A DNA stretch of 64,000 nt from Patescibacteria group bacterium (GTDB taxonomy: Bacteria > Patescibacteriota > Minisyncoccia > UBA6257 > GWB1-50-10). The position numbers and the translations under genes were made by a program. Positions within the stretch are counted from its first letter, which is position 1, and the number at the start of each line of letters is the position of its first letter. The stretch covers positions 2,571 through 66,570 of the forward strand of contig JASEIC010000001.1 in NCBI GenBank assembly GCA_030017555.1. Direction: 5' to 3'. Positions 1-64,000 of this stretch are shown here, one piece after another. A model generated the notes under the pieces. The model ran no database searches, was not told the origin of the DNA, and saw only the letters and a list, made by a program, of their open reading frames with translations.

Positions 1-406
1 AACCAATGGAAGTCTTGAACATTAAATTGAATTTTCGAACTTTACCTTCAAAAATTTCACCACACGAAGCGCAGATAAATTTCTTTTCTTTTTCTTGTTC
101 CAATTCTTCAATTTTGAACCGCTTACGGCATTTCGTACATTCTAAAAACGAATCAGAAAACCCGCTCACGTGCCCCGAGGCTTCCCAAACTTTCGGATTC
201 ATAATAATCGCGGCCGAGAGGCCCACCACATCATCGCGGAATTGCACAACATCCCGCCACCAGGCCTGTTTTATATTAAACTTAAGCTCTACCCCCAGCG
301 GACCAAAATCATAAAAACCGCCTAAACCGCCGTAAATTTCCGAACCGGGATAAACAAAACCTCGCCGTTTGGCTAAACTAGTTATTTTTTCAAAAATATC
401 GTTCAT
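1..406 (-). CDS. glyQS: Glycyl-tRNA synthetase (class II, GlyQS type), N-terminal part only; the gene continues beyond the window start
   Basis: Minus-strand translation from ATG (rc at 404-406) gives MNDIFEKITSLAKRRGFVYPGSEIYGGLGGFYDFGPLGVELKFNIKQAWW, a typical GlyQS N-terminus. It was not in the ORF track because no stop falls inside the window. ORF 6..314(+) is antisense to it. Confidence 0.8.
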   Translation of the reverse strand, partial: MNDIFEKITSLAKRRGFVYPGSEIYGGLGGFYDFGPLGVELKFNIKQAWWRDVVQFRDDVVGLSAAIIMNPKVWEASGHVSGFSDSFLECTKCRKRFKIEELEQEKEKKFICASCGEIFEGKVRKFNLMFKTSIG

Positions 407-416
407 AAAATTTTTA

Positions 417-2351
417 TTAAGGCAAAACTACGCCGCTACCTTGACCAAGCGTCCGATCATCGGGCAGAGTTGAATCAATCGCTGTGTCGCTCCGCGAAAT
501 TTCCAAACCCGTGAAATCATCAACGGCTTTAAAAACCGACTCGGCAAGCAAGAACATTGCCTGACCAACGTTTACAACAGACGGCGTAACTCGAATTTGA
601 AAAACCGCTTCAACCGGATCATTAATGACGCCGGTCGTGGCAGAAATTTTCTTTTCAATATTCCAAATAACTTCTCCGGTTCTATTATTATAAGTTGGCT
701 TAGAATCAATATTGCTTTTCACCACGCCAGTCCATTCGACGCCCGGTTTAAGCGCGGATTTAACCGAAACATTTTTAATATCGGTTGAATAATTTTTAAT
801 CACCCAATGAACAGTAATATCCGTTGATTTGTTCGCCTGAAAAGGTATTTTTCCGCTATTTACAATACCGGATGGCGCGTCTCGATAAAATGCTTGTGCA
901 TCAAAAAACACCAGTCCAGCCACTTTTGTCTCTAAGCTAACCGAAGACTTTGTTTTTGCAGCCGAAAGATAATAAGGCACTGATGGAGAATCTATTTCAA
1001 TATTAAGCCTGACATAAAAATTCTTGTCATTCATCCGTCGAATAGGAAATTGTTGCTTTAAACTAATATTAAAACTGACCTCCCCCGAAGCTCCGGGACT
1101 TAAAAGCTTAAACGCGTCAATTTGTGAAGCATTCCAAGTTATCGAACCAGCCGCGTAATCAATGGCGCCGTTTGTATTAATAGAAGAAAAATCAAAAAGT
1201 TCCCCAACTGGCGTCGCTTTTACAATAAGATCAGCCAAGGCAATACCGCTGTTATTTTGATATTGAATATTATAAGTAAGAGAATCGCCAATTCTTGCTA
1301 TATAGTCTTGTTGACGATTTACAAGAATTTGAAGATTTATCGGCGATGGCGCGACTTCAAGATTTATAACATCTTCAGCTAATTTATAATCTTGACCGGA
1401 AAAACGAGCATAAATAATAACCGGGATGCTTAATCGAATATCACTGCCGCCTTCAAAAGTCCCCTTAACTTGAAGTTTGCCGGTCGAACCGGATTCTAAC
1501 GCGCCAAGCCGCCAATAATTATTTAGTGAATCGGGCCGAAGACTTGCCGATATGAATTTAAATGAAGTCGGATAACGGGTTTCAAGCACGACCTCCGGAA
1601 AACTAAAATCTGAAGTGTTTTTATAACTGACTTCAAATTCAAAAGTCGATCCTTGAAGCAAAAATTCCGGTTTCTTAACTTCAAGTTTTATTCCCGAACC
1701 GCGAATCAAAACCGTTTTTGCCTCATTTGCTTCGAATCGCGCCCTGCCGCCGCTAGTATAAATGAACTTGGCATTAATCTTAAGAGAAGAATTTTCTTCG
1801 CCGACCGGTAAAAACTTAAAAGTTCTTTTAGCCAAAGATCCGGCGCCGATATCGCCAATTGTTTCCTCAACTGTCGGACTGGGACCGCCCAAAGCAGTTA
1901 AATGCGCTATGCCGGGCGGCAAATTAAAACTCAAAACCGCGCCAGTAATTAACGTATCAAACCGATTTACAACATCAACTGTTACCTCAAATGGTACGCC
2001 CCGATTTACTTCCGACGGAACTATTATTGAAAGATTAATATTGCTTCCGTTATTACGATTCCCGCCAGAAAAAAGAATAATAACCGCGCTAACAACAATA
2101 AGAATCGAAAGGGCTGCGACAATTATTACTGCTTTTTTAAATATTCCTTTTTTGGCTTTTTGGGATTCTGAAATCGGCTCCTCTTCTCTAAAACTGCTTT
2201 CGTTTTTCAACTCTTCCCAAACTTGAGCTACTTCCTCTTTTTGATCTGAAGAATCGTCGCTTTTTGACGCATTTTTTTTGGAAACGCTGCGCCGTTTCAC
2301 GATATCGGAATTTTTCCGATAAAGTTCTTTTTCTAAATTATCCAATGACAT
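417..2351 (-). CDS. Large membrane-anchored surface protein with repeated beta-rich extracellular domains (hypothetical). It has a Lys/Ser-rich cytoplasmic N-terminus and a single TM.
   Basis: 644 aa ORF. TM helix AVIIVAALSILIVVSAVIILF follows a charged N-terminal tail. The remainder is rich in T/S/G/N and beta-like repeats. No catalytic motifs recognised. Confidence 0.55.
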   Translation of the reverse strand: MSLDNLEKELYRKNSDIVKRRSVSKKNASKSDDSSDQKEEVAQVWEELKNESSFREEEPISESQKAKKGIFKKAVIIVAALSILIVVSAVIILFSGGNRNNGSNINLSIIVPSEVNRGVPFEVTVDVVNRFDTLITGAVLSFNLPPGIAHLTALGGPSPTVEETIGDIGAGSLAKRTFKFLPVGEENSSLKINAKFIYTSGGRARFEANEAKTVLIRGSGIKLEVKKPEFLLQGSTFEFEVSYKNTSDFSFPEVVLETRYPTSFKFISASLRPDSLNNYWRLGALESGSTGKLQVKGTFEGGSDIRLSIPVIIYARFSGQDYKLAEDVINLEVAPSPINLQILVNRQQDYIARIGDSLTYNIQYQNNSGIALADLIVKATPVGELFDFSSINTNGAIDYAAGSITWNASQIDAFKLLSPGASGEVSFNISLKQQFPIRRMNDKNFYVRLNIEIDSPSVPYYLSAAKTKSSVSLETKVAGLVFFDAQAFYRDAPSGIVNSGKIPFQANKSTDITVHWVIKNYSTDIKNVSVKSALKPGVEWTGVVKSNIDSKPTYNNRTGEVIWNIEKKISATTGVINDPVEAVFQIRVTPSVVNVGQAMFLLAESVFKAVDDFTGLEISRSDTAIDSTLPDDRTLGQGSGVVLP

Positions 2352-2356
2352 ATTCT

Positions 2357-2941
2357 CTATCTTACTAATAATAACTCACTTAAAGGAATTTTTGTACGGC
2401 AGTTTGCGCATAAATAAGAATGATCAATTAACGAAAAATAACTTATTTCCTTATCACCGCAGTTTTCGCATTTAGCTGCTTTCGGATCATAACCAAAGAT
2501 TTTAAGAAAAAAACCAAAATCAATAAATGCCTTTTTAAAAACCCTGATAAGCGAATGCCACAAATTGAGATCTGAAACATGAAAAGGCGCGAAAATCTTG
2601 ACAATAAAAGCTAATTCCAAAGCCCGCCTTAAACTGCCCCGATTTTGTCTAAGCAATGAAAACCGGTTTTCGGTCAAAGCGTCGGTTATGGTAAATCCCT
2701 CCTTTTTTACCAATCGTACAGTCACTAAATTCAAAACATCAAGATGGGGAGAAAATTTCGAGAGCGGCTTTCGCCCCGCAATAACCTTAGCCGTAATCCG
2801 GCCGAAATCTTTTGTATAAAGTTGAACCTCTCGATCTGTTTCCCGATATGGTTTAATACCCAAAACAATAGCTTCGGTTATATAATCTTTCACAAAATAA
2901 AAAAAATAACTAATAAATAAACAAGCTCCAGTAAGTATCAA
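2357..2941 (-). CDS. recO: DNA repair protein RecO. The true start is probably an internal GTG/TTG near 2893, because the annotated 5' end overlaps the upstream gene.
   Basis: RecO-like N-terminal OB region (GIKPYRETDREVQLYTKDFGRITAKVIAGRK...). C-terminal CxxC...CxxC zinc motif (CENCGDK...CANCRTK). Confidence 0.65.
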   Translation of the reverse strand: MILTGACLFISYFFYFVKDYITEAIVLGIKPYRETDREVQLYTKDFGRITAKVIAGRKPLSKFSPHLDVLNLVTVRLVKKEGFTITDALTENRFSLLRQNRGSLRRALELAFIVKIFAPFHVSDLNLWHSLIRVFKKAFIDFGFFLKIFGYDPKAAKCENCGDKEISYFSLIDHSYLCANCRTKIPLSELLLVR

Positions 2942-3314
2942 GATTATAAATACCGCCGCCGGTAGTCATGAGCAAAAGCGCCGCGCCAGCGATTAAAAGA
3001 TCAAGCTCATAACCATGAATAAAACCTTTTTTCCGGTTGACTTTTAAAATAGCGATTAAAAAACGCGCGAAAACAAGAAAAGCGAAAACTTGAGTCAAGA
3101 ACCCGATGATTAAAGCAACGCCGCCGACAAATTCAACGAGCCCGACAATTGTCCCCCAAAACATACCCGGTTTAAATCCTGTTGTCGCAAAATTTTGGGC
3201 GTTAGTTTTTAAATCTTTTATTTTGGGCCAGCCGTAGACAACTAAAATAACGCCCAAAACAACGCGCAAAATCAAAATCGCCCAATCATTAAAAATCAAT
3301 AAAGGCTGAATCAT
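2910..3314 (-). CDS. DoxX-family small integral membrane protein
   Basis: 134 aa with four hydrophobic helices and a DoxX-like pattern (WAILILRVVLGVILVVYGWPKI...GFKPGMFWGTIVGLVEFVGGVALIIGF). Confidence 0.55.
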   Translation of the reverse strand: MIQPLLIFNDWAILILRVVLGVILVVYGWPKIKDLKTNAQNFATTGFKPGMFWGTIVGLVEFVGGVALIIGFLTQVFAFLVFARFLIAILKVNRKKGFIHGYELDLLIAGAALLLMTTGGGIYNLDTYWSLFIY

Positions 3315-3429
3315 AAAATAAATGAAACAAACGACCTTTCGTTTAAACTATTATAAACTAATTAATTAAAATAAAAAACACCGATGTTATTAAATTAATC
3401 ATCGGCATTTTTAAATATTTTTTAACTTT

Positions 3430-3615
3430 TTACTTTTTTACCAATTCTAATATCCGCTTCAATGTTTCGTTTAAATCATCTAATCCCGCCACAATATTCT
3501 TTAAATATTGGCACGTCAATCCAAAAAAAACAGCAACAACCAACGCTATCCCAGGATCAATGCTTGCAGTTATTAAACTAATTAAAATTATTAAAAAAAC
3601 AAGCCATAAAACCAT
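3430..3615 (-). CDS. Small membrane protein (hypothetical)
   Basis: 61 aa with two hydrophobic helices. Weak support. Confidence 0.3.
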   Translation of the reverse strand: MVLWLVFLIILISLITASIDPGIALVVAVFFGLTCQYLKNIVAGLDDLNETLKRILELVKK

Positions 3616-3815
3616 ATAAACCTTTCCGATTTTTATTTTATAGATTAAGCTTTTACCATTATATAAAGAATCTAAGAATATGTCAAATCAAAATAAAAAA
3701 GGCGCCGATATTCATTGTATCGGTCGCCTTGAAGCCTGTCGCGGCTTTTTGTTAACATATCAAACGGCGTAACCGTTCTCAAATATTAACCCGCCGGCTT
3801 GCAACTCATCGAAAA

Positions 3816-4232
3816 CTATTCCGCGTCTAAAAAATCAAGATCAACAAGTTTACGCTCTAACTTTTCGCCGTCTCTTCTTGTTTCGTAAACTTCACGATAA
3901 GAAATCGTAACCTGTTGTCCTTTTTTAAATCGTTCCCATAATCTTTTGGTTTTTCTCTGGTTTTTTTCAATTATAAAAATTGTGCCGTGCTTTTCGCATC
4001 TAAAAATAACTACGTATTTCTCCGCAACGGAGATACTTGTAAGTTGCAGACCTAACTTACCATCCATATCGATACTAGGACTTAAGCCACTACCATGACG
4101 CGAGGGCACATAAATAAGATCAACAATTTCTCCTTTTTCACGAAGAACTGGTGAGTATTCTTTCTCGGTCGTTACACAACCAGTAAAAACAGATAATACA
4201 AGAACTGTAAATAGAATGCCTACTATTTTCAT
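3816..4232 (-). CDS. Lipoprotein (hypothetical)
   Basis: Signal peptide with lipobox LSVFTGC. 138 aa. Confidence 0.5.
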   Translation of the reverse strand: MKIVGILFTVLVLSVFTGCVTTEKEYSPVLREKGEIVDLIYVPSRHGSGLSPSIDMDGKLGLQLTSISVAEKYVVIFRCEKHGTIFIIEKNQRKTKRLWERFKKGQQVTISYREVYETRRDGEKLERKLVDLDFLDAE

Positions 4233-4356
4233 ACATATTTCTCCTTACATGTCTTTTGAATAGAATTGAATTGTTAATTAAACTCATATAAGTATAGCAT
4301 ACTATAATGCTCATGTCAAGTTTCCAAAAAACGAGGAAAAATCTACTATATTTAAT

Positions 4357-5559
4357 ATGAAAATACTGGCGATTGAAACATCCTGTGATGAAACTGCTTT
4401 GGCTTATATTGAAGCAAGGGACGGAATTACAAAACCGCGATTTAAGATTTTAGAAAATCTTGTTTCATCGCAAATTAATATCCATCGGCCTTGGGGCGGC
4501 GTAGTGCCGAACCTTGCCAAACGCGAACACATAAAAAATCTGCCTTTAATTTTTAAAAAATTCTTTAAAAAACATAAACCGAAACCAAATCTCATGGCTG
4601 TAACCGTCGGGCCTGGACTTGAACCAGCTCTTTGGGCAGGAATTAATTTTGCTCTAACCATTCACAAAGATTATTTCTCGTCCGCCAGCCGGCGAATCCC
4701 GCTTGTCGGCGCAAACCACTTAGAAGGGCATCTTCATAGTTTTTTACTGCCAAAAACAACTGGCGAAGAAATTTTAAAGAAAAGAGGGTTAAAATTTATT
4801 TTTCCGGCGGTGGCGCTTGTGGTAAGCGGCGGGCACACGATTTTACTTTTAATGAAATCGCTCACTGATTGGAAAAAATTAGGCGAAACCCGAGACGATG
4901 CTGTTGGCGAAGCATTTGATAAAGTGGCGAAAATGCTAAATCTTCCTTATCCCGGCGGACCGGAAATCTCCCGTCTCGCTTTAACCGGCGATTCCAAAGC
5001 CATTAAATTCCCCCGCCCAATGATTAATTCGGAAAGTTATGATTTTAGTTTTTCGGGACTCAAAACATCCGTACTTTATTTTCTCAAAAACAATGAAGCT
5101 AAAATTGTTTTTGATATGGGCATGTCCAAAACGCGTTCAAAAATCAACGAACGAATAGAAAATTTACCGGGCGCCCGCGCGCGAAGCAAACAGGGCGGTA
5201 AATTTTCGTCTATGAGCGAGTTAGATTTTAACGCGCGTGGACTTGCAAATAAAAAAATAATTTTAGCTGACATAGCCGCAAGCTTTCAACAAGCCGCTAT
5301 TGATGCTTTGGTCAAAAAAACAATGCGCGCTGCCAATGAATTCAGGATAAAATCAATTCTTCTTTCTGGCGGCGTGGCTGCCAACAAACTACTCCGTGAA
5401 ACTTTGATAAAAGAAACCAAAAACAATAACTTAAACTTTTTTGTGCCGCCGATAAATTTTAACACTGACAATGCCGTCATGATCGCCGTCGCGGCGTATA
5501 TTAACTTTTTAAAAAACAAAAAATATCCGCTTCGTGCCAATGGAATTTTAAATTTATAA
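4357..5559 (+). CDS. tsaD: tRNA N6-adenosine threonylcarbamoyltransferase TsaD (Kae1/YgjD family) with a lineage-specific insertion
   Basis: MKILAIETSCDETALAYIE N-terminus, GANHLEGHL metal-binding motif, and C-terminal SGGVAANKLLRE. Confidence 0.85.
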   Translation: MKILAIETSCDETALAYIEARDGITKPRFKILENLVSSQINIHRPWGGVVPNLAKREHIKNLPLIFKKFFKKHKPKPNLMAVTVGPGLEPALWAGINFALTIHKDYFSSASRRIPLVGANHLEGHLHSFLLPKTTGEEILKKRGLKFIFPAVALVVSGGHTILLLMKSLTDWKKLGETRDDAVGEAFDKVAKMLNLPYPGGPEISRLALTGDSKAIKFPRPMINSESYDFSFSGLKTSVLYFLKNNEAKIVFDMGMSKTRSKINERIENLPGARARSKQGGKFSSMSELDFNARGLANKKIILADIAASFQQAAIDALVKKTMRAANEFRIKSILLSGGVAANKLLRETLIKETKNNNLNFFVPPINFNTDNAVMIAVAAYINFLKNKKYPLRANGILNL

Positions 5560-5562
5560 ATA

Positions 5563-5588
5563 AAAACCCTTCGAAATTTCGAAGGGTT
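5563..5588. terminator. Bidirectional intrinsic terminator (perfect palindrome aaacccttcgaaatttcgaagggttt) after tsaD
   Basis: 13+13 nt perfect palindrome flanked by A/T runs, between convergent genes. Confidence 0.6.
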
Positions 5589-5612
5589 TGATTTACATCT
5601 ATTAAATAAGGT

Positions 5613-5744
5613 TCACTGTCCGGGTTTTCTTCCGCACGTGAACGCAACGTACGGCACAATTATAAAAAGTACAAACGCCAAAGCCACAGCGATTAGGAAG
5701 AAAAACAGACTTAAAAACACGTGAAGTGGTTGAATAGTTTCCAT
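5613..5744 (-). CDS. 43-aa hydrophobic micro-protein (candidate)
   Basis: Minus-strand ORF METIQPLHVFLSLFFFLIAVALAFVLFIIVPYVAFTCGRKPGQ, preceded by a perfect SD AAGGAGGAAAC-ATG. Below the ORF-track size cutoff. Competes with track ORF 5602..5808 in another frame. Confidence 0.3.
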   Translation of the reverse strand: METIQPLHVFLSLFFFLIAVALAFVLFIIVPYVAFTCGRKPGQ

Positions 5745-5753
5745 GTTTCCTCC

Positions 5754-5945
5754 TTAAAAAATTTGCGATATAGAAAGAAAAAAACAAACCGTCGCACTGA
5801 TTATACAAATAATTGCTGGGGTTTTATAAATTTTTCCTTTCATATTTTTGATTGCCGCCAGAAAGAAAAAGAACGTAAGAATTCCAAAGCTGATTGCATA
5901 CATACTTTTTTCAAAAAGCTTTGGTATTGTCATTAAAATATCCAT
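5754..5945 (-). CDS. 63-aa two-helix small membrane protein (hypothetical)
   Basis: SD TAAGGAGTC directly upstream of the ATG at 5945. Hydrophobic. Confidence 0.35.
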   Translation of the reverse strand: MDILMTIPKLFEKSMYAISFGILTFFFFLAAIKNMKGKIYKTPAIICIISATVCFFLSISQIF

Positions 5946-6067
5946 TTGACTCCTTATTTTTTTATAGTTTTTTAATATTCTGTATTAATTATAGCATAAT
6001 GGTAATATTTGTCAATATCCTCTGTTTCCCTTTATTTTCTCACATTTTTTGACATATAATATATATA

Positions 6068-8167
6068 ATGTTTGATTCTCCCTACGACCCAAAAAAACAC
6101 GAAGAAAAAATCTACAAACTTTGGGAAAACTCGGGTTATTTTAACCCGGACAACTTAATCGGTAAAAAAACTTTTATTATTTACATGCCCTTACCCAACA
6201 TAACGGGCACGCTTCATATGGGCCACGCCCTTGATAATACTCTTCCCGATATTTTAATCCGCTATTACCGAATGAAAGGAATAAAAACCTTATGGCTTCC
6301 AGGCACAGATCATGCTGGTATTGCCACCCAATATGTCGTGGAAAAGGAACTTAAGAAAAAAGGAATTTCTCGATTTGAGCTTGGTCGAGAAAAATTTATT
6401 GAAAAAGTTTGGGAATGGAAAAAAGAATACGGCAATCTTATTTTGGAACAATTGAAAAAACTCGGTATTTCAGCTGATTGGTCGCGTGTGCGATTTACGA
6501 TGGATGAGGCCTATGCGCGGGACGTAAAACGCGCATTTATTCATTACTACAAAAAAGGCTGGCTTTATCGAGGTTTACGCACTGTAAATTGGTGTCCGCG
6601 TTGCGGCACAAGCCTTTCCGAGCTTGAGCTTGAATACAAAGACGAAGAAACAAAACTTTGGCACATAAAATATCCCGGCCGAAATGGCGATGTTACCGTA
6701 GTCACCACTCGACCCGAAACAATGTTGGGCGACACCGCAGTCGCGGTAAATCCAAGAGATGCGCGTTACAAAAAATTAATCGGCAAAACCGTTACCCTCC
6801 CGATTATGAATCGCGAAATACCAATTATTGAGGATGAAATTATTGATCAAAGTTTTGGCACGGGCGCAGTTAAAGTTACGCCCGCCCATGATATTGCTGA
6901 TTTCGAAATCAGCGAACGCCACAAACTTCCAATCATTCAAGTAATTGATGAACGCGGAAAAATGACAAAAGATGCGGGAAAATACGAAGGATTAAAAGCA
7001 ATCGAAGCGCGCACAAAAATCGTGGAAGAACTTACCAGGCTTGGACTTCTTTTAAAAACCGAAAAATATTCCCACCGAGTAACTGTTTGCTACCGTTGTA
7101 ATTCAACAATTGAACCAATTCCCTCTAAGCAATGGTTTTTGAAAATGAGTGAGCTTGCAAAGATGGCGCTTGAAGCGGTAAAAAGCGGGACCGTAAAAAT
7201 CCATCCCGAAAATTTTAAAAAGCCCTATTACGCGTGGCTCGAAAATATCCGCGACTGGACCGTATCGCGGCAGATTTGGTGGGGGCATCAACTGCCGGTG
7301 TGGTTTTGTAAAAATGACCCTGAAAAATTTGAAGTAAGCGAAGAAAAATCAAAAAAATGTTTATTCTGTAATAAATGCGAAATGGAACAATCGCCGGATA
7401 TACTGGACACCTGGTTTTCATCCGCTCTTTGGCCTTTTGCCGGATTTAGAGAAAAAGATCTTAAAAATTATTATCCCGGCGATTTAGTAATGAATGCTCG
7501 AGAAATTTTAAATCTTTGGGATGCCAGAATGATTTTTTCGGGATTAGAATTTAAAGGCGAAGTTCCTTTTAAAAACGTTTTAATTCACGGCACCATTCTT
7601 ACAAAAGACGGGAAACGCATGTCAAAAAGCTTGGGTACGGGCATTGATCCATTAAAATATATTGATCAATATGGCGCGGACGCAACTCGCTTTGCTGTTA
7701 TTTGGCAAGCAAATGGCCAGGATATTCGATGGGACGAAACAGCGGTTTTAGCCGGTCGAAAATTCACAAATAAAATTTGGAACGCGGCTCGCTTCGTAAT
7801 AGAAAAAACAAAAAATGTTAAAATAAAAAATAATGCGCCGAAAGCAAAAACTGAAGCCGACAAAAAAATTCTTGAATCTCTTTCGAATATAAAAAATAGC
7901 GTCGAAAAAGATATTGAAGACCTTGAATTCAACAAAGCCCTTCACAATTTTTACGATTTTTTTTGGCATGAATTCTGTGACGTCTATCTCGAAATATCAA
8001 AAAAACAATTTGAAAGCGAAAATAAAGAGTCGACCGTACAAATTTTAAACCGTATTTTAAGCGAATCGCTTAAACTTCTTCACCCTTTTATGCCTTTTAT
8101 CACTGAACAAATTTACCAAACACTTGAAGTAAAAAATAAAAAATTGCTCTTAATCGAACCATGGTAA
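6068..8167 (+). CDS. valS: Valyl-tRNA synthetase, short form lacking the long C-terminal coiled coil
   Basis: PNITGTLHMGHALDNTLPDILIRYYRMKG...GTDHAGIATQ (HIGH region). KMSKS motif (KRMSKSLGTGIDPL). 699 aa. Confidence 0.85.
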   Translation: MFDSPYDPKKHEEKIYKLWENSGYFNPDNLIGKKTFIIYMPLPNITGTLHMGHALDNTLPDILIRYYRMKGIKTLWLPGTDHAGIATQYVVEKELKKKGISRFELGREKFIEKVWEWKKEYGNLILEQLKKLGISADWSRVRFTMDEAYARDVKRAFIHYYKKGWLYRGLRTVNWCPRCGTSLSELELEYKDEETKLWHIKYPGRNGDVTVVTTRPETMLGDTAVAVNPRDARYKKLIGKTVTLPIMNREIPIIEDEIIDQSFGTGAVKVTPAHDIADFEISERHKLPIIQVIDERGKMTKDAGKYEGLKAIEARTKIVEELTRLGLLLKTEKYSHRVTVCYRCNSTIEPIPSKQWFLKMSELAKMALEAVKSGTVKIHPENFKKPYYAWLENIRDWTVSRQIWWGHQLPVWFCKNDPEKFEVSEEKSKKCLFCNKCEMEQSPDILDTWFSSALWPFAGFREKDLKNYYPGDLVMNAREILNLWDARMIFSGLEFKGEVPFKNVLIHGTILTKDGKRMSKSLGTGIDPLKYIDQYGADATRFAVIWQANGQDIRWDETAVLAGRKFTNKIWNAARFVIEKTKNVKIKNNAPKAKTEADKKILESLSNIKNSVEKDIEDLEFNKALHNFYDFFWHEFCDVYLEISKKQFESENKESTVQILNRILSESLKLLHPFMPFITEQIYQTLEVKNKKLLLIEPW

Positions 8168-8883
8168 TCACTACGATTCCTATCATTATTGTCGCGATAG
8201 TTGCGGCGCTTGCGCCCGCGCTCATTTGGTTTATATTACTTTCTAAAAAAGATATTCACCCGGAGCCAAAACGACTTATTATTTACACTTTTAATTTCGG
8301 CATAATGATAAGTCTTGCCGTACTCGCATTTCAAATCCTTTTCCGAAGCATTGCAGGCATACCAACCAGCAACTTAATTAGTATTATTAGCTTGGCGTTT
8401 ATCGAAGAAACATTTAAATTCTTATCGGCTTTTTGGGCAGTTCATAAAGATCCGGAATTTGATGAACCAATTGATGCCATGATTTATACAATAGTTGCCG
8501 CGCTTGGTTTTGCCACGGTTGAAAACTTTTTTATCATTCTAAATATTCCCAACATAACTGACATAATTGCCTCTTCTCCGCTTATTTTAAAAACAATTTC
8601 TCTTAGATTTGCCGGCGCGACCCTGCTTCATGTTCTGGCATCGGCAATCGTGGGTTATTATTGGGCGCGTGGTCGGAAAAAGAACAAAATCATAAAACCA
8701 ATAATGCTAGGCCTCATTATTGCCACAATTGTTCACTCTGTTTTCAACTTATTAATATACAAATTCCAATCCATAAACTTGTGGTATTCAAGCTTATTTT
8801 TAGTTATCGTGGTTTTCTTTGTATTAATAGATTTTGATAAACTCAAGAACGAAAAACCTTTTAATAATAAACCTTGCGGGTAG
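8161..8883 (+). CDS. PrsW-like intramembrane protease (putative); start overlaps the valS stop
   Basis: Polytopic membrane protein with conserved acidic and His motifs in TM segments (FIEETFKF, TVENFF, LLHVLASAIVGYYWA). Confidence 0.45.
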   Translation: MVITTIPIIIVAIVAALAPALIWFILLSKKDIHPEPKRLIIYTFNFGIMISLAVLAFQILFRSIAGIPTSNLISIISLAFIEETFKFLSAFWAVHKDPEFDEPIDAMIYTIVAALGFATVENFFIILNIPNITDIIASSPLILKTISLRFAGATLLHVLASAIVGYYWARGRKKNKIIKPIMLGLIIATIVHSVFNLLIYKFQSINLWYSSLFLVIVVFFVLIDFDKLKNEKPFNNKPCG

Positions 8884-8919
8884 CCGATTAAAATCACTTA
8901 TGTTATACTTTTAATTAAT

Positions 8920-9360
8920 ATGAAAGAAGAAAATAAAAATGATATCTTTGTAGAACTTGCTAAAGTCAAAAACAAACCGATGCCTATTAAAGTTGAAAAT
9001 GACGAAGATAATGACATTACCGAAGAAGAAGGACAGCTTACTGTTGATGTTTATCAAGATCAGGACAATATCATTGTTCAATCAACAGTCGCGGGCATAA
9101 AACCGGATGATATCGACATCAGCATTACCAATGAATCGGTAATTATTCGCGGTAAAAGAGAAAAAGAAGAAGCAATCGAAGATAAAGATTATTTTTACCA
9201 AGAGTGTTTCTGGGGCGCTTTTTCCCGTTCAATAATCTTGCCGCAGGAAATTGACCCGGACAAATCCCAAGCTTCAATGAAAAACGGCGTTCTGACCGTT
9301 AAAATGCCGAAGTTAAATCGCGCTAAAACAAAAACATTAAAAGTAAAAACTGATTTATAA
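8920..9360 (+). CDS. Hsp20 / alpha-crystallin family small heat-shock protein
   Basis: LTVDVYQDQDNIIVQSTVAGIKPDDIDISITNESVIIRGKRE...NGVLTVKMPK alpha-crystallin domain. Confidence 0.8.
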   Translation: MKEENKNDIFVELAKVKNKPMPIKVENDEDNDITEEEGQLTVDVYQDQDNIIVQSTVAGIKPDDIDISITNESVIIRGKREKEEAIEDKDYFYQECFWGAFSRSIILPQEIDPDKSQASMKNGVLTVKMPKLNRAKTKTLKVKTDL

Positions 9361-9378
9361 ATACCGGCTATAAAATTA

Positions 9379-9409
9379 CCCCGCTTATCCATGGATAAGC
9401 GGGGTTTTT
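9379..9409 (+). terminator. Intrinsic terminator after hsp20 (ccccgcttatccatggataagcggggttttt)
   Basis: 12-bp perfect stem followed by a T-run. Confidence 0.65.
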
Positions 9410-9572
9410 CTGAAAGATTGCGCGATTTCTTCAACGGTTTTTAGGCTTGACTTAATAATTGATATATAGCAATATTAAGCTTGAACTATAATTTCGTGTT
9501 CTTTAAAATAATTCACTAAATAAAAGGAGTTCTTACGAAAAATATTTTATTAGACAATGAGATTTCGAAACT

Positions 9573-9872
9573 ATGAAAAATATTTCATTCTATGCGTTAT
9601 TTATTATTGCGCTCGCTGCTTTTGGCCTTATTAATGGCTGCGACAATCAAACTACCAGAAAATTAGCAATTGAAAATTCTAACAGCATTGAACCGCAAAA
9701 CTTCGGCAACGGGGTTTATTATTTCAATTGTTACGCGGAAACTTTCGGTGCAAGCATTTCAAAATTTATCGAACGAGAACATAAATATTTGAAAATTATT
9801 GCTGTTGCTCCGAACGGTTTAAGCGAAGAGGGCACAACTCTTGGTTACTGGGTGATTTGCGAAGAAAAATAA
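9573..9872 (+). CDS. Small secreted protein or lipoprotein (hypothetical)
   Basis: Signal peptide ending ...LINGC. 99 aa. Confidence 0.4.
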   Translation: MKNISFYALFIIALAAFGLINGCDNQTTRKLAIENSNSIEPQNFGNGVYYFNCYAETFGASISKFIEREHKYLKIIAVAPNGLSEEGTTLGYWVICEEK

Positions 9873-9923
9873 AGTTTATTAAATCCCGCCTACCTATAGA
9901 TAGGCGGGAATATTTTTATAAAA

Positions 9924-10412
9924 TTAATGATGCAGTAAATTTAAATTTTTAAATTGTTCCAAAAGTCTTGGATAAAACGAATTCATACTCCGGATTGCAA
10001 TCAATTCCGCTTCATACGGATCAATTTCTTTTAAAAGCTCGGCCACCGCCAGCATAATTGCTTCATCTTCTTCTTCTTTTTTAAAACCTGAAAATGAAAA
10101 TATATAGCGTCTACCGCGTATGGCGCCGCCATATTTTTGTTCGGCTTCGTTTTTACTTTCAAAACTGCTTTTATGTTCTTGATGCTCAAAAAGTCTTTGA
10201 GATTTTTCAATTGAAAGTTCGTGATATTTTCCTGCTTTTTCAGCCAAAACCTCACCAACCATTGAAACAAGAATAGGACGACCCAAATCAATATCAAAAA
10301 GGCAAAAATATCCGCCTTTCCGCTTTTCGCCCGCAAACTTACTTGATTCTTTAACAACTTTTATAACAAGCCCGAGCATTGTCCAAATATGTTCGTTTCT
10401 GCAATTTTCCAT
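9924..10412 (-). CDS. Hypothetical protein
   Basis: 162 aa ORF with host-like composition. No recognised motifs. Confidence 0.4.
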   Translation of the reverse strand: MENCRNEHIWTMLGLVIKVVKESSKFAGEKRKGGYFCLFDIDLGRPILVSMVGEVLAEKAGKYHELSIEKSQRLFEHQEHKSSFESKNEAEQKYGGAIRGRRYIFSFSGFKKEEEDEAIMLAVAELLKEIDPYEAELIAIRSMNSFYPRLLEQFKNLNLLHH

Positions 10413-10534
10413 ACAACTTCCTTTCTTTAACTTTAACTGAATGATTTATTAAAAACTACTGTATTTAAAATATACTTAAAATAAAAAAATGTCAATAGTT
10501 AAAAACCCTCATACAAACGAGGGGCTTGGAGGAT

Positions 10535-10954
10535 TTATACTTGCGTTGATCGCCGCCGTTTCCGCGGGAGAAACTTTTTCTCCCACTTGCCCCGCAAATC
10601 AAGCGATTCAATTTCCTGATCTCTAAACCAACGAGCGATTAACGCCGCGTTTCTCGGCCGCTTTCTGCTCACTTTCCCGAAAAATATGGTCAGGCGCACT
10701 TTTCCCCGAAGAAACGGATGCGCGCTCTTAAACTCTCGCGCCCCTACGGTTATGGATTTTACTTTTCTTAATATCCGAACATCATAGCCGGATTCTTCTT
10801 TTGCTTCCCGCTCTGCCGCACCTTTCAAGCTTTCTCCTTTTTCAACGAAACCCAAAGGGAGCGACCAAAGGTTTTTCGCCGCTTTATGTTTTTCCCGCAC
10901 AAGAAGTATTTTGCCGTTTTTTCGGACTAGTACGCCACTGAACTCAAATTTCAT
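10535..10954 (-). CDS. NUDIX hydrolase
   Basis: Nudix box LPLGFVEKGESLKGAAEREAKEESGY. 139 aa. Confidence 0.75.
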   Translation of the reverse strand: MKFEFSGVLVRKNGKILLVREKHKAAKNLWSLPLGFVEKGESLKGAAEREAKEESGYDVRILRKVKSITVGAREFKSAHPFLRGKVRLTIFFGKVSRKRPRNAALIARWFRDQEIESLDLRGKWEKKFLPRKRRRSTQV

Positions 10955-12266
10955 GTTTTTTCTCTTTTTTATTCTTCGCTTTTTTTAACCCGTCGCCCGC
11001 CGGCTCAAGAACGGATGATTTCTTTTTATTTCCTTCTCCATCCTCTTTCTCAACTTTTTTTTCAATTGATGCTTCCTTAATTTTTTCAATAATTTCTAGA
11101 GCTGGTTTTTCCTCAACTATATCGGCTACTGCCACACCGTCTTCCTGAACTTCTTCGGGCCGCGACTGCGATCGCACATCTATCTTCCAACCCGTAAGCT
11201 TTGCTGCTAATCTCACGTTTTGACCGCCTTTACCAATCGCAAGCGATAATTGATCCTCGGCAACAAGCACTCGCGCTTCACGCCGCGGCAAAACCTCAAC
11301 TAATTTTACTTTAGCGGGCGACAGAGAATTGCCAATAAATTTGGCCGGATCGTCAGACCATTCAATAATATCTATTTTTTCATTGCCAAGCTCATTAGTA
11401 ACCGCCATAACTCTTGTGCCGCGTTGACCAACCGCCGAACCCACCGGATCAATGCCTTCCATTTTGGATAACACCGCGATTTTGGAACGACTGCCCGGTT
11501 CACGAGCAATTTGTTTTATTTCAACAGCCCCATCGGCAATTTCCGGCACTTCCATAGCAAAAAGTTTTGATATAAATTTTGGATGCGACCTGGAAAGAAC
11601 AATGCCAGGCCTGCGCGCATCATCCTGTACCGCGAAAACATAAAAACGTAATCTTTCGCCAACCCGATAATGCTCACCGGGAATACTTTCATTATGAAAC
11701 ATAATGCCGATAGCCCGTCCTAAATCAATATAAACATTACCTCGATCAAAACGTTGAATCACACCGCTTACAACTTCGCCTTCTTTATCGGCATATTCTT
11801 CTTTTACTGACATTCTTTCTGCTTCTCTAAGATTCTGTAAAATAACCTGCTTAGCGGTTTGAGCGGCAATTCGGCCAAAATCTTCATGAGTTTCAAGCGG
11901 AAATTCAAGTTCTTCGCCAATTTGCGCATCGGGTTTTATAATTTTGGCTTCCTCAATAAAAATATGCCGATCCGGATTATACCGCGGCAAAACATCTTCT
12001 CCTTCTTTTGGGGCTTCTTTTGAAATTTCTTCATTAGGATCAATAATCCTGACTTCTTTTGGATCAACTACGGTTTTAACTTGCCAGAATTTTAAGAAAC
12101 CGGTTTTTAAATCAAACTTACATTTTATAATTTCCGAACGCTTTCGATATTCTCTTTTGTAAGCTGCGCCAATAGCCGCTTCAATTGCGCCCAACACTTG
12201 TTCGCCTTCTATGCCTTTTTCCGCGGCAATCTGCTCTATGGCAGATGATAATGCTTTTAAATCCAT
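10944..12266 (-). CDS. nusA: Transcription termination/antitermination factor NusA with a Lys/Glu-rich C-terminal tail
   Basis: N-terminal MDLKALSSAIEQIAAEKGIEGEQVLGAIEAAIGAAYKREY. S1 and KH regions (GDVVSGVIQRFDRGNVYIDLG; GPRVKAI-like KH). Confidence 0.85.
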   Translation of the reverse strand: MDLKALSSAIEQIAAEKGIEGEQVLGAIEAAIGAAYKREYRKRSEIIKCKFDLKTGFLKFWQVKTVVDPKEVRIIDPNEEISKEAPKEGEDVLPRYNPDRHIFIEEAKIIKPDAQIGEELEFPLETHEDFGRIAAQTAKQVILQNLREAERMSVKEEYADKEGEVVSGVIQRFDRGNVYIDLGRAIGIMFHNESIPGEHYRVGERLRFYVFAVQDDARRPGIVLSRSHPKFISKLFAMEVPEIADGAVEIKQIAREPGSRSKIAVLSKMEGIDPVGSAVGQRGTRVMAVTNELGNEKIDIIEWSDDPAKFIGNSLSPAKVKLVEVLPRREARVLVAEDQLSLAIGKGGQNVRLAAKLTGWKIDVRSQSRPEEVQEDGVAVADIVEEKPALEIIEKIKEASIEKKVEKEDGEGNKKKSSVLEPAGDGLKKAKNKKEKKHEI

Positions 12267-12439
12267 GCTAATTATTTATATTTAATTTTTGGCCTTTACC
12301 CCAAACCAAAATAAATTGGCGTATGGGGTTTTATTTAGAAATGAACCGCTCTTGAGCGGAGCGGCAATTCAGTGTTATTAGTATAGCAAATCATTTTTAA
12401 AAGTCAAATCTCTTATATACTAACACTTTTCGCCTGGTA

Positions 12440-12467
12440 TTGACAAATTATTTCAATCTGCTATAAT
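12440..12467 (+). promoter_or_regulatory. Consensus sigma70-type promoter TTGACA-N16-TATAAT, with the -10 embedded in the 18-bp palindrome ctgctataattatagcag (12458..12475)
   Basis: Exact TTGACA at 12440-12445 and TATAAT at 12462-12467, upstream of ORF 12525. The same module is duplicated at 27178-27214 on the other strand. Confidence 0.55.
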
Positions 12468-12524
12468 TATAGCAGTTTTTAAACAATTAATCCACTAACC
12501 AGCGGAAAAGAAAAGAGATTTAGA

Positions 12525-12827
12525 ATGATTAAAGAAAACAGCGACTTTATTTTAGCTTATTTTAAAGATGACCATGGCAGGATTTTAAGAGTGCGCATCC
12601 ATAAGCCTAATATGCTTATAAGTGTATCAGTTTTTAATGAAAAACCGCCGAGGAAAAAAGGTCCGCGAATTCGAGATATGGTTCATGTTTATTTCCCGAA
12701 AGCAACTTTTGAGGAAGTAAAAAAAGATCCTGGAATGGAACTTGGCACATTCGAAATTTTAGAAAAAGAAGCGAAAAAATGCTCAATTACCCGTAGGACA
12801 AAACGCGCCAGAAAATTTCCAGTATAA
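12525..12827 (+). CDS. Hypothetical 100-aa protein with its own consensus promoter and strong terminator
   Basis: ORF between the promoter above and hairpin terminator 12838..12885 (aaatccctcatcctttt...aaaaggatgagggattt + T-run). Confidence 0.45.
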   Translation: MIKENSDFILAYFKDDHGRILRVRIHKPNMLISVSVFNEKPPRKKGPRIRDMVHVYFPKATFEEVKKDPGMELGTFEILEKEAKKCSITRRTKRARKFPV

Positions 12828-12837
12828 ATTTTAATCA

Positions 12838-12885
12838 AATCCCTCATCCTTTTATACAAAAGGATGAGGGATTTATTTTTTCTTA
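12838..12885 (+). terminator. Intrinsic terminator (17-bp stem plus T-run)
   Basis: aaatccctcatcctttt atacaa aaaaggatgagggattt followed by attttttc. Confidence 0.7.
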
Positions 12886-12942
12886 AAATCGTGTTACAGT
12901 TTTTTTACTATATAAATATCTGAAGGTTTTTTGTTTTTGCAG

Positions 12943-13320
12943 TTATATGTTTTCATAGTGATTTACCGCAAAATCATCTTTATTTTTTATCAAAGCAAGC
13001 ACATCAAGCCGCCATCCCTTTTTGTCATCTACTAAATCTTTGCGATGGCCGGCGTAAAGCGATGCGGCTTTTTTGAATTTTCGTATTTTGGCCGCGGTCA
13101 TTTGATGTTCTGGTTTAAGCCCAAAATCACCTGACTCGTACATTGTTTTAACTTCCACAAAAACCAAGATGCCGTCTTTGTTTTTTGCCACAATATCAAG
13201 TTCACCCCAAGGCCGTTTAAAATTTCTCTCAATGATCCAAAATCCCTTTCCCGCAAGATACACACACGCAAAATCCTCACCGATTTTACCCAATGAAATT
13301 TTATCTGAATTATTTGACAC
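12943..13320 (-). CDS. yraN: YraN-family (UPF0102) endonuclease
   Basis: GEDFACVYLAGKGFWIIERNFKRPWGELDIVAKNKDGILVFVEVKT matches the YraN signature. Confidence 0.7.
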   Translation of the reverse strand: MSNNSDKISLGKIGEDFACVYLAGKGFWIIERNFKRPWGELDIVAKNKDGILVFVEVKTMYESGDFGLKPEHQMTAAKIRKFKKAASLYAGHRKDLVDDKKGWRLDVLALIKNKDDFAVNHYENI

Positions 13321-13904
13321 AATATAAAAATTATAGCAAACCCAGTACTACAACCTCAATATAAAAACGCATTATTGAAGTTGTAGTGCTGGGCTAAAGA
13401 AAAAAACCTTACAACACGCAAGGGTTTTTATATTGAGGGGGTTAATAAATTTCAGAAACTGGAAGATTTTTGCCGATTTTTTGATTTAGGTTTCAAATCT
13501 TAAAACTAGACACTATGATTCTCCAACCAACAACAAGCACCAAAAGAAATAACTCAAATTATAAACCGCTTGTAAAAGCGGTTTTGTTTTGCGAATACCC
13601 CCAAAAATTGGGTCAAAATGTTTAGCGTGAAACATTTTGATTTTACGAAAAACAAAAGCGTAGGTTTCATCGCATTATCAGGCGCGCACATTTTTTATGT
13701 GTTTTTCACGATTTTATTATAAATGTAGGTTTCATGCGGTTATCTGATTTTTCGGGTTTTTTCTGTTTTTTGAGTTTTTTGAGTTTTCCCGGTTTTCCCA
13801 ATTTTATCATATTTCCCAGTTTTTTCAATTTTATCATATTTTCAAATAAAATAGGCCGACCAATTAAAGATCGACCTACTTAAAGTGCTGTTTTGATTAA
13901 TTAA

Positions 13905-14447
13905 TCAAAATGTATATTGTATTCCAATTAGTTCTGTTGAAATTTCGTCTTTTTGAAGAGTAGTTGCCCAACCAACAAATTTTCCTATATTAAATTGAAT
14001 ACGCGGACCATTACCAAAATACCGTTGATCCATAACCCCTAAACCCAATTCCTTTAAAAAGTTGATATTGACAACGATACGATGCCAAGGTCCAGAACCG
14101 CCATTTTCGTAAATCGCAAGAAACGAACCCTCGTCAATTCCAAGCCATAATGATGTGGCATATCTTCCAGCTGGATTTGCGCTTTCAATTCCATAAAAAA
14201 CACCAACCCGCGACCAAATAGTCGGGGAAAAAGTCGGCCCAATATATGCTTCAGACCAGTATTGACCCGAAAGCGACCACGCAGACCATCCGAAGTTGCC
14301 AATAATAGAACCATTTAAGTACAAATCAATATTCGGAGTTACTTGAGATTCAACAAAAGTAAATTGATTTTCAACATATCCAGTAATTTGAGCAAAAACT
14401 GGACAAGAAATAACAACAAGAACAAGAACCAAAAAAAGATTTTTCAT
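13905..14447 (-). CDS. Secreted beta-rich protein with an outer-membrane beta-barrel-like signature (terminal ...IQYTF)
   Basis: Signal peptide (cleavage near VFA-QI). Alternating aromatic/Gly-rich beta-strand-like segments. C-terminal aromatic-X-Phe end typical of small 8-strand OMPs. Confidence 0.45.
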   Translation of the reverse strand: MKNLFLVLVLVVISCPVFAQITGYVENQFTFVESQVTPNIDLYLNGSIIGNFGWSAWSLSGQYWSEAYIGPTFSPTIWSRVGVFYGIESANPAGRYATSLWLGIDEGSFLAIYENGGSGPWHRIVVNINFLKELGLGVMDQRYFGNGPRIQFNIGKFVGWATTLQKDEISTELIGIQYTF

Positions 14448-14612
14448 TGAATACCTCTTTTAGAAATAATTAATAGATTGGTTATTTAGATTTAAAAATT
14501 CTGATATTAAGTATAGCATACACGACTTGAGATGTCAATACCGCGTTATTTATTGAAATAATCAAACTATCCGCTTGAAATAAGAACAAATTTAAACTTT
14601 AATAAATAAGCC

Positions 14613-16673
14613 ATGGGGAAATATAAAAAGGATTTTAAGAAAAGGGAAAAAGAAGACCGTTTTTCAAATGAAAAAATAAAAGAAGAAAAACTTCATCCGG
14701 ATATTAGAAAAAACGTTTTGGTTGTTATTGGTTTGGGGCTCGGCGTTTTATTAATTTTAGCCGGCGTCAGCCAAGCCGGACCATGGGGCACTGCTTTTTA
14801 CGATCTGTTTTATAAACTTTTTGGCTGGGGTTATTATCTTTTGCCGATCCTGGCGTTTCTTCTTGCATTTTCATTTTTGCGTTCAGACCGAAAAAGACTT
14901 TGGGGAATCACGCTTATAAGCAGCATAATTTTTGTTGTAGCTGGTTTGGGATTTATTGATATAATTGCCTCCGGCAGTGGCGGTTTAACAGGTAATTTCA
15001 TTGGTTCGCTTAAAAACCCATTTGGCAATATCGCCGCTCTGGTAATTACTTTTACAGCGCTTGTCGCTTCATTTTTAGTAACTGCTAATCGACCTATAAA
15101 AATCACATTTAAAAAGAAGGAAGGAATCCGCCAACTGGCGGAAAAAGAAAATTTAAAAATAAACTTACCCCTTGAAGCGCCGGGAGTTGAAATTAAAAAA
15201 GAAATAAAAGAAATCCCTCTCACAAGCCAGCGAACCAAAGACAAAGCGGAAGAAATATTAAAAGTTACTGCGCAGAAACCTATTAAAGATTACACGCCGC
15301 CGCCGCTTTCGCTTATCTCGTCTTCTCTTGAAAAACCAACAATCGGCGACTTACAAGCAAACGCTAACATCATCAAACGCACTCTTGAATCGTTTGGCAT
15401 CTCGGTTGAAATGGGTGAAATAAATGTCGGCCCGACCGTTACTCGTTATAGTTTAAAACCAGCTGAAGGCATGAAACTTTCGAAAATCACCGCTTTAAGC
15501 CAGGACTTAGCTTTAGCGCTAGCGGCTCATCCAATACGGATTGAAGCGCCAATTCCGGGCAAATCACTGGTTGGCATTGAAGTGCCAAATAAAGTTGCCG
15601 CGCTCGTAAGACTTGGCAATCTTTTCCTTTATCCGGAGTTTTCAAAATCAGATCCGCTAACTTTTGCTCTTGGCCGCAATGTTTCCGGCGAACCAATTTT
15701 ACCATCAATTGATAAAATGCCCCATCTCTTGATTGCGGGCGCAACCGGTTCCGGTAAATCAATTTGCATCCACTCACTTATTATTTCTTTGCTTTATAAA
15801 AACTCGCCGGAAATGCTTAAGCTTCTTCTTATTGACCCGAAACGAGTTGAACTTTCTGTTTATGATGGTTTGCCGCATTTAATCGCGCCGGTTGTTACTG
15901 ACAATAAAAAAGCAATGGGCGCCTTCCGTTGGGCCATCCAAGAAATGGATCGCCGCTATGAATTGCTCTTGGGCGCCGGCTCGCGAGACATAAAAAGCTA
16001 CAACAATAATAATAGCGATCCGCTTTCTTATGTTGTGGTAATCATTGATGAATTGGCCGATCTTATGGCAACTTATGGCCGCGAAGTGGAAAACTCTATT
16101 ATCCGTTTGGCGCAAATGTCGCGCGCCACCGGCATTCATCTTGTCGTCTCCACCCAAAGGCCGTCAGTTGAAGTTATTACCGGACTTATTAAAGCCAATA
16201 TCACTTCTCGAATCGCATTACAAGTCGCAAGTCAAGTTGATTCAAGAACAATCTTGGATACCGCCGGCGCTGAAAAACTTTTAGGTCGCGGCGATTCACT
16301 TTATGTTTCCGCTGAAAAATCAAAACCGCAAAGAATCCAAGGCGCTTATATTACTGAAGATGAAATTAAAAAAGTTGTTAACTTTATAAAGAAAAATAAT
16401 GAGGCAACAACCGAAACAATTTCAATTGAAGCAACAAACGGCAATGGCGATGCTTCGCTTTTTGATGATTATGCTCAAGGCGGAGATTCAGATGAAGAAC
16501 TTTTTGAAAAAGCCATAGAAATTGTTCGTGCCGCCAAAAAAGCTTCAGCCTCACTGCTTCAAAGACGTCTTAAAATAGGCTACGCCAGGGCGGCAAGACT
16601 CCTAGATATGATGGAAGAAGAAGATATTATAGGTCCGGGAGATGGCGCAAAACCACGAGAAGTTAAAATCTAA
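14613..16673 (+). CDS. ftsK: DNA translocase FtsK/SpoIIIE
   Basis: N-terminal TM segments. Walker A LLIAGATGSGKS, Walker B VVVIIDELADLM, and C-terminal gamma wHTH (LLQRRLKIGYARAARLLDMMEEEDIIGP). Confidence 0.85.
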   Translation: MGKYKKDFKKREKEDRFSNEKIKEEKLHPDIRKNVLVVIGLGLGVLLILAGVSQAGPWGTAFYDLFYKLFGWGYYLLPILAFLLAFSFLRSDRKRLWGITLISSIIFVVAGLGFIDIIASGSGGLTGNFIGSLKNPFGNIAALVITFTALVASFLVTANRPIKITFKKKEGIRQLAEKENLKINLPLEAPGVEIKKEIKEIPLTSQRTKDKAEEILKVTAQKPIKDYTPPPLSLISSSLEKPTIGDLQANANIIKRTLESFGISVEMGEINVGPTVTRYSLKPAEGMKLSKITALSQDLALALAAHPIRIEAPIPGKSLVGIEVPNKVAALVRLGNLFLYPEFSKSDPLTFALGRNVSGEPILPSIDKMPHLLIAGATGSGKSICIHSLIISLLYKNSPEMLKLLLIDPKRVELSVYDGLPHLIAPVVTDNKKAMGAFRWAIQEMDRRYELLLGAGSRDIKSYNNNNSDPLSYVVVIIDELADLMATYGREVENSIIRLAQMSRATGIHLVVSTQRPSVEVITGLIKANITSRIALQVASQVDSRTILDTAGAEKLLGRGDSLYVSAEKSKPQRIQGAYITEDEIKKVVNFIKKNNEATTETISIEATNGNGDASLFDDYAQGGDSDEELFEKAIEIVRAAKKASASLLQRRLKIGYARAARLLDMMEEEDIIGPGDGAKPREVKI

Positions 16674-16728
16674 TTTGCGTTAAGCAAAAAAAGTAGTAAA
16701 ATCTAAGTAAAGAATTTCGCAATTCACT

Positions 16729-17364
16729 ATGGAAGTTGAAATAAAAAACCTATCCGCCATTCTTGTTGAAGCGCTTAGAACAAAAAGCCTGACTATTGAA
16801 AAACTATCTTCGATGACCGGTATTTCCGAAAGATTTTTAAATCTTTTACTTGAAGAAAATTTTAAAAAACTGCCGGCCGCGCCTTATGTTCACGGCTATA
16901 TTATTAAAATCGCTGATGTTCTAAATATGAATGGCGAAAAATTGTGGCAAGAATATTTAAAAGATCACAATTCAATCAATCGTTCCGGCAAAAAAGATAA
17001 ATTGCCCCAAAATAGGTTTGTTAACAAAAGCTTTAATAAAAAAACCGTTATTGTTGTTCTAATAATTGTATTAATTTTGCTTTATGTAATTATTCGCTTA
17101 CCGTCAATTCTAGGCAAACCGCCTCTCACATTAGCTAATATCGCAAATAATGCAATTGTTACAAATCCGGAATATCAAATAACCGGAAAAATAAATCCCA
17201 GCGATAAACTGACTATAAATAACGGAATTGTTTTTGCTGATCCGGAAGGCAATTTTCAAAAAACCATAAAACTTGATCCGGGGTTTAACACTTTTGAATT
17301 TAAAGTTAAAAATATTTTAGGTCGAGAAACGGCTTTAACAAAACAAGTTTTTTATAAACTTTAG
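16729..17364 (+). CDS. RodZ-like HTH membrane protein (cytoskeletal protein RodZ family, putative)
   Basis: N-terminal HTH (LTIEKLSSMTGISERFLNLLLEENFKKLPAAPYVHGYIIKIADVL) followed by a single TM and an extracytoplasmic domain. Confidence 0.5.
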   Translation: MEVEIKNLSAILVEALRTKSLTIEKLSSMTGISERFLNLLLEENFKKLPAAPYVHGYIIKIADVLNMNGEKLWQEYLKDHNSINRSGKKDKLPQNRFVNKSFNKKTVIVVLIIVLILLYVIIRLPSILGKPPLTLANIANNAIVTNPEYQITGKINPSDKLTINNGIVFADPEGNFQKTIKLDPGFNTFEFKVKNILGRETALTKQVFYKL

Positions 17365-17382
17365 AAGCAAATATTTTAAACA

Positions 17383-18441
17383 ATGTCATTAATTAAAAAA
17401 CAAGAAAAAGAAGTCCGTAAGCCGGCGGATTCAAAAGAATTAGACTCTTTAATAGAGTCTCTTCAATCGCGATTTGGCGAAGGCGCGATTATGAAATTAG
17501 GTGAAACTCACCATATAAAAGTAGAAACTATTCCTTCCGGGTCATTTTCGCTGGATATAGCCTTAGGCGGTGGCTTGCCAAAAGGTAGAATTATTGAGAT
17601 TTTTGGACCAGAAAGCTCGGGTAAAACCACTCTTGCTCTTCACGCTGTGGCAGAAACTCAAAAACGAGGCGGCAAAGCGGCTTTTATCGACGCGGAACAC
17701 GCGCTGGACCCGGAATACGCCGCAAAAATTGGCGTTAAAGTAAAAGACTTAATTATTTCCCAACCCGACAACGGAGAAGAAGCCTTGAATATTTTAGAAA
17801 GTTTGGTTCGATCGGGAATTATAAATATTATTGTTGTTGATTCAGTAGCGGCTTTAACGCCTCGCGCGGAAATTGAAGGCGAAATGGGCGCGCATCAAGT
17901 TGGCGCCCAAGCGAGACTTATGTCCCAAGCGCTCCGAAAACTTACGGCCATAGCCGCGAAATCAGGCACTATTATTATTTTCATAAACCAAATGCGGCAG
18001 AAAATCGGCATTATGTTCGGCAATCCTGAAACAACGCCGGGCGGTTTGGCGCTTAAATTTTACACTTCGGTCAGAATTGACATCCGCCGCACGGCCCAAG
18101 TCAAAAAAGGAGAAGAAATTGTCGGCAACCGCACTAAAGCAAAAGTCGTAAAAAATAAAGTCGCGCCGCCGTTTAAAATCGCGGAATTTGATATCATGTA
18201 CGGGGAAGGTATTTCTTATGAAGCTGATATCCTGAATACCGCGATTAAATACGGTGTTGTTACAAAATCCGGCGCGAGCTACAGTTTTGGTCCGCCGCCC
18301 GGCGGAGAAAAATTGGGCGTTGGTTTTGACAATATCAGAGGAAAATTAAAAGAAGATAAAAAACTAACCGAAGAAATAAAAAAGAAAACAATTATCGCGG
18401 CAGAAACAAAAGGAATAGCAGGTAACGAAAGTGAAGAATAA
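17383..18441 (+). CDS. recA: Recombinase RecA
   Basis: [20 protein letters not shown] Walker A and the full RecA core. Confidence 0.95.
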
Positions 18442-18444
18442 TTA

Positions 18445-18475
18445 AAACCCTCGATATTCATCGAGGGTTTTTAAA
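18445..18475 (+). terminator. Intrinsic terminator after recA (aaaccctcgatattcatcgagggttttt)
   Basis: 9-bp stem plus T-run. Confidence 0.65.
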
Positions 18476-18567
18476 TACACTGCTTAAATTTATAATGTCA
18501 ATTAGCTTTCTTAATTAATTCAACGTATAAAAATTTTCAAATAATAAAAAATTTCTAAATAATTGTT

Positions 18568-18783
18568 TTATTTTTTAATTCCTTCCCAATCTTTAAATCC
18601 CCTAGATTCAAGTTGATGCCATGCCTCTTCTCTGGTCGGCTCTGTGATTATTTCTACAATAGTGTCGGAATCCTTCACTATAATTCTATACCATTTACCA
18701 CCAACAAGGGATTCTTCTTCTACATCAAAAAATTTAACCACTTTTCTTCTAATCATTTCATCTCCTTTTTTTATTACTAGCAT
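18568..18783 (-). CDS. Hypothetical 71-aa protein
   Basis: Small ORF. No motifs. Confidence 0.3.
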   Translation of the reverse strand: MLVIKKGDEMIRRKVVKFFDVEEESLVGGKWYRIIVKDSDTIVEIITEPTREEAWHQLESRGFKDWEGIKK

Positions 18784-18833
18784 TAAATTGTTAAAGTTTC
18801 AGCTAAAATTATATCACAGAACTATAATTTCCG

Positions 18834-19661
18834 TCAAATATCCGACAAATTGTTAATTTTAAAGAAGTTCTCGAAAAGCTTAGCCACTAGAATCGGGCCA
18901 GTGCCGCCCGGCATCGGAGTATAAAACGAAAGCCGTGAAATATCTCCAGAAACATCTAAATCGCCAGCTAATTTGTTGTTAATTTCGCTGTAACCGAAAT
19001 CAATAACTGCCGCGCCTTGTTTTAATACATCTGATTTAATTAAACCGGTTTTACCAACTCCAGAAATCACTAAATCAGCTTGTTTTAATCCGCCAGCTGG
19101 CGGACTTAAATCACTGCCAATATCAAGCAAATAAATTTCTTGCGCCTTGCCCATAAGCCAAGTTGCGATTGGTTTGCCAATCAAAAAACCCAAACCAACT
19201 ACCGCGATTCTTGATTCTTGAATCTTGAATCTTGTTTCTTTAATTATTTTTTCTACTACTCCGACTGCTGGCGGCAAAATTGGATTTCGACCATTGTAAA
19301 ACGCGCCCAGTACCCGCTCACCCAAAACATCAACATCTTTTTCCCGTGGAATCACATTTAAAACATAATACTTATTTATGTGTTCTGGTAATGGCAATTG
19401 CACGATTATGCCGCCGCAGGTTTTATGATTTGCGATTTTCAAAACTTCTTTCCGCAATTCATCTTGTGAAATTGTTTCCGGAAATTTATACAATCTGAAA
19501 TCAATTTTTAATTCTTGCGCTATTTTCTCCTTTTGCTTTAAAAAGCTGATTGACGCTGAATTTTCACCAATCAAAAATGCGCCTAAAAATTTTGTGGGCT
19601 TCGACAATTTTTTTAGCTCTTCAATAATTCCCTGCGCAATTTTTCTACCATCTATTACCAT
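18834..19661 (-). CDS. folD: Bifunctional methylenetetrahydrofolate dehydrogenase/cyclohydrolase FolD
   Basis: MVIDGRKIAQGIIEELK start, Rossmann GxGxxG-like VVGLGFLIGKP, and length consistent with FolD. Confidence 0.8.
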   Translation of the reverse strand: MVIDGRKIAQGIIEELKKLSKPTKFLGAFLIGENSASISFLKQKEKIAQELKIDFRLYKFPETISQDELRKEVLKIANHKTCGGIIVQLPLPEHINKYYVLNVIPREKDVDVLGERVLGAFYNGRNPILPPAVGVVEKIIKETRFKIQESRIAVVGLGFLIGKPIATWLMGKAQEIYLLDIGSDLSPPAGGLKQADLVISGVGKTGLIKSDVLKQGAAVIDFGYSEINNKLAGDLDVSGDISRLSFYTPMPGGTGPILVAKLFENFFKINNLSDI

Positions 19662-19672
19662 AATAATAAAAA

Positions 19673-20911
19673 TTATTCACCGATAGGAAATTGGGCGCAT
19701 AGTTTTTGAATTACCTCCTTAACTTCCTTTATTTGCTTTCTTAAAATTTTATCAATTATTTGGGCAATAAGCCTCATTTCCTTTTCTTTCATCCCTCTGG
19801 TAGTTAAAGCCGCGGCGCCCAAGCGAATGCCCGAGGGATCTTTTGGCGGCCTTAAATCATAAGGAATTGCCTCAATATTTACCACAATTCCGGCTTTTTC
19901 CAATAAATCCGCTGCCTCATTGCCGCTTATACTATTTTTAAAAGTATCTACATTAAATAAATGGGTATTGGTGCCGCCGGAAATAATTCTCCAACCGAGT
20001 TTTTTTAGTTCTTCGGCTAAAATATAAGTATTTTTTACAACTTGTTTCGCATATTTTTTAAAACTGGGAAGTGATGCCTCATAAAGCGCCACGCCAACTG
20101 CCGCAATAGCATTCATATGCGGTCCGCCTTGAATGCCCGGAAAAACCATCCGGTCAATATTTTTCGATAATTCTTTTTTGGAAAAAATTAATGCGGCTCT
20201 TGGACCACGCAAAGTTTTATGAGTCGTGGTCATTACTACGTGAGCATGGGGAAAAGGCGACGGATATGCACCACCTGTCACCAACCCGGCAAAATGCGAC
20301 ATATCAACCAAAAGTATTGCTTCTACAGCATCAGCAATTTCTCTAAATTTTTTAAAATCTATTACTTTAGAATACGCGCTTCCGCCGGCAATAATGAGTT
20401 TTGGTTTTTCTTTTTTGGCTAATTTTAAAATCTCATCATAATCCAAAAGCTCTGTTTTTGGATCTAAAACATAAGGAATTTGCCGCCACAATTTGCCCGT
20501 AACGCTTGCTTTATAACCATGAGTTAAGTGCCCGCCCATATCCAAGCGCATTCCCATGATTTTTCCCTGCCTACCGGCAGGCAGGTTGCCGCGCGGCACA
20601 AGCGCGAGCAGAATCGCCAAATTAGCCGGCGAACCAGAATATGGCTGAACATTCACATTCCATTTTTTTGACGACAACTGAAATAATCTAAGCGCTCGAG
20701 CTTGAACCAATTCTTCAAGCTCATCAGCAACTTCCGTGCCGCTGTAATAACGCGCGCCAGGATAACCCTCGGCGTATTTATTGACAAAAACCGAACCAAG
20801 CGCGTTCAAAATATCGCCTGATACAAAATTTTCCGAGGCAATTAAATTTAAAGTTTTATTTTGCCGTGTTTGCTCCCGTTTTATTAATTTTTTGATTTTC
20901 CTATCTCGCAT
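19673..20911 (-). CDS. glyA: Serine hydroxymethyltransferase GlyA
   Basis: LIASENFVS plus the PLP-lysine region TTTHKTLRGPR. Confidence 0.95.
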   Translation of the reverse strand: MRDRKIKKLIKREQTRQNKTLNLIASENFVSGDILNALGSVFVNKYAEGYPGARYYSGTEVADELEELVQARALRLFQLSSKKWNVNVQPYSGSPANLAILLALVPRGNLPAGRQGKIMGMRLDMGGHLTHGYKASVTGKLWRQIPYVLDPKTELLDYDEILKLAKKEKPKLIIAGGSAYSKVIDFKKFREIADAVEAILLVDMSHFAGLVTGGAYPSPFPHAHVVMTTTHKTLRGPRAALIFSKKELSKNIDRMVFPGIQGGPHMNAIAAVGVALYEASLPSFKKYAKQVVKNTYILAEELKKLGWRIISGGTNTHLFNVDTFKNSISGNEAADLLEKAGIVVNIEAIPYDLRPPKDPSGIRLGAAALTTRGMKEKEMRLIAQIIDKILRKQIKEVKEVIQKLCAQFPIGE

Positions 20912-20959
20912 AAATCTAAATGTAAACTAAATTCGCTTTTATTTCCAGAAAAAGCAAAA

Positions 20960-20994
20960 TCGCCATTCCTTTTTAAAATGGCGATTTTTTATTA
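20960..20994. terminator. Hairpin terminator (aaaatcgccat...atggcgatttt)
   Basis: 11-bp perfect stem flanked by T/A runs, between minus-strand genes. Confidence 0.55.
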
Positions 20995-21011
20995 CTTCTT
21001 ATTTTAATAAT

Positions 21012-21350
21012 TTACTGATTTAGAAGTTTATTTAACTCGTCCAAGGATTGTCCTTCTTCGGATAAACCCTTAAACCCTTGCGGCTCAAGTTTTACCGGAA
21101 CAGTCAAGCTTGTTGGCGTGGAAGTTACGGCTGAAGTTGAGTTTTCGAGAGGAATAACTGGCGTCACAACCATCTGCTCTCCTCCGGTTTGTTCATTTTG
21201 AGGAAAAGCATTATTTACTTGATTTGCGTCTTGAGGAATATTATTGCTTGGTAAAAAAATCAAAGGCACATACGCGCCAACCACGCCAATCGCAACAATA
21301 ATTACAACAATTTTAACAAATTTTTGCTTTTTCTTAGTATTTAAATTCAT
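21012..21350 (-). CDS. Small N-terminally anchored membrane/secreted protein (hypothetical); start trimmed to the internal Met
   Basis: The MNLNTKKKQKFVKIVVIIVAIGVVGAYV start avoids the overlap with the upstream gene. Confidence 0.4.
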   Translation of the reverse strand: MNLNTKKKQKFVKIVVIIVAIGVVGAYVPLIFLPSNNIPQDANQVNNAFPQNEQTGGEQMVVTPVIPLENSTSAVTSTPTSLTVPVKLEPQGFKGLSEEGQSLDELNKLLNQ

Positions 21351-21411
21351 ACCCCCTCTATTAAAGCTCCAGAAAATAAAGAAGTCAATCCCATCCCATA
21401 CGAGGCAAAAC

Positions 21412-21978
21412 TTAAATAAGCTGGGGATGAGAATTTTCTTCTTTTGGAACTTGCAATTCAACTTTAAGCATTTTAACGCTATTTCTGTCAGGAAACCATA
21501 AAAAGCCTTGTTTTTTTATAAGTTCGAAGATTTCCTTGGTAATTTTCACGTCCTGAAGACAATAATTCTTTAATTTCTCTATTTCACCATTGCGGTAAAA
21601 ATCAATTGCTTCCAAACCGTGGGCGCTTTTTTTCATGCCTAGATTTGCTTCCGCAAGCATGCCTAAACCGATGCGCCGACTCATTTTTTTTTCAATTTCC
21701 TCCAAAATATCAAAGTGGGGTATAGCCGCTAAATTAAAAGGAAAATATTTTTCCAAAACCGGCACATCAAAACGTTTACTCGAAAAACCAATCAGCATTT
21801 TTGCGTTTTGTAAAAGTTTGCCCGCTTTTTCCAATTCATGCTCATTAAAACAAATGTAACTATCGTCCGCGTAAGAATAAACACCAATGACCGAAACATC
21901 GAGTCTTTTTAAATTTTCCTGACCCCCCACATCAGCAAATGAATTTTTTGTTTCAATATCAAAAACTATTTTATCCAT
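21412..21978 (-). CDS. RNase H-like 3'-5' exonuclease, PolB-exo-like (YprB / RNase_H_2 family, putative)
   Basis: N-terminal FDIET Exo I motif (MDKIVFDIETKNSF...VIGVYSY). Confidence 0.5.
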   Translation of the reverse strand: MDKIVFDIETKNSFADVGGQENLKRLDVSVIGVYSYADDSYICFNEHELEKAGKLLQNAKMLIGFSSKRFDVPVLEKYFPFNLAAIPHFDILEEIEKKMSRRIGLGMLAEANLGMKKSAHGLEAIDFYRNGEIEKLKNYCLQDVKITKEIFELIKKQGFLWFPDRNSVKMLKVELQVPKEENSHPQLI

Positions 21979-21981
21979 ATC

Positions 21982-22464
21982 CTACACGTGCCTGTCCGCA
22001 ACTTTGGACGCGGCATAACTTTCTGGTTTTGTTTTTGCTTCAAAATTATTAGCTCGAATCATACCCACCACCTCCTGAATTAAAACCCTTGTTTCGCCAT
22101 TTTCACCAACATCAGCGTGAATTTCAAAATCCCATTCCATAAAACCTGCTTCTTTTTCAAGCGTTAAAAGCAATTCTTTGGCAATATCAATCGAAAGTAA
22201 TACTTCTTTAATTATCCGATCTCGAAGCGTATGAAACTTGCCTAAAGTAATTCGCCGCCAAAAATAACGCCCGCCATTACCGACTCGATGAACAACAATC
22301 GCGGTCACAAAATCGCCGTTTTTGTTTGAAAGCTGCTCTGAATCAGTGCCAATAATTACTTTATAAAACCGCTTAGTGTCGGCTTTCATGAAACGAATGA
22401 TTTCTTGAACCACATCTTTAATATTAAGTTGTAAGCCAAATGAACTATGAAAAAGTAACGGCAT
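21982..22464 (-). CDS. DUF458/YkuK-like RNase H-fold protein (putative)
   Basis: IIGTDSEQ motif and ~160 aa size resemble the YkuK family. Adjacent to the exonuclease-like gene. Confidence 0.4.
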   Translation of the reverse strand: MPLLFHSSFGLQLNIKDVVQEIIRFMKADTKRFYKVIIGTDSEQLSNKNGDFVTAIVVHRVGNGGRYFWRRITLGKFHTLRDRIIKEVLLSIDIAKELLLTLEKEAGFMEWDFEIHADVGENGETRVLIQEVVGMIRANNFEAKTKPESYAASKVADRHV

Positions 22465-22596
22465 TAATTTACATTATGCTTAAAATATTATCTCGTCAAT
22501 CTTTTGATAATTCGATAAACTCACCACAATGTTTTGATTAATAAAAAAGCCCCACCATCGGCAGAACAAATATTGTTTCCCATGCCGTTTTTTGTT

Positions 22597-23139
22597 TTAA
22601 ATTATTTTATTGCCGCGTTTTCCGAATCCTGTTGCGTACTCGCCAAAATTTGTTTTACCAGCCAAATAACCCCAGGAATCAGCAAAAATAATGCGGTTTT
22701 TTGTTTTTATTTCCAAATACTGGTGAATATTAAATTCATAAAAAGTAAGATGCTCTTTAACGTCATTTTCACTAAACCTTCCGCTCTTTATAAGCATTGT
22801 TTTTAGCGCGAAATTTAACACGTTACACGTTTGTTTTTCGCCAATTTGATTCCAAATTTTATCAATATTTTTACGAAACATAATTTGAGGATATAAATGA
22901 GTTTGCCCAATCTTTATAATGTATCGCTTTTTTAAAAAATCTAAAAGCAATTTAATAAATTTTTCATCAGAGTTTTTTGTTTTTTCAGAAATTTCATCAG
23001 CGGTTTTTTGCATTTCAGAATTAATTACTTCTGGTATGGAAATTTTTCGCAAATGCGGAATAACAAACGGCGCAACAACGAAAATAATGAAAAAATAAAC
23101 TAAAATAACAATAAGAATTATAAGAACAAAAAACGGCAT
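22597..23139 (-). CDS. N-terminally anchored membrane protein (hypothetical)
   Basis: Strong N-terminal TM (FFVLIILIVILVYFFIIFVVAPFVI). 180 aa. Confidence 0.45.
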   Translation of the reverse strand: MPFFVLIILIVILVYFFIIFVVAPFVIPHLRKISIPEVINSEMQKTADEISEKTKNSDEKFIKLLLDFLKKRYIIKIGQTHLYPQIMFRKNIDKIWNQIGEKQTCNVLNFALKTMLIKSGRFSENDVKEHLTFYEFNIHQYLEIKTKNRIIFADSWGYLAGKTNFGEYATGFGKRGNKII

Positions 23140-23154
23140 GAAAATTTTTGTAAG

Positions 23155-23226
23155 TGGGCACTGAGGGGATTGAACCCCCGACCTACTCGGTGTAAACGAG
23201 TCGCTCTACCACTGAGCTAAGTGCCC
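23155..23226 (-). tRNA. tRNA-Val (anticodon UAC); no CCA encoded
   Basis: Reverse complement gggcacttagctcagtggtagagcgactcgtttacaccgagtaggtcgggggttcaatcccctcagtgccca folds as a cloverleaf with anticodon loop ttTACac. Confidence 0.85.
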
Positions 23227-23237
23227 TCAAATCTAAC

Positions 23238-23280
23238 GGGGTGAATAAACTGAACGCTCTAATCACTGAGCTATGCGCCC
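23238..23280 (-). pseudogene. Orphan tRNA 5'-half fragment: acceptor 5' strand, D-arm and start of anticodon stem, with no 3' partner
   Basis: Reverse complement gggcgcatagctcagtgattagagcgttcag... has a perfect acceptor/D-arm but no complementary anticodon stem, T-arm or acceptor 3' strand before tRNA-Val begins. Confidence 0.5.
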
Positions 23281-23286
23281 AAGCTT

Positions 23287-23362
23287 TGGTGGGCGCGGAA
23301 GGGATCGAACCTTCGACTTCTGACTTATAAGGTCAGCGTTCTGCCACTGAACTACGCGCCCC
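23287..23362 (-). tRNA. tRNA-Ile with genomically encoded UAU anticodon; CCA encoded
   Basis: Reverse complement gggcgcgtagttcagtggcagaacgctgaccttataagtcagaagtcgaaggttcgatcccttccgcgcccacca. Anticodon stem ctgac/gtcag with loop ctTATaa. Confidence 0.8.
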
Positions 23363-23374
23363 CAAACATTCTAG

Positions 23375-25252
23375 TTATTTAATAACTATCGGTTTAAGAT
23401 TAAAACTTTTTATAATTTTGTAAAACTCTTCATGTTCTAAAGTTTCTTTTTCAATCAAGATTTTAGCAATTCTATCAAGTGTTTCTTTTCGAGTTTCAAT
23501 TATTTTCTTAGCCGTATTTAAAGCTTTATTTATAAGACTTTTTACTTCTTTATCTATTTCCGCGCCAATTTCTTCAGAATAATCCTTTTCAGTAGAAATC
23601 TCGCGGCCTAAGAAAATAAGCTCTTGGGTTTTACCAAAAGACCTTGGACCTAATTTTTCATTCATTCCGTATTGAGTAATTAATCGATGAGCTAATTCAG
23701 TCGCTTGCCGAATATCACTTGAAGAACCGGTGGTAATATCTTTAAAAATTAAAAGTTCCGCCGCGTAACCGCCAAACGAAACCGCAAGATCTGTTAAAAA
23801 TTGAGACTTGGTTCTTAACCGCCGCTCTTCAATTGGAAGTTTAATAGTATAACCGCCGGCAATACCGCGACTAACAATTGAGACTTTATGAATCGGATCG
23901 GCTTCTTTTAATGACGCCGCAACCAACGCATGGCCTGCTTCGTGATAAGCGGTAATTTCTTTTTCTTTTGGTGAAATAATTCTGCTTTTTCTAGCAGGAC
24001 CTAAAAGCACTTTTTCAATAGAAGTTAAAATATCATCTTGAGCAATGATTTTGCGATTATGCCTTGCCGCCATAATTGCGGCTTCATTCAGTAAATTAGC
24101 GAGATCAGCGCCGGCAAAACCCGGCGTTCTTACGGCGACAGTTTTTAAATCGGTATTTTTATCCAAATTTTTCCCGCGACTGTGAATTTTTAAAATTTCC
24201 TCCCGGTCATTTATATCCGGCATATCAAGAATAACTCTTCGATCAAATCGGCCGGGACGCAAAAGCGCTTGATCTAAAATATCAGCCCGATTTGTCGCAG
24301 CTACAACAATAACATTTGTATCCCGTTCAAAACCGTCCATTTCCACCAAAATTTGATTTAGGGTTTGCTCCCTTTCGTCATGCCCGCCACCCAAACCAGC
24401 GCCACGCTCACGCCCGACCGCATCAATCTCATCAATAAAAACAATGGAAGGCGCGGCCCGCTTTGCGGTTTGAAACAAATCTCTTACCCGGGATGCGCCA
24501 ACGCCAACAAACATTTCCACAAACTCTGACGCGGAAATATGGAAAAATGGAACATTTGATTCGCCAGCGACCGCTCGCGCAAGAAGAGTTTTGCCTGTAC
24601 CTGGTGGGCCCATTAAAAGCACGCCACGGGGAATTCGAGCGCCGATTTCCAAAAACTTTTTTGGATTTTTTAAAAAATCCACAACTTCTTCTAATTCTTC
24701 TTTTGATTCCCTAAGCCCGGCCACGTCTTTAAAAGTTACCTTATCGCGCGATTGAGCAAAAAGACGAAGATTAACTTTACCAAAAGAAAAAGCTTGATTA
24801 ACGCCGGTTTTTGCCTGACGGAAAATCCACCAAAAAAGAGCGACCAAAATAATAATTGGCAAAAGAGAAGGAATAAGAATGCCTAACCAATATTTAATAC
24901 CGCTTTCGTCTTCGATTTTGTAAGAAACTTTTTGGAGCGCTTTTTCGTCAACGCCATAGTTTTTCAAAGTTTCCGTAAGCGAACTTTCGGCTTCTTTCCG
25001 AGAAATAGCATTAGTGCCGTCTTGAAGCAAAACCTTAACATCAGAACCGCCAACTGTAATATTTTTTACTTCACCAGCGTTAATCTTTTCGGCAACCTGA
25101 TCTAAAGTAAGTATCTGCGCGTCCGGCGAGCTAGATTCAAAAAGAAACGAAAAAAGAAGAGTAATGGAAAAAAGGACAATAAACGCCCAAAAGAAATTTT
25201 TGCCTAAATTTTTCATCCTTAAAATATTACAGGAATTTAAAACGAAAATCAA
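23375..25252 (-). CDS. ftsH: ATP-dependent zinc metalloprotease FtsH
   Basis: Walker [17 protein letters not shown] region, and zinc motif HEAGHA. Confidence 0.95.
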
Positions 25253-25267
25253 TTTAAAATAAAAAAC

Positions 25268-25289
25268 CGCTCCGAGTCTGGACTCGGAG
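25268..25289 (-). terminator. Intrinsic terminator for the minus-strand gene 25306..25974 (gctccgagtc tg gactcggagc + T-run on the minus strand)
   Basis: Perfect 10-bp stem. The A-run on the plus strand gives a U-run on the minus strand. Confidence 0.6.
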
Positions 25290-25305
25290 CGAGATGATTA
25301 TAATT

Positions 25306-25974
25306 TTAAAATTGAAGAATTATTCCCCTGCAATACGCTTCAGCAATTCTGATTATCTTGTTTTTAATAGTAAATTCCGTATCTTTTTCATTTACAATTA
25401 ATGCGGGAATTTTATGGCCAAATTGACGCGCGTGCTCTTTTAATCCCTCGAATGAACTTTTTACCTGAATCGGTATTTCTTTTTGTTCTTCTTTGGAAAT
25501 AAATAAAATATTAAGATCAATACCATCATATCGGTCTTGATTTTTTGTGGACAGCCAAACATCCCTCACTGGTGAATTGCCAATCATATTTTTTGCTGTT
25601 GCAAAAACCATATCTTCATGCTGCCAACCTTTTTTACGAGCGTTAATTTCCCTTAAAATTGTCTCCGTCAAATCTTTAAAATCAGGAACTTCTTTTAAAA
25701 AAATTTGGCCGTGATAAGCCGATTCTCTGTGCCGCCAATCCTTTACTGGTTCAATGAATTCAATTTTTAAACGCGGTTTGTCTTTTCTTATTTTAAGAAT
25801 AAATTCAATTAGTCTTGCTTCTACTTTTCCTTCTTTGTAACCTTCAATTACATTATTGTCCCGTAAATCTTTTAAGACTTGTCGAATTAAACTTTTGCTC
25901 CAGCTAATTACTCTTGATCGCAGTTTGGTTTTTTTCATTTTCAGCACCGTCCTTTTCTTTAATTGACTGCTCAA
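25306..25974 (-). CDS. Hypothetical protein, possible PD-(D/E)xK-like nuclease fold (weak)
   Basis: 222 aa. Segment YDGIDLNILFISKEEQKEIPIQVKSS loosely resembles D...(E/Q)xK nuclease motifs. The overlap with the next gene makes the exact start uncertain. Confidence 0.4.
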   Translation of the reverse strand: MSSQLKKRTVLKMKKTKLRSRVISWSKSLIRQVLKDLRDNNVIEGYKEGKVEARLIEFILKIRKDKPRLKIEFIEPVKDWRHRESAYHGQIFLKEVPDFKDLTETILREINARKKGWQHEDMVFATAKNMIGNSPVRDVWLSTKNQDRYDGIDLNILFISKEEQKEIPIQVKSSFEGLKEHARQFGHKIPALIVNEKDTEFTIKNKIIRIAEAYCRGIILQF

Positions 25975-26215
25975 TCACGTGTTTTACGTTATCGAAATTA
26001 ATCGGGAAAAAAGAATCAAAATTAATAACAATCGGACTTTTATTATCAGCGCGAATTATTCGAGCTTTTATTTTAAAAATCTCTTTGGTTGATGACTGGA
26101 TTACTGAAAAACTTTCAATACCAAACATACCTCTTTTTTTTAAACTGCAAAGAGCTGATTTAATGGTAGAAATTCGAACGTTTAATTCATTAAAGCTAAT
26201 TAGTGGTTTTTTCAC
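25904..26215 (-). CDS. Hypothetical 103-aa protein; overlaps the downstream gene by 35-71 nt
   Basis: ORF only. No motifs. Confidence 0.35.
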   Translation of the reverse strand: MKKPLISFNELNVRISTIKSALCSLKKRGMFGIESFSVIQSSTKEIFKIKARIIRADNKSPIVINFDSFFPINFDNVKHVIEQSIKEKDGAENEKNQTAIKSN

Positions 26216-26351
26216 TCTGTTTCCTTATTTAGTTATCAAATTTAGCTAAAGTAAAACATAACACTAACTAGAAAATAATGCAAGGTGTTATAAAAATGAA
26301 AAGCCCCGCAAGATTTTTAGTTCTGGGGGCTTAAATATTACTTTAAATTAT

Positions 26352-27128
26352 TTAGACGGCTGTCGGCTGGGCAGAAATCCCTTTTCGAGTCGCATTCACC
26401 ATATCCCAATAAGCATTTTTTTCGGCTAAATCAGTGATCGCGTAGTGCGGCGGGCACTCTTCGTAAAAGCAGTTATGGCTTGCTTTAAACCATGCCTGTT
26501 CTGCGGCTAGCGTAAAATTCTTTTCTGCTATTTTACGCATAATGTGTTCGGGCGGAGAATTGCCATCAGCGATCCAAAAGAATGCTTCGTTCGTCCACTT
26601 AATAGTTGGCGTTTCTTCATGAAACTCAATCGCGGTTTTCGTAACTCGGAAGTCAACTGGCAGCTTCTTCGCAAGAAGGTAGAAACTATCGCTTTCCGGC
26701 ACAATGCTATATGCGATGATAGTCCCAAAATCGCGAAGCGCGCTCGCTTCCACGACATAAAGCACATCGTGGACAGTACGAAATCCAGCAATTGGACCGT
26801 TGGTCCACTCAACTGGCAACTTTTGACCAAGTCGGTTACAGATAATCTTCCCACAATTCGGTTCGCTAATTTCTACCGCTTGAAGTTGGAAGAAAAACTT
26901 CAAACCCTGAGGAATTTCAACTAACGGAACGATCTTATAAATCTCTTCACCCGTCTTTTCGGTAAAGTCATCTTCAAGACTACAGAGAATTTGTGTCCGA
27001 GGCACATTTTTTCCCCCTTGCCGAACAAACATCACTTGTTTATTTTTCTTGTTTAAGGCAAGTTCTCGAAATTGCCCGCGATGACCATTGATCATCGCAA
27101 AAACTTCAACGTTGTTTAATTTAGTCAT
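26352..27128 (-). CDS. Hypothetical 258-aa protein encoded by a GC-rich compositional outlier gene; monocistronic with its own consensus promoter and terminator
   Basis: Visibly higher G+C than its neighbours, with overlapping alternative-frame ORFs. SD AGGAG upstream of the ATG. Promoter at 27186-27214(-). Hairpin terminator at ~26295-26330. Confidence 0.55.
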   Translation of the reverse strand: MTKLNNVEVFAMINGHRGQFRELALNKKNKQVMFVRQGGKNVPRTQILCSLEDDFTEKTGEEIYKIVPLVEIPQGLKFFFQLQAVEISEPNCGKIICNRLGQKLPVEWTNGPIAGFRTVHDVLYVVEASALRDFGTIIAYSIVPESDSFYLLAKKLPVDFRVTKTAIEFHEETPTIKWTNEAFFWIADGNSPPEHIMRKIAEKNFTLAAEQAWFKASHNCFYEECPPHYAITDLAEKNAYWDMVNATRKGISAQPTAV

Positions 27129-27185
27129 TTTAAAATCTCCTATTAAATTGTTAAAAAATAATTATTGAATTATAAAAACTGCTAT

Positions 27186-27214
27186 AATTATAGCAGTCCT
27201 TGTTTCGTTTGTCA
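27186..27214 (-). promoter_or_regulatory. Minus-strand consensus promoter TTGACA-N17-TATAAT with the same 18-bp palindromic -10 module (27178..27195) as the promoter at 12440
   Basis: Reverse complement reads ggtattgacaaacgaaacaaggactgctataattatagcagttttta. Shares the identical blocks GGTATTGACAA and CTGCTATAATTATAGCAGTTTTTA with the 12.4 kb site. Confidence 0.55.
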
Positions 27215-27245
27215 ATACCGAATAAGCCTTTATTTTACTAAGTTT

Positions 27246-28334
27246 TTACCCTTTAAATTTCAAAATAATGCGTTTTTCCTCAGGTTTTATACCTTCAATT
27301 ACAAATTGATATTCTTTACCCTGAACAATCTGTTTTTTCATTTCTTCAACACTGCCAAATTCAGTAACGCTTAATTGTCCCTGAAGCTCATTGCCTAAAT
27401 CAATAATCGCGCCAAATGGATTAAAACTATAAACCTTTCCTTTTGCTTCTTGACCTTTTTTATAATGCTCGCCGAAAGTGAGCCACGGATCAGAAACGAG
27501 GACCTTAAGAGAAAGCGAAATTTTACCATCTTTAATTTCCGTAATTTTAACTTTTACCACATCATCAACTTTTACTATTTCTTTCGGATTTTCGATTATC
27601 CGGTGACTTAATTCCGAAATATGGATTAAGCCTTCAACCGCGGGATTATCCGTAAACCTTACAAAAACTCCAAAATCAGCAACGCTTGAAACAATACCTT
27701 CCACAATCTGACCTACTGAATAATTTTTGACTAATTCTTTTGTTGAAATTTCAGTTGCCTCTCTTTCAGAAACAATAAGTTTGTTGTTTCTGGGATTTGC
27801 TTCAATTATTTTTACGGTTAATTCCTGGCCAACCAGAAGCTCGAGAGCCTGAGAAAAACCCGTTTTATTATCAACTGCCGTTTTTGGATAATGTTCGGTT
27901 GATAATTGGGAAACCGGCAAAAACGCCTGAAGACCGCTAATAACTCCAGTAAGTCCGCCTTTGTTAAAAGCTAAAAATTTAACTTTAATTGGTTCGTCTT
28001 TTTCTTTTATTTCTTGAACTTCAGCCCAAGCTCTTTGTTTGCCGGCTTCAGAAAGAGAAAGCTCAACAAAACCTTCTTTATTATCAACGGTAATAACTTT
28101 AGCATGAACAATATCGCCGACTTTTAAATTTTTCACGGCTTCCTTGGCATTTTGAACTTCGGCTCGATAAACCGCGCCTGTGCCAAATCTACCCAAATCA
28201 ACCATAAGCATATTGGATCGATTCTCCAAAACTCGTCCTTCCACTAAATCTCCTGTTTTAAAAAGCGAAAAAAGTCCAGGCTCGAATTTAATAAGCTGGG
28301 AAATTAGCGCGTTGTTATTTTTATTACTATTCAT
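27246..28334 (-). CDS. rpsA: 30S ribosomal protein S1 (short form with four S1 domains)
   Basis: Repeated S1 OB-fold repeats (GDLVEGRVL..., GDIVHAKVI..., GQELTVKII..., GQIVEGIVS...). Confidence 0.75.
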   Translation of the reverse strand: MNSNKNNNALISQLIKFEPGLFSLFKTGDLVEGRVLENRSNMLMVDLGRFGTGAVYRAEVQNAKEAVKNLKVGDIVHAKVITVDNKEGFVELSLSEAGKQRAWAEVQEIKEKDEPIKVKFLAFNKGGLTGVISGLQAFLPVSQLSTEHYPKTAVDNKTGFSQALELLVGQELTVKIIEANPRNNKLIVSEREATEISTKELVKNYSVGQIVEGIVSSVADFGVFVRFTDNPAVEGLIHISELSHRIIENPKEIVKVDDVVKVKITEIKDGKISLSLKVLVSDPWLTFGEHYKKGQEAKGKVYSFNPFGAIIDLGNELQGQLSVTEFGSVEEMKKQIVQGKEYQFVIEGIKPEEKRIILKFKG

Positions 28335-28421
28335 ATACGAGCAAGGTTATCACACTAAGCCGTTGAAAATCAAGTAAAAAAATCTTATAATTAACAACAC
28401 CTCATTTCAAACACCCAAAAC

Positions 28422-29018
28422 ATGGTCATTACTTATCAAGGCGACAATTATTTTAAATTTCAATCAGGAGAAACCGCAATTTTAATAGACCCGACAAATC
28501 AACGTTCTTTTAAAGGAGCGGTTTTAGTTGTCAACACCGAAGAACCAAGCGCCGTTACGCCAGATAAAAAAAAAGAGGAAAGAGAACAGGGTTTACCTTT
28601 TTTTATAAATCATCAAGGCGAGTACGAAATTAAAGGCATTCAAGTAAAAGGCGTAAGTATTGGTTATGATGAAAAAGAAAAAAAAGAAAATACTCTTTAT
28701 CAAATAATTTTTGATGAAATAAAAATCGCTTGCTTAGGTCATTTAAAAAACGAACTGAATCCAAAACTTCTGGCTGATTTAGAGGACGCTGACATCATGA
28801 TTTTACCCGGCGGCGGCAAGCCGTTTATAAACGAAGCTCAAGCCGCAAAAATAGCAAGACAAATCGCGCCAAGCATAATAATTCCTTCGCTTTATAAAGA
28901 TGTCAAAAATTTCTTAAAAGAATTTGATAAAACAAAGCTTGAATCGCAAGATAAATTAGTAATCAAAAAGAAAGATTTGAAACCGGAAGCGCTTTCAATA
29001 ATTTGGTTAAAACCATAA
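28422..29018 (+). CDS. Metallo-beta-lactamase-fold-like protein lacking a canonical HxHxDH motif (hypothetical)
   Basis: N-terminal MVITYQGDNYFKFQSGETAILIDP pattern of the MBL-like UPF0173 type. Only weakly supported. Confidence 0.35.
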   Translation: MVITYQGDNYFKFQSGETAILIDPTNQRSFKGAVLVVNTEEPSAVTPDKKKEEREQGLPFFINHQGEYEIKGIQVKGVSIGYDEKEKKENTLYQIIFDEIKIACLGHLKNELNPKLLADLEDADIMILPGGGKPFINEAQAAKIARQIAPSIIIPSLYKDVKNFLKEFDKTKLESQDKLVIKKKDLKPEALSIIWLKP

Positions 29019-29025
29019 AATAGCA

Positions 29026-29430
29026 ATGGCGTTTTTATTTAATATAAAGAAATATTTGCGTGAATTACAGCGAGCTGATGATCAAAGAAAAAAACATTGG
29101 CTTGTGAGCGTTTCAATGGTATCAATGATTTTAATAATTTTTCTTTGGGCTGTCTTTTTCAATCTGGATCTCAAACCAACAAATCAAGACAAAGAAATAA
29201 CAGCTGCAAACAATCAAAAAGAAAGTTTTTGGCAAACAGTAAATAACGGAATCAAATCCATAAGCAGCGCTTTCAATGGGAAAATCAGTGATATAAGAAA
29301 CAGCATTAACAAAAGCCTTGAATCATTAAAAAAGAAAGCTGAAAAAACCAATGACTTTTCTGTAAATGAGAATGCAATAAATCCGCCAATATCAAATTTT
29401 ACGCCGTTACCATCGACGCCACTTCCCTAA
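29026..29430 (+). CDS. Single-pass membrane protein (hypothetical)
   Basis: TM VSVSMVSMILIIFLWAVFF. 134 aa. Confidence 0.4.
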   Translation: MAFLFNIKKYLRELQRADDQRKKHWLVSVSMVSMILIIFLWAVFFNLDLKPTNQDKEITAANNQKESFWQTVNNGIKSISSAFNGKISDIRNSINKSLESLKKKAEKTNDFSVNENAINPPISNFTPLPSTPLP

Positions 29431-29436
29431 AAAAAT

Positions 29437-31923
29437 ATGACTAAACCGGAAAAAACAACACAAAATTCAAATCACGGGAAAATCGAACAAAAAGAAATAA
29501 CCGACGAACTCCGCGAATCTTATCTTGATTATGCGATGTCAGTTATTATTTCACGCGCCTTACCCGATATTCGTGATGGCTTAAAACCGGTTCAACGCCG
29601 AATTTTATGGTCAATGTGGGATGATAACATAACTCATAGCGCGAGATTTAGAAAATCAGCCAACATTGTCGGTTCAGTTCTTGGCCGCTATCATCCCCAC
29701 GGCGATATTCCAGTCTACGACGCTATGGCCCGCTTAGCTCAAGAATTCTCTCTTCGCTATCCATTAATTGATGGCCAAGGCAACTGGGGATCAATTGACG
29801 GCGACCCGCCAGCCGCTATGCGTTATACCGAAGCTCGACTTTCAAAAATAGCCGAGGAGGTTTTAATTGATATAGAAAAGGAAACCGTTGATTGGCAACC
29901 AAACTACGACGGCACTCGCAATGAACCAAAATTTTTGCCAGCCAAATTACCCAGTCTCCTTTTAAACGGGACGGTTGGCATTGCCGTTGGTATGGCAACG
30001 TCCATTCCGCCGCATAATCTTGTTGAAGTTGTGAATGCATTAACATATTTAATTAAAAATCCCGATGCGACCACTGAAGATTTAATGAAATTTCTGCCCG
30101 GACCGGACTTCCCGACCGGCGGCATAATTTACGGCATAAAATCCTTGGAAGAAGCCTATACGACCGGACGCGGTTCAGTTACTATTCGCGGCGTAGCCGA
30201 AATAGAAGAAGGAAAACGAGGTTCCAATCAAATTATATTCACAGAAATTCCTTACCAAGTGAATAAAGCTAACTTGGTTTCAAAAATCGCCGAACTAGCG
30301 CAAGAAAAAAAAATTGAGGGTATTCGCGATTTGCGAGATGAATCCGATCGTACGGGCTTGCGTATTGTAATTGAATTGAAATCAGACTGCATTCCTCAAA
30401 AAGTATTAAATCAGCTTTATGAATACACCGAACTTCAAAAAAACTTTTATTTCAACGTATTAGCTTTAGTGGGCGGCATTCAACCTCAAGTTCTTTCATT
30501 AAAAGAAGTTCTTTCTCAATACCTTGACCACCGAACAAAAATTATCCGCCGTCGAACCGAATTTGATTTAAAACACGCGGAGGAACGAGCTCATATATTA
30601 GAAGGTTTGGCAAAAGCGCTTAGCGTTATTGATAAAATAATCTCCACTATCAAAAAGTCCCGTGATCGCGAGGAAGCGAAAAAGAATCTTATTAAAAATT
30701 TCAAATTCTCCGAAGCCCAAACAATTGCCATTTTAGAAATGAAACTTCAAACTCTCGCGGCGCTTGAACGAGAAAAAATCGAGGATGAATTAAAAGAAAA
30801 GAAAAAACTAATTACCGAGCTAACTCTTATTTTGAAAAATCCAAAGAAAATTTCCGGCATTATTTCTCAAGAAATAAATGGATTAAAATCCAATTTTCCC
30901 TCTCCTCGCAAAACTAAAATTATCGCGGCGGACTTAAAAGAATTCCGAGAAGAAGACCTTATCCCCGACGAAGAAGCAATAATTACTCTAACCGAAGACG
31001 GATATATCAAACGGATGCCGCCGACCGCTTTCAAAGCGCAACGTCGGGGCGGCAAAGGATTAATCGGTTTTGAGCTAAAAGAAGAAGATCAAATCCATCA
31101 ACTAATTGCGGTTGATACTCATGATAATATTCTATTTTTCACTGACCGCGGTCGGACATTCCAAACCAAAACTTATGAAATTCCCGCTGCCAGTCGGACA
31201 TCAAAAGGCAAATCAATTCACAATTTTTTAACTATCCCGCCTCAAGAAAAAATAAGCGCAATTGTAAGTTATTCAGAAAAAGAAGCTGAAAGTTCGGGTA
31301 AAGAACAGAAATTCCTTGTTATGGCCACAAAAAAAGGACTGGTTAAGAAAACGCCGCTTAAAGATTTTAGCAATGTGAGAAAAACAGGAATTATCGCGAT
31401 TAACCTAAAATCCGATGATCTTTTAAGATGGGTAAAGCTTTCTTCGGGTGACGACCAAATTATTATTGTTTCACGGTTTGGCCAATCAATTCGCTTTAAA
31501 GAAAAGGACGTTCGCGGAATGAGCCGAACCGCGGCCGGCACTAAAGGAATTCGCATAAAAAAAGATGATTGTGTTTCCGGACTTGATATAATAAAGAAAG
31601 AACAGGCTGAAAATCAAAAAGACCTGCGTTTGCTTGTAATCATGACGCGCGGTTTTGCCAAACAAACGCCCCTTAAAGAATATAAAATCCAGCATCGAGG
31701 CGGCGGCGGCATAAAAACCGCAAAGGTTACTGAAAAAACCGGACCAGTCATTGCCGCTCATGTTATCTCTAAAGAAAACGAAGAAGTTCTTGCTTTTTCA
31801 TTAAAAGGCCAAGCTCTCCGAACTAAGTTAAATAATATTCGCCTCGCGGGCAGAGCCACTCAAGGAGTAAAAATAATGAATTTGGAAAAAGATGACGCGT
31901 TAATCGGCGTTATTTGCTTTTAA
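29437..31923 (+). CDS. gyrA: DNA gyrase subunit A
   Basis: [26 protein letters not shown], catalytic Tyr region [10 protein letters not shown], and C-terminal beta-pinwheel repeats. Confidence 0.95.
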
Positions 31924-31926
31924 AAA

Positions 31927-33246
31927 ATGACATTTAATAAAAATCAAATCATAGTTATTGCCTCGGTTTTCGGCGCAGTTTTAATTCTTATTTTAATTTT
32001 CACCGGTATTATTCCCGGCCTTAAGCCTAAACCGGAAGTAGTCGAACAATATGAAGCGACTCTTGAGTTCTGGGGAGTTTTTGATACGCCCGAATCTTAT
32101 CGGGCCGGTTTTCAAAATTTTGGAACTATTTACCCTAAAGTCACCATAAATTATCGCGGTTTTTCTGATCCGGAAAATTATGAACGGAATATAATTGAAG
32201 CTCTTGCCGAAGGGCGAGGACCCGATATTTTTATGATCAGGAACACAAGTCTTTTAAATTATTTGGGCAAAACAACGCCGATTCCAAATCAAAAATTCAA
32301 TATTTTCCAATTACGCCGACTTTTCCCGGAAATTGTTGAACAAGATTTTTCAAACCAAGAAAATATTTTTGCTTTACCGGCTTCAATCGATACCTTGGCT
32401 TTAATTTATAATCGCGATCTTTTTAATCAAGCGGGTATTGTTTATCCGCCAGCGACTTGGGAAGCTTTTAAAGATTTGATTCCTAAACTTGTTAAACGCG
32501 AATCAGCCACAAAAATCGTTCGCGCGGCCGCGGCGATTGGAGGTTCCAATAAAACAATAAGCCGAGCAGCCGATTTATTGTCGCTTCTTATGCTTCAAAC
32601 AGGCACAAAAATGGTAAATGAAAATTTAAGCGGCTCCGAGATTGCTTCGCAACAAGCGATAAACGCCCTGGAGTTCTATACCCAATTTTCTGATGCCGCC
32701 AAAGAAAGCTATACCTGGAACGATACTATGCCTAAAGATTTGGATTTTTTTAGCGCGGAAAAAACAGCAATGATTTTTAATTATTCAAAATCCATTCCTG
32801 AAATCCAAAATAAAAACGCTTTTTTAAATCTTGCGGTCGCTCCATTACCTCAGCCAAAAGCCGCCCAAAAACCGATTACTTTTGCCAATTACTGGGGGTA
32901 TGTTGTTTCGCGTCAATCCCGTTTTAATAATGTCGCTTGGGATTTTATTCTTAAACTTACAACCGACGAAGGAAACGCGAAAAGTTACATTGATTCAGCG
33001 AAAAAACCGCCGGCTCTTCTTTCGCTTATTAACCAAGCTGTAAATGACGAGTCAAAACCAAATGAAGCGGTTTTTGCAAAACAAACTCTTATTGCCAAAT
33101 CCTGGCCGGAAACCGAACCGCTCACAATTCAAAAAATTTTTTCTAATGCGATTTCTTCAGTTATAACCGGACAAAAAAGCGTCAAAGGCGCTTTAGAAGA
33201 AGCTAATAATTTAGTATCGCAAATTTTATCAAGGCGAACGCAATAA
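31927..33246 (+). CDS. Extracellular solute-binding protein (ABC transporter substrate-binding, family 1-like), membrane-anchored
   Basis: N-terminal TM anchor followed by a type-2 periplasmic-binding-protein-like sequence. 439 aa. Confidence 0.55.
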   Translation: MTFNKNQIIVIASVFGAVLILILIFTGIIPGLKPKPEVVEQYEATLEFWGVFDTPESYRAGFQNFGTIYPKVTINYRGFSDPENYERNIIEALAEGRGPDIFMIRNTSLLNYLGKTTPIPNQKFNIFQLRRLFPEIVEQDFSNQENIFALPASIDTLALIYNRDLFNQAGIVYPPATWEAFKDLIPKLVKRESATKIVRAAAAIGGSNKTISRAADLLSLLMLQTGTKMVNENLSGSEIASQQAINALEFYTQFSDAAKESYTWNDTMPKDLDFFSAEKTAMIFNYSKSIPEIQNKNAFLNLAVAPLPQPKAAQKPITFANYWGYVVSRQSRFNNVAWDFILKLTTDEGNAKSYIDSAKKPPALLSLINQAVNDESKPNEAVFAKQTLIAKSWPETEPLTIQKIFSNAISSVITGQKSVKGALEEANNLVSQILSRRTQ

Positions 33247-33284
33247 AACTTGCAAGATATTTATTAAAATTTATAATTAAATCA

Positions 33285-33701
33285 ATGAAACCTTTTTTAG
33301 CAGCGCTTTTTATTATTCTTATTGCTTTCTCTTTTTTGCCCATAATTACTCATGGCGCAGAGGGCACGGGGATTTGGGCAAGCACCACCTGCGCTGCCAC
33401 TAGCAATACTGGCGGACCAAACAAGCCTTGTTCGTTTTGCGATGCTCTTATTGTTACAAAAAATATTATTGATTTTCTTTTTAAAGTCGCTATTCCGTTA
33501 GCGGTTGCTATTGCTGTTTATGGCGCGGTTATGATGATGCTTGCGGCGGGCTCAGAAGAAAGAGTAAGAAAATCAAAACAAATCATTACCAGAGCTTTTA
33601 TCGGGCTTGCAATCGCGCTATCGGCTTGGGTTATTATAAATACTTTTCTTCATATATTAACCGGCCAGCCAGATTTCCCGTGGGCAACCATAACGTGTTA
33701 A
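33285..33701 (+). CDS. Pilin-like small protein, paralog 1 (signal peptide plus two C-terminal hydrophobic helices split by a short charged loop; VirB2/TrbC-like topology)
   Basis: Signal peptide. ...VAIPLAVAIAVYGAVMMMLAAGSEERVRKSKQIITRAFIGLAIALSAWVI. Confidence 0.45.
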   Translation: MKPFLAALFIILIAFSFLPIITHGAEGTGIWASTTCAATSNTGGPNKPCSFCDALIVTKNIIDFLFKVAIPLAVAIAVYGAVMMMLAAGSEERVRKSKQIITRAFIGLAIALSAWVIINTFLHILTGQPDFPWATITC

Positions 33702-33716
33702 AATCAAAAAAATAAT

Positions 33717-34058
33717 ATGAAAAAAATAAACATTGCGCTTATTATATTAATTGGTTGGCTGATTAATTTGATTTCTTTTAAAAACGTTTCTGCGACAACC
33801 ACGATTGAGTTGCCAAATCCAATAAATGCCACAAGCACTATTGCGATTTTAAATTCTATTTTAGCCGTATTACAAACTTTTGCGCATCTAATTGTTGTTA
33901 TTATGGTTTTGATTGGCGCTTTTCAGATACTTTTCGCGGCCGGCGATCCGGAAAAATTCAGCAAAGGCAAAAAAACAATATTGTATTCTGTTATAGGATA
34001 TGCTATAGTATTAGTTGCTGGCGGAATAACCAGCTTCATCGCTGATTTTCTACAGTAA
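33717..34058 (+). CDS. Pilin-like small protein, paralog 2
   Basis: Same architecture: ...IVVIMVLIGAFQILFAAGDPEKFSKGKKTILYSVIGYAIVLVAGG. Confidence 0.45.
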   Translation: MKKINIALIILIGWLINLISFKNVSATTTIELPNPINATSTIAILNSILAVLQTFAHLIVVIMVLIGAFQILFAAGDPEKFSKGKKTILYSVIGYAIVLVAGGITSFIADFLQ

Positions 34059-34146
34059 TTTTGCTATAATTAAATCGGCGATCAAAAAGTCATAAAAAGG
34101 TCGAAATCTGGATTTATTTCCTAAACATGAAATTACTAAAAAAAAT

Positions 34147-34509
34147 ATGAAATCAATAATCAAATTCACGGCAATTGTCGGGATAGCAATAATTATGGCC
34201 TTACCACTTATCACCTCGGCCAGAGCAGCCGGACCATTAACACCACCTGTTACTTATGTCCCACCAATTACTAGCATCACGGAAGTAAAAGGCCTTTTAG
34301 ACCGGCTCATTAATTGGTTACAATACATATTCTTCGCTTTAACCGCTTTTTTCCTTATCGGAGCCGCATTCTTATACCTTACTGCTGCTGGCGATGAAGA
34401 TAAAGTAAAGAAAGCGAAACAAATGATTATTTACGCTGTTATTGCAATGGTGATTGCGCTTTTAGCAACAGCGGTTAACACGATTGTCATTACTTTATTA
34501 CAAAGATAG
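34147..34509 (+). CDS. Pilin-like small protein, paralog 3
   Basis: Same architecture: ...LTAFFLIGAAFLYLTAAGDEDKVKKAKQMIIYAVIAMVIALLATAV. Confidence 0.45.
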   Translation: MKSIIKFTAIVGIAIIMALPLITSARAAGPLTPPVTYVPPITSITEVKGLLDRLINWLQYIFFALTAFFLIGAAFLYLTAAGDEDKVKKAKQMIIYAVIAMVIALLATAVNTIVITLLQR

Positions 34510-34556
34510 CAGTAACGGCTGATAAAGGATTTCTCACGAAATTTCTAAAAACACAA

Positions 34557-34600
34557 CCCCCGTCTCTTTCAAAAGGATTTGACGGGGTTTGTTTTATTTT
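34557..34600 (+). terminator. Intrinsic terminator after the pilin-like triplet (acccccgtc...gacggggtttgttttatttt)
   Basis: 8-bp GC-rich stem plus T-run. Lies inside the 5' extension of track ORF 34579, whose real start is therefore 34654. Confidence 0.6.
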
Positions 34601-34653
34601 TAATTTGCCGTCTAAGCTGGAACCGATTTATAATAAATCAAACAAACCGAAAA

Positions 34654-36006
34654 ATGGAGAAAAAACTTCATCTTTTTCTTTTTCTGCTTATCCTTGCTTT
34701 TAACATTCTTTTTCACGTTTTTAATATCGCTTATCCGGCAAAACCAGTTTTTGATGAAGCCCATTTCGCGACTTATGCCGCCCGTTATGCTACTCATCAA
34801 CCGGTCTTTGACATTCATCCGCCTTTGGGCAAACTTTTTTACGCCCTTCCTTTAATTTTTAATCCGGAAAAAGCAAATATTTCTGATGCGAATTTTATTG
34901 AAATGAAAAAAAATCAAAAAACCGGTATTTTTGAAACAACAACTCCTAAAAAAGAATATAGCAACTTTCCTTATGTTCCCTTACGCTTGGTAAATGTTTT
35001 TTTTGGCATCTTGCTTTCAATTTCTGTATTTGCTTTTTTAAAAGCTCTTACGAAAAACAATTTAATTGCTTTATTGGGCATGTTTTTAACTGTTTTTGAC
35101 AACGCCCTGCTTCTTGAGGGCCGTTTAATTCTTTTAAATATAATGTATTTGTCTTTTGGCTTTTTCTCGCTTGCGCTTTTTTTCAAACAAAAATCCTCGC
35201 CGATTTTAGCCGGAATTATTTGGGGGTTTGCTTTAAGCGTGAAATTAATTTCAATAGTTTTTTTGGGCCCGGTTATTACTTTAATTATCCTTTCCAAAAA
35301 TCAGGAAAAATTTAACGCTATAAAAAAATTTGTTATTTTTCTTTTTATTGGGTTCTTTGTCCTTGCCATTGCTCTACTTTTTATAAATCCGATTATTTTC
35401 GGAGCAAACAACAGCCTAAACTTCTATAAAACTCTAATAAGCGATTTAAATCCCGATGCTCAAATAATAAAAAATCCGTTTTTCTCGTTTTTAAATCCTA
35501 TCGCCTCCAACATAAAAGTGGCGGCTATTGAGTTTTATGTAATGCTTTCGGGCTACACCACCGGCGCGTCGCCCCATCCATCTCAAAGCCATTGGTACGC
35601 GTGGCCTATTATGCAAAAAACCATTCCATATTTTATAGAATCGACAAATGAAACAACCAAAACAATCAGCCTTATTGGAAATCCTGTAATTTGGGCTTTG
35701 GGTTTGTTGTCAATATTATTTTTTATTTTCAGAAAACATAAAATTTTTGAAGGTCTTGAAAAAGAAACATGGATAATTTTCATCGGTTATCTCGCTTCAC
35801 TCTTGCCTTATATTTTCATATCCCGCCCGGCCTTTCTTTATCACTACTTCCCCGCTCTTATTTTTTCAATTTGTCTTGCTTCAATTTTTATTGCTAAAAA
35901 AAATAGAAAAGATGAATTAAAAATAAACAAGGTTTTGTTAATAAGTTTAATAACAATTATTATAACAGGATTTATAATAATCTTACCCCGTACGTACGGT
36001 TTCTAA
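34654..36006 (+). CDS. PMT-family (GT39-like, GT-C fold) protein O-mannosyltransferase or related polyprenyl-phosphate-sugar-dependent glycosyltransferase
   Basis: Loop-1 DE motif in PVFDEAHFATYAARY (compare VFDEVHFG of Pmt1) and a polytopic membrane topology. Start trimmed to MEKKLHLF with an SD. Confidence 0.65.
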   Translation: MEKKLHLFLFLLILAFNILFHVFNIAYPAKPVFDEAHFATYAARYATHQPVFDIHPPLGKLFYALPLIFNPEKANISDANFIEMKKNQKTGIFETTTPKKEYSNFPYVPLRLVNVFFGILLSISVFAFLKALTKNNLIALLGMFLTVFDNALLLEGRLILLNIMYLSFGFFSLALFFKQKSSPILAGIIWGFALSVKLISIVFLGPVITLIILSKNQEKFNAIKKFVIFLFIGFFVLAIALLFINPIIFGANNSLNFYKTLISDLNPDAQIIKNPFFSFLNPIASNIKVAAIEFYVMLSGYTTGASPHPSQSHWYAWPIMQKTIPYFIESTNETTKTISLIGNPVIWALGLLSILFFIFRKHKIFEGLEKETWIIFIGYLASLLPYIFISRPAFLYHYFPALIFSICLASIFIAKKNRKDELKINKVLLISLITIIITGFIIILPRTYGF

Positions 36007-36014
36007 TTTTTAAA

Positions 36015-37238
36015 ATGCATTTATTGTTCCAAAATTTAAAAAAATACATTGATCCTATAATTTTGATATCCTGTTTTTCTAACTTAGGAATCATTTTAAT
36101 AACCTTCAATATCATAACAAATACCGCTGAACATTTTTCTTACTTGGCTGAAAGTTTTATAAGTGGCGTTACTTATTTTCTTAAAATGCCGGCAATGAGC
36201 TGGGGTGATACAACGCTTTTCAATAATCACTATTATTGGCCTCTTGGTCCTTTTCCGGCCGTACTTCTCATTCCATTCGTATGGATATTTAAACAATTCA
36301 ACGTATTTTTCCACCAAGGTTATCTTCAATTGCCAATAGTAATAGGAATAGGATATCTTTTTTTTGCTGTTGCCAAACGATTAAAAATAAATAACCGCGA
36401 TTCGCTCTACGCAACTCTCGCATTCATTTCATCATCCTTCTTTATGTTGGCTATTCAGCCTTCCGGTTGGATATTTTCTCAAATAATAGTTATTTTCTTT
36501 ATATTTCTTGCCCTTCTTGAATATTTAACCCGCAAACGGTATCTAATTATCGGATTTTTAATGGGGTGTGTACTTGCCACTCGAATTACTGCCGGACTTG
36601 GCATTTTATTTTTTGTGCTTGATATTATATTTTCTCAAGAATCAAAAAAAATAAAATATCAAAATCTCATAAATCTTGCTGCACCGTTTATGATTATAAT
36701 TATATTACTTGGTTTTTATAATTACCTAAGATTCGAAAATTTTTTAGATTCCGGATATAAACATCAAATCCTTACAAATCCCGCTCTTATAAAAGCGCGG
36801 GATTACGGACTTTTTAGCATTCATCACCTTGCTTCAAATCTTTATTATTTTCTTTTAGCCGGCCCGATTCCGGTCTTTAAAGACAGCATTTCCCGCGTCC
36901 TTGCTTTTCCGTTTATAAAACCCGATCCATGGGGCATGAGTATATTTATAACATCACCATATCTACTTTATATGTTCTGCTTAAAATACAAAGACGGGCT
37001 TTCTAAAATTATTTTAATTACTGCCACGATTATTGCTTTACCAATATTTCTTTATTATGGCATCGGTTGGATACAATTTGGTTACCGTTACGCATTTGAT
37101 TTTTTGCCGTTTATATTTCTTCTCTTTATAAAAAATTACAATGATCGTTACCATAATTTCTCAAAACTTTTAAAAATTATCATAGTTTTCTCGCTCTTCT
37201 TCAACCTGTTTTTAATATTTACGGGCTTCTTAAAATAA
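36015..37238 (+). CDS. Polytopic membrane protein, possible GT-C glycosyltransferase (hypothetical)
   Basis: 407 aa with ~10 TM segments, in an operon with glycosyltransferases. Confidence 0.4.
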   Translation: MHLLFQNLKKYIDPIILISCFSNLGIILITFNIITNTAEHFSYLAESFISGVTYFLKMPAMSWGDTTLFNNHYYWPLGPFPAVLLIPFVWIFKQFNVFFHQGYLQLPIVIGIGYLFFAVAKRLKINNRDSLYATLAFISSSFFMLAIQPSGWIFSQIIVIFFIFLALLEYLTRKRYLIIGFLMGCVLATRITAGLGILFFVLDIIFSQESKKIKYQNLINLAAPFMIIIILLGFYNYLRFENFLDSGYKHQILTNPALIKARDYGLFSIHHLASNLYYFLLAGPIPVFKDSISRVLAFPFIKPDPWGMSIFITSPYLLYMFCLKYKDGLSKIILITATIIALPIFLYYGIGWIQFGYRYAFDFLPFIFLLFIKNYNDRYHNFSKLLKIIIVFSLFFNLFLIFTGFLK

Positions 37239-37256
37239 AAACCAATCAAATATCAT

Positions 37257-37964
37257 ATGGATAAAATTATTATTATCATGCCTGCCTATAATGCGGAACA
37301 AACGCTTAACAGAACTTATCAAGAATTGCCAAAAATATATTCCGAAATAATCCTATGCGACGATGGCAGTAAAGACAAAACCGTTGAAATAAGCCGTACT
37401 TTGAACATCACGACCCTCTTTCATAAAGAAAATAAGGGGTACGGCGCAAACCAAAAAACGCTTTATAACTCGACAATGCAAAAAAATCCAGAAATCATTG
37501 TTATGGTTCACCCAGACAATCAATATGATACAAACTCTATTCCTCTCATGGTGGAAATAATCCGAAGCGGAAAAGCAGATATGGTATTAGGATCAAGGAT
37601 AAAAACAGCTCTTCAAAACGGAATGCCGTATTGGAAATATATTAGTAATAGATTTTTATCTTTTATGCAAAACTTAATATTTAAAACTAATTTATCAGAA
37701 TTTCATTCTGGGCTACGAGCATATAAGGCTTCGATTTTTTTAAAAATGCCTTATCAAAAATTTAAGGACGATTTTACATTTGATAGTGAAATTATTGCTT
37801 GGCTTATTGCGCACAAAATGACGATTAAAGAGATTGATACACAATGTTTTTATACAAAGGAATCGATCTCAAAAACAAATCTTAGACAAAGCATCAATTA
37901 CGGCATCGGCACTCTAAAAACTCTTATAAAATATTTGTTTGGTTATTACAAAAATTTAAAATAA
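37257..37964 (+). CDS. GT2-family glycosyltransferase (polyprenol-phosphate mannose/glucose synthase-like)
   Basis: MDKIIIIMPAYNAEQTL and the DDGSKD DxD-type region typical of Dpm1/GtrB-like GT2 enzymes. Confidence 0.65.
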   Translation: MDKIIIIMPAYNAEQTLNRTYQELPKIYSEIILCDDGSKDKTVEISRTLNITTLFHKENKGYGANQKTLYNSTMQKNPEIIVMVHPDNQYDTNSIPLMVEIIRSGKADMVLGSRIKTALQNGMPYWKYISNRFLSFMQNLIFKTNLSEFHSGLRAYKASIFLKMPYQKFKDDFTFDSEIIAWLIAHKMTIKEIDTQCFYTKESISKTNLRQSINYGIGTLKTLIKYLFGYYKNLK

Positions 37965-37966
37965 CC

Positions 37967-40021
37967 GTGAAAACTCCTAATAAAAAATACGATTATGTAT
38001 TTATAGTGCCGGTTTTTAATGAGGCGTTCATTATTGATCGGTCTTTGAAACTGCTTCTTTCTTTTTTGGAAACCGAATGGATTCACAAAAACAGTGATTG
38101 GAAAATTATTGTGGCTGACAATGCTTCAGCCGATGATTCACGTCAAATTTTGGAAAAACTAAAAAAAGAAAACGAATCTCACGTTGATTACTTATTCGTA
38201 CCCATCAAAGGGCGTGGCAATGCCTTAAAAGAAGTTATAAAAACTTTTGATTCTCAATATTATCTTTATCTCGACGCCGACATACCAATCAATCTCAAGG
38301 AATTGCCCTCAATGTTCGGACCTCTTGAAAACAAAAGGGCTAATCTTACTGTTGGTAGTCGCCGCGGTAAAAGACCTTGGCAAAGAAAAATACTTACTTA
38401 CGGTCTAAAATTTATTGATTGGCTAATTTTTGATTTGAAAATTTCAGATTCTCAATGCGGTATCAAAGCCTTTGATCAAAAAACCGCTTCTTTATTATTA
38501 GAAAAATGCGAAGAAATTGGCTATTTTTTAGATACCGAACTTTTGATTCAAGCCCAAAACAATAATCTCAAAACCCAAGAAGTACCAATTAACTGGATTG
38601 AACAGCGTTACCCGGAAAGAAAAAGCAAAGTTAATTTAATATCCGACGCAATAAAAGCTTTAAATACTATTAAAAAATTAATTCTAAGAACTTGCCCAAA
38701 AATAATATCAAGCACAATCAGTATTGTTACAATCGGTATATTATTATTTGTTATTTTTATCTTTAACAAAATCTACCTTACACTTCCAAATTTTCTAGTT
38801 GCGCATCAATTCCAAGAATCTGCAAAAAAAGTGGTAATTTTTGCTTTTATTTTTTTTATATTTTCAATATTTATCTGGCATGTAACAAAGAAAATAAAAA
38901 ATCTCCCACAAAAATTTGCAACTTTTTTAATCGCTACTGTTTTTATTGCCATCTCCTTAATTGCTATTTTTACCAAACCAACCAGATCACAAGATATTTA
39001 CTGGAACTTACTTTTAACCAAAGGGTTTACTGAACAAGGTCTTAATCCTTACAAAACAACTCCAGAAATATTAAAAAACGATCCGTGGTCGCCGCCAGTT
39101 AAAGATTGGCGCAATCTTTCAATGACCCATGGACCTCTTTGGATTATATTTCTAAGCATTTTCACAACCTTAAAATTATCATTAAATACTTCTCTTATTT
39201 TTATAAAATTAATTTATTTTTTAATTTTGCTTTTTTCCGGTTTTTTAATTTTTAGATTAATGAATGAATTTAATTTTGATGCTGTGAAAAAAAATCAATT
39301 ACTTCTGGTTTTGGCTTGGAATCCAATTTTATTCCAAACAGCTTTAATTGATTTACATAATGATGTTTTTATTCTTTTTTCTATATTAATAAGTTTTTTC
39401 TTTTTTACCAGAAAAAAATACGAACTCAGCACATTGTCTTTGATAATCGGGGGGTTTATAAAATACGCCCCATGGCTTTTAATTCCCTTACCCCTTTTTT
39501 ATTTATTAAAAGGGGGTAACGTTAAAAAAAATATAATCAAAATTATCTTAGGAATCGGAGTTTTTTTGCTTCTAGCTTTCATATTTTATTTACCTTTTGG
39601 TTTTTCCGAGAAAAATTTTGTTGGTTTATCAGTCGAACTCTCTGAACGTAGCAACTATTTTTTTTCGCTTCCAAGTACAATAATTTTTCTGTTATTTCTA
39701 AACCCTTTACAAATAAAATTTTTAGGAATTATCCTGGGATTTTTTGCAATTTATTATTGTATTCAAAAAAATAAACCGTTTTTAGGCTACTTACTTCCTT
39801 TTTTATTAATTTTTCTTTTTGCCACGCCTTGGTTTCAACCATGGTACGTTTTATGGATTCTACCTCTTCTTGCTCTTTCCTGGTCAGTTGAAGCAATTCT
39901 ACTTTTTTCAACTATCCTTATTTTAATGCACGAAGCCATGCCATCTCTCATAATTTCTTTGTTAATCGGCCCTGCTATATTAATAATCTATCTAATAAAA
40001 AAATCGGGATTTTTAAAATAA
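37967..40021 (+). CDS. Fusion of a GT2 polyprenyl-phosphate sugar synthase domain with a large C-terminal polytopic (GT-C-like) membrane domain
   Basis: N-terminal YVFIVPVFNEA...LDADIP...SQCGIKAF GT2 motifs, then ~12 TM helices. Architecture resembles Ppm1/AglD-type fusions. Confidence 0.6.
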   Translation: MKTPNKKYDYVFIVPVFNEAFIIDRSLKLLLSFLETEWIHKNSDWKIIVADNASADDSRQILEKLKKENESHVDYLFVPIKGRGNALKEVIKTFDSQYYLYLDADIPINLKELPSMFGPLENKRANLTVGSRRGKRPWQRKILTYGLKFIDWLIFDLKISDSQCGIKAFDQKTASLLLEKCEEIGYFLDTELLIQAQNNNLKTQEVPINWIEQRYPERKSKVNLISDAIKALNTIKKLILRTCPKIISSTISIVTIGILLFVIFIFNKIYLTLPNFLVAHQFQESAKKVVIFAFIFFIFSIFIWHVTKKIKNLPQKFATFLIATVFIAISLIAIFTKPTRSQDIYWNLLLTKGFTEQGLNPYKTTPEILKNDPWSPPVKDWRNLSMTHGPLWIIFLSIFTTLKLSLNTSLIFIKLIYFLILLFSGFLIFRLMNEFNFDAVKKNQLLLVLAWNPILFQTALIDLHNDVFILFSILISFFFFTRKKYELSTLSLIIGGFIKYAPWLLIPLPLFYLLKGGNVKKNIIKIILGIGVFLLLAFIFYLPFGFSEKNFVGLSVELSERSNYFFSLPSTIIFLLFLNPLQIKFLGIILGFFAIYYCIQKNKPFLGYLLPFLLIFLFATPWFQPWYVLWILPLLALSWSVEAILLFSTILILMHEAMPSLIISLLIGPAILIIYLIKKSGFLK

Positions 40022-40075
40022 AACTCTTTTAGTAGATTTTTATTTGTTTGCGAGTTAGGATAATCTCGTATAACT

Positions 40076-40160
40076 GGGCAGGTGATGAAACTGGCAGACA
40101 TGCAAGGTTTAGGACCTTGTGCCGCAAGGCTTGAGGGTTCAAATCCCTCCCTGCCCACCA
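40076..40160 (+). tRNA. tRNA-Leu (anticodon UAG), class II with long variable arm; CCA encoded
   Basis: gggcaggtgatgaaactggcagacatgcaaggtttaggaccttgtgccgcaaggcttgagggttcaaatccctccctgcccacca. Anticodon loop ttTAGga. Confidence 0.85.
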
Positions 40161-40194
40161 AAACAGAACTGATTGGCTTTTTGAGAGTCAGATC

Positions 40195-40219
40195 GTGGGC
40201 GGCCGCAACGGCCGCCCAC
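40195..40219 (+). terminator. Very stable GC hairpin (gtgggcggccg caa cggccgcccac) followed by a U-rich tract; probable tRNA-Leu terminator
   Basis: 11-bp perfect GC stem with a 3-nt loop, then tgattttg. Confidence 0.55.
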
Positions 40220-40220
40220 T

Positions 40221-40297
40221 GATTTTGCGCACGACCAATTTCTTCTAAGAAGGAAAATAAAGTTTTTCTGCTCGGCTCCGCGCGAGTACGCGCGGGC
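40221..40297. repeat. Left copy of a ~77-bp GC-rich inverted repeat flanking gene 40365..42755
   Basis: gattttgcgcacgaccaatttcttctaagaaggaaaataaagtttttctgctcggctccgcgcgagtacgcgcgggc. Its reverse complement matches 42919..42995 with 1 mismatch and 1 indel. Confidence 0.85.
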
Positions 40298-40364
40298 TAA
40301 AAATAAAAATGGATGATAGTATTAAAATGTGGTATATTTGTACTATCGTATTTAACACAATCCC

Positions 40365-42755
40365 ATGCCTAAATCTATCAAGCACAATATACTTCCAGTT
40401 GTAGTTTTTATCACCGGAGCGTGCGTTTTGATTGTGGAAATAGTCGCAACTCGTGTGCTTTCTCCGTTTTATGGAAACACGATTTTTACAGTTTCCAGCG
40501 TAATTAGTGTCATCCTTGCAGCTTTGAGTGTTGGGTATTATGCAGGAGGTCGGCTTGCTGATCGTCACCCTTCTTTACGTTGGTTTTTCAGCATAATTCT
40601 TTTGAGCGGTCTTGCTTTACTCTTGTTTCATTTTATAGGCGCAATCGCTCTGCCGATTTTGGGGTATACGCTCTCAATTTCGGCTGGGCCGTTGATTTCT
40701 TCTTTACTTCTATTTTTCATCCCAGCATTTCTACTTGGCACATTATCTCCATACGCCGTTAAACTTCAAAGCGTAAATTTTCCTGAGCAAGGCATTGGAA
40801 GTGTTGCGGGAAAAATTTTCTTTTGGTCTACACTTGGAAGTATCGTCGGAAGTTTATTAGCCGGCTTTATACTCATTCCGTATTTCGGAGTAAATCAGAT
40901 TATCATTGCAAACGGAGTTGTATTATTTTTTCTCGGTTTGATACCGCTCTCAATATTAGGTGAGAAAAAATATCTAGGTAAATCTTTGTTGGCATTGATA
41001 ATTCTCGTTAGTATCTCGCTATATATTTTCCACACAACAAGAGAAAATGTTTTATATAGCAAAGACGGAATATACGAAAAAATCACTATTTATGATGGTC
41101 AGTTTGCCGGACGGCCAACAAGATTTTTCGAGCAAGATCGTAGCAGATCGGGCGCTATGTTTTTAGATTCCAATGACCCAAAAGATTTAGTGTATGACTA
41201 TACAAAATATTATTCACTCTACAAAGTATTCAATCCGGAAGTTAAAAATGCCCTCGTAATAGGCGGCGGCATGTATTCGATCCCAAAAGCATTGCTCGCA
41301 GATTTACCGAACGCAACTATTGATGTTTCAGAAATAGAGCCTTTATTATACGACCTCGCAAAAAAATACTTCGGCGTAAATGACAATCCGCGACTCCACA
41401 ATTACATCAATGACGGCCGCCGCCTACTTCACGATTCAAGCAAAAATTATGACCTGATATTTAGCGATGTGTGCTATTCGCTTTCAATACCAGCACACTT
41501 CACGACTGAAGATTTTTTTGAAATTGCTAAAGAGAAACTAAATAAAGATGGAATTTTCGTTACGAACATAATAGGCGATTTGTCACGCCAGCAACCCTCG
41601 CTAATCATGTCGGAAATCAAAACTTTTCAAGCTGTTTTTCCAAATAGTTATTTTTTTGCGGTTGAATCACCAAAAAAAACTCAATCGCAAAATATCATTT
41701 TTGTTGGGTACAATAGCGATAAACATATTGATCTGAACGCACCGTCAATCATTGCTAATTCCGACCCGATTATCCGTTCTCTACAAAATAAAGTTATAGA
41801 TACGAATAGATTTGATTTATCGCCCTATCCGATAATGACGGACAATTACTCGCCAGTAGAATATTTGACGGGCCAAGTGTTGCAAAGAACTTTCAATCAG
41901 AAGGATTTTTTTGATGGAAAAGAAATGTTAGCAATTATTGATCAACAATTACGCTATGGCCCGCGTTATCCAACCGCAACTGGGCATAAGCAAGTACAAG
42001 ATTTTCTCGTTGCGGAAATGAAGGAGCTAACGCAAGAAGTAAAGACGCAAACATGGCAACACACCGAATCAAACGGGAAATCGTATGAATTGACAAACAT
42101 TATTGCTCGACTATATCCAACACAGACAAAGCGCATAATACTTGCAACACACTATGACAGTCAAAAAAATTCTTTCAAAAATTCCTCCAATCAAGATCAA
42201 CCATCGCCAGGTGCCAACAATTCAGCTTCAGGCGTTGCGATATTAGTCGAGCTGGCTCGTCTTTTGGGTAATTCTCATGTGTTGCCGAGCGTTGGTGTTG
42301 ATATTGTATTTTTTGACGGCAAGGAAGGAGAGGAAAATCAAAGTGGAGATTTTACGAACTGGAAACCGCTCGGCTCCGCTTATTTTGCACAACATCTGAA
42401 CGAAATTTATGGGAATAATAAACCAGTGTCCGGTGTTGTGTTAGATATGGTCTGTGATAAGGATTTGAAAATTTCTAAAGAGGCTTCGTCTGTGAAAAAC
42501 GCTCCAACTCAAACAGAAGCATTTTGGAATATCGCGCGAAAAATCAACAGCAATGTATTTCAGAATAAGGTTGGGCAAGAAATTCGAGACGATCATACTT
42601 CACTCAACCAAGCTGGCATACCGAGCTTTCTTGTGATTGATTACGATTATCCTCAATACGCGACCACGAACGATACTATAGATAAATGCAGTTCTGAAAG
42701 TTTACAAACGGTTGCCGAGGCAGTTTGGAATTATGTCTACTACGGAGTTCAATAA
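40365..42755 (+). CDS. Three-part fusion: N-terminal MFS-like polytopic membrane domain, central spermidine-synthase-like (class I MTase fold) domain, and C-terminal M28-peptidase / glutaminyl-cyclase-like domain
   Basis: ~8 N-terminal TMs. Spermidine-synthase-like core VIGGGMYSIPKALL...DLIFSDV. C-terminal M28-like ATHYDSQKN...PGANNSASGVAILVELARLL...VVLDMV. Confidence 0.6.
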   Translation: MPKSIKHNILPVVVFITGACVLIVEIVATRVLSPFYGNTIFTVSSVISVILAALSVGYYAGGRLADRHPSLRWFFSIILLSGLALLLFHFIGAIALPILGYTLSISAGPLISSLLLFFIPAFLLGTLSPYAVKLQSVNFPEQGIGSVAGKIFFWSTLGSIVGSLLAGFILIPYFGVNQIIIANGVVLFFLGLIPLSILGEKKYLGKSLLALIILVSISLYIFHTTRENVLYSKDGIYEKITIYDGQFAGRPTRFFEQDRSRSGAMFLDSNDPKDLVYDYTKYYSLYKVFNPEVKNALVIGGGMYSIPKALLADLPNATIDVSEIEPLLYDLAKKYFGVNDNPRLHNYINDGRRLLHDSSKNYDLIFSDVCYSLSIPAHFTTEDFFEIAKEKLNKDGIFVTNIIGDLSRQQPSLIMSEIKTFQAVFPNSYFFAVESPKKTQSQNIIFVGYNSDKHIDLNAPSIIANSDPIIRSLQNKVIDTNRFDLSPYPIMTDNYSPVEYLTGQVLQRTFNQKDFFDGKEMLAIIDQQLRYGPRYPTATGHKQVQDFLVAEMKELTQEVKTQTWQHTESNGKSYELTNIIARLYPTQTKRIILATHYDSQKNSFKNSSNQDQPSPGANNSASGVAILVELARLLGNSHVLPSVGVDIVFFDGKEGEENQSGDFTNWKPLGSAYFAQHLNEIYGNNKPVSGVVLDMVCDKDLKISKEASSVKNAPTQTEAFWNIARKINSNVFQNKVGQEIRDDHTSLNQAGIPSFLVIDYDYPQYATTNDTIDKCSSESLQTVAEAVWNYVYYGVQ

Positions 42756-42918
42756 AAAGTAGCCCGCGCCCGCCGAAAATCCGCCGCGCATTCCTCCCGC
42801 ACCCTCCTGCGCGGCGGATACAAAATCTCGCAGTTTTGAAAAAAGAGCCGAGGCAAAGCAAATCCTTTTCCTCCCGCAAAAATAGTTTTGCTTTGCCTTG
42901 TCCGCTTTGTGTCCCGCC

Positions 42919-42995
42919 GCTCGCGCGTACTCGCGCGGAGCCGAGCAGAAAAACTTTATTTTCCTTCTTAGAAGAAATTGGTCGTGCGCAAATCC
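42919..42995. repeat. Right copy of the ~77-bp inverted repeat
   Basis: gctcgcgcgtactcgcgcggagccgagcagaaaaactttattttccttcttagaagaaattggtcgtgcgcaaatc is the reverse complement of 40221..40297. Confidence 0.85.
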
Positions 42996-43130
42996 GAAAA
43001 GCAAGGAACATTTTTCTTTGAGATTGCCGAGTGAAGCAAGGCGGTGGCGGGACGATTCATTCAGCGATTTTGGAAATAGGTGCGAGCTTGGTACAATAGA
43101 GACACCAAAATTTGAAGGTAACTACAAAAT

Positions 43131-44015
43131 TTATTTTCTTCTTCGGCCATGGAAAGCTTCGTGAACTTCGCGAAGTTCTTTATTGGTAATGTGCGTGTAA
43201 ATCTGAGTCGTTGAGATGTTGGCGTGCCCCAGAAGCTCCTGGACCGAGCGCAAATCCGCGCCGTTTATCAAAAGATCGGTCGCAAAACAATGTCTTAAGA
43301 GATGCGGATGAACTTTTTTAGAAATCCCGGCCTCACGAGACCTTAAATCAACTAATCGCTCAACTGCTCGAGGCGTAATTCGTCCAATAACTTCGTTGCT
43401 CTTTGTTAAACTCACAAAAAGAGCTTCTTCAATATCAGTTCGTTTATTTAAATATTTTTTAATGGTTTGTTTTGCCATATCAGCCAGAAAAACAACACGC
43501 AATTTATCGCCTTTGCCGCGGATAGATATTTCACCACGCTCCAAATCAATATTGCGATTTAACTTGCAAAGTTCAGATAACCGAAGACCCGTAGAAAACA
43601 GGATTTCTAAAATCGCGCGATCCCTCAAGCTCCGAAGATCGTTGCCGCCTGAAGCATTAAGCAAGCGTTCTAATTCTTTATAATCCAAAATTTCGATATC
43701 GCGACGCGAAACTTTTGGCAATTCAATTGTTTCGGGAGATAAAACTTCTATACCGCGTTTAATTAAATATTTTAAAAAATTTCTGATGGCAATGACATAA
43801 TAGCTTTGGGTTATTTTTTTCAGTTCTTGCCTTGAAAGGGAAACGCGAAAACTTCTTATCACTTCGGGCGTAATATCTTTTACTTTTTTAATGTTTGTTC
43901 CTTTTACGAATGCATTTAAATAACGCTCATAATTTTCCCGGGTTTTCAAAGACCGGTTTTTTTCAACTTCCAAATAATCCAGGTAGTCTTTTAAATAATT
44001 TTCTATTTCACTCAT
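43131..44015 (-). CDS. Tyrosine recombinase, XerC/XerD-like
   Basis: Catalytic R...HxxR...Y tetrad (LRDRAILEILFSTGLRLSEL; HLLRHCFATDLL; GHANISTTQIYTH). 294 aa. Confidence 0.8.
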   Translation of the reverse strand: MSEIENYLKDYLDYLEVEKNRSLKTRENYERYLNAFVKGTNIKKVKDITPEVIRSFRVSLSRQELKKITQSYYVIAIRNFLKYLIKRGIEVLSPETIELPKVSRRDIEILDYKELERLLNASGGNDLRSLRDRAILEILFSTGLRLSELCKLNRNIDLERGEISIRGKGDKLRVVFLADMAKQTIKKYLNKRTDIEEALFVSLTKSNEVIGRITPRAVERLVDLRSREAGISKKVHPHLLRHCFATDLLINGADLRSVQELLGHANISTTQIYTHITNKELREVHEAFHGRRRK

Positions 44016-44139
44016 GATATTATTTTAATACCAAAGTGTCGCAAAATAAAGACCATTCCAATAAAAATATCGAAAAACACACAAAGATTTTACGCGGTCT
44101 TTTGACATAAAAAGTATCTTATATTAAGATTAAATTGCT

Positions 44140-44406
44140 ATGCTATCAAAAAGACAAAAAACAGCTGCAATTAAAGATTTTTCAAGGCACGACACTGACA
44201 CTGGTTCAGCTGAAGTCCAAATCGGTCTTTTATCAAAGCAAATAAAAGAATTAGCCGAACATTTGAAAAAACACTCAAAAGATCATCATTCCCGAAGAGG
44301 ACTTTTAATGATGGTCGGAAAACGCCGAAAATTCCTTCAATACTTAAAACGAGAAAACGAAAAACACTACGAGAAACTTGTAAAAAAGTTAGAACTCAAA
44401 GTGTAG
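44140..44406 (+). CDS. rpsO: 30S ribosomal protein S15
   Basis: TGSAEVQIGLLSKQIKELAEHLKKHSKDHHSRRGLLMMVGKRRKFLQYL. Confidence 0.9.
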   Translation: MLSKRQKTAAIKDFSRHDTDTGSAEVQIGLLSKQIKELAEHLKKHSKDHHSRRGLLMMVGKRRKFLQYLKRENEKHYEKLVKKLELKV

Positions 44407-44427
44407 AAATTTTAAATTAATAATTAC

Positions 44428-44955
44428 ATGACAAACAATCATCCGGCCCAGCGAGTGGGAATTTTTATTGATGTTCAGAATATTTATCACTCGGCAAAAA
44501 ATCTTTATCATTCGCGCGTAAATTTTAACGAACTCATCAAAGCCCTTGTTGGCAACAGGTCTTTAATTCGATCCGTTGCTTATGTGGTAAAAAGTGAAAC
44601 GGCTTTTGGCGAAGAATCTTTTTTTGACGCCTTAAGAAAAACCGGCTTGGAACTCCGCGTAAAAGACTTGCAAATTTACCCGGGCGGCAGTAAAAAGGCT
44701 GACTGGGATGTCGGACTAGCAGTTGACGCCATCAGAATGGCTAATTCCTTAGACGTAATAATTTTAGTGACCGGTGACGGAGATTTTATTCCTCTTGTTG
44801 ATTATTTACGCTGGGGTATGGGCCGCCAAGTAGAAATTGCGTCGTTTAGCCGGACAGCTTCAAGCAAGCTTCGCGAAACTTCTGATATTTTTTATGAAAT
44901 TGAAAATATCCCAAAAATACTTTTAAAAATCAGAGGGGTTAAATCTAAAAAATAA
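44428..44955 (+). CDS. NYN-domain (LabA/YacP-like) putative RNase
   Basis: VGIFIDVQNIYHSAK...VTGDGDFIPLV acidic motifs of the NYN/PIN-like fold. Confidence 0.65.
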   Translation: MTNNHPAQRVGIFIDVQNIYHSAKNLYHSRVNFNELIKALVGNRSLIRSVAYVVKSETAFGEESFFDALRKTGLELRVKDLQIYPGGSKKADWDVGLAVDAIRMANSLDVIILVTGDGDFIPLVDYLRWGMGRQVEIASFSRTASSKLRETSDIFYEIENIPKILLKIRGVKSKK

Positions 44956-45208
44956 AGGCTTTGTCTCCGACCTTGCGTCGGAGCAATAAAACCTTACCCC
45001 GCCAAGAGTTTTATAAATACAGTAATTAGCAATAAAATGTTTAATAGCAATCAAAACAATTTTAAGTCGAATAAGCGTCCAGTTAAAAACTGGAGCGAGG
45101 TGCTCAATGTTGTAGTAAAATTGATTGCTCCGCAATCATCCCGCATACTGCGGGATGGAAGCGAGGCTTCCACTTCGCGTTGGGCTTGTAAATTTTAATA
45201 ACATTGGC

Positions 45209-47254
45209 ATGAGTTTAAGTAGAAAAATTTTTGAGACAGAATTAAATAACGAAAAAATAAGCTTTGAAATATCAGATCTCGCAAAACAAGCAAATGCCGC
45301 AGTAATTGGCCATTACGGCGACACAGCTGTTTTAGCAGTCGTTGTTATGAGTGACAAAGAAGTTGCCGGCGATTTTTTCCCTTTAACCGTTGATTATGAA
45401 GAACGGTTTTATGCGGCTGGAAAAATTTTGGGCAGCCGTTATGTTCGCCGGGAAGGCAAATCTTCAGACGAAGCAACACTATCCGGACGATTAGTAGATA
45501 GAACTATCCGCCCGCTTTTTGACAGCCGTCTTCGCCGAGAAATCCAAATCACCCTAACTGTGCTTGCTTATGATGAAGTGCATGATCCGGATGAAATCGG
45601 ACTTTTGGCAACTTCCATTGCTTTGAGCATTTCTGACATTCCGTGGAATGGGCCAATAGGCTGTATCCGAGTTAAAAATTTTGACTCGCAAGGCAATTTC
45701 CGTTATCAGGGATTTTTTGCCGGTCCGGAATCAAAAGTAAACATGATTGAGTTTGAAGGCGTTGAAATTGAAGAAAAAGAAGCTGAAACTATTTTCCCTT
45801 TGGTCCAAAAGGAAATCAACCGTTTTGTTTCTTTTCAAAAAGAAATTATAAAACAAATTGGCAAGAAAAAAGCAAACGTAATTATTCCCGAACCAGATCA
45901 AAATCTTCGAGAAAAAATAAAAGATTTTGTTTTAAAACAAATCGAAACAGCAATAAAAAATAAAACTTTAGGAGAATTAAAAAATTTATTATTCGAACAA
46001 TTAAAGCAAAATAACGAACCTCAAGAAAATCTATTTTTTGTCGAAGGAATCTTTGAAGAAGAAATAGACGCTTATGTCCACCGCCAAATTATCGAACATA
46101 ATAATCGTCCTGATGGAAGAAAATTAGATGAAATTAGACCGCTTTATAGCGAAGTTGGACTTTTTAATCGCACTCACGGTTCTGCTCTGTTTATGAGGGG
46201 AGATACCCAAGTTCTTGCTGTAACCACCTTAGGATCTCCATCTGCCGAACAAACATTTGAAACAATGGAAGGATCGGGCAGAAAACGCTTTATGCTCCAC
46301 TATAATTTCCCGAAATTCTCAACCGGAGAAGTTGGACGATCTCGCGGTCCGGGCAGACGAGAAATTGGTCATGGCGCGCTCGCCGCAAAAACAATTGCCA
46401 ATATGCTTCCGCCAAAAGAAGAATTTCCATACACAATCAGAGTGGTAGCGGAAACACTTTCTTCAAATGGTTCGTCTTCAATGGCTTCAACCTGCGCGGC
46501 TACCCTCTCTTTAATGGACGCGGGCGTACCGCTTAAAAAACCGGTAGCGGGCATTGCTATGGGACTTATGTCAAACAAAAAAGGGGAATATAAAATTTTA
46601 ACTGATATTCAAGGACTTGAAGATCATTATGGCGATATGGATTTTAAAGTCGCGGGCACTGACAAGGGCATAACCGCAATTCAAGTAGATGTGAAAATCG
46701 AAGGTATAACAGAATCTATGTTTAAAGACTCTTTAGAAGGAGCGAAAATAGCTCGAACAAAAGTTTTAAAAGTATTAACTGATACATTAAGAGCGCCACG
46801 CAAAGAACTTTCAAAATACGCGCCAAAAATCATAACCGTAAATATTAATCCTAACCGAATCGGTGAAGTGGTTGGCCCTGGCGGCAAAGTTATAAACGGA
46901 ATTATTGCGGCGACGGAAAATAAAATAACTATTGATATTGATCAAACCGGCCAAATATTTATCGCAGGCACAGAAATGCCGCTTGTTGAAAAAGCAAAAG
47001 CTATGATAGAAGCGATCGTAAAAGAATACTCAATCGGAGAAATCGTAGAAGGTAAAATTATAAAAATTCTTGATTTCGGGGCAATTGTCGATTTGGGCGG
47101 CAAGCAAGACGGCATGCTCCACGTTTCAGAACTAAAAGAAGGCTTTGTGAAAAGAGTCGAAGACATTGTTAAACTAGGCGATAAAGTGAAAGTAAAAGTA
47201 ATTCGCGTTGATCCTGATGGCCGTATTGGTTTATCGCTAAAAAACATAAAGTAA
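45209..47254 (+). CDS. pnp: Polynucleotide phosphorylase (PNPase)
   Basis: Two RNase PH domains, KH and S1 C-terminal domains. Start set at MSLSRK (45209) rather than track start 45125, which runs through leader hairpins. Confidence 0.9.
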   Translation: MSLSRKIFETELNNEKISFEISDLAKQANAAVIGHYGDTAVLAVVVMSDKEVAGDFFPLTVDYEERFYAAGKILGSRYVRREGKSSDEATLSGRLVDRTIRPLFDSRLRREIQITLTVLAYDEVHDPDEIGLLATSIALSISDIPWNGPIGCIRVKNFDSQGNFRYQGFFAGPESKVNMIEFEGVEIEEKEAETIFPLVQKEINRFVSFQKEIIKQIGKKKANVIIPEPDQNLREKIKDFVLKQIETAIKNKTLGELKNLLFEQLKQNNEPQENLFFVEGIFEEEIDAYVHRQIIEHNNRPDGRKLDEIRPLYSEVGLFNRTHGSALFMRGDTQVLAVTTLGSPSAEQTFETMEGSGRKRFMLHYNFPKFSTGEVGRSRGPGRREIGHGALAAKTIANMLPPKEEFPYTIRVVAETLSSNGSSSMASTCAATLSLMDAGVPLKKPVAGIAMGLMSNKKGEYKILTDIQGLEDHYGDMDFKVAGTDKGITAIQVDVKIEGITESMFKDSLEGAKIARTKVLKVLTDTLRAPRKELSKYAPKIITVNINPNRIGEVVGPGGKVINGIIAATENKITIDIDQTGQIFIAGTEMPLVEKAKAMIEAIVKEYSIGEIVEGKIIKILDFGAIVDLGGKQDGMLHVSELKEGFVKRVEDIVKLGDKVKVKVIRVDPDGRIGLSLKNIK

Positions 47255-47386
47255 ATCCCTCGCCTTTCCACAGAACATTAACTCCAAAAAATGACAGGGG
47301 AGTAAAAGATTATGAAAAATTCTAGAAAGGTAAGGAATAAAAGTTTATCCACAGCTCTCTTAAATTTTTTGATGTATAATTAAAAT

Positions 47387-48523
47387 ATGCCACAAGATCC
47401 TTTTTCTCAATCAAAATGGTCCGACCAAAATCAATCGTTAGGAACAGGCGAAGGCGAATCGCCTCTTATGACTCCGGGAACGCCTTCTCCTAAAATTGAT
47501 GTTCGGACTATGGCTTCGGACATAAAATCAACGCAAGAATCTGGCGGCGGCACACCTCATCCTTACACGCCGCCACCACCACCTGTTAAAACCGAGAATA
47601 TTAACGCCGAATCATCAAATTTAAGAATTGAACAAAAACCAGCAGATAAAAAACCCAATGATTCTATTTTTAGACCGCCCGAAGCACCGGTAACGCCCGC
47701 GCCAACAATAATTTCAAAAACATTTCCCGGCGGACAATTAAAATCAAAGAAAAAAACATTGCTTTGGATTATTATTGCGGTTGTTGTTATCGGTCTTGTT
47801 ACTCTTGGCTATTTTGTTTTGTATCCTGTTTTATATCCAATGTTCTTTCCAAAAAGCCCGATTGTGGTTGAAAATTCGATTCCGACACCAATAATACCTG
47901 CGCCAACACCAGAGCCAGAGCCTGCGCCAATTCCCATAGAAATACAACCAATTCCCGAACCGCTAATCACTCACACTTCTTTATTTAAAGAAACGGCTGA
48001 TCTTACAACTGAAATTTCTCTGCCTAGTCTTTCGCTTCAAGATTTGAAAGCTTCAATAGAATTTGCCACGGCTGACGTTCCAATACTAAAAGAAATCGTA
48101 CTAAAAGACAGTAATAATAACTTAGTTAACGCTGAAAAAATAATGGGGCTTTTTGATTCATCTACGTTTTCAAGCCCTGCCATGCAAAACTTCGATCAAG
48201 ATCCAACCATATTTTCTTATACAAACAATCAAGGAACATGGTTAGGCATTGTTTTAAAACTAAGCTCTAGCGCATCAATCAACGCGGTGAAAACAGATAT
48301 AAATAAAATAGAAACAAATAACAACGCAACCAATTTCTTCTTAACAGACCCGGGAAAATCATCAACCTGGAAAGACGGCAAGGTTAATAATTATCAAGCT
48401 CGTTATATTGGATTTTTAAAAACGGGAGCCGCTCTAAGCTACGCCTGGGTCAATGATCAGTTCCTCCTTATAAGCACAAATTATGCAGGAGCCCAAGAAG
48501 CTACAAAACTTTTAGGTTTTTAA
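47387..48523 (+). CDS. Pro-rich bitopic membrane protein (hypothetical)
   Basis: Cytoplasmic Pro/Thr-rich N-terminus, TM LLWIIIAVVVIGLVTLGYFVLYPVLYPMFF, and an extracytoplasmic domain. Confidence 0.45.
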   Translation: MPQDPFSQSKWSDQNQSLGTGEGESPLMTPGTPSPKIDVRTMASDIKSTQESGGGTPHPYTPPPPPVKTENINAESSNLRIEQKPADKKPNDSIFRPPEAPVTPAPTIISKTFPGGQLKSKKKTLLWIIIAVVVIGLVTLGYFVLYPVLYPMFFPKSPIVVENSIPTPIIPAPTPEPEPAPIPIEIQPIPEPLITHTSLFKETADLTTEISLPSLSLQDLKASIEFATADVPILKEIVLKDSNNNLVNAEKIMGLFDSSTFSSPAMQNFDQDPTIFSYTNNQGTWLGIVLKLSSSASINAVKTDINKIETNNNATNFFLTDPGKSSTWKDGKVNNYQARYIGFLKTGAALSYAWVNDQFLLISTNYAGAQEATKLLGF

Positions 48524-48524
48524 C

Positions 48525-49286
48525 TTGTCTCTTAATGAAATAAAATCCTGGGATAAAGCCGCAAAAGAATACAACGATTTTATTCAGAAAGGCGATGTGT
48601 TTCGCGCGCAACTTCTAGACGGGGTTGTTCTTAAACTTCTTGGCGATTTGAACGATAAAAAAATTCTCGATGCGGGTTGCGGTCAAGGATATTTCTCTAA
48701 AATGCTTTCCGACAAGAAAGTTAAAAAAGTGGTGGGCGTTGACGGATCAGAAAATCTTATCAAATTAGCAAAAAGTAATTATCCGGAAAATGAAAAATTG
48801 CAATTTTTCATACAAAATCTCAAAAACCCGCTACCCTTCAAAAATAATGAATTTGACATTATTGTCTCGAATTTAACGCTTATGGATTTTGATCCAATTG
48901 ATGCCGCGATAAGCGAATTTGCTCGCATACTCTCTCCTCAAGGTTGTTTAATTTTTTCAATTCTTCATCCTTTATTTGCAAATGGTTATTTGCACAAAAG
49001 CATAAAAGAGACAGTTTTTCACAAGCCGCCTCACTATGCAATATCAAATTACGCCACGCCTTTTCAAAAAAAATGGCGTATCCAAGGAATTACCCACGCC
49101 ACAACAATCTATCACCGTCCGATTGAATATTATTCCAATGCGCTTTCTTTGCACTCGTTTGTCATCTCACAAATCCAAGAGCCCACATTTTCAAAAAGCA
49201 TAATTCAAGGCAAAAATAATTTTATAAAACTGTCTGCTGAAATACCGCAATTTCTTGTTATAAAAGCTCTAAAAGCGCAAAATTAA
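48525..49286 (+). CDS. Class I SAM-dependent methyltransferase
   Basis: SAM motif ILDAGCGQGYFSKML plus motif II/III spacing. Confidence 0.6.
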   Translation: MSLNEIKSWDKAAKEYNDFIQKGDVFRAQLLDGVVLKLLGDLNDKKILDAGCGQGYFSKMLSDKKVKKVVGVDGSENLIKLAKSNYPENEKLQFFIQNLKNPLPFKNNEFDIIVSNLTLMDFDPIDAAISEFARILSPQGCLIFSILHPLFANGYLHKSIKETVFHKPPHYAISNYATPFQKKWRIQGITHATTIYHRPIEYYSNALSLHSFVISQIQEPTFSKSIIQGKNNFIKLSAEIPQFLVIKALKAQN

Positions 49287-49349
49287 AAGCTTAAAAATAA
49301 ATACTTATAAACATTGACAAGGCCTAGCGGCTCGGCTAATTTTATTCGT

Positions 49350-49691
49350 ATGATGATAAACGAAAAAGAATTGAATGAATTTGAAGAACAGTTGCGTAAA
49401 GAGGCTGAAAAAACAGAAACCCATCTTCAAAAGTTTGAACAAAATGTCGATTTCGGCAACGATGTCGACCATTTTGACGAAGAAGCTGATGAAGCGGAAG
49501 AATTTGCAAACCGCTTGGGCTTAAGGAAAGTTCTTCAAGAACGATTAAAAAGAATATACGAAGCGTTAGATCGAATTAAAAAAGGAATTTATGGCGTTTG
49601 TGAAAAATGTAATGGTGAAATATCATCAAAACTTTTAAATATAGATCCGGCGACAAATTATTGTCAGAAGTGCAAACAGCTGGTTTTATGA
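49350..49691 (+). CDS. DksA/TraR-family C4 zinc-finger protein; start trimmed to MMINEK
   Basis: Coiled-coil followed by CEKCNGEI...CQKC. Its stop overlaps the ATG of the next gene (ATGA). Confidence 0.6.
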   Translation: MMINEKELNEFEEQLRKEAEKTETHLQKFEQNVDFGNDVDHFDEEADEAEEFANRLGLRKVLQERLKRIYEALDRIKKGIYGVCEKCNGEISSKLLNIDPATNYCQKCKQLVL

Positions 49692-51223
49692 AATCCGTTC
49701 CAAAAATCTACTCGGCCGAACTAAACGGAATCCAAGCCGAGCTCGTAGAAGTGGAGGCCGATTTAAATGTCGGTCTCCATTCTTTTCAAATAGTTGGATT
49801 GGCCGATAAAGCTGTTTCTGAAGCAAAAGAAAGAGTAAATTCGGCTTTGAAAAATTGCGGCATTAAACCGCCCACCAAAGAGAATCGCCGAATTACTATT
49901 AATCTTGCTCCAGCTAATACCAAAAAGGTTGGTTCGCGTTTTGATCTTCCAATTGCCCTTGCGTATCTTTTGGCTAGCGATCAATTAAAGCCTTTTGAAA
50001 CTAAAGATAAAATTTTCGTCGGCGAATTATCGCTTGACGGTTCTCTCCGAGAAGTAAGCGGTTGTCTCTCAATTGCCATTGAAGCGAACCACAAACATAT
50101 AAAATATGTTTTTGTGCCCGAAGCAAACGCAAAAGAAGCGGCAATAATTGAAAATATTGAAGTTATTCCTGTTAAACATTTAAAAGATTTAATCGAGCAC
50201 TTGGAGAATTTTAAAAACATACCTCCCGAGCCAAAAACAAAAATTGAATTAAAATTTCCGCCAACCATTACAAGCATTAGCGAAGTAAAAGGTTTAGAAG
50301 TTGCAAAACGAGCTCTTCTTATTGCCGCAAGCGGCGGTCACAATATTATAATGTCGGGTCCGCCCGGCACCGGCAAAACCATGCTTGCCCAAGCCTTAAC
50401 TTCAATACTTCCTCCGCCAACAAAAGAAGAATGTATTGAAATCACGCAAATTTACAGCGCGGTAAGATTAAATACCGATACGCCATTTATTAGTTGGCGT
50501 CCTTTTCGCGCTCCTCACCATAGCGCTTCTTTAACCGCGGTTATGGGTGGCGGGTCAAATCCCCAACCCGGAGAAATCAGCTTAGCTCATCGCGGCGTTT
50601 TATATCTAGACGAGATTCCGGAATTTCACAGAGATGTTTTGGAAGGATTAAGACAACCCTTGGAAGAAGGGAAAATTCACGTGGCTCGCGCTAAAAAATC
50701 GCTAATTTTCCCGGCTCACTTTATGCTTGTCGCTTCCATGAATCCTTGTCCTTGCGGTTATTTTGAAGATCCGCAAAAAGAATGCCGCTGCACGGCTAAC
50801 GAAGTTCTTCGATACCAAAAAAAAATTTCCGGACCACTTCTTGATCGTATTGATATTCAAATTGACGTGCCTCGAATACCTATTGAGGAATTAAGAAAAG
50901 ACAGAAAACCGAGCGATGAAAATATTTTCCGCGAAAAAGTTTCCAGGGCGCGCGAAATTCAAAAACAAAGATTCAAGGAAATAAAACCGAAGATACACTC
51001 AAATACCGAGATGACTTCAAAACAAGTTGATAATTTTATAAAATTAGAGCCGCAAGCAGAAACGTTTTTGAAACGAACGTTGGAGAAAACTTTTATTTCC
51101 GCGCGCGGTTATTACCGAACATTAAAAGTCGCTCAAACAATCGCTGATCTTGAAAATTCCATAACAATAAAAACCGAACATTTGGCTGAAGCTTTTCAAT
51201 ATCGATTAAAAACCTACGAATAA
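49688..51223 (+). CDS. comM: YifB/ComM-family Mg-chelatase-like AAA+ ATPase; start trimmed to MKSVPK
   Basis: Lon-like N-domain. Walker [20 protein letters not shown]-terminal ChlI-type domain. Confidence 0.8.
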   Translation: MKSVPKIYSAELNGIQAELVEVEADLNVGLHSFQIVGLADKAVSEAKERVNSALKNCGIKPPTKENRRITINLAPANTKKVGSRFDLPIALAYLLASDQLKPFETKDKIFVGELSLDGSLREVSGCLSIAIEANHKHIKYVFVPEANAKEAAIIENIEVIPVKHLKDLIEHLENFKNIPPEPKTKIELKFPPTITSISEVKGLEVAKRALLIAASGGHNIIMSGPPGTGKTMLAQALTSILPPPTKEECIEITQIYSAVRLNTDTPFISWRPFRAPHHSASLTAVMGGGSNPQPGEISLAHRGVLYLDEIPEFHRDVLEGLRQPLEEGKIHVARAKKSLIFPAHFMLVASMNPCPCGYFEDPQKECRCTANEVLRYQKKISGPLLDRIDIQIDVPRIPIEELRKDRKPSDENIFREKVSRAREIQKQRFKEIKPKIHSNTEMTSKQVDNFIKLEPQAETFLKRTLEKTFISARGYYRTLKVAQTIADLENSITIKTEHLAEAFQYRLKTYE

Positions 51224-51256
51224 GAATCTCGCCCCGACTTTAGGTCTAAACAAAAT

Positions 51257-52330
51257 TTATTTCAAAGCAAATGGGTTTTTCGCGCCATAAACTTCAAAAT
51301 GAAGATGACAACCAGTTGGCCCGTGAGTGTTGCCGGTATTGCCAATAAGACCTACTTCTTCCCCTTGCGAAACATAATCACCAATCCTCACTGTTACTTT
51401 TCCTAAATGGGCATAACGAGATTTTGTGCCATTTGGATGCTCAATAAAAACAAACAAACCATACCCGTTATTCCATCCGCTTAAACCGTCCCCCAAAGAT
51501 TCGTCCGGCACCACAAGTCCTTCAGCCGCGGCATATACTGGCGCACCGCAACGATTAGCAATATCAACGGCATTAATCTCGTGAAGCACGCCCCAATTCC
51601 AACCTTGAACCGGTAAAACAAAATAGCTCTTTAAATCCGGCAACCTACTACCCAGACGATTTAAAGAACTAATCCGCTTTATATTTTTAACATAAGGAAG
51701 AACAACCAAACTGCCCGGTTCGTTAAAAAGTTTTTGATAATCGGCATTATATTGCTTGATTAAACCTTGATTAACCTCGTATCGACTAGCTACGGCTTCA
51801 AGAGAATCTCCTTCTTTTACCTCATAAAGCGCTCCGGAAACCGGCAAAATTACAAGCTCTTGCCCCGATCGAATACTTGACCCAAGACCGCCGTTGGCTT
51901 CCCGGAGAGTTTCAAGCGATATGCCAAATTGAGCCGCAATATTGGACAAATTGTCGCCGACACGAACACTGTAACGTTTAAGACCTCCTCTTACTTCCAC
52001 AATATTTGTGAGCGAATTAGAAACCCCCATAACCGTACCGCTATCTAACGCCGGTATTTGTCCTTTTCCTCGTTGAAATTCCCCGGTTATCCCGCTTGTT
52101 GTGACAAACGCGGCTTCTTTTTCTAAATTAACTACCGGACCGCCAATATTTAAATTTTCAAAATTTTCGCGCAATAAATTACGGTTATAAAAATCATTAA
52201 CGCTACCCGAAATCGCAATCAAAAAAACAATAAAAACAAGCGACCAGAAATTGGCCGATTGAAATATACGCTTTAAAAAAGCCTGAATTAAAGCTATCAT
52301 TCTCTTATAAACTTGATTATAGCATAACAA
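51257..52330 (-). CDS. M23-family peptidase with two LysM domains (peptidoglycan hydrolase)
   Basis: LysM repeats (VRVGDNLSNIAAQFGISLETLREAN; VKEGDSLEAVASRYEVNQGLIKQYN) and the M23 motif GCHLHFEV. Confidence 0.8.
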   Translation of the reverse strand: MLCYNQVYKRMIALIQAFLKRIFQSANFWSLVFIVFLIAISGSVNDFYNRNLLRENFENLNIGGPVVNLEKEAAFVTTSGITGEFQRGKGQIPALDSGTVMGVSNSLTNIVEVRGGLKRYSVRVGDNLSNIAAQFGISLETLREANGGLGSSIRSGQELVILPVSGALYEVKEGDSLEAVASRYEVNQGLIKQYNADYQKLFNEPGSLVVLPYVKNIKRISSLNRLGSRLPDLKSYFVLPVQGWNWGVLHEINAVDIANRCGAPVYAAAEGLVVPDESLGDGLSGWNNGYGLFVFIEHPNGTKSRYAHLGKVTVRIGDYVSQGEEVGLIGNTGNTHGPTGCHLHFEVYGAKNPFALK

Positions 52331-52357
52331 GTTAAATATTCAAACCATACTAACAAA

Positions 52358-53188
52358 ATGCGACAAAAATTCGGACAGCATTTTCTTAAAAATAAAATCC
52401 AATTAAAAAAAATCGCGGATGCGCTCGAGTTAAAAGAAAATGATGCGATTATTGAAATTGGTTCGGGCCACGGAGAATTGACCTTTGAAATTATCAGTAC
52501 ATTCAAATCTTTGAACATTAATAATTTTAAAATTTTTGCGATTGAAAAAGATCCGCTTTTGGCAAAAAGATTGAGAAAAAAGATTTTGAATTTAAAGTTC
52601 ACGAACGCGATTGAAATTATAGAGGGCGACGCATTTAAAAAAATTCCTATTATTCTTGAATCCAGAATTCCACTTCATGAAAACTATAAACTTGTCGGCA
52701 ATATTCCATATTATATTACCGGTTTTTTATTCAGGTTTTTGGGCGAATTGGAACCCAAACCAAATATTATTGTTTTTACCGTCCAAAAAGAAGTGGCGGA
52801 AAGGATTGCCGCTAAACCGCCGAAAATGAACATTTTATCAGCCAGTATTTGCTATTGGAGCTTACCCAAAATCATAGATTTCATACCAAAAAAAGCTTTT
52901 TTACCAATCCCAAAAGTTGATTCAGCGATTATTAAACTGGACTGCATAAAAAATAACGCTTCTTTTTTGCGAGAAAAAGAAAATTACTATAGATTCATCA
53001 AACTCTTGTTCAAGCAACCTCGTAAAACTATTTTAAATAACGTTTTAGGAAAAAATAGAAATCTTTCGTTAATCCAAAAAGAACAAATTATAAAAAAAAT
53101 AGACAGCATCAGCATTAATCCGTTAGCCAGACCGCATAATTTGAGTATAGAAAATATTAAAAATCTAAGTCAAATATTGTATAATTAA
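52358..53188 (+). CDS. rsmA: 16S rRNA (adenine1518/1519-N6)-dimethyltransferase RsmA/KsgA
   Basis: MRQKFGQHFL...IEIGSGHGELT...NIPYYIT. Confidence 0.85.
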   Translation: MRQKFGQHFLKNKIQLKKIADALELKENDAIIEIGSGHGELTFEIISTFKSLNINNFKIFAIEKDPLLAKRLRKKILNLKFTNAIEIIEGDAFKKIPIILESRIPLHENYKLVGNIPYYITGFLFRFLGELEPKPNIIVFTVQKEVAERIAAKPPKMNILSASICYWSLPKIIDFIPKKAFLPIPKVDSAIIKLDCIKNNASFLREKENYYRFIKLLFKQPRKTILNNVLGKNRNLSLIQKEQIIKKIDSISINPLARPHNLSIENIKNLSQILYN

Positions 53189-53192
53189 TGTA

Positions 53193-53630
53193 ATGAAAAT
53201 GAAACGGAAAAAAATAATTATTTTCTCGTTTATTCTAATATCGGTTATTTTTCTTATTGCTTTGGCTGTTTTTGCAATCCCGGAACAAACAACCGCCCAG
53301 CTTTCTTCTCTTTTTATAAAACCTTTCGGCGGGAGAGTAACGATTACCAATATACCGCCTTTGATACAATGCGGGCTCAGTACAGAAGTTTTTTTAATAC
53401 TGCCAGCCGGTATTTCATCGGCCGGCCCTTTCGTTGCTTTGCCGTCAACTAAACGCTATGGCATTTGGAGCCAATTCTTCGGCGTTGCCCCTTTGCCGCC
53501 ACGCGCCATAAAAGGACTTTATACCCCTTTCGCAATCCCTTGCTTCACCAACACCGCTCCGCCAGCGCCAGCTCCGCCTCCATTTACAACAGCTTTTCCA
53601 ATTATTCTGTTTGGCACCTCGCTTTTCTGA
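53193..53630 (+). CDS. Small N-anchored Pro-rich protein (hypothetical)
   Basis: TM IIIFSFILISVIFLIALAVFA followed by a Pro-rich C-terminus. Confidence 0.4.
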   Translation: MKMKRKKIIIFSFILISVIFLIALAVFAIPEQTTAQLSSLFIKPFGGRVTITNIPPLIQCGLSTEVFLILPAGISSAGPFVALPSTKRYGIWSQFFGVAPLPPRAIKGLYTPFAIPCFTNTAPPAPAPPPFTTAFPIILFGTSLF

Positions 53631-53777
53631 AAAATGAATCCCTCACCCTCCAAAGATTGTTTAACATAAAAACAAAAAATATTCCTATGAATTACAAGCA
53701 ATTAAAAACAACAAGTTTCAAAACGCTTCTCTGGTCGCGAAGCGACTTTATCTTTGAAAGGTGAGGGATGAAATTTT
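53631..53777. mobile_element. Miniature inverted-repeat element (copy A, no ORF) of the tccctcaccc/gggtgaggga family. The right repeat provides the stop, SD and ATG of the downstream gene.
   Basis: Left aaaatgaatccctcaccctccaaagat (53631-53657) and right atctttgaaaggtgagggatgaaatttt (53750-53777) are imperfect inverted repeats around a 92-bp core with an internal gtcgcgaagcgac hairpin. Confidence 0.45.
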
Positions 53778-54577
53778 CACCAACTAAAAAATCAGCGGCT
53801 GTTATCATAATTATCACAAGCATATTTGCTTCGGTTTTTATTATTTTTTCATCGCAAACGCCTCAAGAAAAAGGTTTTTTAAAAATCTCGGCAAACTTAA
53901 ATGACGCGAATCCTTATTTAAATTTTAAAGCTCTTACAAATAACGGATTAACTGAAGCTGCAAAAAAAACCGAAAATAAAGTTTTGACTGATAATTTAAC
54001 CGATCAGCTCATCAACAATTACGGCTATGAAATTCTAAAGCGGAATCCCAGTGGCCCCTTAAACCGGGGTGGCGGACAAAGTCTGACTATGCCTTCTCAA
54101 AATCTTCTTCAAAAATTGCTGGAGGACAAATTAACGCAAAATCTCAAAATAGATTTTTATGAAATCAAAGACTTAAAAATTGGCAACGACAATTCTCTTA
54201 AAGCTGTCCGCGCTTATCTTGAAGTTTTAAACAGCGTCAATAAAAAAAATCTTTTGGTCATAAAAAAATCTCCTTTTGCGATGTTTAATGATTTTTTCCG
54301 CAAAAAAAATCCGGATCAGCTTTATCAGTATCTCGGTTTTTTATCTAGTTATACAACCGACCTTTTGAAAATTTCAGTGCCGTCTTCTTGGCAGGCATTT
54401 CATTTGGAATTATTAAACTTAGAGCAGAAAAAAATTACTATTTATCAAACCCTTGTTAATGCGGAACAAGATCCAGTCAAAGCCCTGATTGCCGCCCAAG
54501 AAATAGAAAAAATTGACCAAGAAGAACTCGATTTAGCCACGGTTTTACAAGAAAAATTAAAGGACTTAAATATTTAA
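53768..54577 (+). CDS. N-anchored membrane protein, possible VirB8/TcpC-like T4SS component (hypothetical)
   Basis: Single N-terminal TM plus a ~240-aa extracytoplasmic domain. First gene of the T4SS-like cluster. The ATG sits inside the repeat. Confidence 0.35.
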   Translation: MKFSPTKKSAAVIIIITSIFASVFIIFSSQTPQEKGFLKISANLNDANPYLNFKALTNNGLTEAAKKTENKVLTDNLTDQLINNYGYEILKRNPSGPLNRGGGQSLTMPSQNLLQKLLEDKLTQNLKIDFYEIKDLKIGNDNSLKAVRAYLEVLNSVNKKNLLVIKKSPFAMFNDFFRKKNPDQLYQYLGFLSSYTTDLLKISVPSSWQAFHLELLNLEQKKITIYQTLVNAEQDPVKALIAAQEIEKIDQEELDLATVLQEKLKDLNI

Positions 54578-54580
54578 TTT

Positions 54581-56374
54581 ATGCTAAAAACGCAAAAAAT
54601 AATTACTATTTTCCTTGTTATTTCAGTTATAACCGCCGGCTTTTTCTTTCCTTTTCAAATAAAAGAGGCTAAAGCGGACATTGCCGGTGATTTTACGAAA
54701 CATTGTGTTGGCGACTTACTTTTTGATATAGGGTTGGAGTTAGGTCTTGGTAATGTCATTACTAAAATTGAAGAATTTCTTTCGCCAGGATCAGTGCCTT
54801 CAAGTGATGCAAATACTAAAGCGGAGCTAAGAAGATTTGAGCTTAAAGAATGTTTTAGGCGCTTAAAAGATCTGGCAATTGTTGCGGCCCACAATTATTT
54901 GAAAAAACGGCTTTTAGACCGGCTTGTTGACCAGACTGTTCAATGGATTCAAAACGGCGACGAACCAAGATTTGTCAGTGACTTTGACGAATTTCTTAAA
55001 GACGCGCACCAAGCGGCCGTTGGCGATACGCTTCGCGATATTGGTTTGGCAAAATTATGCGATGGGACTTTCGGAGCAAAATTAGAGCTTACTTTGGGAA
55101 AACGCGAACCGAGAAAGCTGACCCGAGACGTTACCTGCACATTAGATCAGGTTGTAGGCAATATTAATGCTTTTCGCAATGACTTTCAAAAAGGCGGCTG
55201 GCTTGGCATTCAAGAGGCCGCAAATCCAAGAAATAATATCTTTGGTTTAAAACTCATGGTTGTGGACAGAACAATCCGAGAAATTAGTATAAAACAAGAA
55301 ACAACTAAAGCTGAAGTCGCGGCAACCGGAATTAAGCCCCAAAAAAAATGTCTTGAATACACACTACTGGACAAAAAAACAGACGCTATTCTTAGACCAG
55401 GAGACTTTCATCCAATTGGCTCTGGCGGCTCTGATATGCTTGTGGGTCTAAATCCTACACCAGCTAATGCTGACGGCACGCCGCCAAGTCTATATGATGT
55501 AGCTATTAATTCCGGCCGCGCTTATTGGCGCTGTTCTAATGAACAAATAATAACTCCGGCTAACACCATAGCCGCAATAATAGCTAAAACCGGGGGCTTA
55601 GATTATGATTATATTTTAAACAGCGAAGATGTTTCTTCTTATTTTTCAGTTATATCTGACGCATTAATCAATCGGCTTACCACTGAAACCGGCAAGGGTT
55701 TGCGCGGTCTTTTTAAAGGCGGCGGCAGTCCTTCGCGAGGCGACGCAGGGTATCGCAACACTGATTATATAGACAGTAATACCGCTACTGCAATCCAAAA
55801 CTACGAAGGCACACTTACTGAAAATTATGAACTTAGCCCTGCCACAATAACCGCCAGTAAAGATGGTATGCTTGCCGCGATTGCTAAAGCCACTTCTTCT
55901 ATTGCAAATGCAGGAATAAATCTTAATACCGCAACACCAAAAAGATTAGAATTACTTCATTTGCTTTCTAACACGGCATTGAAGCCGGGTTGGGGCCTTA
56001 TTCAATGCATAAATCATATTGCAAATGTACACTCGCCCTTCACTTATGCAAGCGATCCGCCTATTGGACCAGACGTCCAAAGCACTTATGATTCTTACAA
56101 CACAGGCGGCGCTAACGCGCAAATTATTACGTCTTTAACAAATCAAATCGCGCCGCTTAATACTTCGGCAAACACCTTAAAAACCCAGGTAACAAACGCG
56201 GTTACTTCAGCAGATATTACGGCTTTAATACCTAAAGTAAATTCGCTTCTTACTGACGCTAAAAGTCTTGAAACAAATTCTCAATCAATCTTAAACGGGT
56301 TAGTAGAATTAGTAGCAACCGCCACAAATCAACGTCGGGACTGCAATGATTTTGATAGCGAATTTGATTCATAA
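54581..56374 (+). CDS. Secreted 597-aa protein (hypothetical; possible T4SS surface/adhesin component)
   Basis: Signal peptide MLKTQKIITIFLVISVITAGFFFPFQIKEAKA. No catalytic motifs recognised. Confidence 0.45.
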   Translation: MLKTQKIITIFLVISVITAGFFFPFQIKEAKADIAGDFTKHCVGDLLFDIGLELGLGNVITKIEEFLSPGSVPSSDANTKAELRRFELKECFRRLKDLAIVAAHNYLKKRLLDRLVDQTVQWIQNGDEPRFVSDFDEFLKDAHQAAVGDTLRDIGLAKLCDGTFGAKLELTLGKREPRKLTRDVTCTLDQVVGNINAFRNDFQKGGWLGIQEAANPRNNIFGLKLMVVDRTIREISIKQETTKAEVAATGIKPQKKCLEYTLLDKKTDAILRPGDFHPIGSGGSDMLVGLNPTPANADGTPPSLYDVAINSGRAYWRCSNEQIITPANTIAAIIAKTGGLDYDYILNSEDVSSYFSVISDALINRLTTETGKGLRGLFKGGGSPSRGDAGYRNTDYIDSNTATAIQNYEGTLTENYELSPATITASKDGMLAAIAKATSSIANAGINLNTATPKRLELLHLLSNTALKPGWGLIQCINHIANVHSPFTYASDPPIGPDVQSTYDSYNTGGANAQIITSLTNQIAPLNTSANTLKTQVTNAVTSADITALIPKVNSLLTDAKSLETNSQSILNGLVELVATATNQRRDCNDFDSEFDS

Positions 56375-56380
56375 AATTCT

Positions 56381-58801
56381 ATGCGGAAACATTTAAAGAA
56401 AATCGCGTTAATATCAATCCCGATAATCATCTTAATTTCTCTTGTGCCAATACTGGCTCATAGTCAGGGCTTTTGGGAAGTTTTAAATCCAATTAACTGG
56501 ATTAAGTGGGCAATAATGGCTGTTCTTTACCTTATTTCTTATATCGGCACATTATTTTTCAGTTTGGCGGGTTATTTGGTCGGTTTCTTTTTAAAATTCA
56601 ATTATGGAATTTTAAATTCAAATAATTTAATTGACCGCGGCTGGGCAATCACAAGAGATATTGCCAATCTCGGTTTTGTTCTGGTAATCGTGATTATTGC
56701 CCTCGCTACCATCTTACGATTTCAAGAATACGGCTACAAAAAACTCTTGCCGAAACTTATCGCGGCGGCAATTCTTGTAAATTTCAGCCTGGCCATTGCC
56801 GGCGTTTTTATTGATTTTTCCCATGTTTTAACCAAACAATTTTTCAGCGCGGTTGAAAGCCCGGGCACTGATATAGTCCAAGTGCTCTCCGGCGCCTTTG
56901 AGCCGCAAAAATTTTATACCGAACCTCTTGACCCGGCTCCAATTGACCCTGAAGAAGAAGCCGGCGGCTTTGAAGGATTTACGGTTTCCGTGCTCCTTGA
57001 TATTTCAAAACTTTTATTTACGGCAATTTTTATTTTTGCCGCGGCATTTGTTCTGTTTGCTTTTGCTTTTATGCTTCTTCTCCGATATATTTATTTATCG
57101 CTTCTTTTGGTTATCGCGCCTATTGCCTGGCTTTTTTGGGTTTTTCCGGCTTTGTCGGGCCAATTTAAAAAATGGTGGAGTAAATTCCTGGAATGGGTAT
57201 TTTTCGCGCCCGTTGTCGCTTTTTTCTTTTATTTAACGCTCACTTCCATAAAAAGCTTGAATCAAAACGCTCTTTTGCCGGACGGCACGTTCTTTAAAGG
57301 CACTCTTTCTGATTTAATGGCTCAAGGCGCGAAAATGGTTTTGCTCATCGGCCTTCTTTTTGGCGGCTTAATTATTGCCCAACAAATGGGTATTACCGGC
57401 GCGGCCGGCGCCATGAAAATGGCAAACACGGTCGGCAACAAAACCAAAAAATGGGCCGGAGAGAAAATGAAAGCTGGCGGTATTGCGGCTGGCAGACGAG
57501 CTCTTACGACCGGCGCTGGCAAAGATTTGGAAGGCAAATCCGCGCTTGAAAGAGCTGGAGAAGGAGTTGGCGGCAAGCTGGCGGAGTGGGGTTCCACAAA
57601 ATGGGGCAGGCGCTTTGGCATTGGAGTCTTAAGTAAACCATTCACCGGTATTGCCGGCGCGTCAGCTCAAGCTAAAGAAAAATTAAAAGCTGAAACCGAA
57701 GCCAGAGCAAAAAAGAGAATGCCGGAATCTTCGGAACTTGCTTTAGCGCGAATGCGTCTAGAATTAAGCAAACCTGAAGCGCTTGCTGATTCAGCATCAA
57801 CTGTCGCTAGTTTTACAAAAATCGCTCAAGATAAAAAAATGTGGGGTAGCCTAACCCCGCAAGAACAAGAAAAAATGCGGGATCGCGCTATTTCCGCCGG
57901 CCGGAAAACTAATTCTCTAGATAAGGTCATAGATGCCGACAAAGCATTGCTGGATCGACCGGAAATATTACCCGACGAAAAATTACTCAAGGCTTCTCTT
58001 GACGCGCAAAAATCTCCGGACTTTGAAAATCTGCCGGATGACATAAAACAAGCTATTTATGAAGGAATAGCGAGAACAGTTTTAAAACTGCCGGATAATC
58101 TAACGGATATCGCGCCTAATATTATAAAACTGCTTGAAAATAAAGACGCCCGCGAAATCATAAGACAACGCGGCTTAGAAGACGCGCTTTACAGCAAAAT
58201 AGAAGCTTCCAATGCTACCGGAGCCGTTAATAGAAACTTGCGTATTCAAGCTGCCGCGCTAGATCCTAGCAGGTTTTTTGAAAGTCTAGGTTTTGATGCG
58301 CCAAGCATATCAAATGACGAAAAAGATGAATCAATGAAAGAAATTCTTTCCAGAGTAAAAGATCCGGCAAATCTGATAATAAATGATCTAAGCGCTCTTT
58401 CCCAAAATCAGCGCGCTATTCAAACACGCCTTGTTCAAAATTTGAGCTTTAATCTGCACAGTAAAATTGGCAGTGAAGGTTCGCCAGAACTTAAAACCAA
58501 CACTATTCACACTCTTGCAAGAGGCATTGATCAACTTACTGGCACAAATACTTTTGCTGATCTTAAAAAGTTCTCTGGTGATATTAAGGAATTTGAAGAG
58601 CAATACGAAGCCTTAAGACGAGAGAAGGGCGCAAACGATAGCTCTACTCTGGCTAAAGCTGCTCAATTCAACCAAGCCAAAACCGATCTAAAAACAGCAG
58701 AAACAAATCTTAAAAACATCTCCAAAGACGCTCATCAACTTTGGCAAGTTTATCAAAAAGATCTTAAAGACACCAATTATCAAGACGCAACTTGGCCTTA
58801 A
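56381..58801 (+). CDS. VirB6/TrbL-like polytopic membrane protein with a long C-terminal hydrophilic domain (TcpH/PrgH-type)
   Basis: ~8 N-terminal TM helices over ~330 aa, then a ~470-aa charged domain. The architecture matches Gram-positive VirB6 homologues. Confidence 0.5.
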   Translation: MRKHLKKIALISIPIIILISLVPILAHSQGFWEVLNPINWIKWAIMAVLYLISYIGTLFFSLAGYLVGFFLKFNYGILNSNNLIDRGWAITRDIANLGFVLVIVIIALATILRFQEYGYKKLLPKLIAAAILVNFSLAIAGVFIDFSHVLTKQFFSAVESPGTDIVQVLSGAFEPQKFYTEPLDPAPIDPEEEAGGFEGFTVSVLLDISKLLFTAIFIFAAAFVLFAFAFMLLLRYIYLSLLLVIAPIAWLFWVFPALSGQFKKWWSKFLEWVFFAPVVAFFFYLTLTSIKSLNQNALLPDGTFFKGTLSDLMAQGAKMVLLIGLLFGGLIIAQQMGITGAAGAMKMANTVGNKTKKWAGEKMKAGGIAAGRRALTTGAGKDLEGKSALERAGEGVGGKLAEWGSTKWGRRFGIGVLSKPFTGIAGASAQAKEKLKAETEARAKKRMPESSELALARMRLELSKPEALADSASTVASFTKIAQDKKMWGSLTPQEQEKMRDRAISAGRKTNSLDKVIDADKALLDRPEILPDEKLLKASLDAQKSPDFENLPDDIKQAIYEGIARTVLKLPDNLTDIAPNIIKLLENKDAREIIRQRGLEDALYSKIEASNATGAVNRNLRIQAAALDPSRFFESLGFDAPSISNDEKDESMKEILSRVKDPANLIINDLSALSQNQRAIQTRLVQNLSFNLHSKIGSEGSPELKTNTIHTLARGIDQLTGTNTFADLKKFSGDIKEFEEQYEALRREKGANDSSTLAKAAQFNQAKTDLKTAETNLKNISKDAHQLWQVYQKDLKDTNYQDATWP

Positions 58802-58817
58802 TTTAATTATTTAAAAT

Positions 58818-59738
58818 ATGCCAACAACACTAAAAGAGGTTCCAATAAAAATTAAAACTCATCTTGGTTCAGATGAAATTATTGGCGTTATTGACCGGTT
58901 AAACAATAATGCTCGGATTTTTGAACCGCGAACCATACCACTCATTCTTTTTAAACTTATTACCAAAATACTTGCTCCAGAAAAAATTTATGAACAAATT
59001 TTAAAAGATTTAAATTTTTCTGAAGAAAAAACAAAAGCAATTACAAGAGAGATAAAAGAAAAAATTTTAGAACCGATCAAAGACGATTTAAAAAAACGGG
59101 GAATTGATATTGATGTAATTGACACAAAAAACTCTTTACTATTTCATGATTTTCTTAAAAAAGAAAAAGAGGAACTCCAAAAATTCGGCATTTCTTTTGA
59201 AATCATTGAAGAGCCCGAACCAATAAAAAGAATTTCGCTTGATAAAATAGGCGAGGCGCCGATGGCTAAAAAAATCCCGATTGAACAAACTGAAAACTTT
59301 TTTTCAAACAAACAAGATGGTTCGCCGCTCATTATTCATCAGGTAAAACCCTTAACCGAAACAAAACCAAAAACATCAACCCCGCTTTTTTCTCTTCCTT
59401 TTAAATTTCTAAAATCAAAATTGTCTCAAAGAAACCTGGAAAAACCGGTAATGGCTCGAATTGAAACGCCTGAAAAAACCATGCCCGAACCAGAAGAAAA
59501 TCAAGCATCAAAAAGAGTTGTTCATTACAGCGGCAATCGTACCCCTTTTTCTCCCGCTGAAACACCTGATTTTATTAATTTGGAAAAATTATCGCCGGAT
59601 ATTCCCGCGCCCCCTTCTCCGCCAACGCCGAAAAAAGAAAACGCGGAGCCAAAAACTCCTCCGCCAACGCCAAAAACAACAGAAATTGACGATAAAAACA
59701 AACCCAAACTAGACGGCAACATCGTTGATTTGAGCTAA
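58818..59738 (+). CDS. Hypothetical protein with a Pro-rich C-terminus
   Basis: 306 aa. C-terminal PAPPSPPTPKKENAEPKTPPPTPK. Confidence 0.4.
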   Translation: MPTTLKEVPIKIKTHLGSDEIIGVIDRLNNNARIFEPRTIPLILFKLITKILAPEKIYEQILKDLNFSEEKTKAITREIKEKILEPIKDDLKKRGIDIDVIDTKNSLLFHDFLKKEKEELQKFGISFEIIEEPEPIKRISLDKIGEAPMAKKIPIEQTENFFSNKQDGSPLIIHQVKPLTETKPKTSTPLFSLPFKFLKSKLSQRNLEKPVMARIETPEKTMPEPEENQASKRVVHYSGNRTPFSPAETPDFINLEKLSPDIPAPPSPPTPKKENAEPKTPPPTPKTTEIDDKNKPKLDGNIVDLS

Positions 59739-59823
59739 AACACGCCCATGAATCCCGTTAGAAGCAACTAAATCATGAAACCTATAAATACTAAGCATTT
59801 ATCTGAATCAATAAAAGGGATGA

Positions 59824-60121
59824 ATCCCTCACCCTTGAAAAACTAACTGATTATGTTTTACATTTATCTACTAAAATCAAGGCTTAATAATGGTTTTTGT
59901 GTTGGGTTTACGCCTGACTTGAAATCCAGACTGCTAAAACATAATCGGGGAGATGTTTTATCAACAAAACGTTATCTGCCTCGGGAATTAATGTACTATG
60001 AAGCGTATAAATCTAAAAAAGACGCTGTCTTGCGAGAAAAACAGCTTAAACGATTCGCCAAAAGCTTTTCGATGTTAAAACGTCGACTTAAATATTCCTT
60101 GGTTTTTCAAGGGTGAGGGAT
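59824..60121. mobile_element. Inverted-repeat-bounded GIY-YIG cassette (copy B of the tccctcaccc repeat family)
   Basis: 20-bp perfect inverted repeats atccctcacccttgaaaaac (59824-59843) and gtttttcaagggtgagggat (60102-60121) bracket ORF 59853..60116. Confidence 0.5.
59853..60116 (+). CDS. GIY-YIG nuclease-domain protein (YhbQ/UPF0213-like, 87 aa)
   Basis: FYIYLLKS...GFCVGFTPDLKSRLLKHNRG...STKRYLPRELMYYEAY...REKQLK matches GIY-YIG motifs. Its stop TGA lies inside the right repeat. Confidence 0.7.
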   Translation: MFYIYLLKSRLNNGFCVGFTPDLKSRLLKHNRGDVLSTKRYLPRELMYYEAYKSKKDAVLREKQLKRFAKSFSMLKRRLKYSLVFQG

Positions 60122-60617
60122 GAACTTCCAAGTACCGCAATTTATAGACGAACAAGCCAAAATTATCGGCTTTCTTACCTTAAAACAATTTGGTTTTATT
60201 GCCGTCGCCTTCATCACGGCGCTTATTTCTTTTCATTACTTTACTTTTTCTCTTGCTCTTATTATTACCGTAATTGTTGGCGCCTTAGCCATTGCTTTGG
60301 CATTTGGCAAAGTAAACAGCCAACCGTTGCCAAAAGTGATTTTAGCTGGTTTGGGATATTTGTGGAGTCCCAGAACTTATACATGGCAGCGCGCAATGAA
60401 AGAAACCGATCTTGATATTTCCGCTTTAGAAAAATTGGAGACGACAAGAAGAAATATGAGCATTCAAGAAAAAATAAAATCCATCGCCTTATCAATTACC
60501 ACCAGTAAATTCTTGTCGCCAAAACAAATGCGAGAAAATAATGAAAAGAAAAAATACCAAGTGGTTAGTTTTTCAACTGGAGAACGCAAATTTGCCAAAC
60601 GGGTTGACTATAAATAA
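60120..60617 (+). CDS. VirB3/PrgI-like two-TM protein (putative)
   Basis: Two adjacent TM helices (FGFIAVAFITALISFHYFTFSLALIITVIVGALAIALAF), placed upstream of the VirB4-like ATPase. ATG at 60120 lies inside the repeat. Confidence 0.4.
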   Translation: MNFQVPQFIDEQAKIIGFLTLKQFGFIAVAFITALISFHYFTFSLALIITVIVGALAIALAFGKVNSQPLPKVILAGLGYLWSPRTYTWQRAMKETDLDISALEKLETTRRNMSIQEKIKSIALSITTSKFLSPKQMRENNEKKKYQVVSFSTGERKFAKRVDYK

Positions 60618-60666
60618 TAACACAAAAAATATTTAGTTCGACTATAATAAATTTAATCACACTTTC

Positions 60667-61314
60667 ATGGAACCGGCATTGCCAACTCAAAAATTCGTTG
60701 ATATAAAAAACGTCAAAGACGGCGCGGTTTATCTCAAAAATAACGGCTTACGAAAAATACTGATTGTGAGCGGCGTAAATTTTGATTTAAAATCCGAAGC
60801 CGAACAATCTTTAATCTTAAATACCTTTCAAAACATGTTAAACTCTCTGGACTTTTCAATTCAATTCTTTGTTCATTCCCGCAAAATCAACGTCGACGAA
60901 TACCTCGCAAATATGAGCACGAAAAAAGAAAAAGAACCGAACGAACTTCTCAAAATTCAAATCGAGGAATATGTCGAATTTATTCGTTCGTTTGTTCAAG
61001 AAAATTCTATTATTTCTAAAGCTTTTTTTGCTATCGTTCCTTATGACCCCCAACCGATTACTTCTCAAACACGAGGTTTTTTGAACACTTTTAAAACACT
61101 TGTTAAAAAACCAAGCACAAATAAAGTAGAAGAAGAAAATACTCAAAAAAATCTGGAACAGCTTGACCACCGAGTAAATCAAGTTATTGACGGCTTAGAA
61201 CAAATTGGACTCCGGGCAGTTCCTCTTGAAGATGATGAAATTACCGAACTTTTCTATAATCTTTATAATCCTCAACTTGTTGAAAAAAAAGGTTTAAATA
61301 TCGCAGAAAAATGA
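60667..61314 (+). CDS. Hypothetical protein; possibly the detached N-terminal domain of VirB4
   Basis: 215 aa. 4-nt ATGA overlap with the downstream 585-aa VirB4-like ORF. The combined length of ~800 aa equals a canonical VirB4. Confidence 0.35.
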   Translation: MEPALPTQKFVDIKNVKDGAVYLKNNGLRKILIVSGVNFDLKSEAEQSLILNTFQNMLNSLDFSIQFFVHSRKINVDEYLANMSTKKEKEPNELLKIQIEEYVEFIRSFVQENSIISKAFFAIVPYDPQPITSQTRGFLNTFKTLVKKPSTNKVEEENTQKNLEQLDHRVNQVIDGLEQIGLRAVPLEDDEITELFYNLYNPQLVEKKGLNIAEK

Positions 61315-63068
61315 CAAAAATTAAAATTCCACAACCTTATAAACCGAGCTCTGAAGACGTAGCAAATATTATTGCTCCGGCCGGTCTTGAAGCAAGTCCA
61401 AATTACATGAAATTGGGGGACTATTTTGTTAAAACTCTTTTTATTTTCACTTACCCGAGATATATTTCAAGCGGTTGGTTTTCTCCAATAATTAATCTCG
61501 CGGAAATGATGGATATTTCTATTTTTGTCCACCCAATGGATACGGCTTTAGCGCTTAGAAATTTAAGGAAAAAAGTCGCTCAAATTCAAGCTGAAGCAAG
61601 CGAAAGAGAAGAAAAGGGCCTTGTCCGCGATCCGATTTTAGAAACCGCTCACCAAGACATTGAAAATCTCCGCGACGCTCTCCAGCAAGCCCGGGAAAAA
61701 CTTTATAGGATCGGGGTTTACATAACAATTTACGGCAAAGGCTTGGAAGAATTAAATAAATTGGAAAATAAAATAGAAAACATGCTTGAAGCGAAACTTG
61801 TTTATATAAAACCCGCGCTCTTCCGACAACTTGAAGGTTTTGCCTCAACCCTGCCTCTTTGCCAAGATAAATTATTGATTCATACGGCTTTAAATTCCGG
61901 CCCTTCTTCTTCGCTTTTTCCTTTTGTTTCACCGGACTTAACCTCGGATAAAGGCATCCTTTACGGCGTTAATATGCACAATGCCAGTCTTATAATTTTT
62001 GACCGATTTTCTCTTGAAAACGCCAACACTGTTGTCTTTGCTAAATCCGGCGCGGGCAAATCTTATGCCACTAAACTTCAAATCCTTCGTTCTCTTATGA
62101 TCGGGACAAACGTCATTGTTATTGATCCGGAAAATGAATATCAAAACTTAGCTAACGCGATTGGCGGCAGTTATTTTAAAATTTCTCTAACCTCGCCAAA
62201 CCATGTTAATCCTTTCGACATTCCAATCAGTCCGGAGGGCGAGAAACCGGCTGATGTTTTTAAATCTCATGTTTTGAACTTAACCGGACTAGTAAAATTA
62301 ATGCTCGGCTCTATTACGCCCGAAGAAGACAGCCTTTTAGATCGGGCTATTACTGAAACTTATGCTTCTCGCGATATTACCGCTGAAACATTCGGCGCCA
62401 TAAAAGAATTAAATCCGCCCCTCTTAGAAGATCTGCAGGTTGTTCTTAAAAACACTGAAGGCGGCGCTGGCATTGCTCAACGGCTTGAGAAATTCACTCG
62501 CGGTTCTTACGCTGGTTTTACAAACGCGCCCACCAACGTTGATATAAAAAACCGGTTCATTGTTTTTTCAATAAGAGATTTGGAAGAAGAATTAAGACCC
62601 GTGGCAATGTACATAGTCTTAAATTTTGTCTGGAACTTGGTTCGGTCAGAATTAAAACAACGGCTTATGATTATTGATGAAGCTTGGTGGATGATGAAAT
62701 ACAAAGATTCGGCGGCTTTTCTTTTTGGCCTCGTGAAACGCGCCCGCAAATACTATTTGGGCATTACCACCATCACTCAAGACGTTGAAGATTTCTTGAA
62801 ATCCGATTATGGCCGGCCGATTGTCACTAATTCCTCAATCCAATTTTTGATGAAACAATCAACAACCTCCATTGGTTCGGTTGCTCAAGCTTTTGATCTT
62901 ACCGAGAGCGAAAAAACTTTTTTAGTCGAAGCCGGCGTCGGCGAAGGATTATTTTTTGCCGGCTTAAAACACGTCGCCATAAAAATTATCGCCTCCTTTA
63001 CCGAAGATCAAATTATTACCACCAATCCCGAACAAATGATTGAACTTAAAGGGCTAACTAAAAAATAA
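61311..63068 (+). CDS. VirB4/TrbE/CagE-family type IV secretion ATPase (C-terminal ATPase part)
   Basis: Walker A VVFAKSGAGKSYATKL. NPFD motif. Walker B LMIIDEAWW. RKYYLGITTITQ conserved C-terminal block. Confidence 0.7.
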   Translation: MTKIKIPQPYKPSSEDVANIIAPAGLEASPNYMKLGDYFVKTLFIFTYPRYISSGWFSPIINLAEMMDISIFVHPMDTALALRNLRKKVAQIQAEASEREEKGLVRDPILETAHQDIENLRDALQQAREKLYRIGVYITIYGKGLEELNKLENKIENMLEAKLVYIKPALFRQLEGFASTLPLCQDKLLIHTALNSGPSSSLFPFVSPDLTSDKGILYGVNMHNASLIIFDRFSLENANTVVFAKSGAGKSYATKLQILRSLMIGTNVIVIDPENEYQNLANAIGGSYFKISLTSPNHVNPFDIPISPEGEKPADVFKSHVLNLTGLVKLMLGSITPEEDSLLDRAITETYASRDITAETFGAIKELNPPLLEDLQVVLKNTEGGAGIAQRLEKFTRGSYAGFTNAPTNVDIKNRFIVFSIRDLEEELRPVAMYIVLNFVWNLVRSELKQRLMIIDEAWWMMKYKDSAAFLFGLVKRARKYYLGITTITQDVEDFLKSDYGRPIVTNSSIQFLMKQSTTSIGSVAQAFDLTESEKTFLVEAGVGEGLFFAGLKHVAIKIIASFTEDQIITTNPEQMIELKGLTKK

Positions 63069-63434
63069 ATGGATCAAGAACACAATAAATACAAAGAAGT
63101 AGAATTAATCCTTGGCAGTATGGTAACAATTAGCATTGATGGTGTTTGTTTTATTCTTGATTTTACTGGAATCGGCGACATTATCACTCCTTTCATACAA
63201 AGCGCCGGTACGGCGTGCCTTTCTTTGTGGGCCTGGCGAAAAGGCGACAAAGCCTCGCTTAAACTCGGAAGGCAAGCAACAAAATACGCTTCAAACGCAC
63301 TACCATGGCTCCCCACGCTCACGGCCATGTTCTTAATAGAAGCTTATATGCATAATCATCCGGAAAAATTCGCTTTAGCCCAAAAAGCCATGAGCGCCGG
63401 TTCGGGCAAACCCGCTGTTACTGCAGTCAAATAA
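63069..63434 (+). CDS. Small hydrophobic protein (hypothetical T4SS accessory)
   Basis: 121 aa, immediately after the VirB4-like gene. Confidence 0.35.
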   Translation: MDQEHNKYKEVELILGSMVTISIDGVCFILDFTGIGDIITPFIQSAGTACLSLWAWRKGDKASLKLGRQATKYASNALPWLPTLTAMFLIEAYMHNHPEKFALAQKAMSAGSGKPAVTAVK

Positions 63435-63464
63435 CAAATTTCGCGCTATAATTAAATAATAACA

Positions 63465-64000
63465 ATGAAATTTCTGTCTATAATTACAATACTTGTTTTA
63501 GCTGGATTTTTTGGATTATCTAGCTCTGTTTCTTCTCAAACCGAATCTCAAGGAGAAATAATTTTCACCTGGCAAACCAAGAATTTTTACCCGGCTGATT
63601 TCAAAGGCAAATCTCTTCCGGTTCAAAATTCATTTGTTGATATTTCTTTGGAGCTTTTAAAAAACAGCAAACTTCAAGATTTATCTCTAGCCGATATTAC
63701 CTGGTTTTTAGATGAAAAAGTGATAAATCGCGGAACGGGAAATAACGAAACTTCTTTTATCGTAAAAAAGGCTGATAGCGATTCTCATTTTATCCGGGTT
63801 GCCGTAAAGCTGGGCAATGACCTGCACGAAAGTTCAATGCGTCTTTATGTGTCAAAACCGAAAATCGCCATAACCACAAATCCTTTTCCAAACTCCTTTG
63901 TCCCGCCGGGCGCGGAACTGACTCTTCAAGCCATTCCTTATTTTTTTAATATAAACAACATTCAAGACCTTTTGTTTTTTTGGCAAATAAACAGCGAAAA
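63465..64000 (+). CDS. Secreted protein, 5' part only (continues past the window end)
   Basis: ATG at 63465. Signal peptide MKFLSIITILVLAGFFGLSSSVSSQ. Open to the window edge. Confidence 0.45.
   Translation, partial: MKFLSIITILVLAGFFGLSSSVSSQTESQGEIIFTWQTKNFYPADFKGKSLPVQNSFVDISLELLKNSKLQDLSLADITWFLDEKVINRGTGNNETSFIVKKADSDSHFIRVAVKLGNDLHESSMRLYVSKPKIAITTNPFPNSFVPPGAELTLQAIPYFFNINNIQDLLFFWQINSE

Follow-up and report, generated by a model that had tools for sequence, protein, structure and literature searches.

A PMT-family glycosyltransferase gene recurrently adjoining VirB2-like pilin arrays points to candidate pilin O-mannosylation in Patescibacteria

In the Paceibacteria-type genome of an uncultured ultra-small bacterium of the Patescibacteria, three predicted pilin genes in tandem adjoin a gene for a putative mannose-attaching enzyme, which raises the question of whether the pilins are the substrates of this enzyme. 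The locus was analysed within a stretch of 64,000 nucleotides (the window), where the following features were identified:

31927..33246, + strand: membrane-anchored solute-binding-protein (SBP) homologue (Pfam SBP_bac_1, 71.5 bits)
33250..33277, + strand: promoter-like site TTGCAA-16-TATAAT, upstream of pilin 1 (consensus match only)
33285..33701, + strand: pilin paralogue 1 ("type A", 138 aa; PF18895, 33.0 bits against 26.6, and alignments)
33717..34058, + strand: pilin paralogue 2 ("type B", 113 aa; PF18895, 35.7 bits)
34147..34509, + strand: pilin paralogue 3 ("type C", 120 aa; PF18895, 35.4 bits)
34553..34601, + strand: intrinsic-terminator-like hairpin and T-run, downstream of the array (sequence and fold)
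34605..34634, + strand: promoter-like site TTGCCG-18-TATAAT, upstream of the PMT operon (consensus match only)
34654..36006, + strand: PMT-family GT-C (GT39-like, 450 aa, without MIR domains; Pfam PMT 100.8 bits, PMT_4TMC 88.7 bits)
36015..37238, + strand: polytopic membrane protein, 407 aa, probable GT-C glycosyltransferase (NCBIfam and hhalign)
37257..37964, + strand: small soluble GT2, 235 aa, DPMS/PpgS/AglJ-like (Glycos_transf_2, 73.7 bits)
37967..40021, + strand: fusion protein, 684 aa, with an N-terminal DPMS/ArnC/GtrB-like GT2 and a C-terminal ALG3/PIG-M/PimE (MptA_B)-type GT-C
40076..40160, + strand: tRNA-Leu(TAG) at the operon end (tRNA detection)
40195..40219, + strand: strong terminator, 11-bp stem with 10 GC pairs (consensus scan)

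All seven open reading frames of the array and the operon are present in the sequence on the + strand. The VirB2/TrbC pilin topology originally predicted for the three small proteins was supported: all of them exceeded the Pfam gathering cut-off for T4SS_pilin (PF18895, 26.6 bits), so that the resemblance is not due to chance, many of their homologues also matched TrbC (PF04956), and no match to a holin or other phage family was found for any of the three. In each of them, the signal peptide is followed by a disordered linker rich in Ser/Thr/Pro and then by a two-helix hairpin; pairwise identities among the paralogues are 27-30%. In paralogue 1, cleavage is predicted between THG and AEG, the linker is rich in Ser/Thr and contains three Cys, and the hairpin is followed by a C-terminal FPWATITC tail ending in Cys, a Cys pattern also seen in orthologues. 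Paralogue 2, with predicted cleavage between VSA and TTT and the linker TTTIELPNPINATST, also matched the NCBIfam Mbov_0395 pilin-like conjugal transfer protein (E = 2e-8, under the family cut-off). Paralogue 3, predicted to be cleaved between ARA and AGP, carries the disordered linker AGPLTPPVTYVPPITSIT, which includes the recurring motif P[IV]TS[IL]; in its AF2 model (pLDDT 83.7), helices 44-79 and 84-119 form the hairpin, and residues 25-43 are of low confidence and lack secondary structure. The inter-helix loop AAG[SD].E..[KR].K is common to the three proteins, with A87, A88, G89, K96 and K98 invariant in the alignment.

The presumed assembly machine for such pilins is the T4SS-like locus that had been proposed to lie in the same window, and which was recovered through Pfam matches to PrgI (28.5 bits), P-loop_TraG (99.3 bits), AAA_10 and, weakly, TraC_F_IV:

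60120..63068, + strand: T4SS-like core, comprising a PrgI/VirB3-like gene (60120-60617), a TraC-like ORF (60667-61314) and a VirB4-type ATPase (61311-63068)

The array is located 20-26 kb from these genes, outside the T4SS locus, and VirB2 is normally missing from monoderm T4SSs (PMC12102498; PMC12857230). Furthermore, fold and profile searches with the pilin model gave no significant match to solved VirB2/pilin structures. These data would suit proteins that are not pilus subunits at all, acting instead as T4SS channel or anchor components in the membrane or as secreted membrane-active factors, in which case glycans would not sit on a filament. However, this explanation is unlikely given the Pfam and TrbC matches and the lack of phage-family relatives. 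In addition, equivalent arrays occur inside the T4SS loci of other Patescibacteria, as in the Saccharibacteria locus L085, where PrgI, TraC-like and pilin genes are neighbours, and an array has been reported, as cited in PMC12102498 and PMC12857230, to be essential in Southlakia epibionticum.

Regarding the enzyme, the ATG at 34654 was taken as its start, matching the NCBI record (P0001, 100% identical); a TTG further upstream, at 34579, falls within the terminator hairpin. The predicted FDEAHF loop-1 motif occupies residues 33-38 (34750-34767), and the catalytic DE and basic residues are in place, since D34, E35, H55, P56, K60, R111 and K197, as well as the HPPLGK motif, are invariant among 30 aligned homologues. 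Over the DE and HPPLGK motifs, the protein aligns residue for residue with the fungal Pmt structures 9i5k, 9e61 and 6p25. Taken together, these sequence features support a genuine PMT-family enzyme.

The genes downstream of the PMT encode further putative glycosylation functions. The polytopic protein, which belongs to a family of at least 1793 cluster representatives, matched the NCBIfam putative glycosyltransferase LA_3751/LA_3752 (E = 3.8e-5, under the cut-off) and, by hhalign, the PMT profile (probability 86.8%, E = 4e-6, over 208 N-terminal columns), with no match in Pfam or PDB sequence searches; it is probably a GT-C glycosyltransferase. The small GT2 matched AglJ (1e-21), PpgS (4e-19) and Dol-P-hexose transferase (4e-14) in NCBIfam, all under the equivalog cut-offs, and its best PDB sequence match was the Pyrococcus DPMS 5mlz (E = 6e-6). 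As anticipated for a Dpm1-like GT2 and a GT2 fused to a polytopic domain, both GT2s resemble polyprenyl-phosphate-sugar synthases. The GT-C in the fusion has the fold of mannosyltransferases that use Dol-P-Man or PPM (ALG3, PIG-M, PimE), which suggests mannose as the sugar. Nevertheless, an enzyme that transfers another sugar or, like ArnT-type GT-Cs, modifies acceptors other than proteins has to be considered, since sugar specificity is not readable from sequence, the PMT reached only 22 bits against the cut-off of 800 of the NCBI equivalog for actinobacterial Pmt, and the genes beside the PMT in the relative L089 would yield an N-acetylated amino-deoxy sugar rather than mannose. Against this very improbable alternative stand the PMT and PMT_4TMC domains, both well over threshold, the alignment with the fungal enzymes and the mannosyltransferase fold of the partner GT-C.

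The strong terminator that had been noticed after the pilin genes consists of a GC-rich CCCCGTC/GACGGGG hairpin with extensions, followed by TTTGTTTTATTTTT; it was seen in the MFE fold (z = -2.47, 121-nt region) and is absent from the consensus scan because its loop exceeds 8 nt. The gaps between the four downstream genes are 8, 18 and 2 nt, consistent with the predicted single operon, at whose end lie the tRNA-Leu and the 11-bp terminator stem. A terminator and a promoter-like site lie between the pilin genes and the PMT operon, and the two gene sets look as if they are transcribed separately in this window.

To place the locus among relatives, 77 PMT homologues, taken from GTDB species representatives and from additional retrieved loci, were arranged in an NJ tree, in which a single split set 28 apart. 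Pilin genes (1-6) were found within 4.2 kb of the PMT in 24 of the 27 testable members of this sub-clan, the other three having none, and near none of the 49 PMTs outside it. The adjacency is found in at least three gene orders and survives rearrangement: array and PMT are co-directional in, for example, L005-L016 and L019, the PMT is embedded within the array in L027 and convergent with it in L030, L041 and L055, and in L089 the array is followed by a GT2, an acetyltransferase, an epimerase/dehydratase, an aminotransferase and the PMT. In the opposite direction, from array to PMT, the association is weak. Indeed, among homologous arrays followed by 2 kb or more of available sequence, 8 loci have an adjacent PMT and 24 do not (about 25%), so the PMT is dispensable for the array. 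The genes for the polytopic protein, small GT2 and fusion are not kept beside pilin arrays in relatives and are lineage-specific insertions. The functional link to the pilins is supported in part: it holds for the PMT alone, not for the other three operon genes.

The array itself belongs to a chromosomal backbone, GyrA-SBP-array...Xer-NYN-PNPase, which is conserved with or without the PMT; the SBP homologue lies directly upstream, and nearly all related loci keep the order GyrA-SBP-pilin. The slot between the array and Xer-NYN-PNPase varies in content and is empty in L153. In the window, it also carries the tRNA-Leu and an MFS-spermidine-synthase-M28 fusion, and its GC content is lower (0.30-0.32). 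Part of the adjacency could be inherited synteny. It is quite possible, although we favour it less, that PMT and pilins are neighbours and not partners, the PMT and the other glycosyltransferases forming a general envelope-glycosylation module in a recombination-prone slot, with secreted proteins, lipoproteins such as the adjacent SBP, or lipoglycans as acceptors. The constancy of the backbone, the make-up of the slot, the terminator between the two gene sets and the occurrence of GT2-fusion homologues far from any pilin gene all suit such a module. In contrast, it does not readily account for a sub-clan whose PMTs adjoin the array even in non-backbone architectures (L027, L030, L041, L055, L089), for the complete lack of pilin genes near the remaining PMTs, or for the higher Ser/Thr content of linkers where a PMT is adjacent.

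GT39 PMTs act on extracytoplasmic disordered segments, and the pilin linker, extracytoplasmic and predicted to be disordered, fits this type of acceptor. PMT-adjacent linkers contain 20.6-21.8% Ser+Thr and 8.6-8.9% Pro, over backgrounds of 11.2% and 4.6%. Ser+Thr amounts to 21.8% in PMT-adjacent linkers versus 16.3% in same-backbone arrays without PMT (Mann-Whitney p = 0.0018, uncorrected for phylogeny), and the motif P[IV]T[ST][ILV] was present in 14 of 90 PMT-adjacent pilin linkers versus 3 of 53. The enrichment is modest, and is common in extracellular linkers generally. Regarding the two groups of substrates put forward in the original prediction, the pilins remain candidates, whereas the Thr/Ser/Pro-rich surface proteins were not recovered: no genuine gene product of the window has an extended Ser/Thr-rich stretch.

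We consider it about an even chance (roughly 0.5) that the PMT O-mannosylates the pilin N-termini. This reading builds on the observed family identities, topology, catalytic motifs and conserved adjacency, from which we infer the sugar, the acceptor and the assembly of the pilus. After Sec export and cleavage by signal peptidase I, each of the three divergent pilins would span the membrane as a two-helix hairpin, with its Lys/Arg-rich loop on the cytoplasmic side and a disordered, Ser/Thr/Pro-rich N-terminal extension of 15-35 residues outside. The MIR-less PMT, with its active site on the external side of the membrane, would move mannose from polyprenyl-phosphate-mannose to Ser/Thr of these extensions and possibly of other Sec substrates. 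In this lineage, the operon may have acquired genes that make the pathway self-contained: the DPMS-like GT2 would synthesise the lipid-linked sugar at the cytoplasmic side of the membrane, and elongation of the glycan or modification of other envelope acceptors would fall to the two additional GT-C-type enzymes, one of which carries a fused DPMS-like GT2 of its own. The VirB3/VirB4 T4SS some 20-26 kb downstream would then build the filament from glycosylated pilins. In solved conjugative pili (VirB2/TraA), both termini are outside; by analogy, the N-termini, and with them the glycans, would be exposed on the outside of the filament.

Like Agrobacterium VirB2, F-plasmid TraA and RP4 TrbC, the window pilins have a long signal peptide, a two-helix hairpin and a basic inter-helix loop, although they lack a significant sequence or fold match to the solved structures, and the known maturation there is N-acetylation or head-to-tail cyclisation, not glycosylation. 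The scheme shares with the O-glycosylation of type IV pilins (PilO/TfpO, PglL) and flagellins a filament subunit gene adjoining a dedicated membrane glycosyltransferase, a lipid-linked sugar and a surface glycan. In type IV pilin glycosylation, however, the pilin class differs from the VirB2 hairpin, the oligosaccharyltransferases are Wzy_C/O-antigen-ligase-like rather than a GT39 PMT, and the donor is Und-PP-oligosaccharide rather than polyprenyl-P-monosaccharide. Another related system is actinobacterial O-mannosylation (the polyprenyl-P-mannose synthase Ppm1 and Pmt/Rv1002c, with PimE-type GT-Cs on the same donor), which likewise combines a MIR-less DE-motif PMT, a DPMS-like GT2 and a PimE/ALG3-fold GT-C, and whose Sec-exported, disordered Ser/Thr/Pro-rich acceptors would be alike. 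It differs in its distant sequence, the window enzyme being far under the NCBIfam Pmt equivalog cut-off, and in host; in the Patescibacterium, moreover, one protein joins a DPMS-like domain to a GT-C, and the PMT has a genomic link to a single family of candidate substrates.

Arrays of tandem VirB2-like pilin genes have already been described for Patescibacteria (Wang et al., 2023, Cell, on Southlakia epibionticum; Quinonero-Coronel et al., 2025, PMC12102498), neither study mentioning glycosylation or a PMT. The window array shares with them the Pfam family (PF18895, with PF04956 on some members), the organisation in tandem sets of 2-11 divergent paralogues with about 25% identity, and a genome with a monoderm-type VirB3/VirB4 T4SS and no relaxase nearby. 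It differs in lying outside the T4SS locus, in the GyrA-SBP-array backbone, followed by the PMT. No report of pilin arrays linked to a PMT was found in the literature, and we know of no conjugative-type pilin that is glycosylated. Since the pairing of pilins and PMT recurs in relatives, the pili of these bacteria may be sugar-coated, which, if true, would be an undescribed feature for a VirB2-type secretion-system pilus.

All seven open reading frames of the original prediction were found on the + strand at the coordinates claimed for them, three tandem pilin genes (the array) being followed by four further genes:

33285-33701, +, pilin 1 (type A)
33717-34058, +, pilin 2 (type B)
34147-34509, +, pilin 3 (type C)
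34654-36006, +, PMT, a PMT-family GT-C without MIR domains, matching Pfam PMT/PMT_4TMC
36015-37238, +, 407-aa membrane protein, probable GT-C
37257-37964, +, 235-aa GT2, DPMS/PpgS/AglJ-like
37967-40021, +, 684-aa GT2/GT-C fusion

The family identities of the locus proteins are secure. As predicted, the three small proteins scored above the gathering cut-off of a pilin model, Pfam PF18895 (T4SS_pilin; 33.0, 35.7, and 35.4 bits for pilins 1, 2, and 3, cut-off 26.6), which was also found in nearly all of 120 pilin homologues, several of them additionally carrying PF04956. Two of the three window pilins resembled the NCBIfam "Mbov_0395 pilin-like conjugal transfer protein" of a Mycoplasma ICE, below the family cut-off. 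No phage or holin family was matched, and a holin or phage origin was ruled out by the lack of any PHROGs match. The three pilins share 27-30% pairwise identity, with the AAG...K.K loop being invariant in the alignment. Hydropathy segmentation, alignment, and an AF2 model all indicate the anticipated layout of a cleavable signal peptide and two hydrophobic helices with a short basic loop between them, and the -3/-1 residues read off the sequence (THG/A, VSA/T, and ARA/A, the slash marking cleavage) are compatible with signal peptidase I. In the AlphaFold model of pilin 3 (pLDDT 83.7), residues 2-24 form the signal-peptide helix and residues 44-79 and 84-119 the hairpin helices, residues 25-43 being unstructured and of low confidence. 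A Foldseek search of the PDB with the pilin model gave no match at E <= 0.001, returning just non-significant helical hairpins; the archaeal conjugation pilus of Aeropyrum pernix (8dfu) ranked fourth (E = 2.4, probability 0.57). Since no solved structure was significantly matched, family membership stands on sequence models and topology, not on structure. When a profile of 25 pilins was compared with PDB sequences, the matches were confined to designed proteins and the signal peptide of phage G8P, and were dismissed as noise. An HMM built iteratively on the three window pilins detected no further pilin gene elsewhere in the window.

Several variants of the pilin architecture were observed. Type-A pilins (window 33285-33701 and, in loci fetched around homologues, L012:8380-8802, L008:6703-7119, and L009:7305-7718) retain four Cys residues, one in the linker (the stretch, predicted to be disordered, that leads from the signal peptide to the first helix of the hairpin), a CxxC directly before helix 1, and one at or near the C-terminus past a conserved FPW motif; these sequences suggest that disulfides may link the extension at the N-terminus with the tail at the C-terminus. 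Homologues of 235-244 aa, about twice the usual pilin length (P0121, P0122, P0125, P0130, and L083:8001-8708), may, judging by their length, be duplicated pilin domains. One lineage (L089:4733-7892) encodes "pilins" with large Cys-rich N-terminal extensions (190-330 aa) and a weak DUF4215 match.

The window PMT scored 100.8 bits with the Pfam PMT module (cut-off 22.7) and 88.7 bits with PMT_4TMC (cut-off 32.4). Its FDEAHF motif pairs residue for residue with VFDEVHF, and its HPPLGK motif with HPPLGK, of the fungal Pmt structures 9i5k, 9e61, and 6p25. Residues D34, E35, H55, P56, K60, R111, and K197 are invariant across 30 homologues, so the catalytic DE and basic residues on which the GT-C assignment hinged are present and conserved. 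No MIR domain was matched by Pfam in this 450-aa protein. Such domains are not known from bacterial Pmts either, and their lack therefore rules out the eukaryotic PMT subfamily only. The score against the actinobacterial Pmt equivalog NF058602 of NCBIfam was 22.3 bits, far under the cut-off of 800, placing the window PMT on a separate branch of the family. Translation starts at ATG 34654, the NCBI protein likewise having 450 aa, and a longer ORF from TTG would start within a hairpin located 3' of pilin 3. This GC-rich hairpin, followed by a T-run (34553-34601), was missed by a consensus terminator scan because its loop is long, and was recovered by folding; a promoter-like site lies between it and the PMT gene. 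The short intergenic gaps in the PMT operon (8, 18, and 2 nt), together with the tRNA-Leu and the strong terminator (40195-40219) that follow, are compatible with a single transcription unit.

The 407-aa protein belongs to a family of at least 1793 cluster representatives and gave no Pfam match even at E <= 10 and no PDB match, its NCBIfam match to LA_3751/3752 being below cut-off. Aligned to the PMT profile with hhalign (probability 86.8%, E = 4e-6), it matched the N-terminal GT-C core of that profile over its own N-terminal half alone; from its sequence it is a probable GT-C. The GT-A domain of the GT2 is nearest to lipid-phosphate-sugar synthases (DPMS/Ppm1/GtrB/ArnC group). The C-terminal domain of the fusion, unrecognised by Pfam even at E <= 10, was instead compared by profile-profile and structure searches, in which its polytopic fold matched solved Dol-P-Man-/PPM-dependent mannosyltransferases (GT-C_B; MptA_B PF26314; ALG3/PIG-M/PimE fold).

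The original prediction called for a check of whether the linkage of glycosylation genes and pilins is conserved in relatives, and it is so in one direction: a PMT sub-clan is nearly always found at a pilin array, but most arrays lack an adjacent PMT, and the other "operon" genes were added in particular lineages. In 80 loci taken around PMT homologues from GTDB species representatives, with pilins searched by an HMM iterated from the window pilins, one split of a neighbour-joining tree sets apart exactly 28 of 77 distinct PMTs (an unrooted split test, the midpoint root falling inside the pilin-linked group). For 24 PMTs of this split, 1-6 pilin genes lie no more than 4.2 kb away; one PMT lacks flanking sequence, and three (L004, L018, and L026) showed no pilin gene, relaxed search settings included. 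The 20-kb neighbourhoods of the other 49 PMTs, which span Dehalococcoidia, Pseudonocardia, Teredinibacter, and other Patescibacteria branches, contained no pilin genes. Most linked loci share a larger block, S1(-), Lactamase_B - ORF - GyrA - SBP - pilin array - PMT ... Xer(-) - NYN - PNPase, so that much of the linkage signal corresponds to one inherited arrangement. Relatives 80% and 55% identical hold this whole block, and the synteny could thus be attributed to mere close kinship; nevertheless, this was rejected as a full explanation because rearranged architectures still place the PMT beside the array. The array encloses the PMT in L027, the two are convergent past TsaD-PrsW-HSP20 in L030, L041, and L055, and in L089 a GT2, an acetyltransferase, an epimerase/dehydratase, and a DegT aminotransferase are encoded after the array, with a convergent PMT behind them. 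The L089 genes between array and PMT would produce an N-acetylated amino-deoxy sugar. Outside Patescibacteria, a PMT-GT2 pairing was observed in Pseudonocardiaceae (L069:7949-11103 and L073:8407-11386), where a divergent GT2 akin to the N-domain of the fusion adjoins a PMT homologue.

Starting from the pilins, a metagenome scan with type-B pilins only, and thus with a sample biased to relatives of the window clade, yielded 80 loci, nearly all of them GyrA-SBP-array. The PMT immediately follows the array in eight, and 24 others with at least 2 kb of downstream sequence have no PMT. In other lineages, arrays without PMT were found beside SpoIID/M23 genes (L083) or within a T4SS locus (L085, Saccharibacteria). 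The backbone S1(-), Lactamase_B - small ORF - GyrA - SBP - array ... Xer(-) - NYN - PNPase was observed in many Patescibacteria lineages (window 27246-47254; L005-L016, L091-L170). The interval from the array to Xer-NYN-PNPase is a variable slot that holds a PMT, holds other genes, or is empty (L153). In the window, the slot has lower GC and contains the PMT, three further glycosylation genes, tRNA-Leu, and a 796-aa fusion (40365-42755) of an MFS-like membrane domain, spermidine synthase, and M28 peptidase, which scored 251 bits with NCBIfam "fused MFS/spermidine synthase". The GT2 fusion follows the PMT in the closest relative (L001, 80% identical; the contig stops 84 codons into the GT2 ORF) and probably also in a Jorgensenbacteria genome (55% identical), in which PMT (L002) and fusion (L171) lie on separate contigs that we infer to join; in other genomes it is solitary. 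The 407-aa protein and the small GT2 adjoin a PMT in the window only, the sole other 407-aa homologue among the fetched loci lying about 3.7 kb downstream of the PMT in L006.

The main rival explanation starts from this slot: the PMT would belong to a general envelope-glycosylation module inserted there, with no particular tie to the pilins. The changing content of the slot and the arrays without PMT agree with it, and the recurrence of arrays at a single PMT sub-clan, rearranged loci included, speaks for the tie; we regard this rival as less likely than not. The tRNA-Leu and the tyrosine recombinase might also point to a prophage or integrative island, a candidate that was rejected: relatives carry this recombinase within their conserved Xer-NYN-PNPase backbone, so that it is probably housekeeping. 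The window as a whole (GC 30-43%) is dense in housekeeping genes (among them LeuRS, NusA, FtsK, RecA, FtsH, S1, GyrA, and PNPase). It also encodes a tRNA-Ile with anticodon TAT (UAU) at 23287-23361 (-), which is unusual in bacteria, where AUA is normally read by a lysidine-modified CAU tRNA. A membrane-anchored "orphan" SBP_bac_1 (31927-33246) is always immediately upstream of the array, often with a gap of 0-10 nt, and no ABC permease or ATPase was found near it; its function may be linked to that of the pilins (adhesin, tip protein, and additional PMT substrate are conceivable roles).

Apart from the array, a T4SS core at 60120-63068 comprises a PrgI/VirB3-like gene, a TraC-like ORF, and a VirB4-type ATPase. 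The 215-aa TraC-like ORF (60667-61314) is separate and overlaps the VirB4-like ATPase behind it (61311-63068) by 4 nt; since TraC is encoded by a gene of its own in the Saccharibacteria T4SS locus too (a TraC-like gene at L085:46-819), the TraC/VirB4 division is probably native rather than the result of a frameshift. Upstream of the core, four large ORFs at 53768-59738 (269, 597, 806, and 306 aa) had no Pfam match even at E <= 1 and may encode T4SS components, either VirB6/VirB8-like or novel.

The putative acceptor sites lie in the linkers, which are predicted to be extracytoplasmic and disordered. In PMT-adjacent arrays, linkers contain 20.6-21.8% Ser+Thr and 8.6-8.9% Pro, compared with 11.2% and 4.6% in long ORFs of those loci, and with 10.4% and 2.4% in the pilin core. 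Same-backbone arrays without an adjacent PMT have 16.3% Ser+Thr in their linkers (Mann-Whitney p = 0.0018, on per-pilin values that ignore kinship). This composition fits the glycosylation hypothesis and is not specific to it, because many extracellular linkers are Ser/Thr/Pro-rich. In type-C pilins such as pilin 3, P[IV]TS[IL] recurs immediately before the first helix, and AGPLTPPVTYVPPITSITEVK would be a candidate glycosylated peptide of pilin 3. The Ser/Thr/Pro-rich surface proteins originally proposed as further substrates were not found, notable Ser/Thr-rich stretches being absent from all genuine proteins of the window.

Topology, known GT39/GT-C biology, and gene linkage lead us to propose a four-step chain. 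The cytoplasmic DPMS-like GT2 would produce a polyprenyl-P-sugar, with which the PMT would O-glycosylate the pilin N-termini at the outer face of the membrane; the GT-C partners might then elongate the glycan or act on other acceptors, and the T4SS would polymerise the pilins into a filament with glycans exposed on its surface. That the PMT acts on the window pilins has, in our estimation, an even chance of being right. The broader reading, to which we give a probability of roughly 40%, is that this PMT sub-clan is dedicated to the exposed N-termini of VirB2-type pilins, which would make this the first glycosylated conjugative-type pilus, and that divergent paralogues and lineage-specific glycan genes diversify the surface of a host-contact filament.

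Tandem VirB2-like arrays in Patescibacteria are already known, and the parts of the locus are new members of known families. Indeed, 441 Patescibacteria arrays of VirB2-like pilins with 2-11 genes each have been described (PMC12102498), and that of S. epibionticum has six genes (PMC12857230, a review); neither source mentions glycosylation or PMT. As both report from Wang et al. (2023), the T4SS and the VirB2-like array are essential for host-dependent growth of the sole genetically tractable Patescibacterium. In the full-text literature, no paper was found joining Patescibacteria or VirB2 pilins to O-mannosylation or pilin glycosylation. What would be new is the conserved PMT-array pairing and, with it, the hypothetical glycosylated VirB2-type pilus that it implies. 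Should this reading prove wrong, the locus would keep its value as an instance of a conserved backbone that carries a variable slot for envelope glycosylation. The conserved glycosyltransferase beside the arrays allows a testable hypothesis on how the pilins of a large uncultured radiation mature and which surface chemistry they have; were it to hold, bacterial protein O-mannosylation would reach beyond Actinobacteria, and glycosylation would join the known modifications of conjugative-type pilins.

Follow-up and report, generated by a model that had tools for sequence, protein, structure and literature searches.

The window analysed here, a 64-kb (64,000 nt) stretch of Patescibacteria DNA, contains a block (40058-43130) that is probably a horizontally acquired, tRNA-adjacent integrative cassette, which lacks a recombinase gene of its own and could be inverted through its repeated ends, without acting as a promoter switch. 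The block would comprise a tRNA-Leu gene and a one-gene cassette, the ends of which appear to be inverted copies of parts of a GC-rich element, full length at the right and truncated at the left. Coordinates of the component features are listed in Table 1, and related loci are referred to by L numbers.

The gene is bounded by two inverted repeat arms of 74 nt that are 99% complementary and lie 2621 nt apart (repeat finder). In a gap-free alignment ~72 identical bases are followed by a single mismatch, such that 73 of the 74 bases are identical, and the sequences adjoining the two arms are unrelated. The initial annotation had described arms of ~77 bp with one mismatch and one indel, a fair extension of this pair, and had correctly noted that the repeats and their flanks are GC-rich (51-53% in the flanks, 37.6% for the window). 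The window contains exactly two copies of a 29-mer from the arm, with none expected from 100 shuffles, and the repeat finder reports no further inverted repeat of more than 40 nt in the 64 kb. A second, shorter inverted repeat (GCGCGGGCTA at the left, TAGCCCGCGC at the right) hugs the gene; the window shares homology with L100, L101 and L081 from 40291-40295 onwards, i.e. from the left GCGCGGGCTA, and with L101/L104 up to 42774. The same architecture is found in independent assemblies from different pipelines, and an assembly artefact is therefore ruled out. Small proteins encoded within the GC-rich flanks are also rejected, since ORFs on one strand there overlap ORFs on the other, and element copies vary by indels with lengths not divisible by three.

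Table 1. Features of the cassette, its ends and its immediate neighbours in the window.
Feature	Coordinates	Strand	Basis
tRNA-Leu(UAG), left boundary of variable block	40076..40160	+	ARAGORN, Rfam
Spacer and GC hairpin terminator, outer part of truncated left element copy	40161..40223	+	Terminator scan
Left arm, core module of element	40224..40297	+	Repeat finder, 29-mer count
Left half of short innermost inverted repeat, GCGCGGGCTA	40290..40299	+	Read from sequence
AT-rich leader with promoter-like box	40298..40364	+	Sequence; inside putatively invertible segment
Cargo gene, 796 aa	40365..42755	+	ORF list, Pfam
Full-length element copy, outer-to-inner on - strand	42756..43109	-	HMM, family alignment
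Right half of short innermost inverted repeat, TAGCCCGCGC	42760..42769	+	Read from sequence
Hairpin with 11-bp stem and conserved loop TTCCTCCCGCACCCTCC	42780..42818	+	Sequence
Second element hairpin, 19-nt arms	42851..42898	+	Repeat finder pair I9
Right arm, core module of element	42919..42992	-	Repeat finder, 29-mer count
P_out, outward promoter-like box (TTGGAA, 16 nt, TG-n-TACAAT)	43070..43097	+	Promoter scan
Xer-like tyrosine recombinase gene (xer), neighbour outside cassette	43131..44015	-	Pfam

As first annotated, the repeats enclose exactly one gene, with its own AT-rich leader, to the right of a tRNA-Leu(UAG) gene; all three observations are confirmed by the ORF list, by an extended -10 box in the leader (TGgTATATT at 40330-40338) and by ARAGORN, respectively. 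The product has an MFS-like membrane N-terminus, a spermidine-synthase-like domain and a Peptidase_M28 domain (Pfam), and more than 1286 homologues are found, all of about 797 aa. The leader and its box are conserved in L081 and L100. The tRNA gene ends at 40160 and element sequence begins at the next base, with a terminator stem-loop at 40195-40219 and a T-run after it. Sequence homologous to this spacer and hairpin is located 3' of a P_out-like box in L088 (53 nt at 87% identity); L003 also contains homologous sequence.

Judging from the copies found elsewhere, the arms are more than a duplication peculiar to this locus and represent the core module of a previously undescribed family of GC-rich elements. 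Family alignment describes the element as ~300 nt long, modular and rich in hairpins. A profile HMM identifies two copies in the 64-kb window, a full-length copy of ~350 nt at the right (match 43106-42774 on the - strand, E = 2e-60) and the truncated left copy (40196-40297). The right arm is only a part of the full-length copy, which also contains two further hairpins and the outward promoter-like box. A 30-nt core is present in 11 other Patescibacteria metagenome contigs, and contigs without the cargo gene carry copies 87-91% identical to the window arm; this is the range of identity of the left arm to L088, L092, L094 and L096. Searches found neither the 30-nt core in IMG/VR nor a 36-mer of the arm in GTDB representative genomes, and the full element has no match in a plasmid collection or a phage collection, and no Rfam family above threshold. 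An Rfam match to mir-2059 is attributed to chance, its 25.6 bits falling below the gathering score of 90. A literature search for invertons or a known repeat family in CPR returned nothing relevant.

Three further inverted pairs enclose other content. In L096 a 242-nt pair with 100% identity encloses five genes (a radical-SAM/ASCH/kinase/MazG cluster), and in L089 a 146-nt pair with 92% identity encloses a Fic gene. We also note that the pair in L093 is placed around the housekeeping gene proS, an arrangement that does not fit a pure cargo-cassette picture. Solo copies of the element adjoin unrelated genes, for example prfB and methyltransferases. Identity within inverted pairs is 98-100%, compared with 85-91% between loci, which points to ongoing exchange between the arms. 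It is very improbable that the window repeats are a decaying local duplication, the recombinationally inert remnant of an old rearrangement with no present role. Such a remnant could have a truncated left copy, as seen here, and no recombinase linked to it in the window, and the gene has homologues without flanking repeats (42 GTDB-representative and several metagenome loci; see below). It is at odds with the identity of the arms at 73 of 74 bases within unrelated adjoining sequence, with the independent recurrence of the architecture with arms of 98-100% identity, and with the presence of both orientations in sister lineages.

The modules of the element are not used equally at all loci. The hairpin module with the TTCCTCCCGCACCCTCC loop, not the core, builds the long inverted repeat in L081 and L100, and the region of the left arm in L100 (5781-5935) matches window coordinates 42760-42913 at 85%. 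Across copies the conserved loop is framed by four unrelated, self-complementary stems; this apparent covariation was read directly from seven sequences, the stems of which were out of register in a MAFFT alignment. Both the hairpin loop and a ~45-nt module are present in either orientation among copies. The second hairpin is conserved in L081 and L100. P_out lies at the outer end of the element, outside the repeats, and in the window it reads into the 3' end of xer. Homologous boxes are present in L081, L088, L089, L094, L096 and L100. The P_out box contains a T-loop-like GGTNCGAGC and ends in ..ACCA, and in L080 and L100 the box is followed by an inverted copy of the sequence downstream of the local tRNA gene.

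These structures raise the question of whether the repeats act in transcription or as RNA, either as insulator or terminator modules to either side of the acquired gene or through pairing between the 5' and 3' parts of a read-through transcript as a step in its processing, with the inverted arrangement reflecting that function and the inversions being incidental. The hairpin-rich element with its covarying stems and conserved loop, the predicted fold of the full-length copy on the + strand (z = -3.4), and the promoter-like box are consistent with this, as are the hairpins positioned 3' of the stop codon and followed by T-runs on the - strand, as for terminators halting read-through from xer. 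However, the left arm lies 3' of the strong terminator and 5' of the gene's own promoter, and it is therefore probably not included in the mRNA; occurrence of the loop and the ~45-nt module in either orientation argues against a strand-specific RNA, no Rfam family is matched, and mobility next to tRNA genes is left unexplained. We consider a transcriptional or RNA role quite unlikely as the primary explanation.

Comparison of the site in related genomes supports acquisition of the block. The two closest syntenic relatives, L099 and L113, do not have it. In L099 a tRNA-Leu gene is located 3 nt from the xer stop codon and is convergent with xer, such that tRNA-Leu does directly adjoin xer in a relative, a point of synteny that the initial annotation had proposed to check; the xer product is 88% identical in amino acid sequence. 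In L113 a tRNA-Val gene lies 1 nt from the xer stop codon, and L113 and L114 share the convergent tRNA-xer arrangement. The cassette would then occupy a position 3' of the tRNA gene, in the slot where the relatives have the xer stop codon abutting a convergent tRNA gene. The tRNA-Leu gene of the window is itself only 60% identical to its syntenic counterpart in L099, a tRNA-Leu(tag) gene, compared with 83-89% nucleotide identity for the flanking genes. The difference between these tRNAs indicates that the event was not a simple insertion, and the tRNA-Leu gene appears to have been swapped together with the variable block.

The cassette gene is similarly mobile in other genomes. At 82-90% nucleotide identity it follows four different tRNA genes, being found 3' of tRNA-Leu, tRNA-Thr (L100), tRNA-Cys (L101) and tRNA-Ser in different genomes, and proteins at least 90% identical are found in at least four unrelated genomic contexts. 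A same-strand tRNA gene is present no more than 300 nt upstream at 16 of 44 homologue loci. Flanking repeats exceed 22 nt at none of 42 homologue loci from GTDB species representatives, nor at the closer metagenome homologue loci L083-L087, and the gene therefore does not generally come with the repeat. No significant target-site duplication or partial tRNA copy was found flanking the block, the best direct repeat being the 8-nt CACCAAAA at 40156 and 43103 (p ~0.24), and the direct repeats in the 16 tRNA-adjacent relatives include nothing significant.

In sister lineages, this gene segment occurs both ways round. The repeats around the gene in these lineages are 62 nt with 98% identity (L081), 124 nt with 100% identity (L100) and 325 nt with 99% identity (L105). 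Coordinates 2564-2988 of L081 correspond to coordinates 4653-4229 of L080 in inverted orientation with 100% identity, and the arm variant in L080/L081 is as expected for a crossover inside the repeat. In L107 the gene end and repeat adjoin a 1.16-kb stretch from the upstream flank in L100/L106, inverted and 100% identical, and five further contigs break at repeats. Both orientations are seen in near-identical assemblies, of L080 and L081 and of L106 and L107; the two orientations are mostly from different samples and could be fixed strain differences. From these comparisons we infer, by analogy, that the 2.77-kb segment in the window may also flip. The long near-identical inverted ends would act as recombination substrates, with the flip in the window mediated by a recombinase in trans, or by homologous recombination or template switching across 74 identical bases. 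The repeat in the window is the core module and that in the sister lineages the inner-hairpin module, and there is no single recombination site common to all pairs, with the possible exception of the 10-nt GGGCTA/TAGCCC ends.

The earlier suggestion of a recombinase-driven invertible segment is thus supported with regard to inversion, given the two orientations in sister lineages, but not with regard to the enzyme, as xer behaves as a housekeeping gene that is syntenic in relatives without repeats. The gene was also described as lying next to a divergent Xer-like recombinase; the Xer assignment is supported by Pfam, but the two genes are convergent (tail to tail), with xer 136 nt from the right arm. 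Xer has thousands of homologues at 70-78% identity, and the xer-rpsO-NYN-pnp order is retained in L041, L099 and L113, all of which lack the cassette. Exact look-ups of the window's proteins, and of a 100%-identical Xer protein, lead to no contig. Other repeat-bearing contexts (L080, L089, L096 and L100) have no adjacent xer. On this comparative evidence, xer is most likely a housekeeping gene and not a part of the cassette. A programmed phase-variation inverton, in which the neighbouring Xer-like tyrosine recombinase flips the segment and regulates the enclosed gene, would account for a tyrosine recombinase gene so close to the right arm and for the inverted homologous segment in sister lineages. 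We give it very little credence, however: besides the housekeeping behaviour of xer and its absence beside repeats elsewhere, the repeat sequences differ between lineages, and promoter and gene flip as one. This last point, anticipated in the initial annotation, is borne out by the location of the promoter-like box and the entire ORF inside the repeats; with gene and promoter turning together, inversion does not amount to an ON/OFF promoter switch. At most, inversion would turn the gene from convergent to co-directional with xer, and it more probably arises as a side effect of ends prone to recombination.

If xer is set aside, the window lacks a candidate enzyme: xer is its only recombinase gene, no serine recombinase gene is found in the 64 kb, and there is no integrase among the ORFs of the block. 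Genes for large serine recombinases do adjoin the element in L080, L096 and L093 (as fragments in L093). The L080 protein is 523 aa long with Resolvase, Recombinase and Zn_ribbon_recom domains and is encoded at the outer end of the element; the L096 homologue is 44% identical to it and occupies the same position. In both, the element end equivalent to P_out faces the recombinase gene. A search of IMG/VR with the serine recombinase finds no relative, and there is thus no evidence for a prophage. From these three loci, a large serine recombinase would be the likeliest cognate enzyme of the family, and with no such gene in the window, the copy here would be non-autonomous or decayed. Integration at a tRNA gene by the adjacent recombinase, as put forward initially, is accordingly supported in its first part by the strong tRNA association across the gene family, but the adjacent xer is not the integrase, and it is a serine recombinase that recurs elsewhere. 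An integron cassette is rejected, as the copies are inverted and not direct, there is no IntI-type gene, and xer shows housekeeping synteny.

A transposon-like cassette with terminal inverted repeats, also suggested initially, agrees with a repeat family that brackets other cargo, with a block absent in relatives and with a gene in several contexts, but neither a significant target-site duplication nor a transposase was found. Each of the three initial proposals is thus borne out in part, and none in full. A non-autonomous transposon could take the form of a composite of MITE-like pairs with transposase supplied in trans, or of intramolecular replicative transposition leaving two inverted copies with the intervening DNA inverted. 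The solo copies by unrelated genes, the varied content inside inverted pairs (including proS), the 100% identical pairs in L096 and L100, and an outward promoter-like end as in many insertion sequences all fit such an element. It is nonetheless unlikely, in that no transposase gene is present among the ORFs scanned at element-bearing loci, where serine recombinases are the only such enzymes to recur, there are only two copies in the 64-kb window, and insertion at tRNA 3' ends points to site-specific integration.

The integrative cassette that we favour shares features with several known systems. Invertons, of which fimS, hin and the switches of Bacteroides and C. difficile are examples, are phase-variable DNA segments that can invert; as in these, an inverted repeat pair bounds a segment found naturally in both orientations (here in sister lineages). 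Unlike invertons, the segment is 2.5-2.8 kb long and includes a complete gene with its own promoter, with no uncoupling of the two, its arms are 62-325 nt rather than 10-30 nt and vary in sequence by lineage, the neighbouring recombinase is a housekeeping Xer, and the whole unit is mobile between genomes. Surveys of phase-variable invertible segments include PMC11602134 and PMC10028968. Tycheposons, cargo islands seeded at tRNA genes in streamlined genomes, carry tRNA-specific tyrosine recombinases in 474 of 501 cases and have direct partial-tRNA repeats at their flanks (bioRxiv 10.1101/2020.12.28.424599). Resemblances to tycheposons are the small cargo units 3' of several different tRNA genes, their presence or absence between close relatives, back-to-back units, fragmented integrase genes nearby and a small streamlined host genome; the linked enzyme here, however, is a large serine recombinase, no significant direct repeat was found, and the unit terminates in long copies of a structured element, in inverted orientation.

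The pdif modules of Acinetobacter plasmids consist of 28-bp XerC/XerD sites, inverted, around one to few genes without a transposase, and occur in many contexts in either orientation. The cassette is likewise a transposase-less unit of few genes with inverted ends, many contexts and an Xer gene nearby, but its Xer adjacency is not conserved and no 28-bp XerC/XerD site is identified in the arms, there being no dif consensus for the lineage. Modular intergenic repeats and MITEs, such as pneumococcal BOX, Neisseria Correia elements and REP/BIME, and also mobile insertion cassettes, offer a further comparison. The element resembles these in being dispersed, modular, hairpin-forming and GC-rich relative to the genome, with promoter- and terminator-like parts, and in that pairs can bracket passenger genes; it differs from them in having no sequence relation to these families, a low copy number in the window (two in 64 kb), and a link to tRNA genes and a large serine recombinase. 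Elements with large serine recombinases (Tn4451/TnpX, SCCmec Ccr and serine phage integrases) integrate and excise using att sites of ~40-50 bp. As in these elements, a predicted large serine recombinase is encoded at the element end in L080 and L096, but natural whole-gene inversion and structured ends of ~300 nt are not hallmarks of this class.

The genomes of Patescibacteria (CPR) are tiny, hardly any members of the group are in culture, and few of their mobile elements have been described. The locus provides a sequence-defined handle on gene exchange among them, with a repeat family marking acquired cassettes, a candidate recombinase and a preferred landing place at tRNA 3' ends, and it offers natural populations with the same cassette in both orientations. 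A broader and rather doubtful possibility is that the element family and its large serine recombinase could constitute a Patescibacteria gene-cassette platform with a role comparable to that of integrons or shufflons, which captures single genes or small operons, inserts them at many tRNA 3' ends, stacks them back to back and flips them through structured ends of ~300 nt. The ends of such a platform would also flip-flop their internal hairpin modules, giving inversions at three nested scales, the ~20-nt loop, the ~45-nt module and the 2.5-4 kb cargo. Large serine recombinases are an enzyme class widely used for genome engineering, and if the recombinase link is true, it would represent natural whole-gene inversion and integration by one of these enzymes. 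There is also a practical warning, in that many metagenome contigs of this gene family are about the length of the gene (2.5-4 kb), and those that were mapped end at the repeats.

The near-perfect inverted repeats reported in the initial annotation are borne out. Each arm is 74 nt long, the two are 99% complementary with a spacing of 2621 nt (repeat finder, window), and their gap-free alignment runs through approximately 72 identical bases followed by one mismatch, with unrelated sequence on both sides. A 29-mer of the arm has exactly two occurrences in the window and none in 100 shuffles, and no other inverted repeat comparable to the arms is present elsewhere in the 64 kb. The tRNA-Leu, the single enclosed gene, its AT-rich leader (with an extended -10 box) and the GC-rich flanks (51-53% GC versus 37.6% for the window) were likewise described correctly, but the Xer-like tyrosine recombinase gene (xer) is convergent with the enclosed gene and not divergent from it. 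The enclosed protein has an MFS-like membrane N-terminus, a spermidine-synthase-like domain and a C-terminal M28 peptidase domain.

Features of the inverted-repeat locus (window positions)
Feature	Position	Strand	Remark
tRNA-Leu(tag)	40076-40160		
Strong hairpin terminator	40195-40219		3' of tRNA-Leu(tag)
Truncated element copy	40196-40297		profile match
Left arm of inverted repeat	40224-40297	+	repeat finder
Short inverted repeat GGGCTA...TAGCCC	40290-40299 and 42760-42769		hugs the enclosed gene
Enclosed gene	40365-42755		796 aa; sole real gene between the arms
Full-length element copy	43106-42774	-	profile match, E = 2e-60
Right arm of inverted repeat	42919-42992	-	repeat finder
Xer-like gene	43131-44015	-	convergent with the enclosed gene

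The arms are part of a dispersed, modular element. A search for further arm copies outside the window finds the 30-nt arm core (TTTTCTGCTCGGCTCYGCGCGARTACGCGC) in at least 11 metagenome contigs, five of which are near-identical copies of one locus that is also represented by the GTDB locus L003, and the whole arm is matched at 87-91% in seven contigs that lack the enclosed gene. The repeats are real and of greater interest than the local duplication remnant that had been offered as an alternative. Alignment of the copies defines a conserved unit of approximately 300 nt rather than 74 nt, which contains, from its outer to its inner end, an outward promoter-like box (P_out), a GC hairpin, an approximately 45-nt module between 13-nt inverted repeats, the core with its CCGCGCG-AGTA-CGCGCGG hairpin, a GGGCGGCGGGGCTAC motif, and one or two more hairpins. 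In one of the inner hairpins the loop (GGAGGG..GGGAGGAA) is conserved, whereas the stems, of which four types can be counted, are unrelated in sequence yet always self-complementary; in the element-bearing locus L095 two stem types are combined in one chimeric hairpin. An approximately 20-nt hairpin loop and the approximately 45-nt module are found in either orientation among the copies, as seen in L088, L089, L094, L095, L096 and L098 (window counterpart, 42780-42818), and we note that these reversals represent, at small scale, the same type of event ('flip-flop') as the inversion of the whole gene. Within the window, a profile (HMM) built from the alignment recognizes just two copies. Searches of Rfam, plasmid and phage collections, and IMG/VR gave no match to the element, and the repeat family is apparently previously undescribed.

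Comparison with the closest relative by xer (L099; xer 88% identical at the amino acid level, flanking DNA 83-89% identical) reveals an empty site. L099 has the same gene order as the window (GT2 ... xer-rpsO-NYN-pnp), but its tRNA-Leu(tag) is positioned 3 nt from the xer stop codon and both the enclosed gene and the element are absent; homology with the window ends at 40057 and restarts at 43131. In a second relative (L113/L114; xer 78%) a tRNA-Val is 1 nt from the xer stop, so that the synteny comparison suggested in the initial annotation gives a tRNA directly beside xer, with the cassette absent, in both lineages. From synteny, the block at 40058-43130 therefore appears to be an insertion beside a tRNA. 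The tRNA-Leu(tag) at this site is just 60% identical between the window and L099 (8889-8972), compared with 83-89% (DNA) for the neighbouring protein genes, and because of this difference the window tRNA-Leu seems to have come with the block, or to have been replaced along with it. Upstream of the L099 tRNA-Leu is an approximately 85-nt GC-rich, partly palindromic stretch (8973-9054) that is absent from the window; it has short motifs in common with the outer part of the element and is not detected by the element profile. In L041 (3088-5632), a relative that keeps the xer-rpsO-NYN-pnp synteny, the same slot holds a related gene whose orientation is opposite to that in the window. This is a short form of 523 aa that lacks the M28 domain; it is encoded on the xer strand, its reading frame overlaps the xer stop codon, and tRNA-Leu(tag) comes after it.

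The enclosed gene is found in a variety of contexts. Its product has more than 1286 homologues, all of about 797 aa, and within a protein cluster at 90% identity or above the gene is present in at least four unrelated neighbourhoods: that of the window, one adjoining a serine recombinase and a tRNA-Ser, one 3' of a tRNA-Thr where a TPR gene lies on one side and a sugar transferase gene on the other, and, in a Giovannonibacteria genome, one 3' of a tRNA-Cys in the vicinity of dnaN and dnaA. When these contexts are compared, DNA homology stops at the short inverted repeat GGGCTA...TAGCCC. A same-strand tRNA is located within 300 nt upstream of the gene at 16 of 44 homologue loci, representing 11 different anticodons, whereas a random gene in a genome of ~1 Mb with ~45 tRNA genes would, by our rough estimate, be so placed in far fewer than 1% of cases; seven further loci among the 44 have a tRNA within 300 nt downstream. 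Full-length homologues with 51-76% identity are also present on contigs from bins not labelled as Patescibacteria (L019, L024, L027, L032, L046 and others), the labels being Acidobacteriota (a 1.7-Mb contig), Micavibrio, Gammaproteobacteria, Pseudomonadales and Bdellovibrionales; these reflect either transfer beyond Patescibacteria or mislabelled bins.

Junctions in assembled contigs indicate that the segment inverts in sister lineages of the window. L081, a 90% identical relative, has its own 62-nt inverted repeat (98% identical; 39-100 and 2564-2625), and its gene is followed by the right-hand arm plus 363 nt of the flank on that side. In L080, from a different sample, the same 425 nt is inverted and located 5' of the gene with 100% identity to L081, and the arm beside it has the right-hand-arm sequence variant, which is the outcome that a crossover within the repeat would give. 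L080 also ends in an un-flipped junction, such that either the sample held both forms or the flank is duplicated. A cleaner case is provided by L100, with a 124-nt, 100% identical inverted repeat and a protein encoded identically by eight contigs. L106 is colinear with L100, whereas in L107 the 3' end of the gene and the repeat are joined to 1.16 kb of inverted upstream flank with 100% identity; L105 has a repeat of 325 nt, and five contigs of 2.46-2.70 kb end at or within the repeats. The contig names imply k = 141, and because this exceeds the repeats we infer that real reads underlie the inversion junctions. In the sister lineages the long repeat is the counterpart of window 42760-42883, a stretch that the window has in single copy, and the window repeat corresponds to a part of the element that is single-copy in the sister lineages; the duplicated part has therefore shifted between lineages. 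Identity within an arm pair (98-100%) is always above that between loci (85-91%), which fits continuing exchange between the two arms.

The consequence of such a flip in the window would not be a promoter switch. As had been anticipated, the gene and its own promoter-like box would turn together, both being inside the repeats with P_out outside, and flipping therefore neither connects nor disconnects a promoter. The locus resembles an invertible segment bounded by inverted repeats, but lacks the property that defines a promoter inverton. A flip would change the enclosed gene from convergent to co-directional with xer, and would move hairpins resembling terminators of xer read-through (- strand) to the tRNA side. 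A shorter paralogue-like gene in L041 is co-directional with xer and overlaps it, so transcription together with xer would at least not be an unnatural arrangement. Inversion is more likely a by-product than a regulatory device.

Inverted element pairs also surround other cargo. In L096 a perfect 242-nt inverted repeat (163-404 and 4259-4500) encloses five genes, coding for a radical SAM protein, a weakly BpsA_C-like protein, an ASCH protein, a P-loop kinase and a MazG-like protein; in L089 a 146-nt repeat (92% identical) brackets a Fic-domain gene (665 aa); and in L093 a 163-nt repeat (99% identical; 611-772 and 3798-3960) brackets proS and a radical-SAM gene. The layout in the clear cases is that of the window, with one element copy 5' of the promoter belonging to the cargo and a second, inverted one after the last stop, and no directly oriented pairs were seen among the element-bearing loci. 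The second L096 cargo gene (1508-2803) weakly matches the C-terminal domain of the branched-chain polyamine synthase BpsA, at E = 4e-4, below the family cut-off; if real, this would be a second polyamine-related cargo in the element family. L093 (1-5900) also carries duplicated, inverted serine recombinase N-terminal fragments outside the repeat, and three copies of a promoter-like or T-loop-like box.

The three readings proposed initially, a cassette with terminal inverted repeats, an invertible segment and a tRNA-integrated element, each capture part of this organization. The locus is reminiscent of pdif modules, of cassettes that are composite or bounded by MITEs, and of modular repeats (BOX and Correia elements, for example); none of the features that define these families could be demonstrated. 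In its genomic behaviour it matches tycheposons, which are tRNA-seeded cargo islands (10.1101/2020.12.28.424599): both are small units beside many tRNAs that are present or absent between relatives, with units set back to back and with fragmented integrases. Unlike tycheposons, the window locus has no direct partial-tRNA repeats that we could find, its copy lacks an integrase, and the unit has long, inverted, structured ends.

The window encodes one tyrosine recombinase and, within its 64 kb, no serine recombinase. That the adjacent xer is the recombinase of the element is unlikely: xer appears to behave as a housekeeping gene, with thousands of homologues at 70-78% identity and with neighbours that are retained whether or not a relative has the cassette, and it is not found in the other element-bearing loci. 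The best candidate for the enzyme of the family, judged from linkage in three loci, is a large serine recombinase, because it recurs beside the element: L080 encodes a 523-aa protein of this type (2381-3952; Resolvase, Recombinase and Zn-ribbon domains) just beyond the outward promoter-like box, L096 has a 44% identical homologue in the equivalent position alongside different cargo, and L093 has N-terminal fragments (65% identical) upstream of the element preceding the same gene family. For any inversion in the window, homologous recombination or replication template switching over the 74 identical bases would be an equally simple route, and would likewise account for the hairpin loops and modules that are found flipped. 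Most of the L080 serine recombinase gene is itself surrounded by a perfect 120-nt inverted repeat (2444-2563 and 4116-4235, within 2362-4235) that takes in its last ~40 codons; one arm begins at the tRNA-Ser(gga) 3' end, the other directly after the promoter-like box of the element. In the window this box survives as a relic P_out at 43070-43097 and is aimed into xer from its 3' end; on the same strand a terminator-like hairpin follows at 43155-43177, making a short transcript antisense to xer conceivable.

Follow-up and report, generated by a model that had tools for sequence, protein, structure and literature searches.

What does a GC-rich island with two strong hairpins do between two convergent genes of an AT-rich patescibacterial genome? 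To our knowledge, almost no noncoding elements have been described in the tiny genomes of the CPR/Patescibacteria. In the 64,000-nucleotide stretch analyzed here (the window), an earlier note had drawn attention to such an island at positions 42756-43130, and had proposed that C-rich motifs in its hairpin loops pair with Shine-Dalgarno (SD) sequences. The observation proved solid; the mechanism attached to it is unlikely. The island is a lineage-restricted, noncoding structure of ~300 nt with three domains, namely hairpin 1, hairpin 2, and a multibranch domain 3 (Table 1). From sequence comparison, it appears to be the 3′ flank of a fused MFS/spermidine-synthase/M28 gene, with a mirrored copy forming the 5′ flank of the same gene. 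As a tentative best explanation, the element is regarded here as an RNA structure acting in cis, by which convergent transcripts would be stopped or protected.

Table 1. Features of the tRNA-Leu-to-xer region, in window coordinates (strand "." marks features without an assigned strand)
Feature	Position	Strand	Description and source
tRNA-Leu(UAG)	40076-40160	+	Left edge of the block in which the window and the closest genome differ; ARAGORN, Rfam
hp0	40195-40219	+	Canonical intrinsic terminator after tRNA-Leu; 11 bp, 3-nt loop, tail TGATTTTG; terminator scan
Left copy of 74-nt inverted repeat	40224-40297	.	Truncated left arm, without hairpins 1 and 2
Promoter region of the gene	40330-40364	+	Candidate extended -10 TGGTATATT at 40330-40338; CACAAT at 40356-40361; read from sequence
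Fused MFS/spermidine-synthase-like/peptidase M28 gene	40365-42755	+	796 aa; Pfam, NCBIfam
Conserved leader	42756-42778	+	AAAGTAGCCCGCGCCCGCCGAAA; inner terminus of the repeat arm; near-invariant in the window, L018, L019, and L020
Hairpin 1	42779-42819	.	Arms 42779-42790/42808-42819; 12 perfect bp; 17-nt loop TTCCTCCCGCACCCTCC
Hairpin 2	42847-42905	.	Core arms 42852-42862/42887-42897; 11 bp; 24-nt loop TCCTTTTCCTCCCGCAAAAATAGT
Domain 3	42911-43053	.	~143-145 nt, multibranch; minimum-energy and consensus folds
Right copy of 74-nt inverted repeat	42919-42992	.	Within domain 3: hairpin a and the 5′ half of hairpin b
Outward-facing promoter-like site	43070-43097	+	TTGGAA, 16 nt, TACAAT; TG before the second hexamer; consensus scan only
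Xer-type tyrosine recombinase gene (xer)	43131-44015	-	Convergent with the 796-aa gene; Pfam, NCBIfam XerA/XerC/XerD

Composition and structure of the island

The island begins at the stop codon of the 796-aa gene. Its GC content of 0.50, with a 60-nt peak of 0.75, is the highest of any intergenic region in the window (37.6% GC overall), whereas the remaining intergenic regions, except those that hold tRNA genes, range from 0.22 to 0.36. The open reading frames that can be drawn across it lose their frame when followed into the homologous region of relatives: similarity switches from one frame to another, and indels of 1, 2, 4, and 12 nt separate the compared sequences. A coding reading was rejected because of these frame shifts; the island is noncoding and its reading frames are artefacts, both as the earlier note had maintained.

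Searches for known RNA families gave no assignment. In the window and the relatives, no Rfam family, RsaE included, matched at the gathering score; relaxing the threshold to E <= 10 added miRNA, plastid, and Hrs12 matches, all of them spurious. The covariance-model check that had been suggested for this region thus returned no credible match. ARAGORN reported three tRNA genes in the window and nothing else. Consensus and terminator scans found neither a promoter-like site 5′ of hairpin 1 nor a canonical plus-strand terminator 3′ of the island. The consensus scan did return the putative outward-facing site listed in Table 1; a related contig (L018) has an analogue of it, TTCAAA-16-TACAAT, where the element ends on its outer side. 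These results bear on the possibility that the island encodes an independent structured noncoding RNA, or an RNA derived from a 3′ UTR, whose two loops and domain 3 recognize one particular partner, be it a protein or a nucleic acid. Such an RNA would account for a GC-rich island in an AT-rich genome, a composition matched otherwise only by tRNA-containing intergenic regions, but it has no Rfam match and no clear promoter or terminator of its own; on balance, this reading is possible, although doubtful.

Both hairpins have the stems originally claimed for them, with 12 bp in hairpin 1 and an 11-bp core in hairpin 2. This core is lengthened by an A-T pair to 42851/42898, giving 11-12 bp, and is surrounded by an outer helix of 4 bp (42847-42851 with 42901-42905). 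In a dinucleotide-shuffle fold test of the plus strand, hairpins 1 and 2 reached z = -4.9 and z = -4.3, respectively; for the region as a whole, z was -3.2 on the plus strand and -1.4 on the minus strand. C-rich motifs of the UCCC/CCUCC kind are unpaired in both loops, TTCCTCCCGCACCCTCC and TCCTTTTCCTCCCGCAAAAATAGT. That the two loops display the same motif, as the note had noticed, is borne out by an exact 11-nt string, TTCCTCCCGCA, which occurs twice in the 64 kb, once per hairpin loop. Loops shuffled at equal composition had an 11-nt string in common in 1 of 20,000 trials; a whole-window motif null that allowed one mismatch, reached in 26 of 100 shuffles, is weaker and less suitable than the loop shuffle. 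In the window, the loop of hairpin 1 contains a pyrimidine mirror repeat, CCTCCC-GCA-CCCTCC. As a side observation, the geometry of a CCUCCC-N3-CCCUCC mirror repeat is that by which a triplex clamp would hold a GGGAGG strand.

Domain 3 is closed by a long-range stem (42911-42920 with 43044-43053, GTCCCGCCGC/GCGGTGGCGGGAC), inside which three inner hairpins, a, b, and c, are arranged. The right copy of the inverted repeat lies within this domain, so the third hairpin region does coincide with the right inverted repeat, as proposed.

Conservation in one related lineage

The element was found in one other lineage only, on three contigs (L018, L019, and L020) in which the adjacent protein (P0001) is 90% identical. 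Between the two lineages, the element is ~68% identical in sequence, yet all of its structural features are kept. In hairpin 1, 11 of 11 base pairs are preserved, with five changes on both sides of the stem and none on one side; in hairpin 2, all 15 pairs are preserved, again with five two-sided and no one-sided changes. The closing stem of domain 3 is kept as well, with one two-sided change and two changes from G-U to Watson-Crick pairs, and inner hairpin a is re-formed from wholly different sequence. The domain 3 of the relative is a 170-nt near-palindrome. Conservation of stems and loop motif in relatives, on which the earlier note had made its reading depend, was therefore observed. These compensatory changes, present in three helices, favor an independent RNA. 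They also count against a functionless remnant, that is, an old inverted duplication of the 3′ flank in which gene conversion and template switching have maintained likeness and palindromes: over two stems there are ten two-sided and zero one-sided changes, with 100% pairing at ~68% identity. Two limits apply to this conservation: with two lineages only, the shuffle control bottoms out at about 3%, and template-switch correction of quasi-palindromes could mimic compensatory change.

The loops are more conserved than the stems. The conserved sequence is TTCCTCCC in hairpin 1 and TCCTTTYCCCC...AAAATAG in hairpin 2, and the variable part of the loop shifts alike in both hairpins, being CCCGCA twice in the window and CCCCAGA twice in the relative. 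A 7-mer common to both loops of the relative was reached in 449 of 20,000 shuffles. The mirror repeat of the hairpin 1 loop is likewise kept in the relative, as CCTCCCCA-G-ACCCCTCC, with p of about 0.03 and 0.002 in the two lineages. Loops that outconserve their stems and co-vary (the 11-mer in the window and the 7-mer in the relative), together with a mirror repeat kept in both lineages, are further points in favor of an independent RNA. The conservation of loop cores, mirror symmetry, and domain 3 architecture also stands against a remnant.

The phylogenetic range of the element is narrow. It is absent from the closest genome available (L077) and from relatives in which the gene is 77-85% identical, and a search of the 3′ flank of the gene across 23 lineages did not find the C-rich motif, with only loose resemblances in two of them (L006 and L022). 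Restriction to two lineages, with absence from L077 and from those relatives, weighs against an independent RNA, and lineage restriction is what a remnant would show.

The proposed anti-Shine-Dalgarno pairing

According to the earlier note, the island would be a trans-acting small RNA whose CCUCCC loops pair with the SD sequences of target mRNAs, in the manner of RsaE or RNAIII. C-rich, G-free loops on stable stems and the retention of the motif in the relative are in keeping with this idea. However, an SD-like motif precedes only ~6 of 55 genes in the window, and many genes have a -10-like box directly before the ATG, suggesting that many of them are probably leaderless. GGGAGG does not occur on the plus strand anywhere in the 64-kb window, and none of the CCTCCC sites in the window falls in a translation start region. 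Across Parcubacteria, the anti-SD motif was detected in only 48% of 16S rRNAs (PMC9297842). Since SD sequences are scarce in the window, the analogy to RsaE and RNAIII fails on its key requirement, and neither RsaE nor any other Rfam family was matched; such a mechanism is hardly likely at all. Of the broader proposal of a small regulatory RNA or structured 3′ UTR, the noncoding, structured, and conserved nature of the island held up, and the anti-SD function did not.

A search for other partner sites in the window (TGCGGGAGGAA with <=2 mismatches) gave 28 sites versus 13.7 expected, none of them at an informative place, and exact heptamers occurred at chance frequency, including one in a hairpin at the start of pnp. 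A complementary partner site for the loops above chance was thus not found in the window, a result that also counts against an independent RNA. The loops may instead be a candidate binding site for a partner, as distinct from anti-SD sequences. Should the island act as an independent RNA, candidate partners would be the C-rich-binding Rho or a KH-domain protein if the plus strand is read, and a factor with GGA-type loop recognition if the minus strand is read.

A possible role in ending transcripts and insulating the bracketed gene

The explanation tentatively preferred here is that the hairpins form in transcripts running into the convergent intergenic region, and that they would stop these transcripts or shield the 3′ ends. 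Formed on the minus strand, the hairpins would end the xer transcript before it enters the gene in antisense, and in the relative the mirrored left copy would block upstream transcription from entering the gene. The inverted repeat would then amount to two insulators, both facing inward, on either side of a gene that has a promoter of its own. From the structure and its setting, we infer action at the RNA level, the strand concerned, and a role in termination or protection.

The site between convergent genes and the stems, which are perfect in both lineages despite their differing sequences, support a terminator role, and the U-tracts give it a direction. In the 10 nt past the stems, T residues on the minus strand number 3 and 7 for the window and 7 and 6 for the relative, against plus-strand counts of 2 and 5 for the window and 1 and 3 for the relative. 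The minus-strand tracts are UCUUUUUUC after hairpin 2 and UUUUCGG after hairpin 1 in the window, and UUCUUUUUCGGAUUUUU and CUUUUGUUUUUG in the relative, such that the combination of GC-rich stem and U-tract that defines an intrinsic terminator is present on the minus strand only. It is because of these minus-strand T-rich tails that the xer transcript would be expected to end before an antisense run into the gene. On the left side of the window, after tRNA-Leu, hp0 takes the equivalent inward-facing position.

Other features fit this explanation less well. The canonical terminators of this genome (5564-5589, 9378-9405, 12837-12874, 18444-18471, and 40195-40219) have loops of 3-4 nt and are flanked by A- and T-tracts. 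Hairpins 1 and 2, with loops of 17 and 24 nt versus the 3-8 nt expected of an intrinsic terminator, were not called by the terminator scan, and this dissimilarity to the canonical terminators is a point in favor of an independent RNA. A plain terminator predicts neither loops that outconserve stems nor loops that change in concert, and domain 3 is larger and more elaborate than termination needs. The comparison also covers two lineages only, in which template switching could have produced the apparent compensatory changes. The strand signals also conflict: the T-tails favor the minus strand, whereas the two G-U pairs of the domain 3 closing stem, which exist on the plus strand only, favor the plus strand. 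The conserved C-rich loops are left unexplained by a terminator or insulator.

As a covariation-supported structure of 300 nt, the element is a handle on how transcripts end and are insulated in CPR bacteria without SD-type signals. Should it prove no more than an unusual cluster of terminators, its value would lie mainly in annotation, in that spurious ORFs are removed and the anti-SD small-RNA reading is ruled out.

An inverted repeat around the gene and its promoter

The gene and its promoter stand between the two arms of an inverted repeat, and the island is the right-hand arm. In the window, 40224-40297 and 42919-42992 are 99% complementary, with 71 nt perfect. In the relative, the repeat takes in the entire element. 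The related contig L018 has 90 perfect nt at both ends before the contig stops, and a 425-nt stretch of its left arm and flank recurs without a difference in the right arm and flank of L019, suggesting that the repeat in the relative, at least 90 nt long, probably extends to ~425 nt. The inner terminus of the left copy in the window, GCGCGGGCTA, is also present in the full left arm of L018; the left copy of the window is a deletion derivative that kept the inner terminus and the 74-nt unit and lost hairpins 1 and 2. Similarly, the left copy in L019 has lost one arm of hairpin 1, while all four contigs (the window, L018, L019, and L020) retain an undamaged right (3′) copy. It is therefore the copy 3′ of the gene, and not a pair of ends, that is under constraint, which speaks for a role at transcript ends.

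The bracketed gene is itself widespread, with homologues of 41-90% protein identity in many CPR genomes; the flanking gene assigns the window to the CPR/Patescibacteria, among Parcubacteria-like genomes. Exact look-ups of the 796-aa protein and of S15 returned no record. CACAAT ends 3 nt before its ATG, no SD motif is present in the promoter region, and the stretch of 75 nt preceding the start codon has 81% identity to its counterparts in L018 and L019. Further lineages have the gene beside tRNA-Ser(GGA) or tRNA-Leu(UAG), or between aldolase and Band_7 genes.

This layout raises the alternative that the element acts as DNA, the inverted repeats being recombination or mobility signals of a relocatable cassette of promoter and gene, and the hairpins forming in single-stranded or cruciform DNA. 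Possible mechanisms would be an invertible segment, a dif-module-like unit moved via the host Xer, or a cassette without an insertion sequence that is moved in trans. The repeat around gene and promoter (74 nt in the window and 90 nt within L018, with the 425-nt identity between L018 and L019) supports such an element, as does the fact that all stem changes in hairpins 1 and 2 are Watson-Crick on both strands. Repeat copies are 99-100% identical within a genome and ~68% identical between lineages, a pattern that reads as concerted evolution and likewise supports action as DNA. On the other hand, the decay of left copies beside a maintained right copy indicates that the ends are not jointly constrained, and a diverged patch argues against L018 as the outcome of a simple inversion in an L019-like genome: the right arm of L018 lacks the patch that is diverged in the left arm of L019. 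For an independent RNA, too, an inverted-repeat duplication with decaying left copies would be unusual. All in all, an element acting as DNA is judged unlikely.

The history of the repeat is not that of the gene. In a further lineage (L001), a hairpin homologous to hp0, followed by the 74-nt unit, lies upstream of the homologous gene. The 74-nt unit of the window is 76% identical to that of L001 and 66% to that of L018, and the gene shows the reverse pattern (71% and 90%, respectively). The repeat region is thus mosaic, since the unit is nearer to L001 and the gene nearer to L018. Such a mosaic unit, together with visibly decaying left copies, is what a functionless remnant would leave; given the pairing and loop conservation described above, a remnant is nevertheless improbable.

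No further copies of the element were found in the window, the compared loci, viral contigs, or phage records. A scan of JGI metagenomes with the pattern GCCCGCGCCCGCCN{8,38}ATTCCTCCC returned 43 stretches, all unrelated; they lie mostly on contigs of 54-74% GC, and the two on low-GC contigs (L038 and L044) are chance matches. The lack of more copies in the window, metagenomes, viral contigs, and phages argues against a DNA-level element.

Presence and absence of the block beside xer

The block between tRNA-Leu and xer is an indel between close genomes. In L077, in which the Xer protein is 88% identical, tRNA-Leu(UAG) lies 3 nt from the xer stop codon, and in a second genome (L078) tRNA-Val is found at the same place. 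At that place, the window has 2,970 nt (40161-43130) comprising hp0, the left repeat, promoter, gene, and element. The glycosyltransferase gene just upstream of tRNA-Leu is ~90% identical in DNA to L077, and tRNA-Leu(UAG) itself is strongly diverged (acceptor stem GGGCAGG in the window versus GCCCCCG in L077). A block missing in L077, with tRNA-Val at the tRNA-Leu position in L078, and a gene that stands beside tRNA genes of differing identity across lineages, speak for a relocatable DNA element. However, the block borders (40161 and 43130) differ from the repeat borders, and reading of the sequence at these borders revealed no target-site duplication or direct repeats at block or repeat borders and no terminal repeats at block borders, all of which count against such an element. 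Integration via a tRNA 3′ end was rejected, as a second copy of the tRNA-Leu 3′ end was not found in the window. The loops were also considered as mimics of the adjacent tRNA 3′ end (an att site), and this candidate was dropped, their likeness to tRNA-Leu and to the tRNA-Ser(GGA) of L018 being loose and C-rich only.

Recombinase genes adjoin the element in both lineages, a tyrosine recombinase of the Xer type here and a large serine recombinase in L018, which is another point in favor of DNA-level action; the two are, however, of unrelated types and at different positions. The Xer protein has numerous homologues in the CPR: 7,974 of the 8,000 word-sharing candidates that were scored had E <= 1e-40, and the best 119 matches after the self-match were 69-88% identical. 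The order xer-rpsO-NYN-pnp is kept in L077 and L078, both without the cassette. As a housekeeping gene in a conserved gene order, xer is most simply a coincidental neighbor, a further argument against the DNA-level alternative. L018, L019, and L020 have the element and no tyrosine recombinase, and L077 and L078 have xer and no element; therefore, the element follows the gene and not xer, another point in favor of the transcript-end explanation.

A more far-reaching proposal, which is a long shot, sees in the element a new kind of structured nucleic-acid module delimiting a relocatable cassette beside tRNA genes, its co-evolving loops, one of them the mirror repeat, recognizing a purine-rich partner to guide or license recombination by a host recombinase (Xer or the large serine recombinase), or else a CPR-specific class of structured RNA with sequence-specific loop recognition. 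The element also offers a handle on the relocation of single genes beside tRNA genes.

Comparison with known systems

Several systems share part of this architecture. Intrinsic and bidirectional terminators resemble the element in their GC-rich perfect stems, the minus-strand T-tails, the site between convergent genes, and the compensatory changes. They differ in that the loops here are 17 and 24 nt long with conserved sequence, a 143-nt multibranch domain follows, and the terminator scan was negative. RsaE/RoxS and RNAIII of the Firmicutes likewise expose UCCC- or CCUCC-type motifs in hairpin loops, but the present element has no Rfam match, promoter, or terminator of its own, its host is poor in SD sequences, and it is part of an inverted duplication around a gene.

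Among mobile or recombining systems, invertons and the pdif modules of Acinetobacter, with their inverted XerC/XerD sites, offer a parallel to a repeat-bracketed gene beside a Xer gene and to a module that is present or absent between close genomes. Here, however, structured DNA spanning 74 to at least 315 nt takes the place of a short core site, and the Xer is a housekeeping one. Read by eye, the sequence showed no convincing core of a 28-bp dif-like site (two 11-bp arms and a 6-bp spacer). The cassette was observed in one orientation only, in assembled contigs, and no dedicated invertase is linked to it, the neighboring Xer being kept beside rpsO-NYN-pnp in cassette-less genomes. Mobile insertion cassettes, too, have inverted repeats on both sides of a passenger gene and its promoter, and lack a transposase; in contrast to them, the element has neither short terminal repeats like those of insertion sequences nor a target-site duplication, and its left arm is decayed. 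We know of no cognate transposase for the cassette. An integron cassette with attC was rejected: the gene comes with a promoter region of its own, the recombinase gene runs convergently and is of the Xer kind, and the integron-integrase model scored 128 versus a cutoff of 265 bits.

There is also a likeness to REP/BIME, ERIC, Correia (Neisseria), and BOX/RUP (pneumococcal) elements, which are likewise noncoding, palindromic, structured as RNA, and located in 3′ flanks or between convergent genes. Elements of these types can influence termination and mRNA stability. Unlike REP- and MITE-like elements, the present one occupies a single locus in 64 kb with no other copy found, lacks terminal repeats of its own and a target duplication, and at ~300 nt with three domains is far longer than most. 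It is best filed in the broad class of structured intergenic hairpin elements, outside the Rfam families. Within that class, its three unusual features are the conserved loops that change in concert, the mirror-repeat loop, and the inverted-repeat layout around a relocatable gene.

Loop symmetry and promoter-like sites of the element

In both lineages that carry the element, the loop of hairpin 1 is a homopyrimidine mirror repeat, with the form CCTCCC-GCA-CCCTCC in the window (p about 0.03, composition shuffle) and CCTCCCCA-G-ACCCCTCC on L019, a contig of the only other lineage with the element (p about 0.002, composition shuffle). The strand opposite this loop contains four G-runs, and the geometry, as judged from the symmetry statistics, would be compatible with either a triplex clamp or a G-quadruplex.

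In each of the two lineages, the outer end of the element also carries a promoter-like site that was identified by a promoter scan and is directed outward. The site in the window would read antisense into xer, the convergent housekeeping tyrosine recombinase gene, and that on L018, a second contig of the other lineage, points toward a serine recombinase gene.

Coordinates and properties of features in the window and in related sequences
Feature	Sequence	Position	Strand	Details
Hairpin 1 loop	window	42793-42807		mirror repeat
Hairpin 1 loop	L019	about 2609-2625		mirror repeat
Promoter-like site	window	43070-43097	+	TTGGAA-16-TACAAT, TG preceding the -10 hexamer
Promoter-like site	L018	4268-4241	-	TTCAAA-16-TACAAT, no TG flagged by the scan
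Inverted repeat, 120 nt	L018	2444-2563 / 4116-4235		perfect
Convergent tRNA-Leu(UAG)	L077	8885-8972		abuts xer
Convergent tRNA-Val(UAC)	L078	6885-6960		abuts xer
Repeat copies, 74-78 nt	L014	5564-5637, 5812-5889, 7556-7629		
Palindromic hairpins, 44 nt	L006	5870-5917, 8540-8584		terminator-like
Hairpin, 9 bp	window	45137-45157		perfect, CATCCCGCA[TAC]TGCGGGATG
Hairpin, 12 bp	window	5158-5207		perfect, 26-nt GC-rich loop (GGCGCCCGCGCGCGAAGCAAACAGGG), within coding region 4357-5559
tRNA-Ile(UAU)	window	23287-23361		ARAGORN
tRNA-Ile(UAU)	L078	7741-7813		ARAGORN

tRNA genes and repeats in related genomes

In two related genomes, L077 and L078, the stop codon of xer lies 1-3 nt from a convergent tRNA gene, and the xer/tRNA junction appears to be a hotspot of variable gene content. 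On L018, the large serine recombinase gene is bracketed by a second inverted repeat, which is located directly 3′ of tRNA-Ser(GGA) and runs without a gap into the element's left arm; it could represent a genuine system of nested repeats or an artefact of the assembly. In the related genomes L021 and L068, tRNA-Ser(GGA) is positioned immediately 5′ of the homolog of the 796-aa fusion gene, and the recombinase is absent.

L014 has three repeat copies, located around tRNA-Leu(UAG) and 3′ of the homologous gene, which is apparently truncated; the beginning of the downstream copy resembles the 3′ half of the adjoining tRNA-Leu(UAA). In the Wolfebacteria genome L006, the homologous gene is flanked on both sides by near-identical palindromic hairpins, and the region downstream of it contains GCGGGATTCTTCCCGCCTCCC, which bears a loose likeness to the hairpin 1 loop. 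On L001, the sequence ...GGGTTCGAGC...CCCACCA (700-790), upstream of the 74-nt unit and of a hairpin similar to the intrinsic terminator hp0, resembles a degenerate tRNA 3′ end, and neither ARAGORN nor Rfam called a tRNA there.

Translation starts and other features of the window

Across all gene starts in the window (e.g., 6068, 47387, and 53193), a Shine-Dalgarno motif is missing from the majority of genes, and in several a TATAAT-like box lies immediately 5′ of the ATG, suggesting that leaderless mRNAs are widespread. The starts of two genes, at 53768 and 60120, have GGTGAGGGATGAA in common. The perfect 9-bp hairpin overlaps the probable ATG of the gene for PNPase; its formation could sequester this start codon. 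The heptamer TCCCGCA is common to this hairpin and the element loops, but it occurs about as often as expected by chance.

Decoding of AUA by a tRNA-Ile with a UAU anticodon is uncommon in bacteria; ARAGORN calls such a tRNA both in the window and in the related genome L078.
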